IMG/VR virus record: IMGVR_UViG_3300047319_001136
Length of the DNA stretch: 64,000 nucleotides
Direction: 5' to 3' (one strand)
Source: an uncultured virus (IMG/VR IMGVR_UViG_3300047319_001136)
Taxonomy: Duplodnaviria; Heunggongvirae; Uroviricota; Caudoviricetes; Schitoviridae
In this document: in pieces, positions 1 to 64,000 of the stretch
Layout of the letters: every line of letters begins with the position of its first letter
Numbering within the stretch: position 1 is the first letter of the stretch
The notes under the pieces: model-generated
The model's input: the letters and a program-made list of their open reading frames with translations, nothing else
Databases searched by the model: none
Told to the model about the DNA's origin: nothing
Program-made: the position numbers and the translations under genes

Positions 1-1507
1 GCTTTTCCGCGTCGATACGGCTGTACGACAGCACGACGAGGTTGCGCAGATACGGCAGGTAGTGCTCCATCGGCAGCCGGGCAGCGTCCGTCACACGGGC
101 GACGCTTTCCACCTGACGCTTGAACGAATAGTCGTACTTGAGTGCCACGCCATGACCGTAGACGTATAGCCGGTCAGCACTCAGCAGCTCGGGGAGCTTT
201 TTCAGGAGGGGTGCCACGAGGCGGCGATGGAACCAGGAATCAGGATCATCGCCAGTCGTACGGCACTCCTTTCTGTAGGCATCCCGGAATGACTGCAGAA
301 GACCCAGTGGTCCCAGCTTGTGATCGATCAGCGTCTGGATCCGCTGCAGGATGTCGGCCTTGCGGAAGCCGTCATACTTCGGATACTGGATCGAACACAG
401 CCAGCTTGCTGCGCGGCTGATCTCAGTCATGTAGTCACTGATATGTGCCGCATTCTGACGTGCGAACGGGATCTCTTCCTTCGGACTGAATATCATGCCC
501 GTCTTGCCCTTCACGACAGCCTGGGCAATGCTCTCGCGCATCACATTGAACGACGAGGCCTCGAGCTCACCCTCCATGCGCTTCACGAATGCATCAAAGA
601 TCTGCGTGAGCGTCCTGACCGTGTGTTCCTGCATCGACAGCGATTCACGGCTGGGCGTAACGCTGATCGAATGCGGCGGTGCCTGGAACACGATCCTGTA
701 CGTGTCGTTACGCAGGCGAGCCAGGAAACTGCAGATCTTCTCGTAGTTGGCGTGAAAGTCAGGATGGCGGTCGACCGGATAGATCACATTGCCGTAGCGG
801 ACATAGATACGGGAGACGTGGTTGTCGTACACCACAGTCTTCGTGATCAGGAAGTCATGCTTCATGGTCGAGAACGGGATGGTCTCGACCTGCTTGCCGT
901 TGAGCATCACGTTCATCTCGCCGTTACGGGCGATCCGCTCGACCAGACGGTGAAACAGGTGACGGTCGTTGCTTTCCTTCAGGTCCAGCGAGACGGTGAT
1001 ACCGCTCTCGGTGCTGGCCGGGAAGGTGGCGATCGGCTTGATACCGGGCTTGCCGCCGACCTGGGCCGAGGACCGGCTCATCGCATAGATGGTCTTCTCA
1101 CCCCCGTTGATGGACGTCACCTCGAAGTGATCGGTGTAGGCGAACGGTGCCTTGCAACCGAGACCAAAACCACCGGTCTGCTTGCCGTCATGCTGCTTGG
1201 TCGAGTTGCCATAGGTGCCGTAGATCGGCCCGATCTTGTCCTTCGGAATGCCATAGCCAAAGTCCTGCACCGTGAACTTGTCGGCGTTGATGGTGACGAT
1301 GACAGCACGGTCGGTGATGCCGGCGTCAACATGCGCATCCCACGCGTTACACAGCACTTCGCGCACCACTGCCAGCTTCTGGTCGGTGTACAGCGTCGAG
1401 GACAGGATGTTGAAGAACTCCGCACTGTTGGAGATACCGAACTCGATGTTGGCGTCCCCGCCAATAACGGCGTGAGTGACGTGGTCCTGCACGTGTGAGA
1501 CTTGCAT
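1..1507 (-). CDS. rIIA: rIIA-like protein with N-terminal GHKL/HATPase domain (partial, runs off the left edge)
   Basis: Not in the ORF track; translated by hand from ATG at 1507: MQVSHVQDHVTHAVIGG...LSSTLYTDQKLAVVREVLCNAWDAH...VQDFGYGI...GGFGLGCKAPFAYTD. These are GHKL motifs typical of rIIA, and N4-like phages carry rIIA in the middle region. Confidence 0.85.
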   Translation of the reverse strand, partial: MQVSHVQDHVTHAVIGGDANIEFGISNSAEFFNILSSTLYTDQKLAVVREVLCNAWDAHVDAGITDRAVIVTINADKFTVQDFGYGIPKDKIGPIYGTYGNSTKQHDGKQTGGFGLGCKAPFAYTDHFEVTSINGGEKTIYAMSRSSAQVGGKPGIKPIATFPASTESGITVSLDLKESNDRHLFHRLVERIARNGEMNVMLNGKQVETIPFSTMKHDFLITKTVVYDNHVSRIYVRYGNVIYPVDRHPDFHANYEKICSFLARLRNDTYRIVFQAPPHSISVTPSRESLSMQEHTVRTLTQIFDAFVKRMEGELEASSFNVMRESIAQAVVKGKTGMIFSPKEEIPFARQNAAHISDYMTEISRAASWLCSIQYPKYDGFRKADILQRIQTLIDHKLGPLGLLQSFRDAYRKECRTTGDDPDSWFHRRLVAPLLKKLPELLSADRLYVYGHGVALKYDYSFKRQVESVARVTDAARLPMEHYLPYLRNLVVLSYSRIDAEK

Positions 1508-1509
1508 GG

Positions 1510-1806
1510 TTATTTTTTGAGTGGTGTGAAGTTAAACCGGGCCACCTCGGATTTCAGGTGGTCTGCGTAGTCGGCATCGACGATCCAGCTGTCAGGCCAG
1601 GCAGCAAAACCGCACTTGTCTTCAAAGTGCGGATGGGGAGCCAGTCCGTAATGTGGGAATGGCGGTGCCTGCCCATTCATGGGCAGCAGGATCAGGCCAT
1701 GCATGGCCATGCCCAGGATGAAATCGTTATTCCAGTTGGCTCCATCGCCCTTCGGGATATTCAGCACGACATCCAGTGCCTTGCGGTAATCCTTCTCAGA
1801 CAGCAT
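1510..1806 (-). CDS. hypothetical protein (98 aa)
   Basis: ORF abuts the rIIA start; GAGG Shine-Dalgarno upstream. Confidence 0.7.
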   Translation of the reverse strand: MLSEKDYRKALDVVLNIPKGDGANWNNDFILGMAMHGLILLPMNGQAPPFPHYGLAPHPHFEDKCGFAAWPDSWIVDADYADHLKSEVARFNFTPLKK

Positions 1807-1838
1807 GGTGACCTCAAAGATATGTCTATGTAAAGAAC

Positions 1839-1870
1839 AAAAAAGAGGGGTGACCGGCTAGATCACCCCT
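1839..1870 (-). terminator. rho-independent terminator
   Basis: Stem AGGGGTGA/TCACCCCT followed by T6 on the minus strand. Confidence 0.8.
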
Positions 1871-1920
1871 AACACACGCTACTCTTCAGGGAAGCTACCC
1901 CCACAAACACACTGCAAAGT
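1839..1920 (-). ncRNA. candidate ~80-nt small RNA
   Basis: TTGACA (1953-1948), 19-bp spacer, TAGAAT (1928-1923), then about 80 nt with no ORF, ending in the terminator. Confidence 0.4.
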
Positions 1921-1953
1921 TGATTCTAACGTTAACCAGCCGGCCTGTGTCAA

Positions 1954-2292
1954 TCAGGGCTGGCGCATCAGCTGGATGAAGTGACCGGCGTGATAGCCCT
2001 GGCGCTGGGCCTGTCTGGCCCGCACGAGTGCCTTGTGGTTGCACCGGTAGCGTCTGGAGCGATCGGCGTCGGTGGTTTTGGGTGGACGTTTCCTGTCCGT
2101 ACCGGCACCGGCCCGCCAGACCGGGACCGTGTGTGTCTTCCAGTCTACGATGTAGACGAGCCGGTCCCGGTGCAGGCGTTCAAGCACGCTTTTGATATTC
2201 CTGACTGTGCAGATCCGGATGGCAAGGCCGAGCTGGGTAGCCGTCATGTTTTCACCCTCGAGCTCCGCGAGGATGCGTTCACGCGTCTTCAC
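1954..2292 (-). CDS. helix-turn-helix DNA-binding protein (112 aa)
   Basis: N-terminal ILAELEGENMTATQLGLAI...VRNIKSVLERL winged-HTH pattern; basic C-terminus. Confidence 0.6.
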   Translation of the reverse strand: MKTRERILAELEGENMTATQLGLAIRICTVRNIKSVLERLHRDRLVYIVDWKTHTVPVWRAGAGTDRKRPPKTTDADRSRRYRCNHKALVRARQAQRQGYHAGHFIQLMRQP

Positions 2293-2762
2293 TGGTATTT
2301 CTCCTGCAGCGCCTTCAGGTTGCGCATCGTGAAATCGTAGCCGCCTACGAAGCGCTCGACTTTCTCGTACATTACAGCCTGCTGCCTGCGGGTTGAGACA
2401 TCCTGCAGATCATCGGCCAGGTTCAGTGCTGCCTTGATGTCCTGCAGTTCATCCCCGGAGCAGCCCCATCTGTCCAGCTTTCTGGCCCGGTCACCGACGC
2501 AAACCAGACTGTTGATTGCCTTCTTGAAAATGGCGTCAAGCGGGGTGCGGCCGTCATCCTCGACGTAGCAGACAAGTGTGGTCCCGATGATCACCCGCAG
2601 AACCAGGGTGAGGAATACATTCTCGTCACCGCGGCCTTCGGTGAGTGCCATCAGGTAGCCATGCGGGATCAGCTTCAGCTGGGTCTCAGCAGCCTGGTTG
2701 TGACGGTAGATGGCTGGCAGCTTGACCGGCCGTTTGACCGGTCGATGAAAATGGGTACGCAC
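2289..2762 (-). CDS. hypothetical phage protein (157 aa)
   Basis: Overlapping start/stop with neighbours in the minus-strand operon. Confidence 0.75.
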   Translation of the reverse strand: MRTHFHRPVKRPVKLPAIYRHNQAAETQLKLIPHGYLMALTEGRGDENVFLTLVLRVIIGTTLVCYVEDDGRTPLDAIFKKAINSLVCVGDRARKLDRWGCSGDELQDIKAALNLADDLQDVSTRRQQAVMYEKVERFVGGYDFTMRNLKALQEKYQ

Positions 2763-2763
2763 T

Positions 2764-3750
2764 TTACTTGTCTCCGCTTGCGGATTGAGCGGCGGTCAGG
2801 GCGTCTAGCGTATCGTTGATGGCTTGAGAGGCAGCGGATCGGAACGTCGCATGCGGCTTCAGTCGCTCGCACTGCGCGTGAACGCGTTCAGCAATCTCCC
2901 ACTTCTGCGCATCAGCGAGCGCTGTCTGTGCTGGCGGGTCGGCACAGATCGGGCTGCGAAGCGCCCACAGGAACATGCAGAAGTTCGCAACGTCGCGCGG
3001 GTCGCCTTTCTCGACGTGCTCTCCCAGCATCCTTGACAAATCAGCCGGGTCGCAATCCTGCCAGCCGCCACGGCCTTTTGCGCGCGCGTTCTCGAGTTTC
3101 GCCTTCATTTCCTTGGCGAACAAATCTACCCACCAATCGTCAAGATGGACTAGCTCCGCACCCTGCGCCACATTGGCGGAAGTTGATGCGGCGCGGGATT
3201 GATGCGCGTAGCTATGGTTGATTTGTTCGGCTTTTTTAACCAATTCCGTCGGATCACCAGAACGATCGATTTCCACGTCTGCGACAAATAGACGAGTCCA
3301 AGGCCCAGTAGTGACACCTGTGATAGGAGGATCAGTTCTAACCGTAGCGATAACTGCCCCGCGCTCGTCCTGCTCGACCGATGGCGCGGCAGGGGATGCG
3401 GCGAGCATGGCTCTCCACACTTCGCACGCTTTGGCGAAGCCGATCACCTCGACTCGATCTGCATCATTGCTGGATGGCGACGAAAAGAGCCGCTCGCCAC
3501 GCGGCAGAAGCCCACCAGCCCCCGCCATGCCGCCGACCGGTTCAACCGGCACCAGCTTCCACCCTTCAGGCGCGGCAGGCTGGCGGGCGAGCAACGCGCG
3601 GAGATCATCGACCGTGATGGTGACGACTGTGCCGGGGCTGTCCTGTACCGTGGCGACTGTCTGTCCGACGCCGTTCATTTCCCATGCTTCGAGAAAGTAC
3701 GTGATCTTTTCCATCATATCTGCTCCGAGCTTGCTGGTAGTGGCGGTCAT
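2764..3750 (-). CDS. mosaic hypothetical phage protein (328 aa)
   Basis: In operon; contains modules PEGWKLVPVEP and MKAKLENARAKGRGGW...HVEKGDPRDVANF of the kind seen in temperate-phage accessory genes. Confidence 0.7.
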   Translation of the reverse strand: MTATTSKLGADMMEKITYFLEAWEMNGVGQTVATVQDSPGTVVTITVDDLRALLARQPAAPEGWKLVPVEPVGGMAGAGGLLPRGERLFSSPSSNDADRVEVIGFAKACEVWRAMLAASPAAPSVEQDERGAVIATVRTDPPITGVTTGPWTRLFVADVEIDRSGDPTELVKKAEQINHSYAHQSRAASTSANVAQGAELVHLDDWWVDLFAKEMKAKLENARAKGRGGWQDCDPADLSRMLGEHVEKGDPRDVANFCMFLWALRSPICADPPAQTALADAQKWEIAERVHAQCERLKPHATFRSAASQAINDTLDALTAAQSASGDK

Positions 3751-4085
3751 CAGAATCTCCGTTTGCCCTGGTAGAACGCGAGTTTGGCTTTCGCCCGTTC
3801 GGTCTTCTTGCTTGCCTTGGCTCCATTCTTTGCCTTCGGCTCTTCTGGCTCCTGAACCAGGGGAGACTCGATGAAGCGGAACCGATCGATGCGACCGATC
3901 TCCATCTCCATCTCCAGCAGCTTCGGGGGTGGCTCGGTGTAGATGTCATCGATGATCATCATCTGGATCTCTCCGTTGTCCATCCAGATCTTGCGTGCAA
4001 AGCAGACCGAGGTGAGATCGACGTGGGCACCGAAGTCCACGCCGAGCACGAGATCGCTGAGGCTGACGAATTCGCTGAACTTCAT
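3750..4085 (-). CDS. hypothetical protein (111 aa; start moved to ATG 4085)
   Basis: MKFSEFVSLS...; start overlaps the upstream gene stop. Confidence 0.6.
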   Translation of the reverse strand: MKFSEFVSLSDLVLGVDFGAHVDLTSVCFARKIWMDNGEIQMMIIDDIYTEPPPKLLEMEMEIGRIDRFRFIESPLVQEPEEPKAKNGAKASKKTERAKAKLAFYQGKRRF

Positions 4086-4330
4086 TCGTCCACCAGCTTG
4101 CAGTCTGTGACGAGATGCTGCTCGTTGTTCTCGTCGACAACCCATAGCACACCAGCCTCGTTTGTCTCGGTGTATTGGTCGTCCCACCACACTTCGGTTC
4201 CCGTACCGTCATACTCGGGCTCGAGCTTCCCGTTCGCATCGACAGTCCAGCCCTGCACGCCGGCAACACCTGGGATTTTGTCGAACGTGCCAACGATCTT
4301 CCGTCCGTTCGGTGCAATCATCTGTTTCAT
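4082..4330 (-). CDS. hypothetical protein (82 aa)
   Basis: Compact operon gene. Confidence 0.7.
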   Translation of the reverse strand: MKQMIAPNGRKIVGTFDKIPGVAGVQGWTVDANGKLEPEYDGTGTEVWWDDQYTETNEAGVLWVVDENNEQHLVTDCKLVDE

Positions 4331-4345
4331 GGTCCGCTACCTGTC

Positions 4346-4522
4346 TCAGTAGTTGCCGCGGGCAGGACGAACTTCCACCTTCATGTGGTAGTTGCCCATT
4401 GCAAGCGGTGTATTGGGAACGAGTTCGACGGTGATCACGAGGTTGTACTCGGTCGCCGTATTGATTGCGTTCTCGATGGTGTTGGCCAGTGCCCAGGCCA
4501 TGATCTGTTGATCGAGCGTCAT
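4346..4522 (-). CDS. hypothetical protein (58 aa, MTLDQQIMAW...)
   Basis: ATG overlaps the stop of the upstream gene. Confidence 0.6.
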   Translation of the reverse strand: MTLDQQIMAWALANTIENAINTATEYNLVITVELVPNTPLAMGNYHMKVEVRPARGNY

Positions 4523-4986
4523 ACTGCCACCGCTTCCGGTTGTTCCTGCTGGGCGACCTCGATCATCATGTGGTGGATCGGGCACTTGCCGTCGGCTGTG
4601 TATTCGCCATACCAGCACAGGTAGGCGACGCCACCATTGATGCGCTTCCACATCTTGCCGGGATACACACCCGACGGGAACGTGGTGTCGTACTGGCTGA
4701 GCTTCCTGAAGTCCTCGGCACACAGGTGCGCCTTTCCGTCACGGATGAAAATGTACTGACGGTCCGGCTGCGACCAGTGCTTACCCAGCGGATCGGTCAT
4801 CTCCGGGATTACGTCCTTGCCATTCATCGGTTTGGCCGTGCCGGCGACAGCGTCCTGACGGCGGATCTCTTCACGCATGGCGCGCACACGATGCAGGTAA
4901 CCGGCTTCGCTGAACTGCACACCCTTTACCAGGCCGTGGGTCTTCAGGAATTCTTCGACTTCATCCAGCAGTTGATCCTGGTTCAT
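4519..4986 (-). CDS. hypothetical protein (MNQDQLLDEV...)
   Basis: GAGGAG Shine-Dalgarno before ATG at 4986. Confidence 0.7.
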   Translation of the reverse strand: MNQDQLLDEVEEFLKTHGLVKGVQFSEAGYLHRVRAMREEIRRQDAVAGTAKPMNGKDVIPEMTDPLGKHWSQPDRQYIFIRDGKAHLCAEDFRKLSQYDTTFPSGVYPGKMWKRINGGVAYLCWYGEYTADGKCPIHHMMIEVAQQEQPEAVAV

Positions 4987-5010
4987 AAACTCTCCTCGTA
5001 TACAAATGGA

Positions 5011-5041
5011 AAAGGGCGAAGACTTGTGGTCTTCGCCCTTT
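5011..5041. terminator. terminator hairpin, probably bidirectional
   Basis: Perfect 13-bp inverted repeat AAAGGGCGAAGAC/GTCTTCGCCCTTT with a 5-nt loop. Confidence 0.8.
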
Positions 5042-5124
5042 AGGGGATGGATATCTGAAAGTGCTCCGGGTACCTCCCAAAACACTTCCGGCTACCCATG
5101 TGCAGTTACTGGTTCAGGTCTGCC

Positions 5125-5259
5125 CTAGCCATATTCGTCCTGTTCGGGTCTCTCCCGAGATTGCGATGGGGATACAGGACGTACACGGCCCACTGCACGA
5201 GGCCAGTGTTCTTTCAGGAGGGCACAGACCGCAACCAGCAGCAATAGCGCTGGATACAT
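5125..5259 (-). CDS. 44-aa peptide with hydrophobic N-terminus (candidate type I toxin or small membrane peptide)
   Basis: AAGGAGG Shine-Dalgarno, then MYPALLLLVAVCALLKEHWPRAVGRVRPVSPSQSRERPEQDEYG; below the ORF-track size cutoff. Confidence 0.5.
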   Translation of the reverse strand: MYPALLLLVAVCALLKEHWPRAVGRVRPVSPSQSRERPEQDEYG

Positions 5260-5284
5260 CTTGCCTCCTTCAAAGTTAGTTCTA

Positions 5285-5313
5285 ATTGTGGTCTACCTCA
5301 CACTACGTGTCAA
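5285..5313 (-). promoter_or_regulatory. sigma70-type promoter
   Basis: TTGACA (5313-5308), 17-bp spacer, CACAAT (5290-5285). The -35 is one half of a TGTCAA-N7-TTGACA palindrome (5308-5326). Confidence 0.55.
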
Positions 5314-5350
5314 CAGGTTATTGACAGGCAGACACCCAAACAAAACACGC

Positions 5351-5548
5351 TTATTTTCCCGCGAAGAGATCAATGGCGCTCTCGTCTACGCCTTCGAACT
5401 CACCGTACCTTTGGCGGAACTGCGTCAGCACAGCTTCCATCTTGTGACGGCAATCGCCGCATAGGTATCTATACCGGGTGTCGATAAGACCCCAGGCATT
5501 CGGCTGGCCGCATTCCTTACACAGAGGCAATGGCTGCGACGGGTTCAT
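5351..5548 (-). CDS. small zinc-finger-like protein (65 aa)
   Basis: CKEC...CGDC cysteine pairs. Confidence 0.5.
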   Translation of the reverse strand: MNPSQPLPLCKECGQPNAWGLIDTRYRYLCGDCRHKMEAVLTQFRQRYGEFEGVDESAIDLFAGK

Positions 5549-6041
5549 TAGCCTGGTCCTGGTATTTGCCGGTGTAGCTCGCTGACTCCGTGATCTGGTG
5601 AAAGATCACCTGGGCAATGCCCGCACCGGCCGGGATGACGAGGATGTCGCTGCCGTGGTAGACGAGCTCGAGCGTCAGGTACCCCTTCCATCCGCTTTCG
5701 ATGACCGTGTTGAATACAGACAGCCCACGCCGTGCCCAGGTCGACTTGTCGTGCACGATGCCAATCATGTGATCTGGCAGGCGGAACTCTTCGATGGCCG
5801 AAGCCAGCGTGAAGCGTCCTTCCGTCTTGATGTAACTCTGCACCTGCCCGAGGGTATTGCGCTCGATCATCATCACATGACGATCACCGCGGTAATCCCG
5901 GTCGAAGCGGATTTCCTGCTTGATACGGATGTCATAGCCCGCTTCGCTCAGGCCGTAGCTCACGCCATGGGCCTTGTGCTTGCCGTAGAACATGTCTGCA
6001 ATCGGGGCTGCTGCGAGCAGCCGGTTGCCATTGATGACCAT
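5517..6041 (-). CDS. dcd: dCTP deaminase (N4 gp26-like)
   Basis: SYGLSEAGYDIRI, DKSTWARRGL, VIESGWKGYLTLEL, GIAQVIF and Y.GKYQDQ motifs. Confidence 0.92.
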   Translation of the reverse strand: MVINGNRLLAAAPIADMFYGKHKAHGVSYGLSEAGYDIRIKQEIRFDRDYRGDRHVMMIERNTLGQVQSYIKTEGRFTLASAIEEFRLPDHMIGIVHDKSTWARRGLSVFNTVIESGWKGYLTLELVYHGSDILVIPAGAGIAQVIFHQITESASYTGKYQDQANEPVAAIASV

Positions 6042-6044
6042 CTG

Positions 6045-7217
6045 CTATCCCCGTATGTTGATGACTTCACCGAACGCAGGCTTGTGCCCGCCCGTGCCCG
6101 TGACAATCCAGATCACGGGGATGTCCAGGTCGAGCGGCAGCATGGCCTTGCACTGCATGTCGGTGAAGATGATAGCAGCGGTCGGTTGTTCCTCCAACAT
6201 ATCTCTACGGACACACTCGAGCGAGGTACCACCCCGACCGACGACCACCAGCTTGTCGAAGGTGTCATCCGGCCCGAATACGTCGATTTTCTGGATCCGG
6301 GTGTCGAACTGGACCATTGACAGCTTCTCCGGATTGAACGTTTCTTTCACAAACTTGAGTTCGGAATTGAAACGCACGACATCCGCATCCGAGATCGATC
6401 CGGACACGTCCAGATAGTAGCGCAGGTTCTCCAGCCGGCCGTCATCGGTGAAGCGGCTCGGCAGGTACATGTCGGTACCACCCAGATAGCGGCGGTTCGG
6501 CCGTGCCCACGTGTAGTTCTCGTCGAGCAGCTGCGTGAAGAACCGGTTGAGCACCGTCTGCCAGGGAATGACGGGGGCCAGGAAATGGTCGAGGATCGAC
6601 TCGATGGCGCCCGGTACATTGCCGGCACCGGCGAGTTTTGCCTGGTGCACGGCAGTAACCACCTTGTTGATGACGGTATGCTTTTCCTCCGGCTTCAGTG
6701 GAATGATGTCGTAGCCGCCTTTTCCATTGAAGGCACCGGGGAACGACCCACCTCCGCCATTCTTCTGCAGCAGGTCGTAGACGTCCTCTTCGGCCATGCC
6801 GTCGTACTGGGGGTCGAGAAGGCCCCCAATGCCATCGAAGGAATAGGACTTGCTGCCGTTATTTTCGACTTCCTTGTCGAGATCATTGTTGATGATGTAA
6901 TCGCAGGCGTAGTTCCACACATCCGGGCAGCGGTCCCCGAGTCGCAACATGTGCAGCCGGGCTACGTGCCAGAGCTCATGCATGAGGACGGTCTTACGCG
7001 CTTCAGGTGTCATGCCCAGGAACCAGGTGGGATTCCACCAGAGGTCGATGCCGTTGGTGGCAGCGGTCGGGATCTCCTGGGTCCACACGAAGTTCAGCGA
7101 ACACATGATGGAGCCAAGGAAGGCAGCAGTCTTGCCGAGGAACACCGCCGACTTGCAGCGGTCCAGTTCCCGGTTCAGATGCTGCATGTCGAACTTGCTG
7201 GTGTCGGCGGGTTGCAT
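6045..7217 (-). CDS. metallopeptidase-like / vWA domain protein (N4 gp25-like)
   Basis: HELWH (HExxH), WNYACDYIIN, MIDAS-like DVSGS and GRGGT motifs; lies next to an AAA ATPase. Confidence 0.88.
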   Translation of the reverse strand: MQPADTSKFDMQHLNRELDRCKSAVFLGKTAAFLGSIMCSLNFVWTQEIPTAATNGIDLWWNPTWFLGMTPEARKTVLMHELWHVARLHMLRLGDRCPDVWNYACDYIINNDLDKEVENNGSKSYSFDGIGGLLDPQYDGMAEEDVYDLLQKNGGGGSFPGAFNGKGGYDIIPLKPEEKHTVINKVVTAVHQAKLAGAGNVPGAIESILDHFLAPVIPWQTVLNRFFTQLLDENYTWARPNRRYLGGTDMYLPSRFTDDGRLENLRYYLDVSGSISDADVVRFNSELKFVKETFNPEKLSMVQFDTRIQKIDVFGPDDTFDKLVVVGRGGTSLECVRRDMLEEQPTAAIIFTDMQCKAMLPLDLDIPVIWIVTGTGGHKPAFGEVINIRG

Positions 7218-7219
7218 GA

Positions 7220-7447
7220 TCAGGCCAGCTCCATCGTATGGTCGACAACCACATTGCGGCCTTCACCCAGCTCGTGCAGGTTGACGGCGAGCAGGCCTGC
7301 ATCCCGCTTCTTCGGCTTGAAGTGCTCGATGGCACGCTGCTTGGCTTCATAGAGCGAACGGGCGTAGACCACCACACCCTGCCCCTTGAAGTGGCTGAGG
7401 TAGGTATGGTCGATCGGACCCTTGGTGTTGATGAAAGTGGTGCTCAT
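7220..7447 (-). CDS. hypothetical protein (75 aa)
   Basis: Fills the gap between the AAA and vWA genes. Confidence 0.65.
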   Translation of the reverse strand: MSTTFINTKGPIDHTYLSHFKGQGVVVYARSLYEAKQRAIEHFKPKKRDAGLLAVNLHELGEGRNVVVDHTMELA

Positions 7448-7461
7448 GTGTTTTCCCTGGC

Positions 7462-8502
7462 TCAGCCGTTGAGGTACTTGCTCAGTGCGCCCATGGCCGT
7501 GCGGAATGCCGGATGGTTGCGCAGGTGCGGCTGCTGGACCATCACCGCACGGAAGAACAGGATCCGGAACGAGAGGTCGAAGCGGCTGGCGTAAGTGGCC
7601 AGCGGATCGAAGTTCAGCTCATCCACGCCTTCCATCAGGTGGGAGATCGTGGCCCACTTCGAGTTGTTATCGGTGGGCACCGGCGTGCCATGCGGATCAC
7701 GGATCACCTGGTCGATCTTCACGATGTTCTGGTAGACCTGGGTGAAGGTGATGAAGTCGACGGCCACGCCGGAGGTCAGGGTGCCCGCGTAGAGCGGTGC
7801 CTTGGCTTCGGTAACAGGCTGGTCCTTGATCAGACGGTTCATGAACTCCCACGTGCGGGGGCAGCAGAACGTCTTCTCGTTGTGGTCCGGCCGGAAGTCC
7901 ATGAGCTTGCTCGGATACTGCGACAGGTACGCAATGATGCGGCTGTCGTACTTCTCCTTGAGCGCCACGTCATACAGCCATTCCTCGAACACGACGTCGA
8001 GCTCGAGGTGGATCACCCGGGACTGCATGGCGGTGGACAGGTTGTTGACGATGGCCCGGTCGGTGGCCAGGTTGCCGGCTGCCGTGATCACACACTGCTC
8101 GTGCAGATGGTACTGGCCGACCATGCGATCGAGGATCAGCTTGTAGGCGGCGGCCTGTACGGTCTTGGCCGAGGAGTTGAACTCGTCCAGAAAGAGCATC
8201 CAGCCTTCCTTGCCCTTGGGCACGGCGCTGCTCTTCAGTGGAAAGAGATCGGCGAACGGAGCGAAGCGGGCCTGACCGTTCTCGTCGAACCGGGGCAGGC
8301 CGGACAGATCTTCGGGAGCCGAGGTGGAGAGCCGGTGATCGATCATCTGCAGATGCAGATCGTTCGCTACCAGATTCATGATGCTGGACTTGCCCACGCC
8401 CGGTGAGGACTGTACGAACGGGACAAGATTTGCGTAGAGTGCGTCGGTGATGAAGCCGCGGAGTTGACGGGGTGTACAGCGATACAGGTTCGTGTCGGAC
8501 AT
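7462..8502 (-). CDS. MoxR-like AAA+ ATPase (N4 gp24-like)
   Basis: Walker A SSPGVGKS, Walker B LFLDEFN, AAGN and CPRTW motifs. Confidence 0.9.
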   Translation of the reverse strand: MSDTNLYRCTPRQLRGFITDALYANLVPFVQSSPGVGKSSIMNLVANDLHLQMIDHRLSTSAPEDLSGLPRFDENGQARFAPFADLFPLKSSAVPKGKEGWMLFLDEFNSSAKTVQAAAYKLILDRMVGQYHLHEQCVITAAGNLATDRAIVNNLSTAMQSRVIHLELDVVFEEWLYDVALKEKYDSRIIAYLSQYPSKLMDFRPDHNEKTFCCPRTWEFMNRLIKDQPVTEAKAPLYAGTLTSGVAVDFITFTQVYQNIVKIDQVIRDPHGTPVPTDNNSKWATISHLMEGVDELNFDPLATYASRFDLSFRILFFRAVMVQQPHLRNHPAFRTAMGALSKYLNG

Positions 8503-8509
8503 TATGGTT

Positions 8510-9160
8510 TCATTCAGTTTGAACCTCCGTGCCGACTTTCAGAGCTCGAAAGGTTTCGAATTTCAGGCACAGATCGTCATAGCAGCGCAGCAGGTCTTCC
8601 TTGCCGAGCGTGCGGAAGTCGCTAAAAGTTATCGAGGGTTTGTAGTCATCCAGACCAAAGCGGGCACGGGCTTTCAGGGTCACCGAATCCCCAAGAAAAA
8701 CCGGCATCATGGGTGCAAGCAGCTGCGTCTGACGGTACTCATGGCACTGGGCCATCCACTCGTCAGCAAGCCGGTGCTGTTCATTGGTCCAGCGCCACTC
8801 CGGATGCTGGGCCAGCGTCGGACGATGAAAGTGCGAGACTTCCACATTGGTCATCCACGTCTGCTCACCCTCTCCCATCACGCTCTGCACCAGATACTCG
8901 GCACAGATACCGGTGATGCGTACCTTCTTCAGCCATGCCATGCGCCACTTCGGTTGCCTGTGGCCGGCGAGCAGGAGGAGATCCCCTTCGACCAGTGCCG
9001 GATCACCATTCAGTTCCAGCGAGACCCAGCCGGTGTGGCCACCAAAGGTACGCGGTTGCTGTTGCGAGGCATTGTCTGCGCCGTAGATCCGGCTGACACA
9101 GAAGTGAAGCAGGTAATCCACGAGCTTTTCGCAGGCGATGTCGTAGTGGTGTGCGTGCAT
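8510..9160 (-). CDS. hypothetical protein (216 aa)
   Basis: Operon-consistent ORF with GAGG Shine-Dalgarno. Confidence 0.65.
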   Translation of the reverse strand: MHAHHYDIACEKLVDYLLHFCVSRIYGADNASQQQPRTFGGHTGWVSLELNGDPALVEGDLLLLAGHRQPKWRMAWLKKVRITGICAEYLVQSVMGEGEQTWMTNVEVSHFHRPTLAQHPEWRWTNEQHRLADEWMAQCHEYRQTQLLAPMMPVFLGDSVTLKARARFGLDDYKPSITFSDFRTLGKEDLLRCYDDLCLKFETFRALKVGTEVQTE

Positions 9161-9195
9161 GGCTGTCTTCCCTCAAACATAAGTTGAGGTAGAGT

Positions 9196-9582
9196 TTACG
9201 CAGCCAGCCGGTACTCCTCTGTGGGCAAGGCCACATTACGTTTACGTGCTGCCCGTCTCTTCTGGTTCTTCAGATGGGTGACGAGCTCGAGGTGGGTGGG
9301 GTTGCAGCACAGCCGGTGATTGCACAGGTGATCGATCTGCTTCTTGCCCGGGATGTAGCCGAAGTAGTGCGTGTAGACCACCAGATGCACAGCGACCGTC
9401 TGCGCATTCAGGGACATGCGGCCATAGCCACCGCCCTTGCCTTCTCCACTGGTTGGCCCCTGCCAGATGTGACAGGGACTGGGCTTGCCGTCGAGGATGA
9501 AGCCGCGGTCTTCGACGTGCACCCGCTCCATGATCCGGTCCAGGATCGAGGCGCGGCGATCGAGGATGTCAGCTGTCTTCAT
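9196..9582 (-). CDS. HNH endonuclease (N4 gp22-like)
   Basis: CHIWQG, GYGRM and IDHLCNHRLCCNPTHLELVTHLKN motifs. Confidence 0.9.
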   Translation of the reverse strand: MKTADILDRRASILDRIMERVHVEDRGFILDGKPSPCHIWQGPTSGEGKGGGYGRMSLNAQTVAVHLVVYTHYFGYIPGKKQIDHLCNHRLCCNPTHLELVTHLKNQKRRAARKRNVALPTEEYRLAA

Positions 9583-9946
9583 CGGTGATATACGTCAGTA
9601 GCTGGTCCGGGCTCAGAAATACGACGATGCGCTTGAGCTCGTCGAGCGAGATCCGCGGCTCGGTGGAATCACCCTTGGCATCAGAGCCAAGGACCAGACC
9701 TTTACCGGTCCACGCTGCTTCCTCGCCATACAGTTCCGGCATGGCCCAGAAGCTGTCCGGGCTCGGTGACTTGAGCAGGCCTTCATCGTCGACGTAGATC
9801 CCATCGCCATCCGGCATACGTACCACGTCGACCAGATCGACGCCAAGCAGACGGTAGATGTCATGCAGGCCACCGTCCTCACCCTCTGTCTTGTGCTCGA
9901 CCTCGGTGATGGTCTTTGCGATCGGATCAATCAGGAATGCTTTCAT
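9569..9946 (-). CDS. DUF3846-like protein
   Basis: AFLIDP, IYVDDEGLL and GKGLVLG pattern. Confidence 0.7.
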   Translation of the reverse strand: MKAFLIDPIAKTITEVEHKTEGEDGGLHDIYRLLGVDLVDVVRMPDGDGIYVDDEGLLKSPSPDSFWAMPELYGEEAAWTGKGLVLGSDAKGDSTEPRISLDELKRIVVFLSPDQLLTYITDEDS

Positions 9947-10010
9947 AGTTGTCCTAATCTGTAGTCTGGAGAGTGTTCAGGGAAAAGGCCTGATCAGCCC
10001 TTTTTACGCA

Positions 10011-10325
10011 TTACAGCGTACCCCGGGTCCAGTGCTGTTCGAGTTCGTCGAGCCAGCGAAGGCGATAGGCCTGCATGTTCACGGCCGTCGTGTCGTTGAC
10101 ACTCACGCCTGCCTCGTTGCACAGCCACGATTCGAGCGAACGGTATTCACCCAGACGGCTGCGGATCATCTCCTGGGCCACCTGGTGAGTAAAGCCGCTG
10201 ATCATGCCGGCGATGCGCACATCTTCCAGTGCATGACAGAGATAGCGGCGCTTGCCGGCTGTCTCCCTCGGTGTGCTGCCGTCCCACAGGTATTGCCGTG
10301 CTGCTGCAAACGGGTTGAGGCTCAT
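10011..10325 (-). CDS. hypothetical protein (MSLNPFAAAR..., 104 aa)
   Basis: AGGA Shine-Dalgarno before ATG 10325. Confidence 0.65.
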   Translation of the reverse strand: MSLNPFAAARQYLWDGSTPRETAGKRRYLCHALEDVRIAGMISGFTHQVAQEMIRSRLGEYRSLESWLCNEAGVSVNDTTAVNMQAYRLRWLDELEQHWTRGTL

Positions 10326-10686
10326 TGCTTTTTCCTGGCTCCTTGGCCTGTATCTCTCCAGCCTGCATGTGTTGGAATAAGGGGATTCCGACCCCCAAGA
10401 AAACACCGCTTGACAACCGGTATTTCTTACTTGCAACACATCAGACAGGACGCAATTCTAACTAAATACCCCCTAAAGAGTAAACTGTTGTAAAGGGGTA
10501 TATTAGATATATATTTGGCGTGTAGAAACGGCTGAATGTGTGCTATGTCGGGGCCTTACGCTGACGGGTGCGCGTACTATCAGGGTAACTTTGAGGGGTC
10601 AGCCGGATTTACCGACAGACAATAAAATCATGTAGTTAGCTGCGGTGCACCTTCCGGTAGGGGAGCTGTCAGCTGTAACGGAATGT

Positions 10687-10720
10687 AAAAAAGCCCACCG
10701 CGAGGATGGGCTTTTTTTTA
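10687..10720. terminator. bidirectional terminator
   Basis: AAAAAAGCCCA...TGGGCTTTTTTTT. Confidence 0.85.
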
Positions 10721-10773
10721 CACATGCCGTAATGGGGTGTTACGACTTTGTGGATGATCAGGATGTTAGTCCG

Positions 10774-11103
10774 TCAGTCCATCATGTCGCCGTTGTTGGG
10801 CAGACCGTCGTTCTCCGGCTCGACCATCGTGCCGTGGTTGTAGGCAGCAGCAATGGCCGGGTCAAGCCTGATCTGCACACGCTGCATATCACGCTCGTTC
10901 TGCTTGTAGAGCAGGTCACGCACGTTCTGCTGCAGCACGTGGTTGCCGGCGTAGCCCAGCGGATCGCTGCCATCGTCGTAATGGACGGTGCCAGCATTCA
11001 TACTGCCAGCGGGAAGTGCGGCAGCCGGTGCCTGCAGGGTGGCCACACCAGTGGTGGCATTCCAGGCGAGCTGGTAGGTACCAGGCGTATAAACAGGATT
11101 CAT
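10774..11103 (-). CDS. N4 gp17-like capsid decoration protein (N-terminal domain only)
   Basis: LAWNATTGVATL...LPAGSMNAGT...VRDLLYK resembles, from memory, the N4 gp17 N-terminus; same position directly after RNAP subunit 2. Confidence 0.6.
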   Translation of the reverse strand: MNPVYTPGTYQLAWNATTGVATLQAPAAALPAGSMNAGTVHYDDGSDPLGYAGNHVLQQNVRDLLYKQNERDMQRVQIRLDPAIAAAYNHGTMVEPENDGLPNNGDMMD

Positions 11104-11194
11104 GGCTATCCCTTCGAAGGAGAGAGGTTGATCAACCAGCCTGTACATAACGTTCATGCGTACAGGCCAGCCCGAAGTTTACCTGGGTTTCCTC

Positions 11195-12388
11195 TTACGA
11201 AAGCGCGTACTCGGTGTCCAGGATGTCCTCCCAGAGCGACGCATCCGCCTTGCCACACTGCACCTTGCGTCCGACCAGCTGGCTGAGCAGGAAGTCCAGC
11301 AGCCGGCTCCTTGCAATCAGCATGAGCTGGCGGTTGTACTGCTCACGCAGGTCATTGGCATGGTTCGGCAGGCAGCGGAAGCAGTCATGGATGGTCATGA
11401 TCTGGAAAGGTTGCGCGGGCAACGATTCCAGCAGTTCACGGATCACCGCGGCATCGACCAGATCGATATTGCTGCCGTACAGGTGATCCAGGATACGGGC
11501 CGACAGGTAGCCTGAATGCTGATACAGACCCCAGAGCTGGATGACCAGCTCATCGTCCGTGTCCTGACCGGTACTGGTATCCCCGTCCAGTGCCCGCCAC
11601 ACCCGGCTGATCGTCACCGGGTCGTAGTTGCAGCGGCGGTTCATCTCCCGCACGATCATGCCGTCGATCGAGTGGATGGTGTTCGCCCCCAGACTCCTGC
11701 CCTCCTCCACGGGTGCGTTGACTGCACGGAACGTGTCGAACGGCTCGTTCAGGAAGTGCACCGTCTCCTTCACCTGGCTCATGACCTTCACATGCACGTG
11801 GAAGTTATCTGGCAGCACCCAGCTGTTGCACAGCGCCTCCGGGTTCCAGATGTCGAGGAACGCCTCGTTGAGCTCCCAGGCAGCCGGTGCCAGCTCCTTC
11901 ATGGTGTCGTAGAAGATGGCGAGCAGCGCACCTTCCCCGAACACTTCCTTGGGCACAGCCTTGGAACCATAGAGCGAGGTCATCACGGACTGCTTGACCT
12001 GATCGCGCTTGATCTTGCCCTCTTCGCCAATGGTGTCGAGCATCCGGTCATAGACGCCCGTATAGGCATCTTCCCGGTTGCCGGTGCTGACGACATTGCA
12101 CAGCTGCGCAGCTGAGCGGTCACCGGTCAGTACGGCGAGGATCTGCAGGCCGGACGCGGTAGCATCAAGCGAGACCGGGTAGCCCGACGGCTGGGCAGCC
12201 AGTGCTGCCTCGTAGGCCTTCACGCCGGCGTAGTACAGCGCCGGCGTCTCGGCGGTGGCCAGCATCTCCATCAGGCAGTCCCTGTGCTGGTCGAACCAGT
12301 CAAGGCGCTCATCCCACGTACTTTTGTCCAGACCGAAGTTGGAAGCGATATCGATTTTCAGGTATTGCAGGCCGGAGAAGCGTTGCAT
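11195..12388 (-). CDS. phage RNA polymerase II subunit 2 (N4 gp16-like)
   Basis: T7-type motif A LDATASGLQ, motif B RDQVKQSVMTSLYGS, ANTIHSIDG, and motif C IHDCF. Confidence 0.95.
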   Translation of the reverse strand: MQRFSGLQYLKIDIASNFGLDKSTWDERLDWFDQHRDCLMEMLATAETPALYYAGVKAYEAALAAQPSGYPVSLDATASGLQILAVLTGDRSAAQLCNVVSTGNREDAYTGVYDRMLDTIGEEGKIKRDQVKQSVMTSLYGSKAVPKEVFGEGALLAIFYDTMKELAPAAWELNEAFLDIWNPEALCNSWVLPDNFHVHVKVMSQVKETVHFLNEPFDTFRAVNAPVEEGRSLGANTIHSIDGMIVREMNRRCNYDPVTISRVWRALDGDTSTGQDTDDELVIQLWGLYQHSGYLSARILDHLYGSNIDLVDAAVIRELLESLPAQPFQIMTIHDCFRCLPNHANDLREQYNRQLMLIARSRLLDFLLSQLVGRKVQCGKADASLWEDILDTEYALS

Positions 12389-12419
12389 GGTGTGTGCTCC
12401 AAAACGTAATGACCAAAGA

Positions 12420-12452
12420 AAAAGCCACCGGAGTTACCGCACGGTGGCTTTT
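12420..12452. terminator. terminator between the plasmid module and RNAP subunit 2
   Basis: AAAAGCCACCG/CGGTGGCTTTT 11-bp stem with A/T tails on both sides. Confidence 0.8.
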
Positions 12453-12589
12453 GGGGTATGACGGTATTACAGGTCAGTCAGCGCGTTCGTAGTAGGCCCA
12501 TGATCCGCTTTCTTCTCTGCGCACGAGACGAGGGTTGGAAAATCCTCCTTTCGCGTAGAACTGTTCTTTTGTGATGCGTGTGTAACCGA

Positions 12590-12817
12590 TCATGATTGAC
12601 CTTTGCGGAACTTGTCGAGCAGCGCATTCAGCTGCTGCTGGTTGAGGTAGTCGATGTCCGAGATGTTCACGGGCGGCAGTGGCCTGGCCGCATCGATCTT
12701 GGAGAGCCGCTTGAGAATGGGTGCGACCTTGCGCCGGTATTCCTTGTGCAGGGCTTCAAGGATCCAGCGCAGCTCCTGCTCCTCGGTCTCGAATCGGGGG
12801 ATGTTTTCGATGGCCAC
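12590..12817 (-). CDS. hypothetical protein (75 aa)
   Basis: Follows the 86-aa gene after a 3-bp gap. Confidence 0.65.
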   Translation of the reverse strand: MAIENIPRFETEEQELRWILEALHKEYRRKVAPILKRLSKIDAARPLPPVNISDIDYLNQQQLNALLDKFRKGQS

Positions 12818-12820
12818 GAT

Positions 12821-13081
12821 TTACCCCTGGCGTTCCAGTTTGCGCAGACGCTCTTCGAGCCGGTTCTGCGTCTCGTCGTGCTGGTCCATGGTGGCCCATT
12901 GCTGGACCACCGCAGCGTGTAAGCTGGCCACCTGCTGCTCGACTGCTGACAGACGCGTCTTGACCTGAAACAGCTCGACGAACAGCTTGCCTTCCACCTG
13001 GTCAATGCGGTCCAGCACCTGATCGAGTTTGACCAGCACGATGTTCTTCGGCTCCTGCGGTGTGTCAGGTGTATCGCTCAT
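12821..13081 (-). CDS. coiled-coil hypothetical protein (86 aa)
   Basis: GGAGG Shine-Dalgarno; heptad leucine/valine pattern. Confidence 0.7.
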   Translation of the reverse strand: MSDTPDTPQEPKNIVLVKLDQVLDRIDQVEGKLFVELFQVKTRLSAVEQQVASLHAAVVQQWATMDQHDETQNRLEERLRKLERQG

Positions 13082-13297
13082 TTATCCTCCGGCTTGTCCA
13101 CCGTTTCTGTGGATAACTTTCTGTTCGGTCGGGTACGCAAACTGTTTACTTAGTAAACCAGTCTTCTCTTATTAGTGACTCTGTGGGAGACCTGAACCCC
13201 GGTTTCAGGTATCAGGTAGAGACTTATCGAACGGTCGTACGTCTCCCACAGATACGTCTCAGTGTGAGACCCATGTTACAGGTCTCAGTCAGAGACC
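13082..13297. promoter_or_regulatory. putative plasmid replication origin
   Basis: Perfect DnaA box TGTGGATAA (13108-13116), a two-mismatch box (13094-13102), an AT-rich stretch with palindrome GTTTACT-T-AGTAAAC (13144-13158), and seven GAGAC/GTCTC repeats (13187-13296), all immediately downstream of the Rep-like gene. Confidence 0.65.
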
Positions 13298-13929
13298 TAT
13301 GGCTTCTTCATCTCAGCCAATCGTCTGACCAGGATCTCCTTCAGTTCCTTGGGCAGCATGTCCATATTATCGAGCAGTGTCTGGATGTTGATCTGGATCG
13401 AGCTGTCGTTGGCGGTATTCACGTTGACCGTCAGGTTCTCGATCTGTACGATCTTCGCACCGCTGAAGTCTCCCGTCATCTTGACGTGCTTCAGTTCTGC
13501 GATGGCTGAGCTCACGCCCAGTGGCAGGTAATCCCAGCTGGCATCTGCCACATGGTTGCCCTGCTTGTCCTCGATGTCCACCTTCTCCCGGAAGATGTAG
13601 AGGTTGCCTCGGCCAACCGGTTTCTTGTCCCGGCGCACGTAGCCCATTTCCTCCAGCACATCGAGCGCCCGGTGAACCTGGGCCTTGGAGATACCCGATT
13701 CCGTAACGATCGTGGCGATCTCCGGGAAGCTGTGACCCTTGCTGAAGCTGGTATGCGCCTTGATCACCGAGTACACGGTGAAGGCATACGGCCCCATCTT
13801 GGCAACATCACCCGATGCGATCATCGACTTGAATACGTGGAACCAGCGTGTCTCGGCCTTGAATAGCTCGAGCTGCTGGATCTTCTCTGGCTCATCATCA
13901 AACAACTCAGGTACGTTGGAGGCGTTCAT
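13297..13929 (-). CDS. winged-helix protein, putative plasmid replication initiator (210 aa)
   Basis: AFTVYSVIKAH...SFPEIATIVTESGISKAQVHRALDVLEEMGYV...GRGNLY (HTH_36-like pattern); TGATG coupling to the partition gene; adjacent origin-like DNA. Confidence 0.7.
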   Translation of the reverse strand: MNASNVPELFDDEPEKIQQLELFKAETRWFHVFKSMIASGDVAKMGPYAFTVYSVIKAHTSFSKGHSFPEIATIVTESGISKAQVHRALDVLEEMGYVRRDKKPVGRGNLYIFREKVDIEDKQGNHVADASWDYLPLGVSSAIAELKHVKMTGDFSGAKIVQIENLTVNVNTANDSSIQINIQTLLDNMDMLPKELKEILVRRLAEMKKP

Positions 13930-14288
13930 CAGAAGCCCTCCTTCTCTGCCTTGGCGATCTCCTTGTCCAGCGCCGCCTCCAGCGTCTTGGCCACGAAGTC
14001 CTTCAGGTTGGGGATCTTCTGCCATGCCTTGAGCGTGTGCAGCTTGGTCTGAACCCGCTGCGGCACCTCGTAGTTGGCCTTGACCAGCTGGTCTTGGTTA
14101 TCCCAGGGTCTACGGCGGATCGGTGCGGCGTCCTTGCTTGCTTCCTTGGTTTCTTGCTTACTTTGTTCCTTGATCTCTTCCTTCATTGGTTCATTGGAAG
14201 ATTGATTGGAAGCTTCATTGCTTCCTTGCAATGACACAGGAGCCGCCGCTCCTTTACGGACAAGGGTATTGAGCGTGGGCCTAGACAT
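13929..14288 (-). CDS. ribbon-helix-helix centromere-binding partition protein (ParG-like, 119 aa)
   Basis: Overlaps the parA stop; disordered basic N-terminus; C-terminal VKANYEV strand followed by two helices. Confidence 0.7.
   Translation of the reverse strand: MSRPTLNTLVRKGAAAPVSLQGSNEASNQSSNEPMKEEIKEQSKQETKEASKDAAPIRRRPWDNQDQLVKANYEVPQRVQTKLHTLKAWQKIPNLKDFVAKTLEAALDKEIAKAEKEGF
14131..14232. repeat. 4-bp periodic array inside the partition gene (parS-like)
   Basis: tcct tgct tgct tcct tggt ttct tgct tact... about 25 tetramers in phase. Confidence 0.7.
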
Positions 14289-14925
14289 GAGCTTTCTCCC
14301 GTTTCACAGGCTTCTCGAACTGACTGAGGATGAAGGTAGCGACGTTATCCACCACGATGGCACCGGTACCTTTGTTCATCTCCTTGAATGTACGTCCGTC
14401 GATCATCGACTGCCAGTAGCCATTCAGCTTGGGAATGCTCTGAGGAATGACAGGCCCGAATGCAGCCAGCGTGCTGGTGGCTTCCAACGTGACGCCCTTG
14501 CCATTGGTCTCGTTGAGCAGGAAGAAGAACTTCTTCTTTGCCTTCTCGCACAGCTCGACAGTCGACTCAGCTGCCCGAGTATCGTGGGGTGAGTGTTTGA
14601 CTGGGATGACCACCAGGTCTGCCAGATCGATGGCGATCTCATTGATTTCATGGCTCGACGGCGGTGTATCGATGATGCACCAGGCGAAGCCAGCAGCCTT
14701 TAATTCAGCGTGTTTGCTGGGTAAATCGCTCGGCGTATCCACCTTGGCGAAGGCTGGCGTATCCGCTTTGCGGTCATTCCACCAGGCTGAAAATGAGCCT
14801 TGGGGATCCAGATCCATCGTAACGACTGGCCCTTTGCCCATGGCTTCCAGCGCCACGGCGAAGTGGGCTGAGTGTGTGGTCTTGCCGCTCCCGCCTTTCA
14901 GGCATGAGAACACGACAGTACGCAT
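14281..14925 (-). CDS. parA: ParA family partition ATPase (short type Ib / ParF-like, 214 aa)
   Basis: Deviant Walker A KGGSGKTT, DLDPQGS, IIDTPP and ADLVVIP motifs; AAGGAG Shine-Dalgarno before ATG 14925. Confidence 0.93.
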   Translation of the reverse strand: MRTVVFSCLKGGSGKTTHSAHFAVALEAMGKGPVVTMDLDPQGSFSAWWNDRKADTPAFAKVDTPSDLPSKHAELKAAGFAWCIIDTPPSSHEINEIAIDLADLVVIPVKHSPHDTRAAESTVELCEKAKKKFFFLLNETNGKGVTLEATSTLAAFGPVIPQSIPKLNGYWQSMIDGRTFKEMNKGTGAIVVDNVATFILSQFEKPVKREKAHV

Positions 14926-14931
14926 AGCAAC

Positions 14932-15100
14932 TCCTTGATTGGTTGGTTGAATGCAAACTTGCAAACTATAAACCAACCTTGGAGAGTTGCTTACTTACTT
15001 GGAAACTTGAAAGGAACCAAGGAAACAATATTACTTACTTCCTTGGAAGCTTCCTTCGTTGGTTCCTTCCTTACTTCATTGATTGGATCCCAATGAAACT
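14932..15100. repeat. 4-bp periodic array upstream of parA (centromere/operator-like)
   Basis: About 40 consecutive in-phase tetramers, nearly all W-N-N-W (tggt tggt tgaa tgca aact...tact tact tcct tgga agct tcct). Confidence 0.75.
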
Positions 15101-15159
15101 TGCACGCCAGTCCACGAGTGGGCGCCGACAGGTGCATAGGGTAGGGCAGATGTCTTTGC

Positions 15160-15342
15160 TCATGCCATCCTCTCGTTGATTGCTTCAGCGATCAGCTCGG
15201 TAAGATAAGTCAGGGACTCGTGATACTCATCCTGAATGTCCTGATGTTCCTCCGGCCGCTGAGCGCCTTTGGTCTCATGAGCACGCACAGCCTGCTCGAA
15301 TCGCTGGATTGCTTGACCCAGCTCCATTACCCGGTCACTCAC
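15160..15342 (-). CDS. hypothetical protein (60 aa)
   Basis: Overlaps the stop of RNAP subunit 1. Confidence 0.6.
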   Translation of the reverse strand: MSDRVMELGQAIQRFEQAVRAHETKGAQRPEEHQDIQDEYHESLTYLTELIAEAINERMA

Positions 15343-16163
15343 GTTGTCACCTCGCCTTGTGCGAACTCGATCACGGCTTTATTCCAAGGTGTTCCCTGGT
15401 AATTTGCATGATGGCCTTGGCAGTACGTTCGACCACGTTTGTCGTACTTGTGGGTGAAGTGGAACTCATTTCCATGTTGAATAAGGGTGTCAATGACATC
15501 CTTCGCGGTGGCGTCATACTTGTTAAAGGCCCGCACCCGACGATCAAAATCCGCCTGCGTTTCTCCATCCTTGGGTCGATCAAGGTTTCTCCATTCGTTT
15601 TTGATCATGGTGGCCGTGTCGAAGTTGATCTTGAACTTCACACGGTTCATGCGATTGATGTGGTCGAGGCACACATCATCGTCATGGTGGTTGTCCTTCA
15701 GGATGATCGAGCCACGATGGAGGAAGTAGCCCGACTGGGCGTTGTTCTTCACTTCCTGTGGCTCAACGACCATCGGCAGCGGATACTGGAAGCGATCGAT
15801 TTCAGCCTGCACATCAGCACTGATCGTGAACTTCACGATGAAGATGCGCAGGTCAGGGGACCAGTCCATCAGATCAGCCATTGCACATTTAAGCAGCAGA
15901 TCCGCACATTGCTGCGACGAATCACACAGGTGCCGCAGGCAGCCGATCAGGGTAGGCAGATCCGCACGCTTGTGCAGGGCCATCTGGATCAGCACACCGA
16001 AGCCGAAGTCTTCGGGAATACCCTGGGACTTGAAGTGCACTGCGAATGCTGGCTCAGCCATGAACTCATCGCGGATACGCTGGATGGTCTGGTTCTTCGA
16101 ATACAGACGTTCGAGCTCGATCTGGTGAGCAGCACGTTTATCATGAATGCTGGAATCAGACAT
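15339..16163 (-). CDS. phage RNA polymerase II subunit 1 (N4 gp15-like)
   Basis: QYPLPMVVEP and THKYDKRGRTYCQG (DxRGR motif); GAGGAG Shine-Dalgarno before ATG 16163. Confidence 0.93.
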   Translation of the reverse strand: MSDSSIHDKRAAHQIELERLYSKNQTIQRIRDEFMAEPAFAVHFKSQGIPEDFGFGVLIQMALHKRADLPTLIGCLRHLCDSSQQCADLLLKCAMADLMDWSPDLRIFIVKFTISADVQAEIDRFQYPLPMVVEPQEVKNNAQSGYFLHRGSIILKDNHHDDDVCLDHINRMNRVKFKINFDTATMIKNEWRNLDRPKDGETQADFDRRVRAFNKYDATAKDVIDTLIQHGNEFHFTHKYDKRGRTYCQGHHANYQGTPWNKAVIEFAQGEVTT

Positions 16164-16338
16164 GTTCGATCTCCTCTTCGAGGACAGTGACCTTGACGAG
16201 CTTGAGGATGGGCTGTGTGCCTGGTGCATTGCGCACCTTGTCCACGTGCTTCATCACGTTATCCAGCGAGCCTTCCATGACCTTGCGACCGATACCGGTA
16301 CGCAGGATGTAATGCTCGGTGCTGTGTGCAGTGTTCAC
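16156..16338 (-). CDS. hypothetical protein (60 aa)
   Basis: Overlaps both neighbours. Confidence 0.6.
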   Translation of the reverse strand: MNTAHSTEHYILRTGIGRKVMEGSLDNVMKHVDKVRNAPGTQPILKLVKVTVLEEEIEHV

Positions 16339-16724
16339 TTGAATGTTCCCCAGAAATTAGCCTGATCGAGCATGTAGGGCTTCCACGCATCATCGAACTG
16401 GCAGTTCGCCGGCGCCGTAAAGAAGAGGGGAGCGATGAGACTGTCGTGATAGCCGGCCAGTCCACAACCAATGCGGGTCACCTGAAAGGTGAGGTTTGGA
16501 TGTCCTTCCGCATAGGCCAGAAAGCCATCGATGTAGCGCGCGATACGCAATGCCGAGATGGTCTGAATTTCAAGACCCTTGGTGGGAATGGCGAACGAGT
16601 CACCATAGTGGCCATAGCTCATGCCCCAGCGTGCACCGTGCTTCTTGTAGGCAGCTGCAGCAGCGCCGGCACCATGGATGCCTGCTTCGTTGGATCCGAA
16701 GACGAAAATGGGTTTGTTGCTCAT
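16335..16724 (-). CDS. macro-domain-like phage protein
   Basis: IFVFGSNEAGIHGAGAA, SFAIPT and FQVTRIGCGLAG motifs. Confidence 0.75.
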   Translation of the reverse strand: MSNKPIFVFGSNEAGIHGAGAAAAAYKKHGARWGMSYGHYGDSFAIPTKGLEIQTISALRIARYIDGFLAYAEGHPNLTFQVTRIGCGLAGYHDSLIAPLFFTAPANCQFDDAWKPYMLDQANFWGTFK

Positions 16725-17053
16725 GCCATCTCCTTGATTGCCTGTTCGATGACCTTCCTGATCACATCACCGTGACAGGCCTTGGGTGCACAGAAACACT
16801 GCAGGCACACAGGCTCACCTGAGTCATCCATCACCATGGCACCAATGCGCTCCAGTTCATTGAGGATGGCTTCGTTACCAGCCTGCATCTGTTCCTGCAG
16901 ATACTCACCATAGAGATACACAGCAGCTTCCCGTGTTACTCCTGGTTCAATCCTGACTGGATTGCCTAGCGGTGAGGGTCGGCCGATGTAGACATAGCGA
17001 CGGTTGGGCCACTGACCGTGGAATTTGTTGGTGACCCTGAGTTCATTTGGCAT
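16721..17053 (-). CDS. DUF4326 family protein
   Basis: YVYIGRPSPLGNP and LQCFCAPKACHGDVI motifs. Confidence 0.85.
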   Translation of the reverse strand: MPNELRVTNKFHGQWPNRRYVYIGRPSPLGNPVRIEPGVTREAAVYLYGEYLQEQMQAGNEAILNELERIGAMVMDDSGEPVCLQCFCAPKACHGDVIRKVIEQAIKEMA

Positions 17054-17420
17054 GTTCACGAGCCCACGCAATACGCTTCGGGTTACGGTGGCAGGCACCG
17101 CGGTCTGCCTCCAGGTTGTACTGGCTGGATAGCTCATGAAAGGGATGCAGGAAGCTGGTGGATAGCTTCATGAACTGGGCTTGCAGTTCGTTGCCCAGAT
17201 TCCGATACTCCACCTGAGCATGCCTGTTTGCCCATTGACGCAAGGCACCGCACAGTCCGTGGTGACGGCTGAAGCCCATTTCCTTGGGAGCACCGGCATC
17301 CAGCCATGCTGCGTAGGCTCGATAGAACTGGGTGAGGAGTTCGGACTGTCTGGGCATCTCGAACGTGCCGAGATACTGGTCGTGGAATTCTTTAGACGAG
17401 GTGAGCGGCTTCGATTGCAT
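17043..17420 (-). CDS. hypothetical protein (MQSKPLTSS..., 125 aa)
   Basis: Operon-consistent ORF. Confidence 0.65.
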   Translation of the reverse strand: MQSKPLTSSKEFHDQYLGTFEMPRQSELLTQFYRAYAAWLDAGAPKEMGFSRHHGLCGALRQWANRHAQVEYRNLGNELQAQFMKLSTSFLHPFHELSSQYNLEADRGACHRNPKRIAWAREHAK

Positions 17421-17430
17421 CTTTGCTCTC

Positions 17431-17484
17431 TTGGTTGTTTGGTTGTTTGGAACCTTGCCTGCTTGGTTCCTTGGTTCAGTGGTG
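17431..17484. repeat. third 4-bp periodic array
   Basis: tggt tgtt tggt tgtt tgga acct tgcc tgct tggt tcct tggt; intergenic. Confidence 0.6.
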
Positions 17485-17787
17485 TGTGACACGCAGTCTG
17501 GGTGGTGCAGGATCGTTCGCAGCAGGTGCCTCGAACTTCTTCCAGCGCTCAACCTTCGGGATTGGGCAGCGGTGCTGGATGACACGCACAATGCGCTCGG
17601 CTACCGTTTTCTCTTCCATGTTCAACCGCTCGAACCCCTTGCCTGTCTGCACATTGCACAGGGCAAGCGGATAGTGGGTGGGTAGGGCATAAAAGGCCTG
17701 ATACAGCCGGATGACGTCGGTACCCATCATCTGTTTCTCAGTCATCTGCAATACTTGAAGCACATCCTTCGAGTCCGGATTGGACAT
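17476..17787 (-). CDS. hypothetical protein (MSNPDSKDVL..., 103 aa)
   Basis: AAGGGG Shine-Dalgarno before ATG 17787. Confidence 0.6.
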   Translation of the reverse strand: MSNPDSKDVLQVLQMTEKQMMGTDVIRLYQAFYALPTHYPLALCNVQTGKGFERLNMEEKTVAERIVRVIQHRCPIPKVERWKKFEAPAANDPAPPRLRVTHH

Positions 17788-17806
17788 GGGCTGCCCCCTT
17801 GCTATG

Positions 17807-18340
17807 TCATAAGCAGGCCTGTTTGAATGAGTCGACGAACGTCGACATGGCCTGTTGGTCGTCGTCAAACGCGATGTTGAAACTGGGAATCCCGTACAAC
17901 GATGCGAGACGCACGGCATTACCGGTACCACCCTGTGGGATACGCTGCGCAGCCCAGTAGGCGACGAACTTCACCGGATCATTGAGCTCAGGCCCAAGGA
18001 TGATGGACACGTTGCGCATCATCAGCTTGCGCGATCCCTGACTGAGCCTGTCCCAGGCTGGATGGGCTATCCTGGCCACGGCTTCCAGTGCATCGGTCTG
18101 TGGGCTGATGAAGAAGCCTTCACCGCCACCGTTATTGAAGCCCTGCCATGGCAGGTAGATCTCCCGCATCGGTGGCCGGTGACAGCAGGCAAATGCCTGG
18201 TCAGCGCCCTGTGCATGGCCGGAGCGGACCATCCATCCTTCGCTGTCGAGCTGCCGGCCAACGCTGGCCATCATCTCGCAGACATCGAGCGGCGTCTGTC
18301 TTGGGCCGATTCCGGCGTACTTCAGTGCTTTAATGGCCAT
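17807..18340 (-). CDS. SLOG / DprA-Smf-like Rossmann-fold protein
   Basis: YAGIGPRQTP, VRSGHAQGADQAF, LMMRN and GGTGNAVRLA motifs. Confidence 0.8.
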   Translation of the reverse strand: MAIKALKYAGIGPRQTPLDVCEMMASVGRQLDSEGWMVRSGHAQGADQAFACCHRPPMREIYLPWQGFNNGGGEGFFISPQTDALEAVARIAHPAWDRLSQGSRKLMMRNVSIILGPELNDPVKFVAYWAAQRIPQGGTGNAVRLASLYGIPSFNIAFDDDQQAMSTFVDSFKQACL

Positions 18341-18479
18341 CGATTGGCTATCCCCTGGTGTTTAGGCTGTCTTCGTCCAAAAGCACGAAAACGCTCAACT
18401 TGCTCTTTAGAAGTTGAGACTATCTATTAGAGTTAAGTTTGAGGAAGCCAGATTGTAGCCTGGCTTCCCCGAAAGGTGT

Positions 18480-18884
18480 TTACGCGAATTGCAGCTTGGC
18501 GGTGTACTTGTTCGATGCATCGACCGCCACCGGCTTGTCTTCCTTCACCCGACGCACCTGCGCCTGGATCATGAAGACCGCGTCCTGACCCGGTTCCAGG
18601 GTTTTGGCATGCGCCATGATCTGGTCGAGCAGGTCATTGCGTGCCGCCTGTAACTGGGCGAACTCCTCGTTGCTGGAGTTGGTCTTCAGGCGTTCCATGG
18701 TGTCCAGCGGAATGCCGATCGGCAGCGACACGAACGTGTCACCTTTGCCTTCTTCGGGCTTGGCCGTACCCTCGGCCACGAAGCCGATGTTCAGCCAGAA
18801 CTGCGCCTTCGGTGCTTCTGCGCCATTAGCCTTCCTGCCTGCTTCTGCTTTGTTAGCGAACTGGAGTGCGAAATCGATTGCCAT
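18480..18884 (-). CDS. N4 gp2-like ssDNA-binding RNAP II activator (134 aa)
   Basis: KAQFWLNIGF, FVSLPIGIPLDT and QVRRVK motifs; early position behind a hairpin promoter. Confidence 0.8.
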   Translation of the reverse strand: MAIDFALQFANKAEAGRKANGAEAPKAQFWLNIGFVAEGTAKPEEGKGDTFVSLPIGIPLDTMERLKTNSSNEEFAQLQAARNDLLDQIMAHAKTLEPGQDAVFMIQAQVRRVKEDKPVAVDASNKYTAKLQFA

Positions 18885-18956
18885 GATGAGTGTCCTCAAA
18901 GATATGTCGAGAGATTGCGGGAAAAGTAAAAATGGTGCTCGTAGGTCAGCACCCAA

Positions 18957-18975
18957 CCAAAAGCGCCGCAGGCGC
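18957..18975 (-). promoter_or_regulatory. N4-type virion RNAP hairpin promoter (template is the + strand; leftward transcription)
   Basis: CC-AAAA-GCGCC-GCA-GGCGC: 5-bp stem with a C-GNA-G triloop. Confidence 0.8.
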
Positions 18976-19010
18976 CACAACTACGTGTTTAAATCAGGAG
19001 CCGCCAAGGA

Positions 19011-19211
19011 TCATGAGATCAGTGATCCAGTGGACGGATAGTTCTGGTAGTCAAACCGGAACGGAAATCCAGCATCGACCATTGCATCGACTTCCGGATC
19101 CCGGCAGACACCGTTACCAAAAGCTCGATCCAGCCAGCCAGGGCGTAATGCCTGTGTGCTACGGTAGTGGTTGAAAGCTGCATTAACGTGGGCTTCCTGC
19201 TTGATTGCCAT
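19011..19211 (-). CDS. early hypothetical protein, paralogue of 19228..19488
   Basis: AHVNAAFNHYRSTQALRPGWLDRAFGNGVCRDP. Confidence 0.7.
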   Translation of the reverse strand: MAIKQEAHVNAAFNHYRSTQALRPGWLDRAFGNGVCRDPEVDAMVDAGFPFRFDYQNYPSTGSLIS

Positions 19212-19227
19212 GATTTTTTCCTTTTGT

Positions 19228-19488
19228 TCAGTGACTACGGTAGCCGTATTCAAGCAACTCTATGAGATTGCCGCGAGTTGGTTGTAGAGGGTCAAACATC
19301 GATCCCTCGATCTTTCGGCCGCCTGTAGCTTTGAGCACAAGCGGATCGATGCATTCGCCATTGCCGTAGACACGGTCAATCCAGCCCGGACGTAGAACTT
19401 GTGTTGCGCGGTAATGATCAGTAGCCACATGCACATGCGCGTTATGCGGCTTGCTGAATTTCGTAATCAGTTCAGGACGGATTGCCAT
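19228..19488 (-). CDS. early hypothetical protein, paralogue of 19011..19211
   Basis: AHVHVATDHYRATQVLRPGWIDRVYGNGECIDP. Confidence 0.7.
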   Translation of the reverse strand: MAIRPELITKFSKPHNAHVHVATDHYRATQVLRPGWIDRVYGNGECIDPLVLKATGGRKIEGSMFDPLQPTRGNLIELLEYGYRSH

Positions 19489-19503
19489 GATTTATTCCTT
19501 GGT

Positions 19504-19851
19504 TCAGATAGGGAAATAGCGTTGGATCATGGCCTTGCGCCATTTGCGTGAGCGGACCATGGCCTGCATGTGACCCAGCAGGCATTCCTGGTGCAGATCC
19601 TCGAGTACCTCGAGTTTGATCAGCGCCATGTCCTGATTGAGCATCGGGAAACCGCTGAAGATGTGACCTAGTGACTGGATGGCGTGATCACGGATCCAGC
19701 GCACATCGGTCTCATCCCGAGCCTCGAGCAGTGCTTCACGTACCCGCTCGATGAGCCTGTCACAGTCCGCACGCAGCTTGGTGCGGATGACCGGGAACGT
19801 TTCCAGCCGGATAGCCGGAACCTGCTCTGCTACCTGCATGTTTGCAGCCAT
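19504..19851 (-). CDS. early hypothetical protein (115 aa)
   Basis: GAGGAGG Shine-Dalgarno. Confidence 0.7.
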   Translation of the reverse strand: MAANMQVAEQVPAIRLETFPVIRTKLRADCDRLIERVREALLEARDETDVRWIRDHAIQSLGHIFSGFPMLNQDMALIKLEVLEDLHQECLLGHMQAMVRSRKWRKAMIQRYFPI

Positions 19852-19861
19852 GATGGCCTCC

Positions 19862-20101
19862 TCAGTATTTGCTGGTGTTGGTCAAGGCCCACACACCGAG
19901 TGCATGGGCGCGTTGATGACGAACTTCATCGGCGTGCAGGAGCCAGGCAAACGTGAACCAGATCACGCCTGTACCCATGCACAACGCATCGCTCCAGTTG
20001 TTGAACAGGTCAGCCAGTTCGAGCAGCTGGGCTACGCCCCAGCCAAAACAGAGCAGACCCGTCAAGAATGCCAGCGAGATGTAAACGTGAATCTTGCGCA
20101 T
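19862..20101 (-). CDS. early membrane protein with two TM helices (79 aa)
   Basis: Two hydrophobic segments; GAGGA Shine-Dalgarno before ATG 20101. Confidence 0.65.
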   Translation of the reverse strand: MRKIHVYISLAFLTGLLCFGWGVAQLLELADLFNNWSDALCMGTGVIWFTFAWLLHADEVRHQRAHALGVWALTNTSKY

Positions 20102-20252
20102 GATGTTTTCCTCAAAGATATCTCTAATGACTATTGTAAAAAAGGACAGAGAGAGAATTCCTAACAAGTAGGAATTTCCTGTCTGTCCGATCTAGCTATC
20201 TTAGCTATCTTAGAATTGAGTTTGTAGTGAGTCCGTAGACTCACTATTTCGG

Positions 20253-20582
20253 TTATTGTTGACCTTTACGTTTCGCCAATACTGCTGCGATACGATCAGA
20301 GTTTTTCTGATACAGCTCAGCATGTTCTGCTGATTTACCCAGAAACTCTTTAAGTTTCAGATGACGTTGCGTATCTTCCATCGCAACTTCTTCCTGAAGT
20401 CGCGTTTCAAACGACTCCATATCTACCAGACTACGGATCGCCTGCTTTTCAGCAGCATCACCTACATACTTGTCCAGCATGTTTACTGCCTTGATACCAC
20501 TACCCAGGATCGTTGAAGCAGCCACTGCTGCATTCGATACTGTGTCAAACACGGTGCCAATCGTCATACGTGCTGTTGCCAT
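20253..20582 (-). CDS. N4 gp1-like first early protein
   Basis: MATARMTIGTVFDTV...; first gene after a hairpin promoter at the predicted genome start; AGGAG Shine-Dalgarno. Confidence 0.7.
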   Translation of the reverse strand: MATARMTIGTVFDTVSNAAVAASTILGSGIKAVNMLDKYVGDAAEKQAIRSLVDMESFETRLQEEVAMEDTQRHLKLKEFLGKSAEHAELYQKNSDRIAAVLAKRKGQQ

Positions 20583-20617
20583 GATCATCTCCTAACAACT
20601 AAGGGTTGGGCGATATG

Positions 20618-20636
20618 CCAGCAGCGCCGCAGGCGC
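20618..20636 (-). promoter_or_regulatory. N4-type virion RNAP hairpin promoter
   Basis: CC-AGCA-GCGCC-GCA-GGCGC; hairpin identical to the copy at 18963. Confidence 0.8.
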
Positions 20637-21001
20637 CGTGTATGTGTAAGGGTGGGTACTGACCCACCCTCCATGTGAGACACCCGGGGGGGTGTACTGT
20701 GTATGTGGGCCTGGAGGCCCCCTAGCTGCCAGGGAACATAACTATCAAAAATGCTGGAACCCGACCGGCATAAAAATTGGCGCAACTTCTCTCTATATGC
20801 AGATATGTTTGGGGTCAACCTGGTGACGGCCTGACTGTATATGTAGACCTTTCCTCTCTGGCTCAGCTGTGTGCAACTAACCGTCTGTCCAACGTCCAGT
20901 CAGGAGACACAGAAGAAAAGGGTCAGAGTCCTGTCTGCAAAAATATGAGAGACAAGTTGGGCCGACTAGAGATAAGTTTGGGGTCTGGGGGTGTTGAGGA
21001 C

Positions 21002-21037
21002 AAAAGAAAAGGCGGAGGACCGTGGGTCACTCCGCCC
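21002..21037 (-). terminator. rho-independent terminator
   Basis: GGCGGAG...CTCCGCC followed by TTTTCTTTT on the minus strand. Confidence 0.75.
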
Positions 21038-21273
21038 TGGGCCGGTAGTCATGACCCGGCCGGCACCGGGGAAGCATCACTGTCTGGGCACTGACCGGAG
21101 CCAGTGAAGGAGTTTGACAGCTGCCACTGTGGAAGTTATTGACCCCACTCTCCACTGGGGTTGAAGAAGACGCAAGCGAAGTCAACCGTCATCGTCAGCC
21201 GCGAGCCAGGCCATTGGCAGCCTTGAACGCGATTCCAGGTTAACACATGGGGTTATTTATGTGAAGAATTCCT

Positions 21274-21292
21274 CCCCCTGTTGCGGAGCAAC
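21274..21292 (-). promoter_or_regulatory. N4-type virion RNAP hairpin promoter near the predicted genome terminus
   Basis: CC-CCCT-GTTGC-GGA-GCAAC: 5-bp stem with a GGA triloop. Confidence 0.7.
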
Positions 21293-21421
21293 CATAGGAG
21301 TAACCCTCCCATTCCCATAAGGAATAGAGCCGGACAGAGAATTCTATGGACGAATCCTAACATAGACTTTAGACTGCGTTTAGTCCAATTGTGGACTACC
21401 GCACAGACGGAGACCGAAAAG

Positions 21422-22231
21422 ATGAATGCACCCGTTTCAGAAGAAGCCCTCAAGGCAGCCGCCGTTGCACCCCGCGTGACACTCGAACAGGTGATGGCCG
21501 CGATCGAAGGCGAGAGCTATACCGTGCTGCCTGATGGCCGCACGACTGTCTGCCAGCTGAACCTGGCCGGTGGCCGCTTCACGGTGGAAGGGCAGAGCGC
21601 CTGTGTAAGTAAGGAAAATTTCAATGCCGAGTTCGGCAACAAGTTCGCCCGGCAGAAGGCTGTGGAGCAGATCGGGCCGCTGCTGGGCTTCTCCCTGGCT
21701 CAGAAGCTGGCGTTGATCGACCGGGCAGGCCCGGCGACCGGTGCGATCGTCACGAAGCTCGGCGCGCGACCGCTGACCTACGTTGGCACCAAGGTGGTCC
21801 GTGCCGTGCCGATGGACCAGAGCACCTATGAGAATCTGAGGGACGGGGGTGACCGCGAAGCCTGCGATCGTTTCCCGGGTTACCTCGTCGAGTACGTGGA
21901 TGGCGGAACATCCAACGTTGAAGGTTTTGCCGGCTACATCTCCTGGTCGCCCAAGGATGTATTCGAGAAAGCCTACACGGTCGGTGCAGAGCCGAAGGTC
22001 ACCACCTTCCTGGACCGCCTGAAGGTTGAGGCTGAAGAACTCGAGGTGAAGTGGGGCAAGCTGCGCCTCTTCATCGGTACGCCGGAGTTCTCCAGCCTGA
22101 ACACTCTGGAGCAGAAGGATCTGAAGGCGCAGGCCTCGTCGATGGAGGACTACCTCTGGATCCTGAAGAAGCGCATCAACCGGGCGAACACGGCCCATGC
22201 GAATGCGTCCCCCGTGGTTCTGGGTCATTAA
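21422..22231 (+). CDS. Gp49-family multi-domain phage protein (269 aa)
   Basis: APRVT, TTVCQL, FTVEGQSACVSKENFNAEFG and GYLVEY...YISWSPKDVFEKAY motifs; C-terminal coiled coil. Confidence 0.75.
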   Translation: MNAPVSEEALKAAAVAPRVTLEQVMAAIEGESYTVLPDGRTTVCQLNLAGGRFTVEGQSACVSKENFNAEFGNKFARQKAVEQIGPLLGFSLAQKLALIDRAGPATGAIVTKLGARPLTYVGTKVVRAVPMDQSTYENLRDGGDREACDRFPGYLVEYVDGGTSNVEGFAGYISWSPKDVFEKAYTVGAEPKVTTFLDRLKVEAEELEVKWGKLRLFIGTPEFSSLNTLEQKDLKAQASSMEDYLWILKKRINRANTAHANASPVVLGH

Positions 22232-22311
22232 ATAGTTCACTGCTAATAAGAATTAGCAGGCAAGACAGGGCCGGTTCCGACCGGTCCTGCGCAGTTTACG
22301 CAGGAGAAAAC

Positions 22312-22416
22312 ATGTTCTGGATTGGATTGGGAGTGGGCGTCGCTGCCTGCGTGGTGATTTTCTTTGCCTGGCTCATCTGGGCGCTGTGCGTTCTTGGTAT
22401 GGGGGCCATTCACTGA
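22312..22416 (+). CDS. small membrane peptide (34 aa)
   Basis: AGGAG Shine-Dalgarno; MFWIGLGVGVAACVVIFFAWLIWALCVLGMGAIH; TGATG coupling to the next gene. Confidence 0.6.
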   Translation: MFWIGLGVGVAACVVIFFAWLIWALCVLGMGAIH

Positions 22417-23102
22417 TGCTGACCAAAGAAATCGTCGAGCGGGCCGTGCCCGCCAACCTGAAGAACGCGGTGACCCAGTCACTGGTCGACCAGGTGAATA
22501 ACGCCGCGGCGGATCCACTCATTGCCGAGCAGATCCGCAACAACTTCGTCTCCTACACCGGGGTGCTGAAGGACGGCAAGTTCAAGACCGAGGACTACCT
22601 GAACGCCGTGTGCTACGTCAGCTACAAGCTGATGGGCGACACGAACAAGGATGCCTACTTCAAGGCGTTCCCCGCCCGCTACCAGGCGCTGCTGCAGAAG
22701 GGAACCAGTGAGAAAGACATCAGCGCCTACGTGTCGGCCTATGCCAAGGGCAAGCTCGTCAACCTGATCATGGAGCAGACCCTGGTGCCGAGCTGGGTGC
22801 TCAACCAGGACTTCTACCAGCGAGCACTCAACGTGCAGGCTGACCTGATGATTAATGCCCAGTCGGAGAAGGTCCGCACCGATGCTGCCAACTCGATCCT
22901 CACGCACCTGACCAAGCCGAAGGAGGCCGGGCCGCTGATCAATATTGACGCGCGTGAGACGAGCGGCATGACGGAACTGAAGGACATGCTTGGCAAGCTC
23001 GCAGCCCAGCAGCTCTCGCTGATCCAGGGTGGAGTGACAGCGAAGGAGATCGCAGCCCAGCGGATCATCGACGCGACTGACGTTACAGTGAAGGTGGTCT
23101 GA
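22416..23102 (+). CDS. N4 gp69-like protein (putative terminase small subunit)
   Basis: Directly precedes the large terminase; YLNAVCYVSYKLMG and SEKVRTDAANSIL motifs. Confidence 0.8.
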   Translation: MLTKEIVERAVPANLKNAVTQSLVDQVNNAAADPLIAEQIRNNFVSYTGVLKDGKFKTEDYLNAVCYVSYKLMGDTNKDAYFKAFPARYQALLQKGTSEKDISAYVSAYAKGKLVNLIMEQTLVPSWVLNQDFYQRALNVQADLMINAQSEKVRTDAANSILTHLTKPKEAGPLINIDARETSGMTELKDMLGKLAAQQLSLIQGGVTAKEIAAQRIIDATDVTVKVV

Positions 23103-24703
23103 TGGCCACGACTCTCATCAAGCAGGAGCTCGATGAGTGGCTGGATCAGGTGAGCTACAAGGAACTGAACTCACCCAGCTACACGCCGAGCACCTTTGCC
23201 CTGACGTTCATGAACTTCATCAAGCTCGTGAATGGCGAACAGGGCGAGTCACACAAGACACCACCCGTGCACCTGAAGATGCTGGACAAGGTGGTGGAAT
23301 CACCTTCCAGCTACATTGCCAATCTGTGCTTCCGGGGTGCAGCGAAAACGACTCTCTTCATGGAGTATTTTTCACTGTTCCTCGGTATGTTCGGGTTCAT
23401 CCCGGGCTTTGGCAAGGTCGAGGGGATGATCTACGTATCTGACTCGATGGACAACGGTGTCAAGTCGGCACGCAAGAACATCGAGTTCCGGTACAACAAC
23501 AGTGAGTTCCTGCAGGAGTGGATTCCCCACGCAGTCTTCACCGATAACTACATCGAGTTCCGGAACAAGGAAGGCCACTGTCTGGGCATCAAGATGTTCG
23601 GTGCGAAGACGGGTCTTCGGGGGACCAAGATCTTCGGCAAGCGGCCGGTCGTCTGTGTACTCGATGACCTGGTGTCGGACGATGACTCCAAGTCCCGGGC
23701 CGCCATGCAGGCGATCAAGGACACGGTCTACAAGGGTGTGAATCACGCACTCGATCCGACCCGTCGCAAGGTCGTGTTCAATGGCACGCCGTTCAACAAG
23801 GATGACATCCTGATCGAGGCGGTCGAGTCGGGTGCGTGGGACGTGAACGTATGGCCGGTGTGTGAGCGTTTCCCCTGCACGGAAGAGGAATTCTGTGGTG
23901 CCTGGGAAGACCGTTTCACCTACGCGTACGTCAGTGAGCAGTACGACATGGCATCGAAGACGGGCAAGCTCTCCGCCTTCATGCAGGAGCTGATGCTGCG
24001 TATCACCTCGGAAGAGGAACGCCTGGTGCAGGATGCAGAGATCCGCTGGTACGGCCGGCGTAATCTGCTCGAGAACCAGGGCAGCTTCAACTTCTATGTC
24101 ACGACGGACTTTGCCACCTCAGAAAAACAGACTGCGGACTACTCCGTGATCAGTGTCTGGGCGTACAATTCCAACGGCGACTGGTTCTGGGTCGATGGCA
24201 TCATCGAACGCCAGAAGATGGACAAGACAGTCGATGACCTGTTCAGACTGGTACAGCAGTACAAACCGCAGCAGGTAGGCATCGAGATCACGGGACAGCA
24301 GGGTGGGTTTGTTTCCTGGCTCCAGCGAGAGCAGATAAACCGGAACATCTGGTTTAACTTCGCCTCATCGGACAAGAACAATACAACCCCTGGCATACGC
24401 CCAATCACCGACAAGCTCTCCCGCTTCAATCTGGTAGTTCCTTGGTTCAAGGCCGGAAAATTCTATTTCCCGGAAGAGATGAAGCACTCAAAGACCATGG
24501 GTCTCGCCATGGGCCAGCTCAAGCTGGTCACCTCAAGCGGCATCAAGGGCAAGGACGACTTTATCGATACCGTGTCGCAGCTCGGGTATCTGAAGCCGTG
24601 GAAGCCTTCTGATTCCGCTCCGGCGACACCCTCGGAAGTACAGGTCTATGAGGAAGAGCATCACGAGTCTGACCCAGGCGGGCTGGCCAGTTACATCGTG
24701 TGA
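23102..24703 (+). CDS. terL: terminase large subunit (N4 gp68-like)
   Basis: CFRGAAKTT Walker A, VLDDL Walker B, FNGTP, and nuclease motifs TTDFA...ADYS...KDDFID. Confidence 0.95.
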   Translation: MATTLIKQELDEWLDQVSYKELNSPSYTPSTFALTFMNFIKLVNGEQGESHKTPPVHLKMLDKVVESPSSYIANLCFRGAAKTTLFMEYFSLFLGMFGFIPGFGKVEGMIYVSDSMDNGVKSARKNIEFRYNNSEFLQEWIPHAVFTDNYIEFRNKEGHCLGIKMFGAKTGLRGTKIFGKRPVVCVLDDLVSDDDSKSRAAMQAIKDTVYKGVNHALDPTRRKVVFNGTPFNKDDILIEAVESGAWDVNVWPVCERFPCTEEEFCGAWEDRFTYAYVSEQYDMASKTGKLSAFMQELMLRITSEEERLVQDAEIRWYGRRNLLENQGSFNFYVTTDFATSEKQTADYSVISVWAYNSNGDWFWVDGIIERQKMDKTVDDLFRLVQQYKPQQVGIEITGQQGGFVSWLQREQINRNIWFNFASSDKNNTTPGIRPITDKLSRFNLVVPWFKAGKFYFPEEMKHSKTMGLAMGQLKLVTSSGIKGKDDFIDTVSQLGYLKPWKPSDSAPATPSEVQVYEEEHHESDPGGLASYIV

Positions 24704-24721
24704 TTATCGTGTGAGGTCTGG

Positions 24722-25429
24722 ATGAATATCGCACAGCTCTATGAAGAGCTTTCCTATGGTGAGTTGTCGAACCATGCCATGTCCGGTGAGGGTGGCGGGA
24801 CGATTCTCACCGAGCGCAAACCGCAGGTACTGCTCTACACGAATGAGGCACTGTTTCGCCTGCATTCGCGTTTCCTGCTGCGCACCAATGACGTGCTGAT
24901 CGAAATGCTCGATCACATCACGAACTATCACCTGCTGAACAAGTTCGCGGAGTCGGCCTGGGAAACCAGCGTGGAGCCGTTCCTCTACATCAAGGATCTG
25001 ATGCGCGAGCCGTTCCAGGACGACTGCATCAAGATCCTGGAGGTGTATGACAGTTTCGGCTGTCCGCTCACGCTCAACGATCCCGAGAAGCCGGACTCCC
25101 TCTATACCCCCCAGCACAACGTGCTGCAGACACCCTATCCGGAAGGGGGCAAGGCACTGAGCGTCGGTTATCAGGCGAGGCACCCGATCCTCACGAAGGA
25201 TCTGCCTGAGACCACCGTGATCGAGATTCCGGATGTAATCCGGGGTGCACTGACTGCCTACATCGCCTACCGGGTGTACTCGGCCATGAGTTCGGAGGGA
25301 TCTTCGGTGACCGCACAGGAACACCTTGGACGGTACGAGACGATCTGCAGCGAAGCACTGGGCATGGATCTGGTTCAGACCAGCATGGCCCAGACCAATA
25401 CCCGCTTTCACAGGAATGGGTGGCACTGA
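24722..25429 (+). CDS. virion structural/adaptor protein (N4 gp67-like)
   Basis: LSYGELS, ALTAYIAYRVY and terminal FHRNGWH motifs; gene order after the terminase. Confidence 0.8.
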   Translation: MNIAQLYEELSYGELSNHAMSGEGGGTILTERKPQVLLYTNEALFRLHSRFLLRTNDVLIEMLDHITNYHLLNKFAESAWETSVEPFLYIKDLMREPFQDDCIKILEVYDSFGCPLTLNDPEKPDSLYTPQHNVLQTPYPEGGKALSVGYQARHPILTKDLPETTVIEIPDVIRGALTAYIAYRVYSAMSSEGSSVTAQEHLGRYETICSEALGMDLVQTSMAQTNTRFHRNGWH

Positions 25430-28400
25430 TGACTGAGCGTTCAAGTTTCAATCCGATGGGCAGTGACGCGCTTGTCGTCGACAAGTTGCTGGGCACGGCC
25501 TACCCGGTGGTGAAGACCGTCTACGACAACCTGGGTGAGATTTCCTATCTGGCCGAGAACATCTCGACGGTGAGCACACTCGTGCCGATCCTGGAGCAGG
25601 CCGCGCAAACCGCCAGTGCTGCCCAGCAGGCAGTCAACAACCAGGCGGCCCAGGTCGCACTCGATCTCGCCGCGGTAACAACCGCCACCAATACGGCCAC
25701 GGATGCGGCCGCCCGCTCGGAAGGCTACAGCGAACAGGCACTGGAAAATGCCCAGGCAGCCCGGGACTGGGCCACCAAGATGGATGGTCCGGTCTCCGGC
25801 ACCCAGTATTCAGCGGAATACTGGGCAACCCAGGCCTCGGCCATCACCATCAGCAACCAGGGTGTGTGGAGTCCGACTACCCAGTATGCGGCGAACAACG
25901 TCGTCTATTTTGGTGGCAGCTCCTACGTTGCGCTGCAGTCCAACAAGGGTCACTCTCCCAGCGTCGGTGCGAGCAACGCCTGGTGGCAACTGCTGGCGAT
26001 CAAGGGTGATGCCGGACCGCAGGGCGCAGCGGGCACCCAGGGTCTGCCGGGTGCCAAAGGCGATAAAGGTGCCACCGGCAATGGTGCGACGCTGCTCGGG
26101 TCAGTGGCCGATGAAGCGTCACTGCCGGCCGCCAATGTCTCGGCAGAAGGGGACTGCTACCTGATCGGTTCGCACTTCTGGGCCTTCATCGGTGGCCAGT
26201 GGTCCGACATTGGCAACCTGCAGGGACCGGAGGGCAAGTCGGCCTATGAACTCGCACAGCTCGCCGGCTTTACCGGTACCGAAGCGGAATGGCTGATCTC
26301 GCTGCGCGGTCAGGATGGTATCGGTCTGAAGATCCAGGGCTCGTTCCAGTCGGTCACCAATCTGCCGCCTGACAATAACAAGTCAGGGGATTCCTTCATC
26401 ATCAACTCGATCATGTGGGTGTGGGACAGCAACAACTGGGTGCCGGTTGGCCAGATGGGTCCGCAGGGTCTGTCCGCGTACCAGCTGGCGAAGAATGCAG
26501 GGACCATCCCGTCGACCATGACGGTGACACAGTGGCTTGCAACACTCAATGGCAAATCGGCCTATCAGGTGGCGCAGGCCAATGGTTTCCTTGGCTCCCA
26601 GACTGCATGGCTGGCCTCGCTCATTGGCAAGAGCGCCTATGACGTCGCCGTCGCAAATGGCTATGCAGGTACCAGGTCTGCGTGGCTTGCTTCTCTCGTC
26701 GGGCCGCAGGGTATCCAGGGTGTGCAAGGTATCCAGGGTGTGCAGGGCGATCTCGGTCCTGGCATTGCAATTCTGGGCAAACTTGCCGACACGTCCGCAT
26801 TGCCTGGGACTGCTACCAATATCGGTGATGGCTACCTGATCGCAGGCCACTTCTGGGGCTGGACCGGTGCGGCGTTCGAAGACCTCGGCGTGATCCAGGG
26901 TCCGAAAGGGGACACCGGTTCGCAAGGCGTCAAGGGGGACAAGGGTGATACGGGCGATGCCGGTATCCAGGGCGACTCTGCCTATGCCACAGCGGTAGCG
27001 GCCGGTTTCGTCGGCACGCCGGAACAGTGGCTGGCAACACTGGTAGGGGCCGATGGTCTGTCGGCCTACCAGGTCGCCGTGGATAACGGCTTCGTTGGCG
27101 ATCAGGCTGCCTGGCTTTCGAGCCTCACGGGTGCAAAAGGGGATCCGGGTCCAACAGGTCCGACTGGCCGCAGTCTTGCCATCAAGGGCACCGTGGCCGA
27201 TGTGTCGCTGCTGCCGGCCACGCCTGCCGAGAACGACGCCTGGATCGTGGGTACCGATCTGTATCTCTTCCTTGGTTCCGCCTGGGTCAACGCAGGTCCG
27301 TTCCGTGGTCCGCAAGGGATTCAGGGTGTCCAGGGCATTGCCGGAGATCAGGGCATCCAGGGGCTGCAGGGCATCCAGGGTCTCAAAGGGGACAAGGGCG
27401 ACAAAGGAGACAAGGGTGACCAGGGAATCCAGGGTATCCAGGGTGACCTTGGCCCGGGCGTCGCCATTCTCGGCACCTTCAATTCGTCCGCCCAGCTGCC
27501 CGCTTCGGCTGCTGCCATTGGTGACGGTTACCTCATCGCCGGGCACTTCTGGGGGTGGACTGGCACAGCCTTCCAGGACATGGGCCTGATCCAGGGTCCA
27601 CAAGGCGTTCAGGGTCCGCAGGGTGTGAAGGGGGACACCGGCTCAGCGGGTGCGGATGGAATCAACGGCACGAACGGTACCGACGGAGCCAAGGGGGATA
27701 AGGGAGACAAGGGCGATCAGGGAATCCAGGGCATTCAGGGATTGCAGGGTCTGAAGGGTGACACGGGGCTCAAGGGTGATGCGGGCAACAACGTCCGGAT
27801 CCTGGGTACCGTAGCTGCCGTGGGTAACCTTCCGTCCACCGGTAACACGCAGGGCGATGCCTACCGGGTGGGTGATCACCTGTACTCCTATAACGGTGCA
27901 GCGTGGGTCGACGCTGGTCAGTTCAAGGGTGACCGGGGTGATCCGGGTCCGCAGGGTCTGCAGGGTATCAATGGTCTGAAGGGCGACCAGGGCGTTCAGG
28001 GTTTAAAGGGAGACCAGGGCGATAAAGGCGATCAGGGCGACACGGGTCCGATGGGTCCGGGCGTGAAGATCGTCGGTATGGTGGCCACGGCCGGTGACCT
28101 GCCGGAGAGCAGTGCGTCGGGTGGTGACACCTATGTTGCAGTCGACACCCTGCATGCCTGGGTGTGGACCGGTACGAACTGGATTGACGTCGGTCTGATC
28201 CAGGGTCCGAAGGGCGATCGTGGTCTGCAAGGCCCGCAGGGTGTGAAGGGAGATCAGGGCATTCAGGGTCTGCCTGGCGGCAATGGTGGACCGGGTACCC
28301 GCTGGATTGCACTGGACCGGGATCCGGGTGCGGCCGATGGCGTGGTCGGGGACTTCTTCCTGAACAGCCTGTCACTGCGCTTCTTCCAGAAGACAACCAC

Positions 28401-29388
28401 CCTGTCATGGAGCTGGCTCGGCTATCTCGGTGGCGGCAACGTGTATGACGCTGCGTTCGACGGTACACCTTACGTCCGTCAGGATGGCGCATGGGTATCG
28501 CTGCCTGCCGGTATGCCGGATGCACCAACGGATCACAGCCTCTATGCCCGCAAGGATGGGGCATGGGCGCAGGTCCAGTTACCGGCTGTCGCTCCTAACG
28601 ACACCAAAGCCTACGTTCAGAAGGGCGGTGCCTGGACGGATCTGTCGACTGTTATCCCGGTAGCCGCCCCGAATGATGCCAAGGCCTACGTGCAGAAGTC
28701 GGGTGGCTGGGTGGATCTCTCGACGCTGGCTGCGGCAATAGCGCCGAATGATACGAAATCCTACGTACAGAAGGCAGGCAACTGGACGGATCTGTCCACC
28801 GTCATTCCGGCAGCGGCTCCGAATGATACGAAAGCGTATGTCCAGAAAGCTGGTGCATGGACGGATCTGTCGACGCTGGTCAACCCGCTTGCACCAAATG
28901 ACACCAGGAACTATGTGGCGCATGCCGGTGGCTGGGTGGATCTGTCAACCGTAGCACAGGCGGCCGCACCCAACGACACCAAGGCATACGTACAGAAAGC
29001 GGGCAGCTGGACCGATCTGTCGACACTCGTTGCTCCCCTGGCTCCGAATGACAACGCCTACTACGTGGCCTACAACGGCGGCCTGAAGCGGCTGGACCGC
29101 AGTGACCTGCCAATCCTGACCACCACGGCGACGCTGGACCTGGCACTGAACCAGATGTTTAGCGTCAGTGCTGCCACGGCCAAGACGCTGGTGTTTGCCA
29201 ATGCGCCGGGTGCGGGCCGTGCCATGGTGGTGGGGATCTGTGTGACGGGTAATGCCGCGGTGCTCACCTGGCCGACTGGTATCAGCTGGTCTGGTGGTTC
29301 GCCTCCAGTGCTGGGCGCGACCTACACCAATGTCGTGCTTCTGTGGGACGGGGCGAAGTGGACGGGCAATGAAGGCGCTGCCGCCTAA
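25420..29388 (+). CDS. tail fibre 1 with collagen-like Gly-X-Y segments and foldon-like repeats (1322 aa)
   Basis: N-terminal anchor shared with fibre 2; GPQG/GDKG triplets; GKSAY repeats; 25-aa APNDTKAYVQK repeats. Confidence 0.88.
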   Translation: MALMTERSSFNPMGSDALVVDKLLGTAYPVVKTVYDNLGEISYLAENISTVSTLVPILEQAAQTASAAQQAVNNQAAQVALDLAAVTTATNTATDAAARSEGYSEQALENAQAARDWATKMDGPVSGTQYSAEYWATQASAITISNQGVWSPTTQYAANNVVYFGGSSYVALQSNKGHSPSVGASNAWWQLLAIKGDAGPQGAAGTQGLPGAKGDKGATGNGATLLGSVADEASLPAANVSAEGDCYLIGSHFWAFIGGQWSDIGNLQGPEGKSAYELAQLAGFTGTEAEWLISLRGQDGIGLKIQGSFQSVTNLPPDNNKSGDSFIINSIMWVWDSNNWVPVGQMGPQGLSAYQLAKNAGTIPSTMTVTQWLATLNGKSAYQVAQANGFLGSQTAWLASLIGKSAYDVAVANGYAGTRSAWLASLVGPQGIQGVQGIQGVQGDLGPGIAILGKLADTSALPGTATNIGDGYLIAGHFWGWTGAAFEDLGVIQGPKGDTGSQGVKGDKGDTGDAGIQGDSAYATAVAAGFVGTPEQWLATLVGADGLSAYQVAVDNGFVGDQAAWLSSLTGAKGDPGPTGPTGRSLAIKGTVADVSLLPATPAENDAWIVGTDLYLFLGSAWVNAGPFRGPQGIQGVQGIAGDQGIQGLQGIQGLKGDKGDKGDKGDQGIQGIQGDLGPGVAILGTFNSSAQLPASAAAIGDGYLIAGHFWGWTGTAFQDMGLIQGPQGVQGPQGVKGDTGSAGADGINGTNGTDGAKGDKGDKGDQGIQGIQGLQGLKGDTGLKGDAGNNVRILGTVAAVGNLPSTGNTQGDAYRVGDHLYSYNGAAWVDAGQFKGDRGDPGPQGLQGINGLKGDQGVQGLKGDQGDKGDQGDTGPMGPGVKIVGMVATAGDLPESSASGGDTYVAVDTLHAWVWTGTNWIDVGLIQGPKGDRGLQGPQGVKGDQGIQGLPGGNGGPGTRWIALDRDPGAADGVVGDFFLNSLSLRFFQKTTTLSWSWLGYLGGGNVYDAAFDGTPYVRQDGAWVSLPAGMPDAPTDHSLYARKDGAWAQVQLPAVAPNDTKAYVQKGGAWTDLSTVIPVAAPNDAKAYVQKSGGWVDLSTLAAAIAPNDTKSYVQKAGNWTDLSTVIPAAAPNDTKAYVQKAGAWTDLSTLVNPLAPNDTRNYVAHAGGWVDLSTVAQAAAPNDTKAYVQKAGSWTDLSTLVAPLAPNDNAYYVAYNGGLKRLDRSDLPILTTTATLDLALNQMFSVSAATAKTLVFANAPGAGRAMVVGICVTGNAAVLTWPTGISWSGGSPPVLGATYTNVVLLWDGAKWTGNEGAAA
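28591..29085 (+). repeat. seven tandem 75-bp coding repeats
   Basis: APND codons start at 28591, 28666, 28741, 28816, 28891, 28966 and 29041. Confidence 0.9.
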
Positions 29389-29396
29389 GACATAAC

Positions 29397-29420
29397 CGGG
29401 TAACCCTCACGGGTTACCCG
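29397..29420. terminator. hairpin after the fibre gene (terminator or processing site)
   Basis: CGGGTAACCC-TCAC-GGGTTACCCG perfect 10-bp stem; weak U tract. Confidence 0.5.
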
Positions 29421-29437
29421 TTCCATCAGGAACACTC

Positions 29438-30067
29438 ATGAACATCACTGCAAGTACCCTGTTGATCTGCGACGAGACACTGGAATATCCGGTCTCGCTG
29501 CAAAAAATCCGCCAGAACAGGAATGTCAGTTTCGCAGCAGAGCCCGACCAGACCCTCATTGAGTATCTGGGTTACTCGATTGTGCATCCTGTTGCTCTTC
29601 CCGTAGCACCCGGCAATGTCATCACCGAGGCCGCGCCAGCGCTTGTTGATGGCGTGTGGACTCAGGTGTGGACACAGACACCCATTGATCTGGAGTTTGC
29701 ACGGTCCCAGCAAAGTTACCTGCTCAACAGTGCGTGTGCTGCCGCGATTACTTCCGGGTTCACTTCGTCGGCCCTGGGTTCACCGCACCAGTATCCGAGC
29801 CAGATGACGGATCAGCAGAACCTGACGACCCGTGTCATGGCATCCCTGACGCCTGGTCTGGATCCGGGATGGACCACTTCCTTCTGGTGTGCCGATCCTG
29901 ATGGCAAGTGGACCTGGACCACCCATACCGCAGCACAGATCCAGCAGGTGGGCATGGACGGCGCTAGTGCGGTCAAGTCTCACCAGGACAGGAATGCGCA
30001 GTTGCAGGCACAGCTGCTTGCCGCCACAAATGTGGCTGAGGTCACGGCCGTAGTGTGGGCACCTTAA
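29438..30067 (+). CDS. tail fibre assembly-associated protein (DUF4376-like)
   Basis: ACAAAITSGFTSSALG...YPS...DQQNL...HTAAQIQQVG pattern; follows a fibre gene. Confidence 0.75.
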   Translation: MNITASTLLICDETLEYPVSLQKIRQNRNVSFAAEPDQTLIEYLGYSIVHPVALPVAPGNVITEAAPALVDGVWTQVWTQTPIDLEFARSQQSYLLNSACAAAITSGFTSSALGSPHQYPSQMTDQQNLTTRVMASLTPGLDPGWTTSFWCADPDGKWTWTTHTAAQIQQVGMDGASAVKSHQDRNAQLQAQLLAATNVAEVTAVVWAP

Positions 30068-30077
30068 AGGAAAGAAC

Positions 30078-31883
30078 ATGAGCAATATCTTTCTGCTGCT
30101 GGCTTCAGTCAAAGGGTCCAGTGGGGGCGGAAGTGCGGTTACCAACTCCGGCATTTACGGCGGCGGGCAGAGTACTGCCTCGGCCACCAATGTCTACAAT
30201 TTCTCGACTAATGCAGTTGCGCCAGGAACCAATCTCGGAACGGGTGCCCGGTTTGGTGTGGCCGCGGTAGGCAACACGACTGTTGGGATATTCGGGGGCG
30301 GGTACACCAATCCAAATGCAATTTCCACATCAACACAGTACGCGTATTCAACCAGCGCCGTTGCTGGTGGAACCAGTCTGAGCTATGCCGCCTACGATCT
30401 TGCAGCCGCAGGTAATTCCACGGTTGGAATTTTTGCGGGTGGTCAACATGCTAGCGCGCTTTCAACATCTTCAAGCTATACGTACAGTGGTGGCACCGTA
30501 GCGTCTGGCACTAACTTGGGGACTGTGCGTTACTCACTAGGTGCTGTGGGCAACGCAAACACCGGAATTTTCGGTGGTGGTTACAACGGCAGTGCCACTG
30601 TACATAGTACCGACGCCTATACGTATTCCGGAAATACCGTAACTGCAGGGGCCAGTCTAACGTATGCTGGTACGTTCGGTCTCTTTGCGGCAGGCACCGC
30701 TTCAGTTGGTATATTTGCCGGAGGTGATCCTAGTGGCGTCGGGCTCACAACAACTACCAAATACACGTTTGTTGGTAATACCGTGGTGGCGGGTACTGCT
30801 TTAACGGTCGGTAAGGGCCAGGCCGGAGGTGCAGGCAATTCGACAATAGGTGTATTCGCGGGCGGCATCGACGGAACTGGTGCAGTAGTTGCCACTTCCC
30901 AAACCTATACCTATTTGGGCGACACAACAGTTGCAGGGGCCAACCTGTCGTCCCCGACTAGCGAAATGACCGGGGTATCCACCAACCCAGGCTGGTACAT
31001 CCCTTCGGGTGGTGGACTCGGCACAGGTATCTTCGGTGGCGGTTTCACTTCCACTTTCAGCGCCGTAACCAGCCTCTACGTATACAGCTCAAACGCGACT
31101 GGGGCGGGTACAAATCTGGGAACAGCCAGGCAATTCCTGGCGGCTACCGGCACATCCACGGTGGGCATCTTTGGCGGTGGGCAGACATCCGGTTCGGCCT
31201 CGGTCAAGACAACTGATGTCTACACGCACGGCAATAACACGGTGGCCGCAGGTACGGCTCTGAATACGGCGGCGGTATCGTTAGCCGCTGTCGGTAACTC
31301 GACCGTGGGGATCTTTGGGGCAGGTTCTGCCGATGGCAGTGCCGGCATTGCTGCTACCAGTAAATATACGTACAGCGGGAGTGTTGTGACGGCGGGTACC
31401 AACCTGGGCACAGCACGACAGGTCCTGGCTGCCGCAGGCACGGCCACTGTGGGCATATTCGGTGGCGGTTACACCGGTGCGTACACGGCAGTAACTGACC
31501 AGTACATCTACTCAGGGGACTCGGTAACGTCAGGGACTAACCTGATGGCCCCAGTCAATGCACTGGCAGCAACGGGCAATACCACGGTCGGTATCTTCGG
31601 TGCCGGTTATGACGGTAGCAATCCGACCGCAGCGACATCTCAATACACCTATGACGTGAACACTGTGGCGTCAGGGACCAGTCTCACCACTGCCCGCAGA
31701 TGGCTTGCCGCCGCAGGGAATGTTTCGATGGGTGTTTTTGGTGGCGGCGTAAATGCTGCAGGAACTAAACTGACAACCGTTGATTTGTACACCTACACTG
31801 GAGCTGCGGTGATTGCCGGAACAAGTCTCAGCACGGCAGTTCAGGCACTGGCCGCAACGTCGTCAAGTCCGGGTGGTTTCTAA
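30078..31883 (+). CDS. Gly/Thr/Ala-rich repeat protein, predicted double beta-propeller (601 aa)
   Basis: Twelve Kelch-like repeats G(I/V)F(G/A)(G/A)G...YTY...GT.L, in two sets of six. Confidence 0.7.
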   Translation: MSNIFLLLASVKGSSGGGSAVTNSGIYGGGQSTASATNVYNFSTNAVAPGTNLGTGARFGVAAVGNTTVGIFGGGYTNPNAISTSTQYAYSTSAVAGGTSLSYAAYDLAAAGNSTVGIFAGGQHASALSTSSSYTYSGGTVASGTNLGTVRYSLGAVGNANTGIFGGGYNGSATVHSTDAYTYSGNTVTAGASLTYAGTFGLFAAGTASVGIFAGGDPSGVGLTTTTKYTFVGNTVVAGTALTVGKGQAGGAGNSTIGVFAGGIDGTGAVVATSQTYTYLGDTTVAGANLSSPTSEMTGVSTNPGWYIPSGGGLGTGIFGGGFTSTFSAVTSLYVYSSNATGAGTNLGTARQFLAATGTSTVGIFGGGQTSGSASVKTTDVYTHGNNTVAAGTALNTAAVSLAAVGNSTVGIFGAGSADGSAGIAATSKYTYSGSVVTAGTNLGTARQVLAAAGTATVGIFGGGYTGAYTAVTDQYIYSGDSVTSGTNLMAPVNALAATGNTTVGIFGAGYDGSNPTAATSQYTYDVNTVASGTSLTTARRWLAAAGNVSMGVFGGGVNAAGTKLTTVDLYTYTGAAVIAGTSLSTAVQALAATSSSPGGF

Positions 31884-31921
31884 CCGGACCTGACTCAACC
31901 TTTTATTCCTGGATCAAGAAA

Positions 31922-32557
31922 ATGCACTATAAAACGAATCGTCAGAATCACGACTTCCAGATCGCCTATTTCATCGCTGGCTCGTGCCAGACACCTGACG
32001 CCGCCTACGCCATTCTCTGCGACCTGAAGGAAGACCGGAAGAACGCGATCGAAGGCTTCAATGCGCACAGTCTGCGGGATCGGGCCAAGATGCTGCGTGC
32101 CGAACGCAAGCTGCTCGATCAGGACGAAGCGGTGCGTCTGGAAGGTCAGGCCGACATTGAAGAGATGAAGGCCATCCTGGAAACGGTACAGAAGAACTAC
32201 GATGCGGCACTTGCTGAACTGAGCTTTATCGAGAAGTGCATGGAACGCCTGCAACCGCTTCGCCGGTTCGCTCACCTGCCCGATGCCGAAGCCCATGAAG
32301 CGGCCCAGCATGAAGAGTGGAAACTTCAGCTGATTCACACGGCAGAAAATCATCTGCTCTCCCATGGTGTGATCCCCGCGGATCACTTTGGCACCATGCG
32401 CCTGCATCCGGAGTTTTCAACGGCCATCCTGCCGGCACTGGAGAAAACCAAACTGCTCATCAATGCTTCGGGTCGCAGTCCTGCAGATGGGGCGGCACTG
32501 GTGGCACACCTGGAGTCGAAGGCATTCGACCTACCGAAGTTGCTGGCAGCGGGATAA
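31922..32557 (+). CDS. hypothetical coiled-coil protein in the tail module (211 aa)
   Basis: Co-directional ORF between tail genes. Confidence 0.75.
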   Translation: MHYKTNRQNHDFQIAYFIAGSCQTPDAAYAILCDLKEDRKNAIEGFNAHSLRDRAKMLRAERKLLDQDEAVRLEGQADIEEMKAILETVQKNYDAALAELSFIEKCMERLQPLRRFAHLPDAEAHEAAQHEEWKLQLIHTAENHLLSHGVIPADHFGTMRLHPEFSTAILPALEKTKLLINASGRSPADGAALVAHLESKAFDLPKLLAAG

Positions 32558-32614
32558 AAGCAGCATGCCTTCCCATCCTTTCACCTGGTTCACCTGACTG
32601 GAAAGAGAGAAACA

Positions 32615-35158
32615 ATGCAACGTATTACAACCAACCCCTATGGGGGATTTGCGCTGATGGTCGACAAGCGCATTGGCAATGCCTACAAGGTGGTCAAGGA
32701 AGTCCATGACAACCTGGACAAGATCGCCTATCTCGTTGAGAACATCAGTGCCGATCTGCGTCCCAAGGGCATCGAGCTGGGTATCGATCTGGCACTGGGT
32801 TACATCCAGTGGCGCTACACGGACCAGACGCCCCAGGATGAATGGCGTGTGCTCTGCCCGCTGTCGGCCATCACTGGCAAGCAGATCGAGATGCAGGCCA
32901 CCAACAACTGGATCCAGTGGCGCTATGTGGGCGATCCGCACTGGGAAAATCTGCTCTACATCGACCCGAATGCGGGGGGTGGTGGAGGTGGCGGGGGAGG
33001 TGGTGTAAGCACGCCTGTCGTTCCCATCACACCACAGCTGCCTGCTTCGGGTAACTACAATGGTGAGCTGACCTGGACTGGCAGCGGCATGTATCTCTGG
33101 GACGGTACCCAGTGGGTCAACGTCGTACCGGACATTCCGGCTTCCGTGACGATTGTCGATGCGCTGCCGGCAACGGGCACCAATGGCCAGGTGGTGATGC
33201 TCTCGACGGACGGCAAGCTCTACGTCTGGAAGAACGGTGCATGGCAGGCGGTCGCCGCCGATATCACGCCGGCTGATGTCATCAGCGGGTTGTACTCGGA
33301 TGGTCTGCGCGGTGTCGAGTATGTGTCTGCATTGCCAGACACGGGCAATGTGGAAGGGCGTCTGGTGTACAACCAGACTGACGGGAAGATGTATATCTTC
33401 AAGGACGGTGCCTGGGTGTCGTTTGGCGACTACCTGACACCGGCCGCCCCGGCTGCCATTGAAGTGGTGTCGTCGCTGCCCACTACCGGCAACTTCGACG
33501 GCCGCACGGTGTTCAATACTGCCGACAGCAAGCTGTACCAGTATGCCAACGGTAACTGGAGCCAGGTGGTGGAAGCAACGGGTGTGGCCACCGATGTAGC
33601 GGACGGTGCCATCACCACGGCCAAGTTCGCGGCAGGCATCACCCCGGTCGAGATCCTGACGGCGCTGCCCACGACCGGCAATTTCGCTGGCCGGATGGTG
33701 TACAACACCACGGACGGCAAGCTCTACCGTTATGTCAATGGTGCATGGACGGCAGCCGTGCAGGCGGCCGACATCCTGGGTCAGCTCCAGTCCGGCCAGC
33801 TCGCGGCCAACTCGGTGACAGCAGGTGTGATTGCAGCAGGTGCTATCTCGGCTTCGCAGATCGCGGCAGGTGCGATCACGACCGACAAGCTGGCGGCTGG
33901 TGCAATCACATCTGACAAGATCGCGGCGAACTCGATCAAGGCCGGTAACATTGCCGCCAACACGATCACGTCCTCGCAGATCGCAGCGGACACCATCACC
34001 GCAGGCAATATTGCTGCTGGTGCGATTGGCGTGTCGGAACTGGCCGCTGGTTCGGTGACCGCGAATGCGCTGGCTGCGAACTCCATCACGGCGGCGGCCA
34101 TCTCGGCAGGCTCCATTACTGCATCGGCACTGGCAGCGGGATCGGTCACGGCAGGCGCGCTGGCAGCCGGTTCCGTGACGGCCAATGCACTGGCGGCCAA
34201 CGCGATCACCGCAGGCAAGATCGCAGCAGGGGCCATCAGTGCTGACCAGATCGGTGCAGGCACCCTGGCTGCGGGTGTGGCCTATACGGGTCAGCTCACC
34301 GCCAACCAGATCACAACGGGTAGCCTGACCGGTGTTTCGATCGGGATTGGCGCAGGCAAGTCGTTGCGTGGCTATGCCTTTGACGTATCCAGCACGGGTG
34401 TGGTCTCGGTCGATAACCTCTTTGGTTACACGGCAAGTTTCAGTAATGCCGCCAGTGACACGACCGGTGTGACGCCGCTTTCTTCCACCAGTCAGGCCAC
34501 GGCTGCGGTCGCCCTCTCTGGTGCGGGTCTGGTCAGTGGCGGCAACTGTCATGGTGTGCGTGGGCGCAACAACAGCACAGGCGCAGCTGGCCTGATTGGT
34601 GGGGCCAACGGTTATGACTTCTATGCCGATGGCAGCGGGATCAACTATGGTCCTTTCACTGGCTCCCATGATGCGTTACTGCCTGTGGATAACGCCTATG
34701 AACCGGGTGACCTGATCGTGGACAGCCAGCTGGTACTGCGCAATGGCTGGTCCAATACCATCTTCCTTGGCTCGCAGGCCAACCAGGTGAACCAGAAAGC
34801 CGTGATCGGTGTGCTGGCCCTGAAGGTAGGGCCACTGGCCGACCACACACCGGCCGTCTTTGTTGATGAGTTCAATGAGGAGGGTACGCCGGTCATGAAC
34901 CCGGCCTACGACCAGGTGAAGGACCAGTACATCCTGGCCGGTGTCAACGCATTGGGTGAAGGTCAGCTCAATGTCTGCGGCCGGGGTGGCAATCTGGAGG
35001 CCGGGGATCTGGTGGTAGCGTCCGACCTGGCAGGCAAGGCCCAGAAGCAGGCCGATGATCTGGTGCACAGCTACACGGTAGCCCGTGTGCGGGAAGCGGT
35101 GAGCTTTGCTTCTCCGGACGAGGTGAAGCAGGTAGCCTGCGTGTATCTCTGCGGCTAG
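32615..35158 (+). CDS. tail fibre 2 with probable C-terminal intramolecular chaperone (847 aa)
   Basis: Shared N-terminal anchor; LPTTGNF repeats; ITAxxIAAGA decapeptide repeats; FTGSH...NALGEGQ...ACVYLCG C-terminus. Confidence 0.85.
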   Translation: MQRITTNPYGGFALMVDKRIGNAYKVVKEVHDNLDKIAYLVENISADLRPKGIELGIDLALGYIQWRYTDQTPQDEWRVLCPLSAITGKQIEMQATNNWIQWRYVGDPHWENLLYIDPNAGGGGGGGGGGVSTPVVPITPQLPASGNYNGELTWTGSGMYLWDGTQWVNVVPDIPASVTIVDALPATGTNGQVVMLSTDGKLYVWKNGAWQAVAADITPADVISGLYSDGLRGVEYVSALPDTGNVEGRLVYNQTDGKMYIFKDGAWVSFGDYLTPAAPAAIEVVSSLPTTGNFDGRTVFNTADSKLYQYANGNWSQVVEATGVATDVADGAITTAKFAAGITPVEILTALPTTGNFAGRMVYNTTDGKLYRYVNGAWTAAVQAADILGQLQSGQLAANSVTAGVIAAGAISASQIAAGAITTDKLAAGAITSDKIAANSIKAGNIAANTITSSQIAADTITAGNIAAGAIGVSELAAGSVTANALAANSITAAAISAGSITASALAAGSVTAGALAAGSVTANALAANAITAGKIAAGAISADQIGAGTLAAGVAYTGQLTANQITTGSLTGVSIGIGAGKSLRGYAFDVSSTGVVSVDNLFGYTASFSNAASDTTGVTPLSSTSQATAAVALSGAGLVSGGNCHGVRGRNNSTGAAGLIGGANGYDFYADGSGINYGPFTGSHDALLPVDNAYEPGDLIVDSQLVLRNGWSNTIFLGSQANQVNQKAVIGVLALKVGPLADHTPAVFVDEFNEEGTPVMNPAYDQVKDQYILAGVNALGEGQLNVCGRGGNLEAGDLVVASDLAGKAQKQADDLVHSYTVARVREAVSFASPDEVKQVACVYLCG

Positions 35159-35237
35159 GCCATTTCACTGACTGTGGGTTCCCTGGCTCTCCTCACGGAT
35201 CCAGGGAATCTCCACTCTTTTACATGAGAACGATCCT

Positions 35238-35405
35238 ATGACGACCACCGTAGTTGCAGTCAGTAACTGGCAGTTCCCCTCGCTGGACGAGTTCCTGAAG
35301 ACTCACCGGTTGCAGAGCCATTCCAGCCGGGTGCATTACGACGACACAGAAGAACCGGTTGTCGAGATTGTGACGGATATCCCGTCCACACCTGCACCCG
35401 TCTAG
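35238..35405 (+). CDS. small hypothetical protein (55 aa)
   Basis: Translated by hand: MTTTVVAVSNWQFPSLDEFLKTHRL...; weak Shine-Dalgarno. Confidence 0.45.
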   Translation: MTTTVVAVSNWQFPSLDEFLKTHRLQSHSSRVHYDDTEEPVVEIVTDIPSTPAPV

Positions 35406-35514
35406 CAACGATTCTTCATACTACTCTGGAGGAGTAGCCTGCATTCCCGTATCATCCAGGTACATTGCATGACCCAGTGACGCCCGGCTGAAGTCCAGTC
35501 CAGGTTCACCAAGG

Positions 35515-35555
35515 GGGGCAGCAGCAAGACGCGAGTCTTCTGCTGCCCCTTTTTT
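35515..35555 (+). terminator. rho-independent terminator upstream of the lysis cassette
   Basis: GGGGCAGCAG...CTGCTGCCCC followed by T6. Confidence 0.85.
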
Positions 35556-35575
35556 CGTTTACAAGGCCCGCCTAC

Positions 35576-35911
35576 ATGTCGAACGACACGATTGCAATCC
35601 AGCTGGCCGTTCTGGCAGAACAGATGAGATATATCCGGCAGGAGATGGATGACGCCAAGACCGCCCGCAAAGGGCAGTACGAGAAGGCAGAGGAGCATTC
35701 CAGGATTCTCATCCAGATGGATGGCCGGATGCAGAAGGTCGAAGAGTCGTTGCAGCAGCAGGCGCCCACCATCGAGGAGTTCATCACGATCAAGCACAAG
35801 GTCGTGGGTGCAGGACTCTTTGGCCGCTGGACCTGGTGGGTATTCGCAGGACTGGTGGGACTGTTCTGCTCGTTCCGTGTGGAGATCTTCAAATGGTTAA
35901 CAAGAAGCTGA
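35576..35911 (+). CDS. holin/antiholin-like protein with C-terminal TM helix
   Basis: Coiled coil plus hydrophobic C-terminus; first gene of the lysis cassette. Confidence 0.65.
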   Translation: MSNDTIAIQLAVLAEQMRYIRQEMDDAKTARKGQYEKAEEHSRILIQMDGRMQKVEESLQQQAPTIEEFITIKHKVVGAGLFGRWTWWVFAGLVGLFCSFRVEIFKWLTRS

Positions 35912-36147
35912 GGCTCGTCGACAACTGGCAGGCCGCTCATACCTGGGCGTCCATGTGGTGGAGCGGTCTGGGTCTGCTTGTCTCGACGGCCGACTTCCTG
36001 AATGACATCTGGACCAGTCTGGACCACTCGGCCCAGGAAAGATTGCCCTATGCCGGTCTGGTTGGGGTGGTGCTCTTCGCCGCCACGATGATTGGCCGGC
36101 TGCTGGTCTGGACACACAAGGAGGTAGACGCAGATGCCGGTCACTAG
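35893..36147 (+). CDS. holin-like membrane protein (84 aa)
   Basis: LVDNWQAAHTWASMW followed by two TM segments; precedes the endolysin. Confidence 0.7.
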   Translation: MVNKKLRLVDNWQAAHTWASMWWSGLGLLVSTADFLNDIWTSLDHSAQERLPYAGLVGVVLFAATMIGRLLVWTHKEVDADAGH

Positions 36148-36751
36148 AAAGCATGTAGGCATAGGGGCCATTGCTGCCTCAATCATTGCTGCGGTGTTCT
36201 CGGTCGAAGGCGGTTACGTCAACGACCCACATGATCCGGGGGGTGAGACCAATCACGGGATCACGAAGACGGTGGCGGTTGCACATGGCTACACCGGACC
36301 GATGAAGCATCTCAGTGAAGACCTGGCCACCTCAATTTACTTCGAAGATTACATCCAGAAACCGGGCTTCGAACCGTTCCTGAAACTGTCTCCCGCAGTC
36401 GCACAGGAACTGGCGGACAGTGCCGTCAATACTGGCCCGGCCCGTCCTTCACTCTGGCTCCAGAAAGCGCTCAATTCGCTGAACAGAAACGGGCGTGACT
36501 TCCCCCAAACTAATGTTGATGGTAAAGTCGGTCCCGGAACAATTCAGGCCTACCAGGCATTGCAGCGCCTTCGCGGAAGAGTCCAGGCGTGTGAACTGGT
36601 GATCAAGTTACTCGATGCCCAGCAGGCTGTGTATTACATGAGCCTCACCAGTCTCAGCCAGTACACAACCGGTTGGGTATCGAACCGGATAGAAAACGTG
36701 CCACTTACGCACTGCAGGGATGATGGGGAGATCCAGAATGCTGGAACCTGA
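36134..36751 (+). CDS. endolysin, glycoside hydrolase 108 family, SAR-like N-terminus (N4 gp61-like)
   Basis: EGGYVNDPHDPGGETNHGIT, DSAVNTG, VDGKVGPGT and GWVSNR motifs. Confidence 0.92.
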   Translation: MPVTRKHVGIGAIAASIIAAVFSVEGGYVNDPHDPGGETNHGITKTVAVAHGYTGPMKHLSEDLATSIYFEDYIQKPGFEPFLKLSPAVAQELADSAVNTGPARPSLWLQKALNSLNRNGRDFPQTNVDGKVGPGTIQAYQALQRLRGRVQACELVIKLLDAQQAVYYMSLTSLSQYTTGWVSNRIENVPLTHCRDDGEIQNAGT

Positions 36752-37298
36752 GTTGGGTGGTCTGCTGGCAAAGCTGGGTCTGTACGTGGTCCTGCCGGTG
36801 GCCGTGCTGGGTGGGACAGGACTTTACGCCCACCACAAGGGTTTTCTCTCCGGGGAAGCCGAGATACAGGCCCAGTGGAATGCCGACAGGGAAGCGGGCC
36901 GGATTGCTATTGGCAAGGTCCGGAAGCAGTACGACGAACTTGAAGCGCAGAACCGGCTGGACAACCAGAAGAATGCCGAAGCCCTGATCCAGAAGGACAA
37001 AGACCATGAAATCGCTCTTGCTACTGCCCGCACTGATTTTGTTCACCGCCTGCAGCTCAGCACCGATCGTGCCGCGCTATACCAACGTGCAGCCAAAGCT
37101 GGAACCGCTCAGTGCGGAGATCTCGCAAGCTATGCAGGCGAGCTCGACCACTCTCTTGAAGAGGGCCGGGGACTGGTACGAGAGCTCCGGGAAACTCTTG
37201 GACAGCGCGACGACCAGCTTGGGGCTCTGAGCCAGCAGTTGCTGAATGACCGAAAACTTTTCACCGGTACGATCCATGACACCACGAACGGGCAATAA
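36738..37298 (+). CDS. i-spanin (Rz-like)
   Basis: N-terminal TM helix plus coiled coil; follows the endolysin. Confidence 0.8.
37006..37230 (+). CDS. o-spanin lipoprotein (Rz1-like), embedded in the i-spanin gene
   Basis: [18 protein letters not shown] lipobox in an alternative frame. Confidence 0.8.
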   Translation: MKSLLLLPALILFTACSSAPIVPRYTNVQPKLEPLSAEISQAMQASSTTLLKRAGDWYESSGKLLDSATTSLGL

Positions 37299-39588
37299 CG
37301 AGGCGCTGCCTGTCAGCCCCGATGTCTCGCAGAAGCTCACCAGCTGGGTCAACGAGCCGTCCCTCCAGACCCTTACCCTGGATCTCCAGTCAGCCAAGCC
37401 CTCCCGTGACATGCAGGTGGCCGAGATCGAGCGCTGGAATGACCTGCTCAAAGTACGGGGCAAGGCGAAACCGCCCAAGGTCAAGGGTCGCTCCCAGGTG
37501 CAGCCCAAGCTGATCCGTCGCCAGGCGGAGTGGCGTTACTCGGCGCTCACTGAGCCTTTCCTTGGCTCCAACAAGCTCTTCAATGTGAAGCCGGCCAACT
37601 GGAGCTCGACCAAGTCTGCCCAGCAGAACGAGATGGTGCTGAACTGGCAGTTCCGCACAAAAATGAACCGGGTCAAGTTCATCGACGATTTCGTGCGCTC
37701 GACGGTCGATGAGGGTACCTGTGTGATCCGGATTGGCTGGAAGCGGGTGACCAACAAGGTCAAGCAGGATGCACCGGTCTACACCCACTATCCGATCCAG
37801 AGCCAGCAGGATCTGCAGAACTTCCAGCAGGCCCTGCAGCTCTCGCAGTCCGACCCGGATACCTACCAGTCCAGTGTGCCACCTGAACTGCAGTCTGCGG
37901 TTGACTACTACCACGAGAGCCAGCAGGCGACGGTCGCGAAACAGACCGGCACCCAGAAGGTCGAAGTGGAACAGCTCATCGAGAACCGGCCGACGGCTGA
38001 CATCCTCGATCCGCGTAACTTCTTCCTCGATCCGTCCTGCAATGGCGATCCGGAGAAGGCGCTCTTTGCCATCGTCACCTGGGAAACCAACCAGGCGGAA
38101 CTGAAGAAAGATGGTGGCCGCTACAAGAATCTCGACCAGGTGGACTGGGAAGGCAATGCGCCGCTGAACCAGCCGGACCACTACACGCAGACACCAACGA
38201 GCTTTTCGTTCCAGGATCCGATGCGCAAGAAAGTCCTGGTGTACGAATACTGGGGTTTCTACGACATCAACAAGGATGGCAATCTGGTGCCCTTCGTGGC
38301 TTCCTGGATCGGCAGTGTGCTGATCCGCATGGAGAAGAATCCGTTCCCTGACCAGAAGCTGCCATTCGTCATCGTGCCGTACCTGCCTAGAAAGCGCGAA
38401 GTCTACGGTGAGCCGGATGCTGAGCTGCTGGAGGAAAACCAGGCCATCCTCGGTGCGGTGACCCGCGGCATGATCGATCTGCTTGGACGCTCGGCCAACG
38501 GTCAGCAGGGCTTTGCCAAGGGCATGCTCGATCCGCTGAACCGTCGCCGCTATGAAGAAGGCAAGGACTACGAGTTCAATCCGAATCTGCCGATGGGTCA
38601 AGGTCTGATCGAGCACAAGTATCCGGATATCCCGCAGTCAGCCATGCTGATGGCCAACCTCATGAACCAGGAGGCCGAAGCCTTAACGGGGGTGAAATCC
38701 TTCTCCGGTGGTATGTCGGGTGAAGCCTACGGGGATGTGGCAGCCGGTATCCGGGGCATGCTCGATGCTGCCTCCAAACGTGAAATGGCCATCCTTCGCC
38801 GGCTGGCCCATGGCATGACCGAGGTCGGTAACAAGATCATCTCGATGAATGGTGTGTTCCTCTCCGAACAGGAAGTGGTGCCCATCACGCAGGAACAGTT
38901 TGTCCAGATCAACCGGGATGATCTTGTTGGCGAGTTCAGTCTCGAGGTGGATATCTCGACAGCGGAAGTCGATAACGCCCAGTCGCAGGATCTCGCCTTC
39001 ATGCTGCAGACCCTTGGACCCAAGGGAGACTGGGGCATGGTGCAGCTGATCCTGGCCCAGATTGCCCGTCTGAAGCGTATGCCTGAACTGGCTCACCGCA
39101 TCGAACAGTACCAGCCGCAACCGGATCCGAATGCAGCTGCCCTCGCCCAGGCGCAGACACAGGTCGAGCAGAAGAAGCTCGAGGTCATGCAGTCGCAGAT
39201 CGATCTGAATGAAGCCCAGGCCGCTGCGCTCGGTGCGAAGAAGGATCTGGATAACCTGAACTATGTTGAGCAGGAAACGGGTACCAAGCATGCCCGTGAC
39301 ATGCAGAAGCAGCAGGCCCAGGGTGAAAGTAACCAGAACCTTGAAGTGACCAAGGCGCTCCTCAAGCCGAAGAAGAACGCCAATGGGTCGGAGTCGAAGC
39401 CGGATATCCCTGCGGCTGTGGGGTATAACGCACTATCAAAAGCTCAGACAAATGGTGGACAGCCTGGCACTCCTGACAGTACCATCACGCGAGATAACTT
39501 GGCGGGAGCCAATCCTGCTCTTTCTCTGGGTTCAAGCCATTTCCAACCGGCGATGGACCCTGCTCTTAACCACAACCTGACTGTATAA
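37246..39588 (+). CDS. portal protein (N4 gp59-like); true start may be 37276
   Basis: [31 protein letters not shown] and [16 protein letters not shown] motifs; gene order. Confidence 0.93.
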
Positions 39589-39600
39589 AAGGACCAAACC

Positions 39601-39933
39601 ATGTCGGAAGTCCAACAACTCGAGCGTCAGCTGGCCGATGCGAAGATCCTCTCGGAACAGAAGCGTCTGGCCATGAAGCTCGCAGACAATCATGAGTTCC
39701 GCACACTCATCCTCGATGAGTTCTGCACGAAGGAATGCGCCCGTTATGCGCAGTCGTCGGCCGATCCGGCACTCGACGCCAACGAGCGTGCTGATGCACT
39801 GGCCATGGCCCAGGCTGCCGGCCACCTGAAGCGCTTCCTGTCGGTGAAGATCCAGATGGGCTATGTCGCCGAGCGTGACATGACCGAGGTCGAAGCGGCA
39901 CTCGTGGAAGCCCGTCAGGAAGAGGCTGAATAA
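39601..39933 (+). CDS. N4 gp58-like protein
   Basis: Position between portal and gp57-like gene. Confidence 0.75.
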   Translation: MSEVQQLERQLADAKILSEQKRLAMKLADNHEFRTLILDEFCTKECARYAQSSADPALDANERADALAMAQAAGHLKRFLSVKIQMGYVAERDMTEVEAALVEARQEEAE

Positions 39934-39935
39934 CC

Positions 39936-41207
39936 ATGGATGCCCAGACGAGGGAAGAGCAAGAGAAGGGACCGGTTAACCCGCTGGCCATGTCGGATGA
40001 AGACTTCCTGAAGCAGCCCCTGCCGGGCAGTGAACTGCCGGTGAGCAAGACCCAGGAAGAACTCGATGCCGAAGCAGCTGCCCAGGCAGCCGCACAGTCG
40101 GAAGCAGAAGTAGCCGCTGCAGCGCAGGTTGAAGCAGCCGCTACTTCTGCCTCTGGTAAACAGACCCCGGATGGTGGTAATGTTCCGACCAATCCGGAAG
40201 TCATCCAGGACGGTAAGACCCCGACCTCGACTGCAAGTGCTGCTTCCACTGGTTCGACGGAGCCAGGCAAGGAAGGCACCCAGAAGGCAGATCCGAAAGC
40301 AGCTACGCCTGCCGCGGAAAAGCCTGCCGAGGGTACGCAGGTCACCGCTGTTGACTACGAACAGTTCTACAAGCAGGTGATGGCGCCGTTCAAGGCAAAT
40401 GGCAAGCAGATCGAACTCCGCACTCCGGACGAAGCGATCCAGCTCATGCAGATGGGCGCCAACTACACCCGCAAGATGCAGGACATCCAGCCGCATCGCA
40501 AGACGCTGCTGATGCTGGAGAACAACGGACTGCTGGATGCGGACAAGCTCTCGCTCCTCATTGATGTGGACAAGGGCAATCCGGAAGCCATCAGGAAGTT
40601 GCTGAAGGACAGGGGAGTCGATCCCCTGTCCCTCGATACCAGCGAAGATTCAAACTACCTTGGGGGCAATCACAAGGTCAGTGACGAAGAAGCGAATTTC
40701 CGCACCGCACTCAGCGATCTTGGATCGCATGACGAAGGCAAGCAGACGCTTCAGGCGATCAACTCGACATGGGATCAGGCCAGTAAGGAAGTGCTGTGGA
40801 AGGAGCCCAATCTCCTGTCGGTGATGCACTCCCAGCGTGAGAACGGTATCTATGACCGGATCGCCACGGAAGTGAACCGCCTGCAGGCTTTAGGGCAAAT
40901 TCCGGCCGGTACCCCGTTCATTCACGCCTACAAGGCGGTGGGCGACGCACTGCAGGCTCAGGGTCGTTTCAACGATCTCGTGTCTGCAGTACCTGGTACT
41001 CCTGCCGGTTCGGCAGCTGTGGCTACCGCCGCAGCAGCCCAGCCGGTAGCCACCCGGGTCGTTGCACCGAAATCGGCCGTGACGAATGGGGATCTGGCAA
41101 GTGCCGCTGCGGCTTCGCGGAGCACTCCCGGAAAAGTTGAGAAGGTCGTGAATCCGCTCGCCATGAGCGATGACGACTTCCTCAAGCAAATGGCCAACCG
41201 TGTTTAA
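39936..41207 (+). CDS. N4 gp57-like protein (scaffold/tape-measure-like)
   Basis: NPLAMSDEDFLK at both ends; PFKANGK and LMQMGANYTRKM motifs. Confidence 0.85.
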   Translation: MDAQTREEQEKGPVNPLAMSDEDFLKQPLPGSELPVSKTQEELDAEAAAQAAAQSEAEVAAAAQVEAAATSASGKQTPDGGNVPTNPEVIQDGKTPTSTASAASTGSTEPGKEGTQKADPKAATPAAEKPAEGTQVTAVDYEQFYKQVMAPFKANGKQIELRTPDEAIQLMQMGANYTRKMQDIQPHRKTLLMLENNGLLDADKLSLLIDVDKGNPEAIRKLLKDRGVDPLSLDTSEDSNYLGGNHKVSDEEANFRTALSDLGSHDEGKQTLQAINSTWDQASKEVLWKEPNLLSVMHSQRENGIYDRIATEVNRLQALGQIPAGTPFIHAYKAVGDALQAQGRFNDLVSAVPGTPAGSAAVATAAAAQPVATRVVAPKSAVTNGDLASAAAASRSTPGKVEKVVNPLAMSDDDFLKQMANRV

Positions 41208-41220
41208 GGGAAACTGACCC

Positions 41221-42459
41221 ATGCTGAATTACAACGCCCCCTCCGTAGATGGTTCGGGTACCAAGTCGAGCATCGACGGTGCCGGCTCCAACCAGATGCT
41301 CACCTTCTTCTACCTGAAGAAGGCCATCGTCTACGCCCGCAAGCTGCAGTTCTTCATGCCGCTGGCGAACGTGACGAACATGCCGAAGAACTTCGGCAAG
41401 AGCATCAAGGTGTTCGAGTACGTGCCGCTGCTCGATGACCGCAACGTGAACGACCAGGGCATCGACGCTACAGGTGTCACGCTCGCTGGCGGCAACCTGT
41501 ACGGCTCCAGCCGTGACGTCGGCACGATCACCTCGAAGATGCCGACGCTCACCGAAAACGGCGGCCGTGTGAACCGTGTCGGCTTCACCCGTCTGACACG
41601 GGAAGGCACGATCCACAAGTTTGGTTTCTTCACCGAGTTCACGCAGGAATCGCTCGACTTCGACTCGGACGAGACGGTGATGGATCACCTGTCGACCGAG
41701 CTGATGAACGGTGCCGTGCAGATGACGGAAGCCGCGCTTCAGGCCGACCTGCTGGCTTCGGCCGGTGTGGTGATCTTCGCCGGTGCTGCCACGCAGGACT
41801 CCGAAGTCACGGGTGAAGATACACCGGCTGCCGGCCCTGTGCCGGAGATCCCGCCGTCGATCGTCTCGTACCGCAACCTGATGCGTCTGGACCAGATCCT
41901 GACGGATAACCGCACGCCGACGCAGACGACGGTGATCACGGGTTCGCGCAACATCGACACGATGACCGTCGGTGCAACCCGCGTGCTGTACGTGGGCAAC
42001 GAGCTGGTGCCGATCCTGAAGGGCATGAAGGATCTGTTCGGCAACAAGGCCTTCATCGAGATCCAGCACTACTCGGCAGCCGGCACGATCCTGAACGGCG
42101 AGATCGGCTCGATTGACAAGTTCCGCATCATCCAGGTGCCGGAAATGCAGCACTGGGCAGGTGCCGGTGCAGCGGTCGGGACGAACCCGGGCTACCGTGC
42201 CTCGATGGTCGGTGGGACCGAGCACTACGACGTGTTCCCGATGATCTGCCTGGGCGATGACTCGTGGACCACGATCGGCTTCCAGACGGACGGCAAGACG
42301 GTCAAGTTCTCGGTGCTCACCAAGATGCCGGGTCAGGACACCGCGGATCGTAACGATCCGTATGGTGAGACCGGCTTCAGCTCGATCAAGTGGTACTACG
42401 GCATTCTGATCAAGCGCCCGGAACGTATCGGCCTCGTCAAGACGGTCGCACCGGTCTAA
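41221..42459 (+). CDS. major capsid protein (N4-gp56 family)
   Basis: [30 protein letters not shown] and [16 protein letters not shown] motifs. Confidence 0.96.
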
Positions 42460-42542
42460 ACCGGTGAGCTGAACCAGAGGGAAGGAAGATAGCGATGTCT
42501 TCCTTCCCGCTGGCTCCAGAACTGGAATCAAGGAACCTGACA

Positions 42543-43169
42543 ATGAACGCGCTTGAAGACACGGCACAGCCGACTGAACTGCAGATGCTCAAGTCCCGTG
42601 CGGACATGATGGGCATCACCTACTCGAACAACATTGGCCTCGATGCACTGCGCAAGAAGGTCGACGCCCGGATGAATGGTCTGGATGAACCGGCTGCCGA
42701 CGCTGCAGTCGATACCGCAGCCGATCCGCAGCAGACCTTCGCACCGAACCCTCTGGCTGGTCAGACCGAGCCGGTCAAGCGCAAGACGCTGCGCCAGCAT
42801 CTGCACGATGAGCAGATGAAGCTGGTGCGCCTGCGTATCACCAACCTGGATCCGAAGAAGAAGGATCTGCCGGGGGAGATCTTTACGGTGGCCAACGAGC
42901 ATCTGGGCACCGTGCGCAAGTTCATTCCCTACGGTGAAGTGACGGATAACGGCTATCACGTGCCGTACATCATCTACAAGCAGCTTGAATCGCGGCGCTT
43001 CCACAACATCCGCACGGTCAAGGATCGCCGCACGGGGACCAACCGTGTCGAGTCGAGCTGGGTCAAGGAGTTCGCACTGGAAGTGCTGCCGACCTTGACG
43101 AAGGAAGAGATCGGCCGGCTGGCTACGGCACAGATCGCAGCCGGCAGTATCGAATCCGCCGCCAGCTGA
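42543..43169 (+). CDS. N4 gp55-like protein
   Basis: LKSRADMMGI and KLVRLRITNLDPKKKDLPGEIFTV motifs; gene order. Confidence 0.8.
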   Translation: MNALEDTAQPTELQMLKSRADMMGITYSNNIGLDALRKKVDARMNGLDEPAADAAVDTAADPQQTFAPNPLAGQTEPVKRKTLRQHLHDEQMKLVRLRITNLDPKKKDLPGEIFTVANEHLGTVRKFIPYGEVTDNGYHVPYIIYKQLESRRFHNIRTVKDRRTGTNRVESSWVKEFALEVLPTLTKEEIGRLATAQIAAGSIESAAS

Positions 43170-43201
43170 TCGGTCACTGACCAATCTCTTGCTGTGATCA
43201 A

Positions 43202-43238
43202 AGGCCCATCCCGGATCTGGGTGGGCCTTCTGTTTTTC
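43202..43238 (+). terminator. rho-independent terminator
   Basis: AAGGCCCATCC...GGGTGGGCCTT followed by CTGTTTTT. Confidence 0.75.
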
Positions 43239-43256
43239 TGAACCAGGAAAAAGAAC

Positions 43257-44123
43257 ATGGGCTACGGCGCAGATACACAAGGCAATGCACTGCTGCAGGC
43301 AGTGACCGCCGATCAGAGTTTCACCATTCCGGCTATCGATCTGAGCGGTGCGCAGTTCCAGTTGCCTGGGGGTGCCACCAATCCGCTCTATATGGTCATC
43401 AGCAAACCTTCGGTGTCGGAGCTGACCACCGGTGTGGGCGGTGAGGGTACCTTCGATGTGGTCATGGCTTCCGTCCAGGGGCTGCTGACGGCGGAATACA
43501 AGGCAGGCCGGATCACGGGGGCGGAATACACCAAGGCATTCATTGCCATGGTTCTGGGGACACTGGAGCAGTCGGTGCAGTTCTGCCTGCAGAACGACAA
43601 CTCCTACTGGCAGGCCCAGGCCGCTCAGGTGGGCGTCATCAAGGCACTGGTGGATATTGAGACGGCCAAGGTAGCGACCGTTGTGGCCCAGCTCGAGGCT
43701 GTTACGTCCCGGGCGAACTACGGCCTCACGAAGCTGAAGATGGCGACGGAAGATGCCAGCTATGGCCAGGCCAGGTTCCAGGTCGACAATACCCTGCCGG
43801 CGCAGCTCACGCTGCTGCAGACCCAGAAGACACTCGTCTCGGAGCAGGCCGAGGGCCAGCGTGCCCAGACGCTCGATGTACGCACCGATGGCCAGGTAGT
43901 GGCGGGCTCGGTGGGCAAGCAGAAGGATCTGTACACCCAGCAGGTCACGAGCTACCAGCGCGATGCCGAGGTGAAGGCGGCCAAGCTCTTTACCGATGCC
44001 TGGACGGTGCAGAAAACATCCGATGACGGTCTGGTTGCACCGACCGGGTTCACCAATGACTCCATCAATGAAGTCCTGACGACGTTGATGGCCAACAATG
44101 GTTTTGGCTCGCCGCAGCCCTGA
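43257..44123 (+). CDS. virion structural protein (N4 gp54-like)
   Basis: GTFDVVM, GRITGAEYTKA and GKQKDLYTQQVTSYQRDAE motifs. Confidence 0.8.
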   Translation: MGYGADTQGNALLQAVTADQSFTIPAIDLSGAQFQLPGGATNPLYMVISKPSVSELTTGVGGEGTFDVVMASVQGLLTAEYKAGRITGAEYTKAFIAMVLGTLEQSVQFCLQNDNSYWQAQAAQVGVIKALVDIETAKVATVVAQLEAVTSRANYGLTKLKMATEDASYGQARFQVDNTLPAQLTLLQTQKTLVSEQAEGQRAQTLDVRTDGQVVAGSVGKQKDLYTQQVTSYQRDAEVKAAKLFTDAWTVQKTSDDGLVAPTGFTNDSINEVLTTLMANNGFGSPQP

Positions 44124-44147
44124 TCCAGGAAAAGAGAGGAGTCTGGT

Positions 44148-46853
44148 ATGGGAATCTTCAGTAGCGCACCGACCACGTTTGTTTCCTCGGTCGTCTATAA
44201 CATGGCGGGGGATGTCAACAAGCGGCCTGACTTCCTGAAGTCCACCGTGGCCAGTGCAGTTATTGGAGGTTCCGATTCGATTGCCGATTCACTCCAGGCG
44301 GCCTACCTGGGCGGGCCGGGTGTCAAGTTCAAAACCTTTGCACACTGGGCAGACAGTTCCGGCTATACCAGCGTGGTGGGCATCACGCTTGGGCAGATCA
44401 CCACGGGTAACTCACTGGATACGACGGTACTTGCTGTGCAGATCCCGCACGATGCCGGCCTCACTGTGTCCGTGCAGACCGCGGATCTCGGCCCGGTCGA
44501 CAGCCGGTGGTGGGGCGCTGACTACATCAGCCAGCATCACCCGGAACTGTTCAGCACGGACTGGAACGCCAGCTACGACGGCACAACCGTCGTTATCACC
44601 TATGCCGATCAGACAACGGAGAGTTTTGTCCCGGTGGGGCTTGATATCAACGCCCGGTATATCTATGCAGCCTACCGGTTGACCTCGGGCGAATCGGATG
44701 GTGCCATCGTACCGGGTACACCGGTTCCCCTTGGTTCCGGCGAAGCCTTTCCTTCCATGGTGGGCTGGACACAGGATTCCCTGACCACGACGTTACAGCC
44801 CGTGGTACTCAATACCACGGTGCTGACTGAAACCAGTTACTCGGATGGCAGCACAGGTAGTTCGAGCACGACGAGCTCGCCGGCAGACAGTTCCTACATC
44901 GAGACACATGGTGTCTATGAAAAGACGGTGCACCACGGCATCGATCCGGCCAATACTTCCCGGACCTACTCGACCCGCTCGATCCAGTATCAGGACCAGA
45001 CCGGAGCCGTGCTGCCGGGTGTACCGGTAGTGACGACCCGGACGGACGACATGGGAGGGGGCGTTACCCGTACCACGCAGACGACTACCACGACGGATGT
45101 CATCGTACTGACCCGGACATGCCGCACGGATACGCAGGACATCACCAACAACACCTTCTCGCCCATGAAGGTCTTTATCTACGCGGATGGCTCGGGCAAT
45201 CCGGTTCTGGATGCGATGTTCAGTCCTCCAGTCGATATGGGCAAGTTCTTCCCCTACATTCCGGTACGGGTGGATAACCGGTTCATCTCGGCGACCTACC
45301 AGCCGGACGTGTATGCGGCGGCGAAGAAAGCCTACAGGAAGGCCATGGCCAGCAAGTTCGACGATCTGGTGGCCAAGATTGCGGACAATCCCTCGCTGGG
45401 TGATATCGACTACGCCTATGTCGTCTTTGGGGTATCGCTGAATGTGAAGGACCGGAAATGTAAAAAGTACATCTACACCTTCTTCCAGACGATCCTGGAC
45501 CTGCAGTCCCTGTCGCAGGGTTCCTACGCGGACTGGCAGGTGAAGTGGGCTGCGGCCAAGGCGTCCCATGTGGCTTACGCCCAGTGGCTTCAGGATAACT
45601 GGGGCACCGGATCGGACAATGTTTCCACCATGCCGGAAGTGATTCCCTATCCGGCATTGCCGCAGCAGTCGGTGAAGATCTTCTCGTCCGAAACGTCGAA
45701 CATGAACTTCAATATCTGGATGTTCTGGAATGGGATCGAGCAGACGTCCGGGGCGGGGATGAAGTCCGCTGACCACAAGGTGGGCGACCTGTGGTTCGAG
45801 ATTGGGGCACCGGATATCTATGAGGAAACCTATGCCGCAGTGGGCGATACCGGCGTGTCCCCCACCACGAATGCGTCGACTGTCACCCGGGTCACCCTGT
45901 ATTTCCAGCAGACAGCGAATAACTGGAAGGCGCTGACCATTCTCGGGCTGTGGCACCGGAACCTGATCTATGGTGGCTACTCGGTGGATATTTCCGCCGT
46001 GGAAGCCCTCAATGATACGGAGGAGTCCGGTTTCATTATTCCGCTACACGAGACGATCTATTCGGATACGTCACTGGCGGATGCGACCCAGATGGCCACA
46101 GCCTGCTCCTCGATCGTATTCAACTGCTATCAGGTCGTCAGAAAGAAGTGGTATCAGACGGCCATCTTCTCGATCGTGATGATCATCATCATTATCGTGA
46201 TCACGATTGTGACCTGGGGTCAGGGTACCGGACCTGCTGCCGCCTTCTATGCCTCGATTGGTGAGGCGGTTGGTCTGACAGGTACGGCGGCCATCATCGC
46301 TGGCATGGCCATCACGATGATCGCCTCAATGGTGCTGATGCAGATCATTGGTCGGGTGTCCAAGGCTCTCTTTGGTGACAGGATCGGAGCGATCGTCTCA
46401 ACGATTGCCACCGTCGTCGTCATGGTGGTGGGAGCCTACGAGATGGGTGGAGGTAACTGGACAACTGCACTGAATTCCCTGACGTCGCCCTCAGGCATCC
46501 TGCAGCTCACCAGTGCCATCACCAATGGTGCATCGCAGTATCTCGAGGCCCAAAGCAGTGATGTGATTAAACAGACCACGGACATGCTGAATCAGTACAA
46601 TGACAGCATGAGTCAGGTCTCTGACCTGTATGCGGAAAACATCGGTACCGGCCTGGGCCAGATTGACCCCCTGATGCTGACCGATTCTGCGGTGGGTTCC
46701 CTCCGGCAGTTGCCCACCCTGACGCTGGAACCGCCCAGCACCTTCCTGAACAGAACACTGATGACGGGTAGTGACATTGCGGAGCTCACCTCCACACTGA
46801 TCACGCAATACACCTCATTGACTCTGGATATGAACCAAAACCTTGTGACGTAA
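44148..46853 (+). CDS. virion protein with C-terminal TM segments (N4 gp53-like)
   Basis: VSSVVYNMAG, DIDYAYVVFGV and KKWYQT motifs plus hydrophobic helices; gene order. Confidence 0.8.
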   Translation: MGIFSSAPTTFVSSVVYNMAGDVNKRPDFLKSTVASAVIGGSDSIADSLQAAYLGGPGVKFKTFAHWADSSGYTSVVGITLGQITTGNSLDTTVLAVQIPHDAGLTVSVQTADLGPVDSRWWGADYISQHHPELFSTDWNASYDGTTVVITYADQTTESFVPVGLDINARYIYAAYRLTSGESDGAIVPGTPVPLGSGEAFPSMVGWTQDSLTTTLQPVVLNTTVLTETSYSDGSTGSSSTTSSPADSSYIETHGVYEKTVHHGIDPANTSRTYSTRSIQYQDQTGAVLPGVPVVTTRTDDMGGGVTRTTQTTTTTDVIVLTRTCRTDTQDITNNTFSPMKVFIYADGSGNPVLDAMFSPPVDMGKFFPYIPVRVDNRFISATYQPDVYAAAKKAYRKAMASKFDDLVAKIADNPSLGDIDYAYVVFGVSLNVKDRKCKKYIYTFFQTILDLQSLSQGSYADWQVKWAAAKASHVAYAQWLQDNWGTGSDNVSTMPEVIPYPALPQQSVKIFSSETSNMNFNIWMFWNGIEQTSGAGMKSADHKVGDLWFEIGAPDIYEETYAAVGDTGVSPTTNASTVTRVTLYFQQTANNWKALTILGLWHRNLIYGGYSVDISAVEALNDTEESGFIIPLHETIYSDTSLADATQMATACSSIVFNCYQVVRKKWYQTAIFSIVMIIIIIVITIVTWGQGTGPAAAFYASIGEAVGLTGTAAIIAGMAITMIASMVLMQIIGRVSKALFGDRIGAIVSTIATVVVMVVGAYEMGGGNWTTALNSLTSPSGILQLTSAITNGASQYLEAQSSDVIKQTTDMLNQYNDSMSQVSDLYAENIGTGLGQIDPLMLTDSAVGSLRQLPTLTLEPPSTFLNRTLMTGSDIAELTSTLITQYTSLTLDMNQNLVT

Positions 46854-46865
46854 GGAACCAGAGAA

Positions 46866-47405
46866 ATGGCCTATAACTTTTATGGTGGTGGCAATACGAT
46901 GACACCCGCGAACCAGTGGGGTGTTGGAAATGGTGTTGCGGCTGGGGTCAGTGGAGATGGCACTCCCAATACCTTCAACAGCAGTTCGTTTAACCTTGGT
47001 CAGAACGCACCTGTCGACTACAACTCGATGTCCTCCTGGGGCATGCCGAATACGTCGCTCAGCACACCTTCTGTTACAGGTGGCTTTGGCGGGTTTGCTT
47101 CTTCTACTGGTTCCAATGCTCCTGGCGGTATCTTTGGCAATACCGGTCTGGGGATGAACATTCCGACGCTACAGCTCGGCTTCCAGGGTCTGTCATCGCT
47201 GGCCAACCTGTATGGCGGCCTGAAGTCGCTCGGGCTCGCCCAGAACCAGTTCGACTTCCAGAAGCAGATGACACAGAAGAACTATGCCAACTCGGTGGCT
47301 TCCTACAATACGGCGCTGACTGACAAGGCCACCGCACGGGGCGTCACGGAGAACCAGAATCCGGGCCAGGTGCAGGGCTACATCAACGCCAACAAGCTCT
47401 CGTAA
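46866..47405 (+). CDS. ejection/structural protein (N4 gp52-like)
   Basis: Gly/Asn-rich; QFDFQK and SYNTAL motifs; gene order. Confidence 0.75.
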   Translation: MAYNFYGGGNTMTPANQWGVGNGVAAGVSGDGTPNTFNSSSFNLGQNAPVDYNSMSSWGMPNTSLSTPSVTGGFGGFASSTGSNAPGGIFGNTGLGMNIPTLQLGFQGLSSLANLYGGLKSLGLAQNQFDFQKQMTQKNYANSVASYNTALTDKATARGVTENQNPGQVQGYINANKLS

Positions 47406-47416
47406 GGAGGCAACTC

Positions 47417-49528
47417 ATGGCAGTGCTTACCTGGCGCAATGTTGATGCGCCCAGTGGTGACAGTGGTCTGAGCGGTGTACTTGCGGCAAGCCGCATGCTC
47501 GGCAATGCCGGCAGTGGTATCGCAGATGCCCTCGGCAACTATGGCACTGCGCAGACGACGCTGGCCAACAATGCCTTTGCGCAGGCTGCTTCCCAGTATC
47601 AGGATCCGAACGCGCTGAAGGCAGCGCTCGCCAGTGGTTCGCTTCTTGGTTCCCTGCAGGGCGTGGATCCTTCGAGGGTGAGTGCGTCGGCAATCGGGGC
47701 GCAGGATACCCGGGTGGGTAGCCTCATCAATGATGCAGCGACCCAGCAGACACTGGCCAAAAGCCAGTTCGATTTTGGCCAGCAGCAGAAGTCCCAGCAG
47801 CTGCTCGATGCGGCAACGCCGACCATCAATGCATTGCAGGTCGCTTCTGCCACGGGGGATCCACAGAAACTCGCCGCGGCGAATTCGGCTGCGGCCCAGG
47901 ATCCTGCTTACATGGCGCTGCGGGCAAGCCAGATGAATGGCGTGCTGACTGACACCCAGAAGCTCGCTGGCGGCCAGACGTCGAACGCGCAGTCGGCACT
48001 GGGTCTGCAGAAGGATTCCCAGGCCTACAAGGATTTCCAGGCTGGCCAGACAGCAGCGGTCGAGGCCATGAAGGACGGCACTCCGGAAGGCGCCCAGCGC
48101 ATTCTTAATGGCCGTACGGATCTGACGCCGGCTGCCCGCATGTCTGCGGCAACCATCCTTGGCCAGAATGGCATGGGCAACGCATTTGCTCCTGTCGGCT
48201 CGCCTGGTACCGGTACTCCCGGAACCGGCACGGGTGCCCCAGGTACTCCCGGGTCGGTAGGGGGCAATCCCTATTCGGCCATCCTTGGCTATGGCCAGTA
48301 TGGCAAGCCTCTGGATGCCAAGGGCGCTCCGATTGACATCACCACGATGAAGACGGGTGACGTCCAGGAGTTTGGCAAAACCCTGATTGACAAAACCCGC
48401 AACAATGCGGAGCTTGGCCTTGCTGGAACGGGTAAGGGCAGTTCAGCCATGGGTGCCTGGCAGATCACCAATGAGAACCGGGAGAAGTATGGTCCGCAAC
48501 TCTTTGGTGCGAACTGGAAAGACGTCCCGTATAACTCGGATACGCAGGACAAGTATGCCCAGGCGATCTATAACGATACCAAGGGCGGCAATCTTTCGGA
48601 TATCTGGACCTCGCTGAAGAAAGTGCCGGGTGCTGACAAGAAGGGTTTCTTCGCCAATGTGCCCTGGGAGCAGGCCAAGCAGCTCATTGCACCAGGGGAA
48701 TCGCAGGGCAACGCGTTCAATCTGCGCACCCAGCAGACCAACACGGCCAATACGGTTGGGGCGCTGATCGATGCGGCCAGCATGAAGAAGAACCAGAATG
48801 GGGCGAATACGATCGATCCCCAGCAATGGGCTTCCGCTACGGGTAACGATCCGAACAAGGCAGTTGCAGATCTGGCAAAAACGTTTCCGGGTACAGATCC
48901 GAACTTCCTGCTCAACAAGATGAAGACGATCCGTGACGAGTCAAACCGGATCGACCCTGCTACCAAAAAACCACTTGGCAATCAGGTGTCCTGGAATCAG
49001 GCGGCCCTCATTCTGCAGAACTCGATGGAAGGGAGCCAGGATGGCAAACTTCGGGACTGGTGGAATTCGAAAGGCTATCTGGGACCGGCAACCCGTACAG
49101 CGGATAACCGCCAGTTCGATAACAAGACAGCGCAGGATCTGCTTGACCGTTACCAGACAGGCGGCATGATCGGGGACCAGGTTAACAGTCAGATCTCGGA
49201 CCAGAATATCGAGGGTCTCAAGAACTTTCTTGCCACGACACAACAGGCCGATACGGCACTCCAGCAGGCCCAGCTGGCATCTGCCCGGGGTTCCCGTGGT
49301 GTCAGTGCGCAGACGCTGCTGGACCTGGCAGCTCAGGCCAAGCAGGCACACGATAACCTGGATGCAATGGTGAACCAGGTGAAGAATCCCGCTGCAGGCC
49401 AGCTGCCCAATGGCATCCCGGTGACGACACAGCTGTTGCAACAGGCGAAGAAAGCTGAACAGCAGAAGGCCCAGGTGCCGCCGAATATCAAGTATGCTCG
49501 CAAGGACAATCCGCTCAGTATGAACTGA
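47417..49528 (+). CDS. ejection protein (N4 gp51-like) with a central lysozyme-like domain
   Basis: LTWRNVDAP start; SSAMGAWQIT...QDKYA motif; precedes the vRNAP gene. Confidence 0.75.
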   Translation: MAVLTWRNVDAPSGDSGLSGVLAASRMLGNAGSGIADALGNYGTAQTTLANNAFAQAASQYQDPNALKAALASGSLLGSLQGVDPSRVSASAIGAQDTRVGSLINDAATQQTLAKSQFDFGQQQKSQQLLDAATPTINALQVASATGDPQKLAAANSAAAQDPAYMALRASQMNGVLTDTQKLAGGQTSNAQSALGLQKDSQAYKDFQAGQTAAVEAMKDGTPEGAQRILNGRTDLTPAARMSAATILGQNGMGNAFAPVGSPGTGTPGTGTGAPGTPGSVGGNPYSAILGYGQYGKPLDAKGAPIDITTMKTGDVQEFGKTLIDKTRNNAELGLAGTGKGSSAMGAWQITNENREKYGPQLFGANWKDVPYNSDTQDKYAQAIYNDTKGGNLSDIWTSLKKVPGADKKGFFANVPWEQAKQLIAPGESQGNAFNLRTQQTNTANTVGALIDAASMKKNQNGANTIDPQQWASATGNDPNKAVADLAKTFPGTDPNFLLNKMKTIRDESNRIDPATKKPLGNQVSWNQAALILQNSMEGSQDGKLRDWWNSKGYLGPATRTADNRQFDNKTAQDLLDRYQTGGMIGDQVNSQISDQNIEGLKNFLATTQQADTALQQAQLASARGSRGVSAQTLLDLAAQAKQAHDNLDAMVNQVKNPAAGQLPNGIPVTTQLLQQAKKAEQQKAQVPPNIKYARKDNPLSMN

Positions 49529-49534
49529 TGCAAC

Positions 49535-49565
49535 CGGGGGCCAGCAGGCAGACTGGCCCCTCTTT
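49535..49565 (+). terminator. probable terminator
   Basis: GGGGCCAG/CTGGCCCC stem followed by TCTTT. Confidence 0.6.
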
Positions 49566-49582
49566 ACCGGGGAGTAATACAT

Positions 49583-49801
49583 ATGGCAGAAGGCTTTCGC
49601 CGCATAGGCAAGATCATTGGATACGCAGGATGGCTGCCACTCATCATTGTTATTCTTGATGCGGTGGCACGGGTAACAGAGGGAGATACCTGGCCGCACA
49701 GCCTGCCCTTCAATCTGATGTGTGCCGCCTTCGTGATCGTTGTCACCAAGGGTATTGAATGGGTCATTACCGGCTTTGCGTCCCCAAAGCGCCAGGAGTG
49801 A
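49583..49801 (+). CDS. small two-TM membrane protein (72 aa)
   Basis: GGGGAG Shine-Dalgarno; two hydrophobic helices; flanked by terminators. Confidence 0.65.
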   Translation: MAEGFRRIGKIIGYAGWLPLIIVILDAVARVTEGDTWPHSLPFNLMCAAFVIVVTKGIEWVITGFASPKRQE

Positions 49802-49834
49802 CGTAAACTTCGAACTGCTCTCGACAACAGACGA

Positions 49835-49866
49835 GCCTCACCTCCTGAAAGGGGTGGGGCTTTTTT
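49835..49866 (+). terminator. rho-independent terminator
   Basis: GCCTCACCTC...GGGGTGGGGC followed by T6. Confidence 0.75.
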
Positions 49867-49934
49867 GTTTCTAAAGACCCCTGCACCAGGTATAGTTCAC
49901 CCCAAATATATCTCTTATTCCCGGGACTCCCTGA

Positions 49935-52900
49935 ATGGCAACTGCACAAGAAATCTTCGACCAGTATGTTGGAGGGCCAGCTGCTGCTGCTGCGACAGCT
50001 AATGCGCCTTCCCTGGTTTCCCCTGGTTCCCCCAATCCGGGCGGATCTGCTGTGGGCGCACAACCTACCAAACAGCAACAGGTCGTTTCTGCGGCCGACT
50101 CGAAGATCTCGGGTCTTGCCCAGATGGCCAATGCCAAGCAGATCGACCTGGCACAGCAGAATGGCTATGTGGGTGATGCAGCCCGGCTGGCGCTTGCTCC
50201 GTTAAATCAGGCACTTCAGGCAGCAGCGGGACAACCGGGTATGGTTCCGGCTGATGTGGCCTACAACGCTGCGCTCGCCCGCAAGACAGGTCAGGGGCTG
50301 AATTCCATGCCGTCGCAGCTTGAGGCGGATATGGCCTCGCTGCCGGTCTGGTCCCTCATTGACAAGTATGGCTACGACCAGGCCATGCAGATGATGCAGG
50401 CACGCCAGACAGCCCAGAACCAGATTGGATCCGATGCCCAGGCAGGCGGTCGTAGTCTGGCCTCGGCGACTGGAGATCTTGCGCTGGGTGTTTACTCAGG
50501 CGCAGCAAATTCCCTGGGTGGAATTGCGGCACTCGGTGCGGGTGCGGTTAACCGGAATGCTGGTACGGCGATTGCCCGGAATATTGAGACGTTCAACAAT
50601 GCCGTGGCGGATAACCAGTCGTCGGCGCTGGGTTCAGCCCATCGACTGAATGCCGCCACGAATGCGCTCGGCTACCGGGACAACGCTGTCCAGGCGGAGG
50701 GTTTTACTCCCGGTCTGCAGGGCATCGGCCGGGAAGTGCTCAACGCCGGTACGGCGATCAGTAATGCCGTCTCCGATCCGATGGTTGCATCCGATGGTCT
50801 CGCACAGGGTATTGGCTCGCTAGTCACAGCAGGTCCGATCGGCAAGGGGATTGGTCTTGGGGCAAAGGCGCTTCTTGGTGGTGCTGAACACCTGGGACTC
50901 CTAGGCGTTGGCCTGAAGGGCGAACAGATGGCGGCGAAACTCGCCCCTCTGGCTCACGATGTGGCCATGCCGGGCTCGATCGGTCTCACGGAAGCGGGCG
51001 GTGCCTACCAGCAGACGGCAGCCGACATCATGGGCAAGTCTGATGCGGATCTGCGCAAGGACTCACCCACGTATGTGGATCTGGTGGATAAGCAGGGCAT
51101 GAGCTCCGATCAGGCGAAGTCGGTTATCGCCAACCGGGCGGGTCTGTTTGCCGCGGCGGTGCAGGGACCGGCCGCCATGATGACGGGCAAGCTCGTCGAG
51201 CACTTCGAAGCCCATCCGTTCTCGGTGCCGTCACTGCGTGTAGCGGGCCAGAACATCCTCAAGGAAGGCCTCGAGGAGACGATCCAGTCGGGGACCGGCC
51301 AGCTTGCCCAGAACATGGGTACGCAGAAGTCAGGAGCCAATCCTAATCAGGATCTGCTGCAAGGTGTCGGTGAGCAGGCTGGCCTGGGTGGTCTCTATGG
51401 CATGGCCTCGGCCGGTGCGGTACAGGGTCCGGGTGCCGTGCTCTCGTCAGGAACCCGTGCCGCACTGAATATTGGTAGCGCTGCAATCCCTGCCCTCAAG
51501 GGTGCAGCGAATGTTGCGGGTGCCGTGGCAAAGCCGGTCATCGATCTGGCGGCAAAGCGGGGCGATGCGGTGGCTGCCGGCAATGAAGCGGCCTCACCGG
51601 TCAGTGACCAGCATGTGGCCCAGGCTGCGCAGGAAGCAACGGATAACCTGCCGGCTGCCATGCAGGCGGTCGATCAGGCAACCTCCGAGCAGGCTGCCCC
51701 AACGATGCCTGCACCGGACCGGGATGCAGTGCGCAACTATGCCCGCCAGATGGCCTCGGTCATGCAGTACGACCCGAATGAGCCCGCTGCCCGTGGCATG
51801 CCGCAGGCGGCCCAGGATGCGATTGCCGGCTCGACGAACCGGGTTGAAGCGATGCAGCGTATGGCCTCGTTCATCGCGGACCCGAAGCAGACGCTGGAAG
51901 ACAGGCTCGATATTGCCGGTGCACTGCAGGATGACCTGCAACAGGTCAAGCAGCTGGGCGAAAGCCGGCCTGATGTGCTCGATGCAATGGGACCGGATCA
52001 TCCGATCTCGCAGATGATGACCGATGTAAATGGTCTGCTTACCCACGTCACTGAACAGTCGCCGCTGCTGAAGAAGGCACAGACGGCGGCCCAGGATGTG
52101 GCGCAGAAGGTCACGGTACCGGAGATCACCGAGCAGTCGGCCGACACGCCCGAAGGCAAGAAGGACATCCAGACAGTAGCCAATGTGGCTTCGCTGGCTC
52201 CCGAGCGGGTAACACCGGAGCAGGCCGAGCTCGTCATGAAGATGCAGACGGCCGGCAGGGTGGATCTGTCGAATAACCAGAGCGCTGGTATCCGTTCGGC
52301 ACTCGCCATCCTGAAGGGTCGGCAGGACTACATCGACCAGCTCAAGGCCAACGGCCAGACGGCATCGAAGGACATCGTGGCCGAGCAGGTGTCGACAGCC
52401 AAGGAGTCCCCGGAAGGTCGGGAGTCGGCCGCCCAGCACATCCAGAATGTCCGCAATGCCTACGCATCGGGGAATACGGAAGGTGCCCGGACTGCCCTCA
52501 ATGACTTCGGCAAGTTTGCCCAGTCACAGCAGAACAAGGTCAGTGCGATCAATGGCCAGATTGAGGAGCACGGTGTGCGCTCGACCACGGCCAACTCCCG
52601 TCCGTACCAGTACATCTCGCCGGACAAGTCCGAGTGGCGTACTTCGGAGAAAGGTTTCGGTGTCACGCCGACTTCCCGTGCCTCGGTGGAGAATGCCCAG
52701 CATGTCGGCGCTGAAGCCCATGCGCTCACCGAGATACATAACTCGCTCGCCTCGGCCTATCCGGAGCTGAAGGTCAAGCCGTTGCAGCAGGTGGAGCTGC
52801 ATCCGTCGCTGACCGGTGACACGCCGGCGAAGGTGGCGCAGGAGTGGGCACAGGGCAAGCGCTCGGTAGGTACAGCTACTGCTACTGCTACTACTGCCAC

Positions 52901-55900
52901 TGAGACTGCTCCTGAGACAGCAAAAGCCAAACAGCCGGAGACGAAGCCTGCCGAGACACCCGTTGAAGGGAAGGGCAAGGAACCGGTTACTGCCGAGCCG
53001 ACTCCGGCAGTAGCTGAACCTGCAGTCAAGGAAACTGCTCAACCCGGGGAAGCAAAGTCTGCCGAACAGTCTGCTCCCGCCCCCACGAATGAAGGTACCC
53101 AGCCGCAAGCTGCTGAATCCAAAGTAGAGCCGGTTGTTGAACAGCCTGCCGAACCTGCTGCTGAACCAGTCAAGGAAAAGACAGGGCTGGCCGCGGTCTA
53201 TCCGGATCTGGTCGAGCCGGAGTCGGGTAACCAGTTCACCAGCGCCTTCAGCCTGCCGAAGGAAGCGAAGTCGAGCCTGGCGGCTGCTGAGACGCCTGTT
53301 GCACAGCTCAAGGAGTCGCTGTCCTCATCGGAGAACTTTGCCCGGGATGGCGGCAAGGGTTCTCCTGCCCGCCTGACGGAAGAAGTCAGCAAGGCGTACC
53401 GCACGATCCTGAACCTGGTCCCGGCCATGGTCAGTGAGATCAACGATCACCTGCAGGCGTTCCTCGCCAAGTCGAACCAGAAAGGTGACAAGGCAGGCCA
53501 GACCTACGCCGAGCGCTTCGCAGCCGGCGAAGACATCAACCGCTTCCGCAGTGGCAAGCTGATGAACCTGGCCGAAGAACAGCCGGATGGTTCGTTCAGG
53601 CTGAACCAGTCTCTGGCCGAGACGGCCGGTATTGCCGGTCTGCAGTGGCTGCTTTCATCCAATGGTTACGGCGGCGTCCTTGACGAATCCGATGTCAGGA
53701 GCGACTTCGGTTTTTCCGATGATGCCAATATTGATGAGGGTATCGTTACCCACCTGAACTCCGGTATTTCCCGGCTGGATGCCGTGTCTTCCCTGGCTCA
53801 GAAGATCCAGAACTACTGGGGTCTGGACGGTAACCGCAATGCACCGGATGGCTACGTCAAGGGCATTCCCGAAGCCATGGCCAAGGAAATCCTGCGCACG
53901 ATGCAGGACACCCAGGTCTCTGTCTTCAATGAAGATACGAACCAGTGGGAAAAGGCTCCGCTGCTGCGTGAGGAGACCATCCGTGTCAATACCCGGACGG
54001 GCGAGATCATCGAGCCGGGGCAGTCTGCCAAAGGGTTGCAGGTCAAGGATCTGCCGGTACTGATCCCCGCGAGAGCCAGGGAAACCAGCAAGTTGCAGCA
54101 GTTCCCGGATGCGATCGAGCGGGTGGTGTCGAAGGATCCTGCGCTTAATCACTATCTCGATGGTGAGCGCCCGCCTGTGGCGAAGACCCAGATGAGAAAT
54201 CCTCTCGTCGAGAACACGTCCGAGCAGAAGGACATGATTGCCAACGAGCAGGCAACACCCTTCAGGGTGAACCCCCGGATGGCGGATCTGTACCATGCAC
54301 TGGGACTCGACAGGCTGGTCGACATCTTTGGTCCGGGCCTCGTTGATGAAGAGAAGCTGAACGTCAATGATGCAACCTCGAAGCAGGGGCAGCGTCAGGC
54401 GATCGTCTCGGCCTTCAATACGTTCGAGGACACGCTGGCAGCGGTTCAGGCGCATGCCCAGGCGAAGGGCGGGCAACCTGAAGACGTGGAGATCCGCTAT
54501 GGCTACAACATGAGCCGGGTGTCCCGTCTGCAGATGCTGGGGCGTTTTAATCCCCAGGCCTCCAAACTCATGCGCGAAGTGGTGCTCCCCACGATGAGCA
54601 CGCTGAACCTGGGCAAGAACAAACACATGCAGGCCTTCATGCTCGGTGTCGGTCAGGCGATTGGTACGAAGGTGCACAACCTGCCCTACGCCATGATGCT
54701 GGAGAAGACGCTGGGTGACCTGAATGGCAGGTTCGCTCCGGCTGTGCAGGTGCTGCGTGAGTTCCAGCAGTCGGGCAGGATGAGCGAGGACATGGCGAAT
54801 ACGCTGAAGTCCTCCCTTGGCTCCGATCCGACTTTTGTGCAGCTGCATGGCCTGATGGAGTACGCCCGCTATCTGGATGCCGACAAGGCAGCGAAGAAGA
54901 CATTCCAGACGCAGCTCTATCTCGAAGCCGACGGCATGACCAATGGTCCGGTCAATGCAATGGCATTGCTCTCGCAGGGCCGCTTCACCCCTGCGTGGGT
55001 CAGGAACATGGCACGGGGTGGCCTGTGGTTTGGTGGTACGAAGGACCAGACCTCGACCGTCTACCGGCAGGGCGATCCGACCGATCTGTATAAGGCGATG
55101 ACCGACGACCTGCGCACCCGCATTGCCGAGATGCGCAAGACACTGGGGGATGGCCCCGTCAAGGAGCAGCAGAACCATCTGCTGAACCTGATGAACCTGA
55201 TGCTGGGTGACATGGTCAAGTTCGATGGCAAGGATACGGTCGATCTGGACCGTGGTATCGCCAAGAATCCGCTCACCATCACGATCTACGGCTCGGGTGC
55301 AATGGGCATTGCCGGCAAGCTCACCGGCATGCTGATGGAGAAGATCTACGCCCAGTTCTCCGATGCGCTGGCCAACGGCCGCAGCCCGAAGGAACTGTTC
55401 GGTACCGGTCCGGAAGCGCAGGCCAAGCTCAAGATATTCGGTGATGCGATCAATGCCCTGCGTGAGCAGGTCGTGAAAACGCAGGTGGACGGCAGCCGGA
55501 CCATCCAGGATTCAGGTGCTGAGCTCCAGACCGGCCAGAGCCTGAAGGACTGGACCTTCTCCGCGGATGAACTGAAGGCGATCCGCCAGAACATGCTGTC
55601 GCTCTTTGTCGAGCCGATGCGTGAGTCGATCCAGGAGGTGGTCGGACCCTCGCTCTTTGACTCGGCCGATCTCGTGCGCAAGGCCACACAGATCCCGTCG
55701 ATCATGCAGCAGTACGCGTACCAGCGTGCGGTTGAAGCGGCACTGGAAGCGAAGGCGAAGGATCCGGACTACAAGGCAGGGGACTACCTGAGCCAGAAGG
55801 AACAGGACCAGATCCTCGGCTCCGTGGCTCACCTGGCTCCTATCATCAAGGCACCGGGCCAGGCCTTCTATGTGGCAGGCTCCTACGATGCGAACATGAA

Positions 55901-58900
55901 GGGACATGGCTACTCCGAGGCGCTGGATGGCTCGATGGAAACGCCGGCGACCAGCTACGGTCCTGGCAACTCCGGTGTGGCCGGCATCCCGTTCATGAAC
56001 ATCGGTATGGGTGACGGCAAGATGATGCAGATCATCTCGACCATGGCCAATGCGATCGGTGGCACGCTGAAGATCTTCGACGGCATGAACATGCCACTGG
56101 ACAAAATCGTTGAAGGCTCCCAGCAGGCCAACCAGGCGGTCTACCAGTCCTGGATGGGTAATCCGCTGCAGGCGGTGTCGGACGCCTATGGCAAGTTTGC
56201 AAAGGATGTCTCGCTCAAGGATGTGCAAGCGCACGGCCAGCAGCATCAGGATCTGGTGAAGGCGCTGTTCGGTCCGTTCAAGACCACGCAGGAGTTCGGT
56301 CTGGATGACGTCCGTGAGGCGATGCTGAAGTTGCGGGATGACGTAGCCAGTGGTGCACTGCAGGCCCAGGCACGCCACAACGCACTGAACCGGGTGAATG
56401 TCTCGGTCGACCAGATGGCAGCGGCATCTTCCCCGTTCCAGATCCAGGGTAAGGAAATGGTCACCGGCGATGAAGCGCAGGTGGCTACCCGCATGTCGGA
56501 GATCTACCAGGAAGAGCTGGACAAGCTGCTGCCTGATGCCAGGCCGAAGACGCAGAACATTGCACCGGAACTGAAGCAGGCGGGTGTGGGTACGGAGTCA
56601 GGTGCACGTATCCTCGGCTTTGCTGACCTGAACAATCTGCTCGGTCAGCTGAAGATGAAGATTCCGGCTGCCCAGGCGAATCTCTTCCGCTCGATCCAGA
56701 AGTCACTGGCTGCTGAAGGTTACAAGGTAATCTTCGGTTCACGTGAGGAGCTGCTGGCCCATAACGATTCGCTGGGTGCGAACTCGATCGATGCTTCCCT
56801 GCTGACGGATCGGACCAACCAGGGTTTTACCCTGCCAGGCCGTCAGGAGATCTGGATGGTGTCGCCCTCCAGTGAAACGCTGGTGCATGAGCTGGTCCAT
56901 GCCTCGACCCTGCGCACGCTGCTCGCCCACTTCAATGGCGAGAATCTGGGTGCACAGCAACCGGTCATCGGCAAGGCGATCAGCAACATCGAGAAGCTGA
57001 TGACCCAGTTCCTGTCGATGGGGGACCGGGTCAAGGATGCGCCTCCAAAACTGCAGCAGGCCTACGCCGATGCAGTGGCTGCGATCAATGGTCACCTGAA
57101 CAATGCAGAGCTCGACCGGGCTTCGCAGAAGGCGCAGGGCGTGAACGAGTTCATGGCCTGGGCACTGACGAACCAGGATCTGGGACGTCTGCAGGAGCGT
57201 ACCGCTGCACATCCCCTGGTTCAGCTGGCCCGGGATGTGGTCCAGTACCTGAAGCAGATGATCTGGGGCAGGAAGGAAGCGCCGGCCTCGCCGGGTACGG
57301 ACATGCTCAGCAACCTGCAGTTCAATACCGCGGTGGTGCTGCAGTCGCAGCCGTCGGTGGCGAAGGTGATGCGGGATACCGCACTCTTCCAGTCGTCGGC
57401 CTATGGCATGGATGACCGGCTCTCGCAGTTCGATGATATGTTTGACCGGAAGATCACGGACCATCTGGACACACCTGACCTGCGTGAAGCAAGCCGCCGC
57501 CAGACGAAGGTCTCCGATGCACTGCAGCTTGGTACCGACATGGCGTTGCACTTCGCCTCGGTGTTCCCGATGACGATGCAGGAGAAGACGACCTTCTCCA
57601 AGATCATGGCGGGTCTGGCTACCGAGGCCCACTTCGATGGCAATGTGCTCACCCGCATGCAGCAGCTGTGGGCGCACGTCACAAAAAACCTCACCGTCGA
57701 GCACCTGGAAGATCCGTCGATTCTTGACGAGAATCCTCGCCGTGCCCAGGCCCAGAACCAGTACGACGCAATCCTGGGCAACAGTCGCGAAAAGATCGAT
57801 GGAGCGGGCCGGTCGACCCTGCTGCCGGCTTTCCTGGCGCTGGCCATGACCAACGATCACTTCCGCCAGGTGCTCGATGGCATGGAAGTGCCCAAGGCCG
57901 AGCGCTCGGATGCTGAGAGCCGGGTGGACCGCTGGCTTGAAGATGCTGGCAATGGCATCCTCGATAACCTGTCGCAGCGTATCTCGGGTGACCTGGGTAC
58001 TGAAAATGTCCGTGCTGCGATGGACGCCCTGTCCGACCGGATGATGGATATCGCCCAGGACCGCCAGAACTTCTACGACCGGTTCGCCAGTCCGGTGGGT
58101 GATGCAGAGGACCGGGTCAATGACATCGTGGTCAAAGGTCTGAACGATCTCGCAGGCAAGGTGGTCGGCAAGGCGGAAGCACTCGATGCGAAGTACGACA
58201 GCAAGGTGACGAACCTGGTGGCGTCCAGTGCCCGGCTGCTCGCCGCGGTGGTTTCCGAAGAGCATGCGGGCAAGATCGCGCAGGGTGTGATGGCGTACAT
58301 GAACCGGATCGGCGGCTTCAATCCGTTCCGGGAATTCATCGGTGACCTCGTAGGCCGCACCGCCTCAAACGCTGCTGTCATCGATATGGGCAAGATCGTG
58401 CGCACGATGATCGCGCAGGATCGCCAGCAGTTCCGCGAGCAGGTACCGAAGGTGATCGCCGATCACTTCTCCCGTCAGCTCTCCGATGACGAATGGAGTC
58501 TGCTGCACCGGGCGATGGGCAAGTCGGATCTGGCTTCCCTGGCTCAGGGTATGTCGCAGGACGAGATCCTGAAACTCATCGAGCACCCGGCCGAGCTGAA
58601 GGCGAAGGTCTCGGAGCTCGAAGATGCGATCCAGAAAGCCGACAAGGCGAACTGGCCGCTCTATGAGAAGAAGATGCAGCAGCTGGCCGCCTACATGATG
58701 ACCGGCCAGACGTCGAGCAATCTTCTGAGGAACGCGGTGGCGATCTCCCGTCTGTTTAATGAGAAGGGGGCGAAAAAGAGCCAGGTCGCAGACATGAAGT
58801 CCCTCCAGAAGAATATCGACATGCTGACCTCGCTCTATGCACTCGATCACCTGGACATCAAGCAGGGGCTGGATATGGCGACGCTGGCTTCGAAGGAAGC

Positions 58901-60767
58901 GGACGGCCTGAAGTTCACGCTCTCCTACCTGCAGGGTCAGCGGGTGGAGGAGCAGAACCGGGCGGTGCAGACGGAACGGGCGCTGTTCAATCACTACAAG
59001 GGTGATATCCCGTCACTGCAGCAGGCCGGCGCTTCGCTGCTCGTAGCGGATGACGCCAACTACGCGAAGCTGCGTGAGCAGTCCTACGTGCGGGTGGGGG
59101 ACTACACGGGTAGTTCGGCCGAGCAGGGCAAGATCAGCCGTGGCTACTACTTCGCCCCGGTCAATGGCCGTAGCGCCTTTGCCCAGGGTGACCTGCAGAA
59201 CGTGCGCCAGACGGCCTCCGGTGTGGACATCATGTCGGGTTACACGGTGAATGACCGGATGGCGGGACGTATCACCGATCCGAAGGCGGTGGCCGCTGCC
59301 GCCCGGATCATGCAGGCCGGTGGGGAAGTGGCCAATGAGCATCTGCTGCCGGTGGTCGATGCGTCTGGACAGGTAGTTGCGTTTGAGCGTTCGATGGATC
59401 CGTCCGAGATGCAGCGCCTGTCCTACAACACCCATCTGGCCGAGATGATTGGCGTGTGGCGTGGCCGTCAGGTCGAAGAGACAAAGTCGGCTATCTACAA
59501 CGATGCACTGGTCGACCGGCTGCATGAGATGTACGAGGCAGACATGAAGGATGGCTCGGGCAACCATGAGCAGTACGTGGATGTGTTCAGCGCGCGCGAG
59601 CAGGCGAAGGATCCGGTGCTCGCTGATGCGGTGAAGCTGATCACGCCGCAGATGAGGCAGCGCATCAAGGAGACGTTCGGCCAGCAGTTCTTCGTGCGCC
59701 GTGACATGCTCAACGATGCGATCGGTTACCGGGTCGCCAGCGTGGGCGATGCCTGGACGGGCAACTCCCGCTGGAGCGACCAGACGCAGGAAAACTTCAA
59801 GCGGCTGGCCATGTCGGTGTTTGGTAACGATGCCTACAGGACCCTCGTCAATGCCGAGAAGAAAGTGCAGTCGTTCATCTCGGACGTGAAGACGATGATC
59901 GTGGTGAAGTCGGTGGTGGTGCCGATGTCCAACCTGATCTCGAATGCGTACCAGCTCGCTTCGCGGGGTGTGCCGGTCAAATCGATCGTGATGGGTATGC
60001 CGAAGAAGACCGCCGAAGTGCGGGCTTACGTCCAGTCGGAAGTCCGTCGCATTGCGGCCGATGCCGAGCTGCGCGCTGCACAGGGCCGTGACGATGTGGT
60101 GGCACAGCGCAAACTGTCGGCCGAGATCCAGTCGATCATGGACAGCCACAAGCGGATGTCCATCTGGCCGCTGATCCAGGCAGGCGAATTCAGTGCGATC
60201 TCGGGTGGCCAGGCCGGCATCGAGGATGTGGATCTCGCCTCGGGCAAGCTCTACAGCTACATCGAGAGCCAGGTGAACAAGCTCCCGGATGGGGTGAAGA
60301 CAGCCGGCCGCTATGCGCTGATCACCAAGGACACGGCGCTCTACAAGGGCATGCAGACCGCCACCGAGTACGGTGACTTCCTCGCCAAGGCGATCCTGTA
60401 TGACGATCTGACGAAGCGTCAGGGCAGGAGCAAGGAGTATGCGCTCTCACGGGTGACGGAGGAATTCGTCAACTATGACCGTCTGCGGGGCCGCTTCCGG
60501 GGTTACCTGGAGTCGATGGGTCTGCTGTGGTTCTACAACTTCAAGATCCGCTCGACCAAGGTGGCGCTCTCGATGATCCGCAACAATCCTGTGCATGCGC
60601 TGCTGGCAGGACTGGCACCGGCACCGACCTTCCTGGGTTCGGTCGGCTCACCGCTGACGGATAACATCTTCACGAAACTGGCTGATGGGCAGCTGAACTT
60701 CAGTCTGGGCTTCGGGCAGGTGTTCCATGCCCCGATGCTCAACCCATGGGTCAATCTCGTGCACTGA
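49935..60767 (+). CDS. virion-encapsidated RNA polymerase (N4 gp50-like vRNAP, 3610 aa)
   Basis: Size; motif A YLEADGMTNG, motif B RGIAKNPLTITIYGSG, motif C KIFDG; terminal NPW; no cysteine seen on reading. Confidence 0.97.
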   Translation: MATAQEIFDQYVGGPAAAAATANAPSLVSPGSPNPGGSAVGAQPTKQQQVVSAADSKISGLAQMANAKQIDLAQQNGYVGDAARLALAPLNQALQAAAGQPGMVPADVAYNAALARKTGQGLNSMPSQLEADMASLPVWSLIDKYGYDQAMQMMQARQTAQNQIGSDAQAGGRSLASATGDLALGVYSGAANSLGGIAALGAGAVNRNAGTAIARNIETFNNAVADNQSSALGSAHRLNAATNALGYRDNAVQAEGFTPGLQGIGREVLNAGTAISNAVSDPMVASDGLAQGIGSLVTAGPIGKGIGLGAKALLGGAEHLGLLGVGLKGEQMAAKLAPLAHDVAMPGSIGLTEAGGAYQQTAADIMGKSDADLRKDSPTYVDLVDKQGMSSDQAKSVIANRAGLFAAAVQGPAAMMTGKLVEHFEAHPFSVPSLRVAGQNILKEGLEETIQSGTGQLAQNMGTQKSGANPNQDLLQGVGEQAGLGGLYGMASAGAVQGPGAVLSSGTRAALNIGSAAIPALKGAANVAGAVAKPVIDLAAKRGDAVAAGNEAASPVSDQHVAQAAQEATDNLPAAMQAVDQATSEQAAPTMPAPDRDAVRNYARQMASVMQYDPNEPAARGMPQAAQDAIAGSTNRVEAMQRMASFIADPKQTLEDRLDIAGALQDDLQQVKQLGESRPDVLDAMGPDHPISQMMTDVNGLLTHVTEQSPLLKKAQTAAQDVAQKVTVPEITEQSADTPEGKKDIQTVANVASLAPERVTPEQAELVMKMQTAGRVDLSNNQSAGIRSALAILKGRQDYIDQLKANGQTASKDIVAEQVSTAKESPEGRESAAQHIQNVRNAYASGNTEGARTALNDFGKFAQSQQNKVSAINGQIEEHGVRSTTANSRPYQYISPDKSEWRTSEKGFGVTPTSRASVENAQHVGAEAHALTEIHNSLASAYPELKVKPLQQVELHPSLTGDTPAKVAQEWAQGKRSVGTATATATTATETAPETAKAKQPETKPAETPVEGKGKEPVTAEPTPAVAEPAVKETAQPGEAKSAEQSAPAPTNEGTQPQAAESKVEPVVEQPAEPAAEPVKEKTGLAAVYPDLVEPESGNQFTSAFSLPKEAKSSLAAAETPVAQLKESLSSSENFARDGGKGSPARLTEEVSKAYRTILNLVPAMVSEINDHLQAFLAKSNQKGDKAGQTYAERFAAGEDINRFRSGKLMNLAEEQPDGSFRLNQSLAETAGIAGLQWLLSSNGYGGVLDESDVRSDFGFSDDANIDEGIVTHLNSGISRLDAVSSLAQKIQNYWGLDGNRNAPDGYVKGIPEAMAKEILRTMQDTQVSVFNEDTNQWEKAPLLREETIRVNTRTGEIIEPGQSAKGLQVKDLPVLIPARARETSKLQQFPDAIERVVSKDPALNHYLDGERPPVAKTQMRNPLVENTSEQKDMIANEQATPFRVNPRMADLYHALGLDRLVDIFGPGLVDEEKLNVNDATSKQGQRQAIVSAFNTFEDTLAAVQAHAQAKGGQPEDVEIRYGYNMSRVSRLQMLGRFNPQASKLMREVVLPTMSTLNLGKNKHMQAFMLGVGQAIGTKVHNLPYAMMLEKTLGDLNGRFAPAVQVLREFQQSGRMSEDMANTLKSSLGSDPTFVQLHGLMEYARYLDADKAAKKTFQTQLYLEADGMTNGPVNAMALLSQGRFTPAWVRNMARGGLWFGGTKDQTSTVYRQGDPTDLYKAMTDDLRTRIAEMRKTLGDGPVKEQQNHLLNLMNLMLGDMVKFDGKDTVDLDRGIAKNPLTITIYGSGAMGIAGKLTGMLMEKIYAQFSDALANGRSPKELFGTGPEAQAKLKIFGDAINALREQVVKTQVDGSRTIQDSGAELQTGQSLKDWTFSADELKAIRQNMLSLFVEPMRESIQEVVGPSLFDSADLVRKATQIPSIMQQYAYQRAVEAALEAKAKDPDYKAGDYLSQKEQDQILGSVAHLAPIIKAPGQAFYVAGSYDANMKGHGYSEALDGSMETPATSYGPGNSGVAGIPFMNIGMGDGKMMQIISTMANAIGGTLKIFDGMNMPLDKIVEGSQQANQAVYQSWMGNPLQAVSDAYGKFAKDVSLKDVQAHGQQHQDLVKALFGPFKTTQEFGLDDVREAMLKLRDDVASGALQAQARHNALNRVNVSVDQMAAASSPFQIQGKEMVTGDEAQVATRMSEIYQEELDKLLPDARPKTQNIAPELKQAGVGTESGARILGFADLNNLLGQLKMKIPAAQANLFRSIQKSLAAEGYKVIFGSREELLAHNDSLGANSIDASLLTDRTNQGFTLPGRQEIWMVSPSSETLVHELVHASTLRTLLAHFNGENLGAQQPVIGKAISNIEKLMTQFLSMGDRVKDAPPKLQQAYADAVAAINGHLNNAELDRASQKAQGVNEFMAWALTNQDLGRLQERTAAHPLVQLARDVVQYLKQMIWGRKEAPASPGTDMLSNLQFNTAVVLQSQPSVAKVMRDTALFQSSAYGMDDRLSQFDDMFDRKITDHLDTPDLREASRRQTKVSDALQLGTDMALHFASVFPMTMQEKTTFSKIMAGLATEAHFDGNVLTRMQQLWAHVTKNLTVEHLEDPSILDENPRRAQAQNQYDAILGNSREKIDGAGRSTLLPAFLALAMTNDHFRQVLDGMEVPKAERSDAESRVDRWLEDAGNGILDNLSQRISGDLGTENVRAAMDALSDRMMDIAQDRQNFYDRFASPVGDAEDRVNDIVVKGLNDLAGKVVGKAEALDAKYDSKVTNLVASSARLLAAVVSEEHAGKIAQGVMAYMNRIGGFNPFREFIGDLVGRTASNAAVIDMGKIVRTMIAQDRQQFREQVPKVIADHFSRQLSDDEWSLLHRAMGKSDLASLAQGMSQDEILKLIEHPAELKAKVSELEDAIQKADKANWPLYEKKMQQLAAYMMTGQTSSNLLRNAVAISRLFNEKGAKKSQVADMKSLQKNIDMLTSLYALDHLDIKQGLDMATLASKEADGLKFTLSYLQGQRVEEQNRAVQTERALFNHYKGDIPSLQQAGASLLVADDANYAKLREQSYVRVGDYTGSSAEQGKISRGYYFAPVNGRSAFAQGDLQNVRQTASGVDIMSGYTVNDRMAGRITDPKAVAAAARIMQAGGEVANEHLLPVVDASGQVVAFERSMDPSEMQRLSYNTHLAEMIGVWRGRQVEETKSAIYNDALVDRLHEMYEADMKDGSGNHEQYVDVFSAREQAKDPVLADAVKLITPQMRQRIKETFGQQFFVRRDMLNDAIGYRVASVGDAWTGNSRWSDQTQENFKRLAMSVFGNDAYRTLVNAEKKVQSFISDVKTMIVVKSVVVPMSNLISNAYQLASRGVPVKSIVMGMPKKTAEVRAYVQSEVRRIAADAELRAAQGRDDVVAQRKLSAEIQSIMDSHKRMSIWPLIQAGEFSAISGGQAGIEDVDLASGKLYSYIESQVNKLPDGVKTAGRYALITKDTALYKGMQTATEYGDFLAKAILYDDLTKRQGRSKEYALSRVTEEFVNYDRLRGRFRGYLESMGLLWFYNFKIRSTKVALSMIRNNPVHALLAGLAPAPTFLGSVGSPLTDNIFTKLADGQLNFSLGFGQVFHAPMLNPWVNLVH

Positions 60768-60776
60768 GTTCAAAAA

Positions 60777-60810
60777 GAAAAACCCTCCAGCGTAAACTGG
60801 AGGGTTTTTC
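60777..60810. terminator. bidirectional terminator between convergent late and middle units
   Basis: Perfect 14-bp inverted repeat GAAAAACCCTCCAG/CTGGAGGGTTTTTC. Confidence 0.9.
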
Positions 60811-60852
60811 GTACTGCTTTTCCCCGGGCTCTCGACTTCCCTGGGAAACTGA

Positions 60853-61053
60853 TTATGGCACGGTGGGTGGTCCTGGTGGACCTGGGGGAGGCCCGTCGTC
60901 CGGATCCCTGTTCCAGGTGAGCAGCGCGTAGCCCAGACTCAGGAGCACCGCGGCGACGGCAATGTAGGGGGCCGTAGCGATGATGGCCACCGTCAGTGCA
61001 AGCACGATGGCCAGCAGTACGATCCCGAGTGCCAGGACCGAACCGGTCCTCAT
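60853..61053 (-). CDS. small membrane protein (66 aa)
   Basis: Long hydrophobic stretch with a proline-rich tail. Confidence 0.65.
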   Translation of the reverse strand: MRTGSVLALGIVLLAIVLALTVAIIATAPYIAVAAVLLSLGYALLTWNRDPDDGPPPGPPGPPTVP

Positions 61054-61054
61054 C

Positions 61055-61528
61055 TTATGCTGCCGCCTGGTTCACCGGCTTCTTCAGACCTGCGAAGAGG
61101 CTGCGTGACGGTGCTGCCGCTGCTTCAGCAGGTTGCTCTGCCGTTGCTACAGCTGCTGCCGGCTCCGTGCTCGACGGCTCAGCCGAAGCACTGGTCGCAG
61201 GACCAGCTTCGGCAGCTGCACCACCGGTCGATTCCGGGACCGGAGTCGGAGCAGGTTGGGGCGATGCTACCTTCACCGAGGCATGCGAAGCGGTGAGCGC
61301 CGTCTCGTGACGGGTAACGGCAACCGGTGCCTGGTTTGCTGCTGCAGCGGGTGCGCCGGGTGCGTCGTCAGACACGATGTCGATCGTGGCCTTGAAGCCG
61401 TCTTCGCCACGGGTGGCCGACAGCTGGATCTCGATCCGGTTGCCGTCCTTCACGTTCAGCAGGCTGTTGATGTGGTTGCGGATGGCCGTTTCGATTTCGG
61501 ACTGGACGATGATGATCTGCATTTTCAT
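61055..61528 (-). CDS. conserved N4-like hypothetical protein (157 aa)
   Basis: QSEIETAIR and LSATRGEDGFKATIDI motifs; low-complexity linker; terminal SLF motif shared with the SSB. Confidence 0.75.
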   Translation of the reverse strand: MKMQIIIVQSEIETAIRNHINSLLNVKDGNRIEIQLSATRGEDGFKATIDIVSDDAPGAPAAAANQAPVAVTRHETALTASHASVKVASPQPAPTPVPESTGGAAAEAGPATSASAEPSSTEPAAAVATAEQPAEAAAAPSRSLFAGLKKPVNQAAA

Positions 61529-62082
61529 ACCTTTGCGAAAAGTCGCATGAGATTCTGGAACATGGGAGTCTGCACTCCCGCATGAATGGCGCCGATGGCG
61601 TCGGCTACGTGTTCAGCTCTGGCCGCTGATACTGCGCCCTGATGCATGGGCCAGTTGGCATGGGGGTATTGAGCCAGGCCCGCTTCAATCATCTGGGCCT
61701 TGGTTGCGTCCTTCTTTCCTGAGAATGCCTTCTTCACTTCAAGTGCGGTCACTTCGATCAGGGGAATCCCTTCCGCCCTGACCACACCCAGCACACCAAC
61801 GCAGAACCCGTAACTCGCCATCGACCGGGCTGACTGCGAACCTACCGGTACTTCGACGAAGATCACCTGTGCCTTGCGGGCAAGGGGCAGCACCACCTCG
61901 GCCAGCTGGGTGGTGAGATGCAGATCGCTGGAGTTCTGGCGAACCTGTTTTCCCTCGAGATCTTTGGGCTGAACCACAAAGAGAGTCGGGGTCGTCAGTT
62001 CGCCCGTGTCCAGATCCAGCACTGCCTGGGCAAGGCCCCAGTTACGCATTGCCGGGTCCATGCCGAGTACCGTGATCTTCAT
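61525..62082 (-). CDS. RuvC-like Holliday junction resolvase (N4 gp46-like)
   Basis: VLGMDP, IFVEVPVGSQS, EVKK and HVADA RNase H-fold acidic motifs. Confidence 0.85.
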   Translation of the reverse strand: MKITVLGMDPAMRNWGLAQAVLDLDTGELTTPTLFVVQPKDLEGKQVRQNSSDLHLTTQLAEVVLPLARKAQVIFVEVPVGSQSARSMASYGFCVGVLGVVRAEGIPLIEVTALEVKKAFSGKKDATKAQMIEAGLAQYPHANWPMHQGAVSAARAEHVADAIGAIHAGVQTPMFQNLMRLFAKV

Positions 62083-62101
62083 TCCTGGCTCCGCGGATCA
62101 G

Positions 62102-62878
62102 TTACGCAGCCTTGCCGAACAGCGACTTGCGCGGTGCAGCAGTCTGGTTGGCAGCCGGAGGTGTGGCCGAGCCAGCAGCACGTGACTTCGGCGGCGCACC
62201 GGCAGCACCGGCTTCACCTTCCTTGATGGAACGCCTGTCACGCGTCTTGCCCTTGTTGCGCTCGAGCCAGCCGCCCCAGAAGGCCGCTTCCGTCGAACCG
62301 GCACGGGCCTCGACCACCGTCAGCTTCGATTCCGTGTCGAACACCTTGTCCGTCACATTCTCTTCGCGGGACTCAGCCGTCGGCTCGTACTTGCCCGTCT
62401 GCTCGTTCTTCACGTTCTTGTTGACGATCTGCTTGAGCACGCCCAGCGAGATCGGCTTGCCGATGGCTTCCGTGATCATCGGCACCGACTTCGGCAGTTC
62501 CTTCTTGACTTCGGAGTCGTACAGCTTGATGACCTTGTCTTCAGCCTCCTGCTCAGCGAGCGGCTTGCCGGTGGCCACCAGGCAGATGTCGTCGACGATC
62601 GTGAAGCCCGGCAGCGGTACCTTCTTGGTCTTGTCGTCCTTGTTCAGGAAGAAGTTCTCGCCCTTGCCGTTCGTGACCCAGAACACCTCACGGTACTCGC
62701 GGCCATTGGTTTCGAGGATGATCGAGACCGAACGTGCCTCGCTGGACGTCGACTTGCCGGCGTAGAGCGCCTTGATGGTGCCCGAGTAAATGTCGGTATC
62801 GACGGCACCGAAGTTGCCGCCCAGACGGTCCTGCGATTCTTCCAGGCCATCGGATTTCAGGTTTCCAAACAGGCTCAT
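62102..62878 (-). CDS. ssb: single-stranded DNA-binding protein / late activator (N4 gp45-like)
   Basis: EESQDRLGG and LPGFTIVDDICL motifs; terminal RKSLFG; gene order. Confidence 0.88.
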   Translation of the reverse strand: MSLFGNLKSDGLEESQDRLGGNFGAVDTDIYSGTIKALYAGKSTSSEARSVSIILETNGREYREVFWVTNGKGENFFLNKDDKTKKVPLPGFTIVDDICLVATGKPLAEQEAEDKVIKLYDSEVKKELPKSVPMITEAIGKPISLGVLKQIVNKNVKNEQTGKYEPTAESREENVTDKVFDTESKLTVVEARAGSTEAAFWGGWLERNKGKTRDRRSIKEGEAGAAGAPPKSRAAGSATPPAANQTAAPRKSLFGKAA

Positions 62879-62939
62879 GATGTTTTTCTCTTTCAGTTGA
62901 ATTGATGTGTGAGTTCTTTAGCTAACGGGGGTTGACCGA

Positions 62940-63701
62940 TCAGTTTGTGTAGAACTCGTTCAGGTGGTTCAGCAACTTCTGGCAGTCGTTGTCGATGTAG
63001 GTCTCTGCCTTGTCAAACATGCCCATCGGGCTGCGGATGCGAAAGCCCGTGGTTGCCTTCGTGATCCGGGTCTGGAACACGTGCTTGAAGCCCAGCTCAC
63101 GTTCCTCATCGGTGATCACCAGCATCTTGCTGCCGAACTTCTCCAGCTCCTTGACGGCAACCTTCTTGGCAGCAACGACAGTCGAAAAGTAGGCCTCGAT
63201 GCCGTTGTTCTTCAGCGATCCCTTCACGGGTACGCTGGTCCGCATTTCCATGCTCTTCTCATCGAGCACGTCCAGCAGGTGGGCGATGATGATCACCGGC
63301 TTGCCAAAGGCGGTGACCTTCTGCTGCATCAGCACCTTGAAGAACTGGGCATAGGCGCCCCAGGCCTGCATGGTGTTGGCACTGCCCAGTACGTACTGCG
63401 ACTCGAACATGTCCATCAGGAAGGTGGACGAGTCGATGACGATGCCAGCGGTATCCGTCGCTTCGTTCGTGGCATAGTCAAATGCCTCGTGGACCTGATA
63501 CGGATCCGTGATGCGATACGGCTGGAACTGGTTCTTGAACGGCAGCCGCTTGCCTGCTTCGCAGTTCAGGTACATCCACTTCTCCTGGTTCAGGATGTTG
63601 CGCAGCGATGCGCTCTTGCCTTCACCCGAGAAGCCGGCGACGAGAATCAGCTGATCATTGATCAGGTCCGCATCGATGACGTCTTCTGCTACTTCACTCA
63701 T
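62940..63701 (-). CDS. Sak4-like / AAA_24 ATPase (N4 gp44-like)
   Basis: GFSGEGKSASL, YLNCEAGK, VIDS and IRSPMGMF motifs. Confidence 0.88.
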   Translation of the reverse strand: MSEVAEDVIDADLINDQLILVAGFSGEGKSASLRNILNQEKWMYLNCEAGKRLPFKNQFQPYRITDPYQVHEAFDYATNEATDTAGIVIDSSTFLMDMFESQYVLGSANTMQAWGAYAQFFKVLMQQKVTAFGKPVIIIAHLLDVLDEKSMEMRTSVPVKGSLKNNGIEAYFSTVVAAKKVAVKELEKFGSKMLVITDEERELGFKHVFQTRITKATTGFRIRSPMGMFDKAETYIDNDCQKLLNHLNEFYTN

Positions 63702-63771
63702 TGCTGCTCTCCCTGGTTCCCGATCCTCTCCGGCTTGGCTTGAGCCAGGAAAGGAATCAGGGGTATGTTGT

Positions 63772-64000
63772 CTAGCTACGCTGGTATCGCTTAGCCACTG
63801 AGACCATGATGGTGGAACGTATCTCTTCCTCGGACAGCGGGTTGTTCAGCTTGCCGTTGAATGCGAGGAGTGCCTGGTTGACAGCCATGAGATCCATGCC
63901 CGAGTCGTATAGCGCCATTGCATACTTCAGCAGGTGGTTGTTCCGGTTGCCCGAAGCGATACGTTGCGCAAACCAGCGCTCCAGGTTATCCATCGAGGCA
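63772..64000 (-). CDS. DNA primase C-terminus (N4 gp43-like; partial, starts beyond the right edge)
   Basis: LERWF...GNRNNHLLKYA...FNGKLNNPLSEEEI (PriCT-like); gene order. Confidence 0.8.
   Translation of the reverse strand, partial: ASMDNLERWFAQRIASGNRNNHLLKYAMALYDSGMDLMAVNQALLAFNGKLNNPLSEEEIRSTIMVSVAKRYQRS

Follow-up and report, generated by a model that had tools for sequence, protein, structure and literature searches.

The plasmid prophage P1, a myovirus with the C1 repressor, carries RepA/oriR with DnaA boxes, in which direct-repeat iterons are bound by the Rep_3-like RepA, together with the type Ia partition system ParA-ParB-parS. In the type Ib system ParF-ParG-parH of TP228, a small ParA without HTH is paired with an RHH partner that has a flexible N-terminal tail. 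The initiator O of phage lambda is a winged-helix protein whose dimers occupy four or five phased palindromes near an AT-rich stretch; these palindromes are part of the O gene itself, and P loads DnaB. In the Cluster A mycobacteriophages, which are siphoviruses infecting Actinobacteria and have a known repressor, parABS replaces the integrase, and we know of no dedicated plasmid Rep or ori described for them. The N4-like phages count as strictly lytic, and for this reason they are widely proposed for therapy and biocontrol. The initial annotation of the present locus also noted that N4 and most of its cultured relatives are regarded as lytic, a view that is partly dated: N4-like proviruses with an integrase were described in 2023 (PMC10654107). 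No N4-like phage-plasmid was found in the literature.

An insert between the RNA polymerase II genes

The window, that is, the whole stretch of DNA analyzed, comprised 64 kb of a 75,088-bp contig from a rhizosphere metagenome; the scans covered this window, and the other 11 kb of the contig lie beyond it. It represents a new N4-like genome, assigned to the Schitoviridae by its giant virion RNA polymerase (vRNAP), its T7-like two-subunit RNA polymerase II (RNAPII), and its N4-type capsid, portal, and replication genes. The vRNAP-type gene (3,610-aa ORF, 49,935-60,767) is located in the late block beside N4-type structural genes, and profile matches identified MCP (phrog_1357), portal (phrog_1216), N4-type SSB, primase, and rIIA in the window. 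The early (minus-strand) and late (plus-strand) gene blocks join at about 20,600-21,280, so the sequence reads through the N4-type genome ends, as initially stated; this is not diagnostic, since terminally repeated linear phage genomes likewise assemble as circles. The profile scans gave no integrase match among the scanned window proteins, which bore out the initial annotation, and the window yielded no repressor, no antirepressor, and no other switch between lysis and lysogeny. The lytic gene set was intact. Within these 64 kb, a complete phage gene set is thus accompanied by genes of plasmid replication and partition type and by no integrase.

An insert of ~2.9 kb on the minus strand splits the two RNAPII subunit genes, with the small-subunit gene (15,339-16,229, minus strand; phrog_2166, 2.3e-102) on its left flank and the large-subunit gene (11,195-12,388, minus strand; phrog_2051, 2.5e-161; PF00940, 9.1e-22) on its right flank. 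It consists, in order, of a 4-nt periodic array, ParA, a small protein, an HTH_36 gene, palindromes, an AT-rich patch, a DnaA box, two small genes, and a terminator. All elements listed in the initial annotation were present on the minus strand: the periodic repeat array, parA with KGGSGKTT, the overlapping RHH gene, the TGATG-coupled winged-helix gene, the DnaA box/AT-rich/repeat DNA, the two small genes, and the terminator. Two of these descriptions stood in part, as given below: the RHH assignment and the weight of the DnaA box. The same insertion site was used in six N4-like records (the window, L001/L068, L070, L088, L090, and G373:C7), which share the phage clade, ParA/ParG homologs, and periodic arrays. 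The insert is probably a self-contained, intact-looking plasmid maintenance cassette, by which the N4-like genome would be kept outside the chromosome in few copies, as a phage-plasmid or in a stabilized carrier state. Comparison of the sequences favored the reading first proposed, a replicon with type Ib-like partition in an N4-like candidate phage-plasmid, and this reading was supported by the Rep_3 swap in G373:C7, the linkage of DnaA boxes and palindromes to the winged-helix gene, and the circular relatives.

The circular state in bacterial assemblies was found in two relatives, whereas the source of the window is a metagenome contig. G373:C7 (79,569 bp, N4-like, syntenic with the window) came from a 7.1-Mb genome assembly and was circularly closed, with a 436-aa SF1 helicase ORF spanning the contig ends. 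None of the 13 integrase matches in that genome lay on G373:C7 itself. In a complete Acinetobacter baumannii assembly, the circular 75,126-bp record pRBH2-3, listed there as a plasmid, proved to be a full N4-like genome with MCP, a vRNAP-sized gene, RNAPII, portal, TerL, the trio of ParA, small protein, and HTH_36 protein, and a serine recombinase. It belongs to a distant lineage (identities of 53.5% for MCP, 34% for ParA, and 36% for the winged-helix protein), and its cassette lies at another genome position, beside the serine recombinase, with neither 4-nt arrays nor a DnaA box. The tyrosine integrase profile PF00589 had no match in pRBH2-3 or in the complete L001 record. Over 94% of an 18.5-kb stretch, pRBH2-3 shared 98.3% identity with vB_IME_Ab2712, which was deposited as a phage and for which no paper was found in the literature. 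Circular forms of cassette-bearing relatives thus occur in assemblies of Burkholderiaceae-family and Acinetobacter genomes.

These circles also bear on the possibility that the phage is essentially lytic and that the cassette provides slow replication and even distribution in a carrier state or pseudolysogeny, with no true repressed prophage. We regard this as unlikely, although neither a repressor nor a switch was found in the window, its lytic genes are all intact, and a carried lytic phage could yield circular contigs in assemblies. N4-like viruses can enter a pseudolysogenic stage, as stated in PMC10654107. The closed-circle relatives were found in finished or near-finished bacterial genome assemblies, which argues for stable inheritance over many generations. 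Starved rhizosphere hosts are one suggested setting for such a carrier state, which differs from the phage-plasmid reading solely in the degree of phage silence.

ParA, its candidate partner, and the periodic arrays

The parA gene (14,281-14,925, minus strand, ATG start) encodes a 214-aa ParF-like Walker ATPase with the motif KGGSGKTT and no N-terminal HTH. It matched phrog_164 (E 5.4e-30) and also AAA_31, MipZ, CbiA, and VirC1. With type Ib ParA defined by a length of about 200-230 aa, a deviant Walker A motif KGGxGK[ST], and the absence of an N-terminal HTH, the protein is classed by its sequence as type Ib, though its match to NF041546 (E 1.3e-34, 119.5 bits) was under the curated cut-off of 180. 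No sigma-70 consensus promoter was found upstream of parA in a simple scan.

The small gene (13,929-14,288, minus strand) overlaps the stop of parA by 8 nt, as first described, and encodes a 119-aa ParG-like candidate centromere-binding protein. The RHH assignment is based on its architecture and on weak fold matches: profile and PHROG searches gave no family match and no HMM recognized an RHH, while the best VIA fold rows were RHH antitoxins and omega at Z of only 4.7-3.3. Its 13 homologs (alignment A3) were compared. The protein begins with a conserved N-terminal peptide (MS[KR]..L...V..KG.AAP), followed by a K/E-rich linker with 4-aa periodicity and a candidate RHH-like domain at about residues 70-119. 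In the AF2 model, residues 1-60 were disordered, and the C-terminal part (pLDDT about 88) contained confident helices at 77-88 and 95-117. The predicted complex of residues 1-35 with ParA2 and ATP scored 0.36 against 0.00 for the best of three controls, a weak signal with a partner pLDDT of about 50.

The non-coding array upstream of parA (14,917-15,113, minus strand) showed an NNAA/NNTT pattern with a period-4 signal of 0.291, compared with 0.213 at most among 20 block-shuffled sequences. It contains the repeat families D1-D3 and I16 and an inverted AACCAAGGAA/TTCCTTGGTT pair at 15,011-15,068, and its core hairpin is also terminator-like. This array is a candidate centromere/operator of the small RHH-like protein. 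The motif signal is partly RBS-like, since AACCAAGGAA also stands directly upstream of many start codons in G373:C7. The single array of the initial annotation was joined by two more. One, with 4-nt/12-nt periodicity (14,107-14,258, minus strand; period-4 signal 0.273), lies in the linker-coding part of the small gene and was found in most loci with this ParA subtype; the other (17,390-17,508, minus strand; 0.278) lies upstream of the early gene 17,043-17,420 and might be bound by the small protein as well. In most of 22 loci, some of them in non-N4 phages, this ParA/ParG subtype came with an array upstream of parA, so the arrays belong to the cassette and are inherited with the subtype across phage backgrounds. 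Extra arrays near the RNAPII small-subunit gene were also present in L088, L090, and G373:C7.

The winged-helix gene and the candidate origin

The winged-helix gene (13,297-13,929, minus strand), coupled to the small gene by TGATG, encodes a 210-aa candidate replication initiator. Its match to PF13730 (2e-8; 34.3 bits against a gathering cut-off of 25; residues 45-98) identifies it, by sequence, as an HTH_36 member, and 103 of the 104 homologs listed carry PF13730. When the cassette proteins were compared with Rep and Par families, as the initial annotation had envisaged, ParA was matched, the small protein fell into no family, and the winged-helix protein matched both initiator and generic wHTH entries. 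Initiator profiles were found, namely phrog_28562 (1.9e-26) and replication-initiator, DnaD-like, and O-like PHROGs (2e-8 to 1e-5), and the top VIA fold row was the N-terminal domain of the staphylococcal RepA initiator (4pta_D, Z 9.1), but this row was tied with generic wHTH folds, including MarR-type regulators. An N-terminal Qx[ED][LM]F motif was present in 23 of 25 aligned sequences. Rep_3 membership (PF01051/PF21205) was rejected for the window protein, which matched PF13730 and generic wHTH families only.

The candidate oriV (13,082-13,296, minus strand) follows the winged-helix gene. Five GTCTC-N5-GAGAC palindromes with spacings of 26, 15, 32, and 32 lie at 13,177-13,296, where five of the seven matches of a window-wide scan (up to 1 mismatch) fell; they are followed by an AT-rich patch at 13,140-13,179 (GC 0.325) and a perfect DnaA box, TTATCCACA, at 13,108-13,116. 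A GTTTAC-TAA-GTAAAC palindrome is also present, and the layout was repeated in L001-L004 despite diverged flanking sequence. All the origin elements named initially were thus there, but the box by itself was not above chance (11 matches in the window at no more than 1 mismatch, with 8.4 expected), so its weight rests on conservation in relatives. Within 350 nt past the winged-helix stop codon, a perfect box occurred at 20 of 58 loci but in none of 96 control segments, and a loose TTWTNCACA box at 29 of 58 loci against 2 of 96 controls; even the loose box was missing at the other 29, pRBH2-3 included. Three or more GTNTC-N5-GANAC palindromes, mostly spaced at 32 nt, followed the gene at 17 of 58 loci and in 0 of 95 controls.

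In G373:C7, the RNAPII subunit genes enclose a ParA (61% identity), a ParG (41%), and then, in place of the winged-helix gene, a Rep_3 gene (PF01051, 2.5e-35; PF21205, 2e-18) preceded by five 22-bp direct iterons and TTATCCACA; the IMG/VR locus L089 likewise has Rep_3 at this place. The window has the HTH_36 protein with palindromes instead. Measured against a Rep_3-type origin, it shows a DnaA box and an AT-rich patch, but its repeats are palindromic rather than direct iterons. The winged-helix protein, though not a Rep_3 member, seems to occupy the functional slot of Rep_3. In pA29BJ2, a 104-kb Polaromonas plasmid devoid of phage genes, three iterons and three DnaA boxes come after the trio, which is the sole annotated replicon candidate, with no other replication gene annotated.

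The protein might instead be a transcription regulator or an AspA/TubR-like third partition component, the palindromes being its operator or centromere and the phage enzymes carrying out replication. The fold matches of generic MarR/ArsR type, the profile matches to TubR, AspA, and SmtB (E 0.004-0.03; TubR/AspA 0.004-0.02), the centromere-like look of the phased palindromes, and the label "transcriptional regulator" given to relatives in the source records all agree with this, and the TubR/AspA matches keep a centromere-binder role conceivable. We nevertheless consider it improbable, because Rep_3 with iterons substitutes for the gene at the same cassette position, DnaA boxes are enriched after it, the Qx[ED][LM]F motif is conserved, and pA29BJ2 has no other annotated Rep. 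The family also occurs inside T4SS operons and in integrated islands, where the gene stands beside integrase and AlpA without any ParA, and there a centromere binder would have no motor. On the initiator reading, phages, plasmids, and integrative islands would have in common an uncharacterized initiator family in which an HTH_36 protein with a clamp-binding-like motif is combined with phased palindromes and a DnaA box.

Proposed mechanism and comparison with known systems

The remainder of the cassette consists of orf86 (12,821-13,081, minus strand), a small coiled-coil protein with weak SlyX/DUF7310 matches alone and homologs in the cassette-bearing N4-like relatives L001, L070, and L088; orf75 (12,590-12,817, minus strand, GTG start), which had homologs in L001, G373:C7, and L090 and no family match in HMM and PHROG searches; and an intrinsic terminator hairpin with a T-run (12,415-12,453, minus strand; 11-bp perfect inverted repeat I22), which ends the cassette before the RNAPII large-subunit gene and has a similar hairpin at the matching place in L001. 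Against L001, at dS of about 1, dN/dS was 0.045 for the winged-helix protein, 0.12 for ParA, 0.37 for ParG, and 0.19 for the RNAPII large subunit, values which indicate purifying selection on the cassette. That the cassette is simply carried along and does nothing for the phage (a captured plasmid fragment, selfish insert, or assembly chimera) is very improbable and already largely refuted by this selection, by the one site shared among the six N4-like records, and by an identical contig in run X1 and near-identical pieces spanning the cassette in three further runs, even though the cassette is mobile and was seen in unrelated phage backgrounds. No joint without the cassette was seen in those near-identical contigs.

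For partition, family and architecture suggest that the small protein would drive the ParF-like ATPase, contacting the 4-nt periodic arrays on both sides of parA through a C-terminal RHH-like dimer and stimulating ParA through its conserved N-terminal peptide. For replication, comparison suggests that HTH_36 dimers would bind the five phased palindromes downstream of their own gene and host DnaA the adjoining TTATCCACA box; the intervening AT-rich patch would open for helicase loading, and the QLELF-type N-terminal motif may recruit the beta clamp. The hairpins at either end may insulate the cassette from phage transcription.

This raises the question of how a phage with an early programme dependent on an injected polymerase becomes and stays latent. 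Since early transcription needs the virion-injected RNA polymerase, a DnaA-origin, ParA-partitioned genome could fall silent once that polymerase is gone; that N4-like phage-plasmids stay latent in this way, with no classical CI-type repressor, is a tentative and rather doubtful proposal. The arrays around the RNAPII small-subunit gene and at 17,390-17,508 were found in N4-like members only, and with the array at parA and the splitting of the RNAPII genes by the cassette, they suggest that the ParG-like protein could double as a repressor of the middle-gene switch. If the phage-plasmid reading is true, phage-plasmids gain a new phage family, a podovirus, and the judging of phages as "lytic by family" would change.

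Like P1, the window is a tailed phage genome with its own candidate initiator, repeated sites, DnaA boxes, and ParA-type partition apart from lytic replication; unlike P1, it is an N4-group podovirus with no repressor found in the window, a ParF/ParG-like pair, and an HTH_36 protein beside palindromic sites. The small HTH-less ParA, the predicted tail and candidate C-terminal RHH-like domain of its putative partner, and the short phased repeats upstream of parA resemble TP228, whereas the NNAA/NNTT tetramers and the second array in the coding linker of the partner differ, and the small protein shows no sequence-family membership. As in lambda, a winged-helix protein is combined with phased palindromes by AT-rich DNA, with weak O-like PHROG matches, but in the window the sites come downstream of the gene and are joined by a DnaA box. 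With the Cluster A mycobacteriophages, whose ParA was matched in our analysis, the window would share ParA-based extrachromosomal maintenance in place of integration; these phages differ in being siphoviruses with a repressor and without a described plasmid Rep or ori.

Phage identity and anatomy of the cassette

Judged by its sequence, the 64-kb window represents the genome of an N4-like phage (Schitoviridae). It contained a virion-RNA-polymerase-sized ORF of 3,610 aa (49,935-60,767), the N4-type genes for capsid, portal, terminase, SSB, primase and rIIA, and both subunits of the T7-like RNAPII (phrog_2166, 2.3e-102; phrog_2051, 2.5e-161). All deposited phages were distant from it (≤6% coverage and 74-79% identity, megablast with 22 kb of late genes), and the best matches to the late genes were N4-like phages of Burkholderia, Achromobacter, Pseudomonas and Xanthomonas. 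The identical sequence was found as a 75,088-bp contig in a rhizosphere metagenome run. The runs listed with the window sequence were all rhizosphere metagenomes (8/8) containing it as contigs, and there was no RNA data set among them; the contigs of these runs showed neither molecule ends nor a joint without the cassette. These observations bear neither on expression nor on topology.

The RNAPII subunit genes, which lie within about 2-2.4 kb in cultured relatives, were 5 kb apart in the window, with an extra 2.9 kb. Every element listed by the initial annotation was present there on the minus strand. The insert began with a non-coding, strictly 4-nt periodic (NNAA/NNTT) array at 14,917-15,113 (signal 0.291; none of 20 shuffles exceeded 0.213), followed by parA (14,281-14,925, encoding KGGSGKTT), a small gene (13,929-14,288) with an 8-nt overlap with the parA stop, and a winged-helix gene (13,297-13,929) coupled through TGATG and matching HTH_36 at 34.3 bits. 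The same strand carried five GTCTC-N5-GAGAC palindromes, all inside 120 bp and representing five of the seven matches in the window, an AT-rich patch (GC 0.325), a perfect DnaA box at 13,108-13,116, and two small ORFs followed by a terminator hairpin. Two further periodic arrays were located in the linker-coding part of the small gene and at 17,390-17,508. A promoter scan found no promoter upstream of parA, and the sole match of the cassette DNA to plasmids was a 161-nt patch of ParA with 70% identity.

The partition half and its periodic arrays

ParA was a 214-aa ParF-like ATPase (phrog_164, 5.4e-30; NF041546, 1.3e-34 but under the curated cut-off). The small protein had no family match, and NCBIfam gave nothing useful for it; its homologs (n=13) had in common an N-terminal peptide, a K/E-rich linker with 4-aa periodicity and a conserved C-terminal domain. 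This last domain was modelled by AF2 with a pLDDT of about 88, and its structure matches were mostly ribbon-helix-helix (RHH) proteins, at only Z 4.7-3.3; those titled as such were omega and the RHH domains of PrpA and PutA, and the ParD, TacA, NikR and CopA_SO rows are RHH proteins as well. When the first 35 residues were predicted in complex with a ParA dimer and ATP, support was weak (0.36, against 0.00 for the best of three controls, with a partner pLDDT of about 50), and by the tool's own counts most passes of this kind are wrong unless the pairing was likely from the start. The public gene call (P0107, 85 aa) begins at the internal Met35; since the first 20 residues are conserved in the complete relative record L001 and other homologs, sequence conservation favours the 119-aa form overlapping the parA stop.

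The ParA subtype of the window was found in 26 IMG/VR loci. Of the 22 loci tested, most had periodic arrays both upstream of parA and within the small gene, and in 19 of the 22 the arrays were confined to those two places; the divergent cassettes L002-L007 had no periodic arrays. Because the arrays follow the ParA subtype and are absent from the divergent cassettes, they can be assigned to the partition module, of which they are the likely centromere/operator. The 10-mer AACCAAGGAA was also found 8-12 nt ahead of many start codons, which makes it partly RBS-like, and as a specific centromere word it was therefore dropped as sole evidence. Upstream of parA, the core inverted repeat also resembled a terminator.

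If read as codons, the non-coding array ahead of parA (14,991-15,137, minus strand) would give a peptide, …NEVRKEPTKEASKEVSN…, which closely resembles the small protein's K/E-rich linker, so that this array and the DNA coding for the linker look like mutual duplicates. Outside the cassette, extra 4-nt arrays were observed in N4-like carriers only, clustered around early genes and the gene for the small subunit of RNAPII: besides that at 17,390-17,508 of the window, they were located at 5,058-5,151 and 5,530-5,626 of locus L088, at 2,692-2,762, 4,570-4,647 and 5,414-5,516 of L090, and at 4,541-4,621 and 5,708-5,771 of L062. The small partition protein may bind at these arrays as well.

The winged-helix gene as candidate initiator

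The initial annotation had placed the winged-helix protein in a DnaA-assisted replicon, and the profile and structure searches run on it do not by themselves decide its identity. On the initiator side, the top VIA row was the N-terminal domain of the staphylococcal RepA initiator (4pta_D, Z 9.1, rmsd 4.7 over 96 aligned positions); DnaB and DnaD-like rows followed at Z 8.4 and 7.0, and ordinary regulators tied with these rows. The PHROG matches were weak (2e-8 to 1e-5) and comprised replication initiators, DnaD-like loaders and O-like proteins, and the ESM Atlas gave HTH_36 clusters only, with DnaD_N and RP-C as minor shares. Foldseek against the PDB had nothing at E ≤ 0.001 and only generic MarR, PerR and Rio2 wHTH rows, the PDB profile search had marginal generic wHTH matches only, and NCBIfam gave nothing useful. 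It is comparison of loci, rather than fold or profile searches, that decides.

The most direct comparison was provided by G373:C7, a 79,569-bp circularly closed N4-like contig in a 7.1-Mb bacterial genome assembly (G373). It was syntenic with the window, and its inter-RNAPII site contained homologous ParA (61%) and ParG (41%), beyond which lay a canonical Rep_3 initiator (PF01051, 2.5e-35; PF21205, 2e-18) with five 22-bp iterons and TTATCCACA upstream of it. No homolog of the winged-helix protein was found in the G373 genome. A non-N4 phage contig (L089) had Rep_3 in the place of the winged-helix gene too, and these swaps imply that the winged-helix gene stands where a modular par-rep cassette has its initiator.

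The DNA behind the gene pointed the same way. A perfect DnaA box was present within 350 nt past the winged-helix stop codon in 20 of 58 loci versus 0 of 96 control segments; many of the loci are related, so that the 20 hits are not all independent, but they represent at least nine distinct lineages. With a looser consensus, the same stretch was positive in 29/58 loci versus 2/96 controls. The box is shared by the window and L001, whereas the DNA on either side of it has diverged. Three or more GTNTC-N5-GANAC palindromes, mostly spaced by 32 nt, were located 3' of the gene in 17/58 loci versus 0/95 controls. At a dS of about 1 against L001, dN/dS of the winged-helix gene was 0.045, below the 0.12 of ParA and the 0.19 of the large RNAPII subunit. 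Near the N-terminus, 23 of 25 aligned family members contained Qx[ED][LM]F, a motif that resembles the beta-clamp-binding motif of Hda and TrfA.

The cassette occupied the identical site in six N4-like records (the window, L001/L068, L070, L088, L090 and G373:C7). The same cassette, of ParA, ParG and either the winged-helix protein or Rep_3, was also observed without RNAPII flanks in L067, L069, L071-L087 and L089, which are uncultured phage contigs of 9-54 kb, and is thus a mobile par-rep module common to several candidate phage-plasmid types; at earlier loci the neighbours were tail-spike, holin, DarB-like or primase genes. On pA29BJ2, a 104-kb Polaromonas catabolic plasmid, three iterons and three DnaA boxes lay behind the trio of ParA, small-protein and winged-helix genes, and the gene table of this plasmid, which is incomplete, shows no other replication gene. 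This plasmid, without phage genes, is annotated with a class D beta-lactamase (L066 36,159-36,962) and also carries genes for aromatic catabolism, a type I RM system and several toxin-antitoxin pairs.

The HTH_36 family was also found in chromosomes of Burkholderia, Bordetella, Pseudomonas, Stutzerimonas and Pandoraea, in islands and, in two cases, inside T4SS operons (between VirB3 and VirB4 and between TrbC and TraF); the loci were L012, L017, L031, L036, L056 and L059 (about 7,600-10,600 each) and L029 and L051 (about 9,950-10,600). In the islands the winged-helix gene came immediately behind a tyrosine integrase and an AlpA-like gene and was followed by cargo, for instance T4SS genes or RM systems, a layout that matches an int-alpA-rep-ori module. 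The genomes with such islands (G002-G006) had no N4-type capsid gene.

Extrachromosomal carriage

As the initial annotation had stated, no integrase was present in the 64-kb window; no recognisable repressor was found there either, and L001 had no PF00589 match. A full N4-like genome was present as pRBH2-3, a circular 75,126-bp record in a complete Acinetobacter baumannii assembly, with a major capsid protein 53.5% identical to that of the window, a 10.9-kb gene, RNAPII, portal and TerL. Its ParA, small protein and winged-helix protein were located at another genome position than in the window, adjoined by a serine recombinase. Over 94% of an 18.5-kb stretch, pRBH2-3 matched the deposited phage vB_IME_Ab2712 at 98.3% identity. 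The RefSeq 'chromosome partitioning protein ParB' of pRBH2-3 (58,104-60,353; L008 32,905-35,154) aligned with the N4-type portal of the window at 46% identity, and its name is probably a mis-annotation. G373:C7 was met in one of 397 scored genomes from the family of a Burkholderia diffusa genome; its ends were bridged by a 436-aa SF1 helicase ORF (48 nt before the junction and 1,260 nt after), and none of the 13 integrase matches of G373 lay on it.

Record 1 of the metagenome run X1 (75,088 bp) was a rotated form of the window source, as compared over window positions 9,000-19,000; by the mapping offset, window positions below ~3,721 would lie beyond the end of this record. The rotation indicates that the window genome assembles as a circle, as both a plasmid and a linear phage with terminal repeats would do. 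Carried lytic phage would likewise assemble as a circle and could also account for the circular records of relatives; the window's reading through the genome ends is equally ambiguous. The phage-plasmid reading was supported, as a candidate, by the Rep_3 swap and the enrichment of DnaA boxes and palindromes together with the circular relatives. From pRBH2-3, G373:C7 and the shared-site records, stable extrachromosomal carriage is likely, and we consider it rather probable that a functional par-plus-rep cassette gives this phage extrachromosomal persistence.

Phage-plasmids are well established, as are type Ib partition and iteron replicons assisted by DnaA. No description of an N4-like phage-plasmid was found in the literature outside subscription journals and supplements. 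N4-like proviruses with an integrase were reported in a 2023 survey, in the available part of which the words 'plasmid' and 'partition' are absent (PMC10654107). The phage-plasmid catalogues, in their available parts, list no N4-like type and call podoviruses few, and their Acinetobacter group AB_1 is a siphovirus type of 101-122 kb (PMC7969092, PMC12977533).
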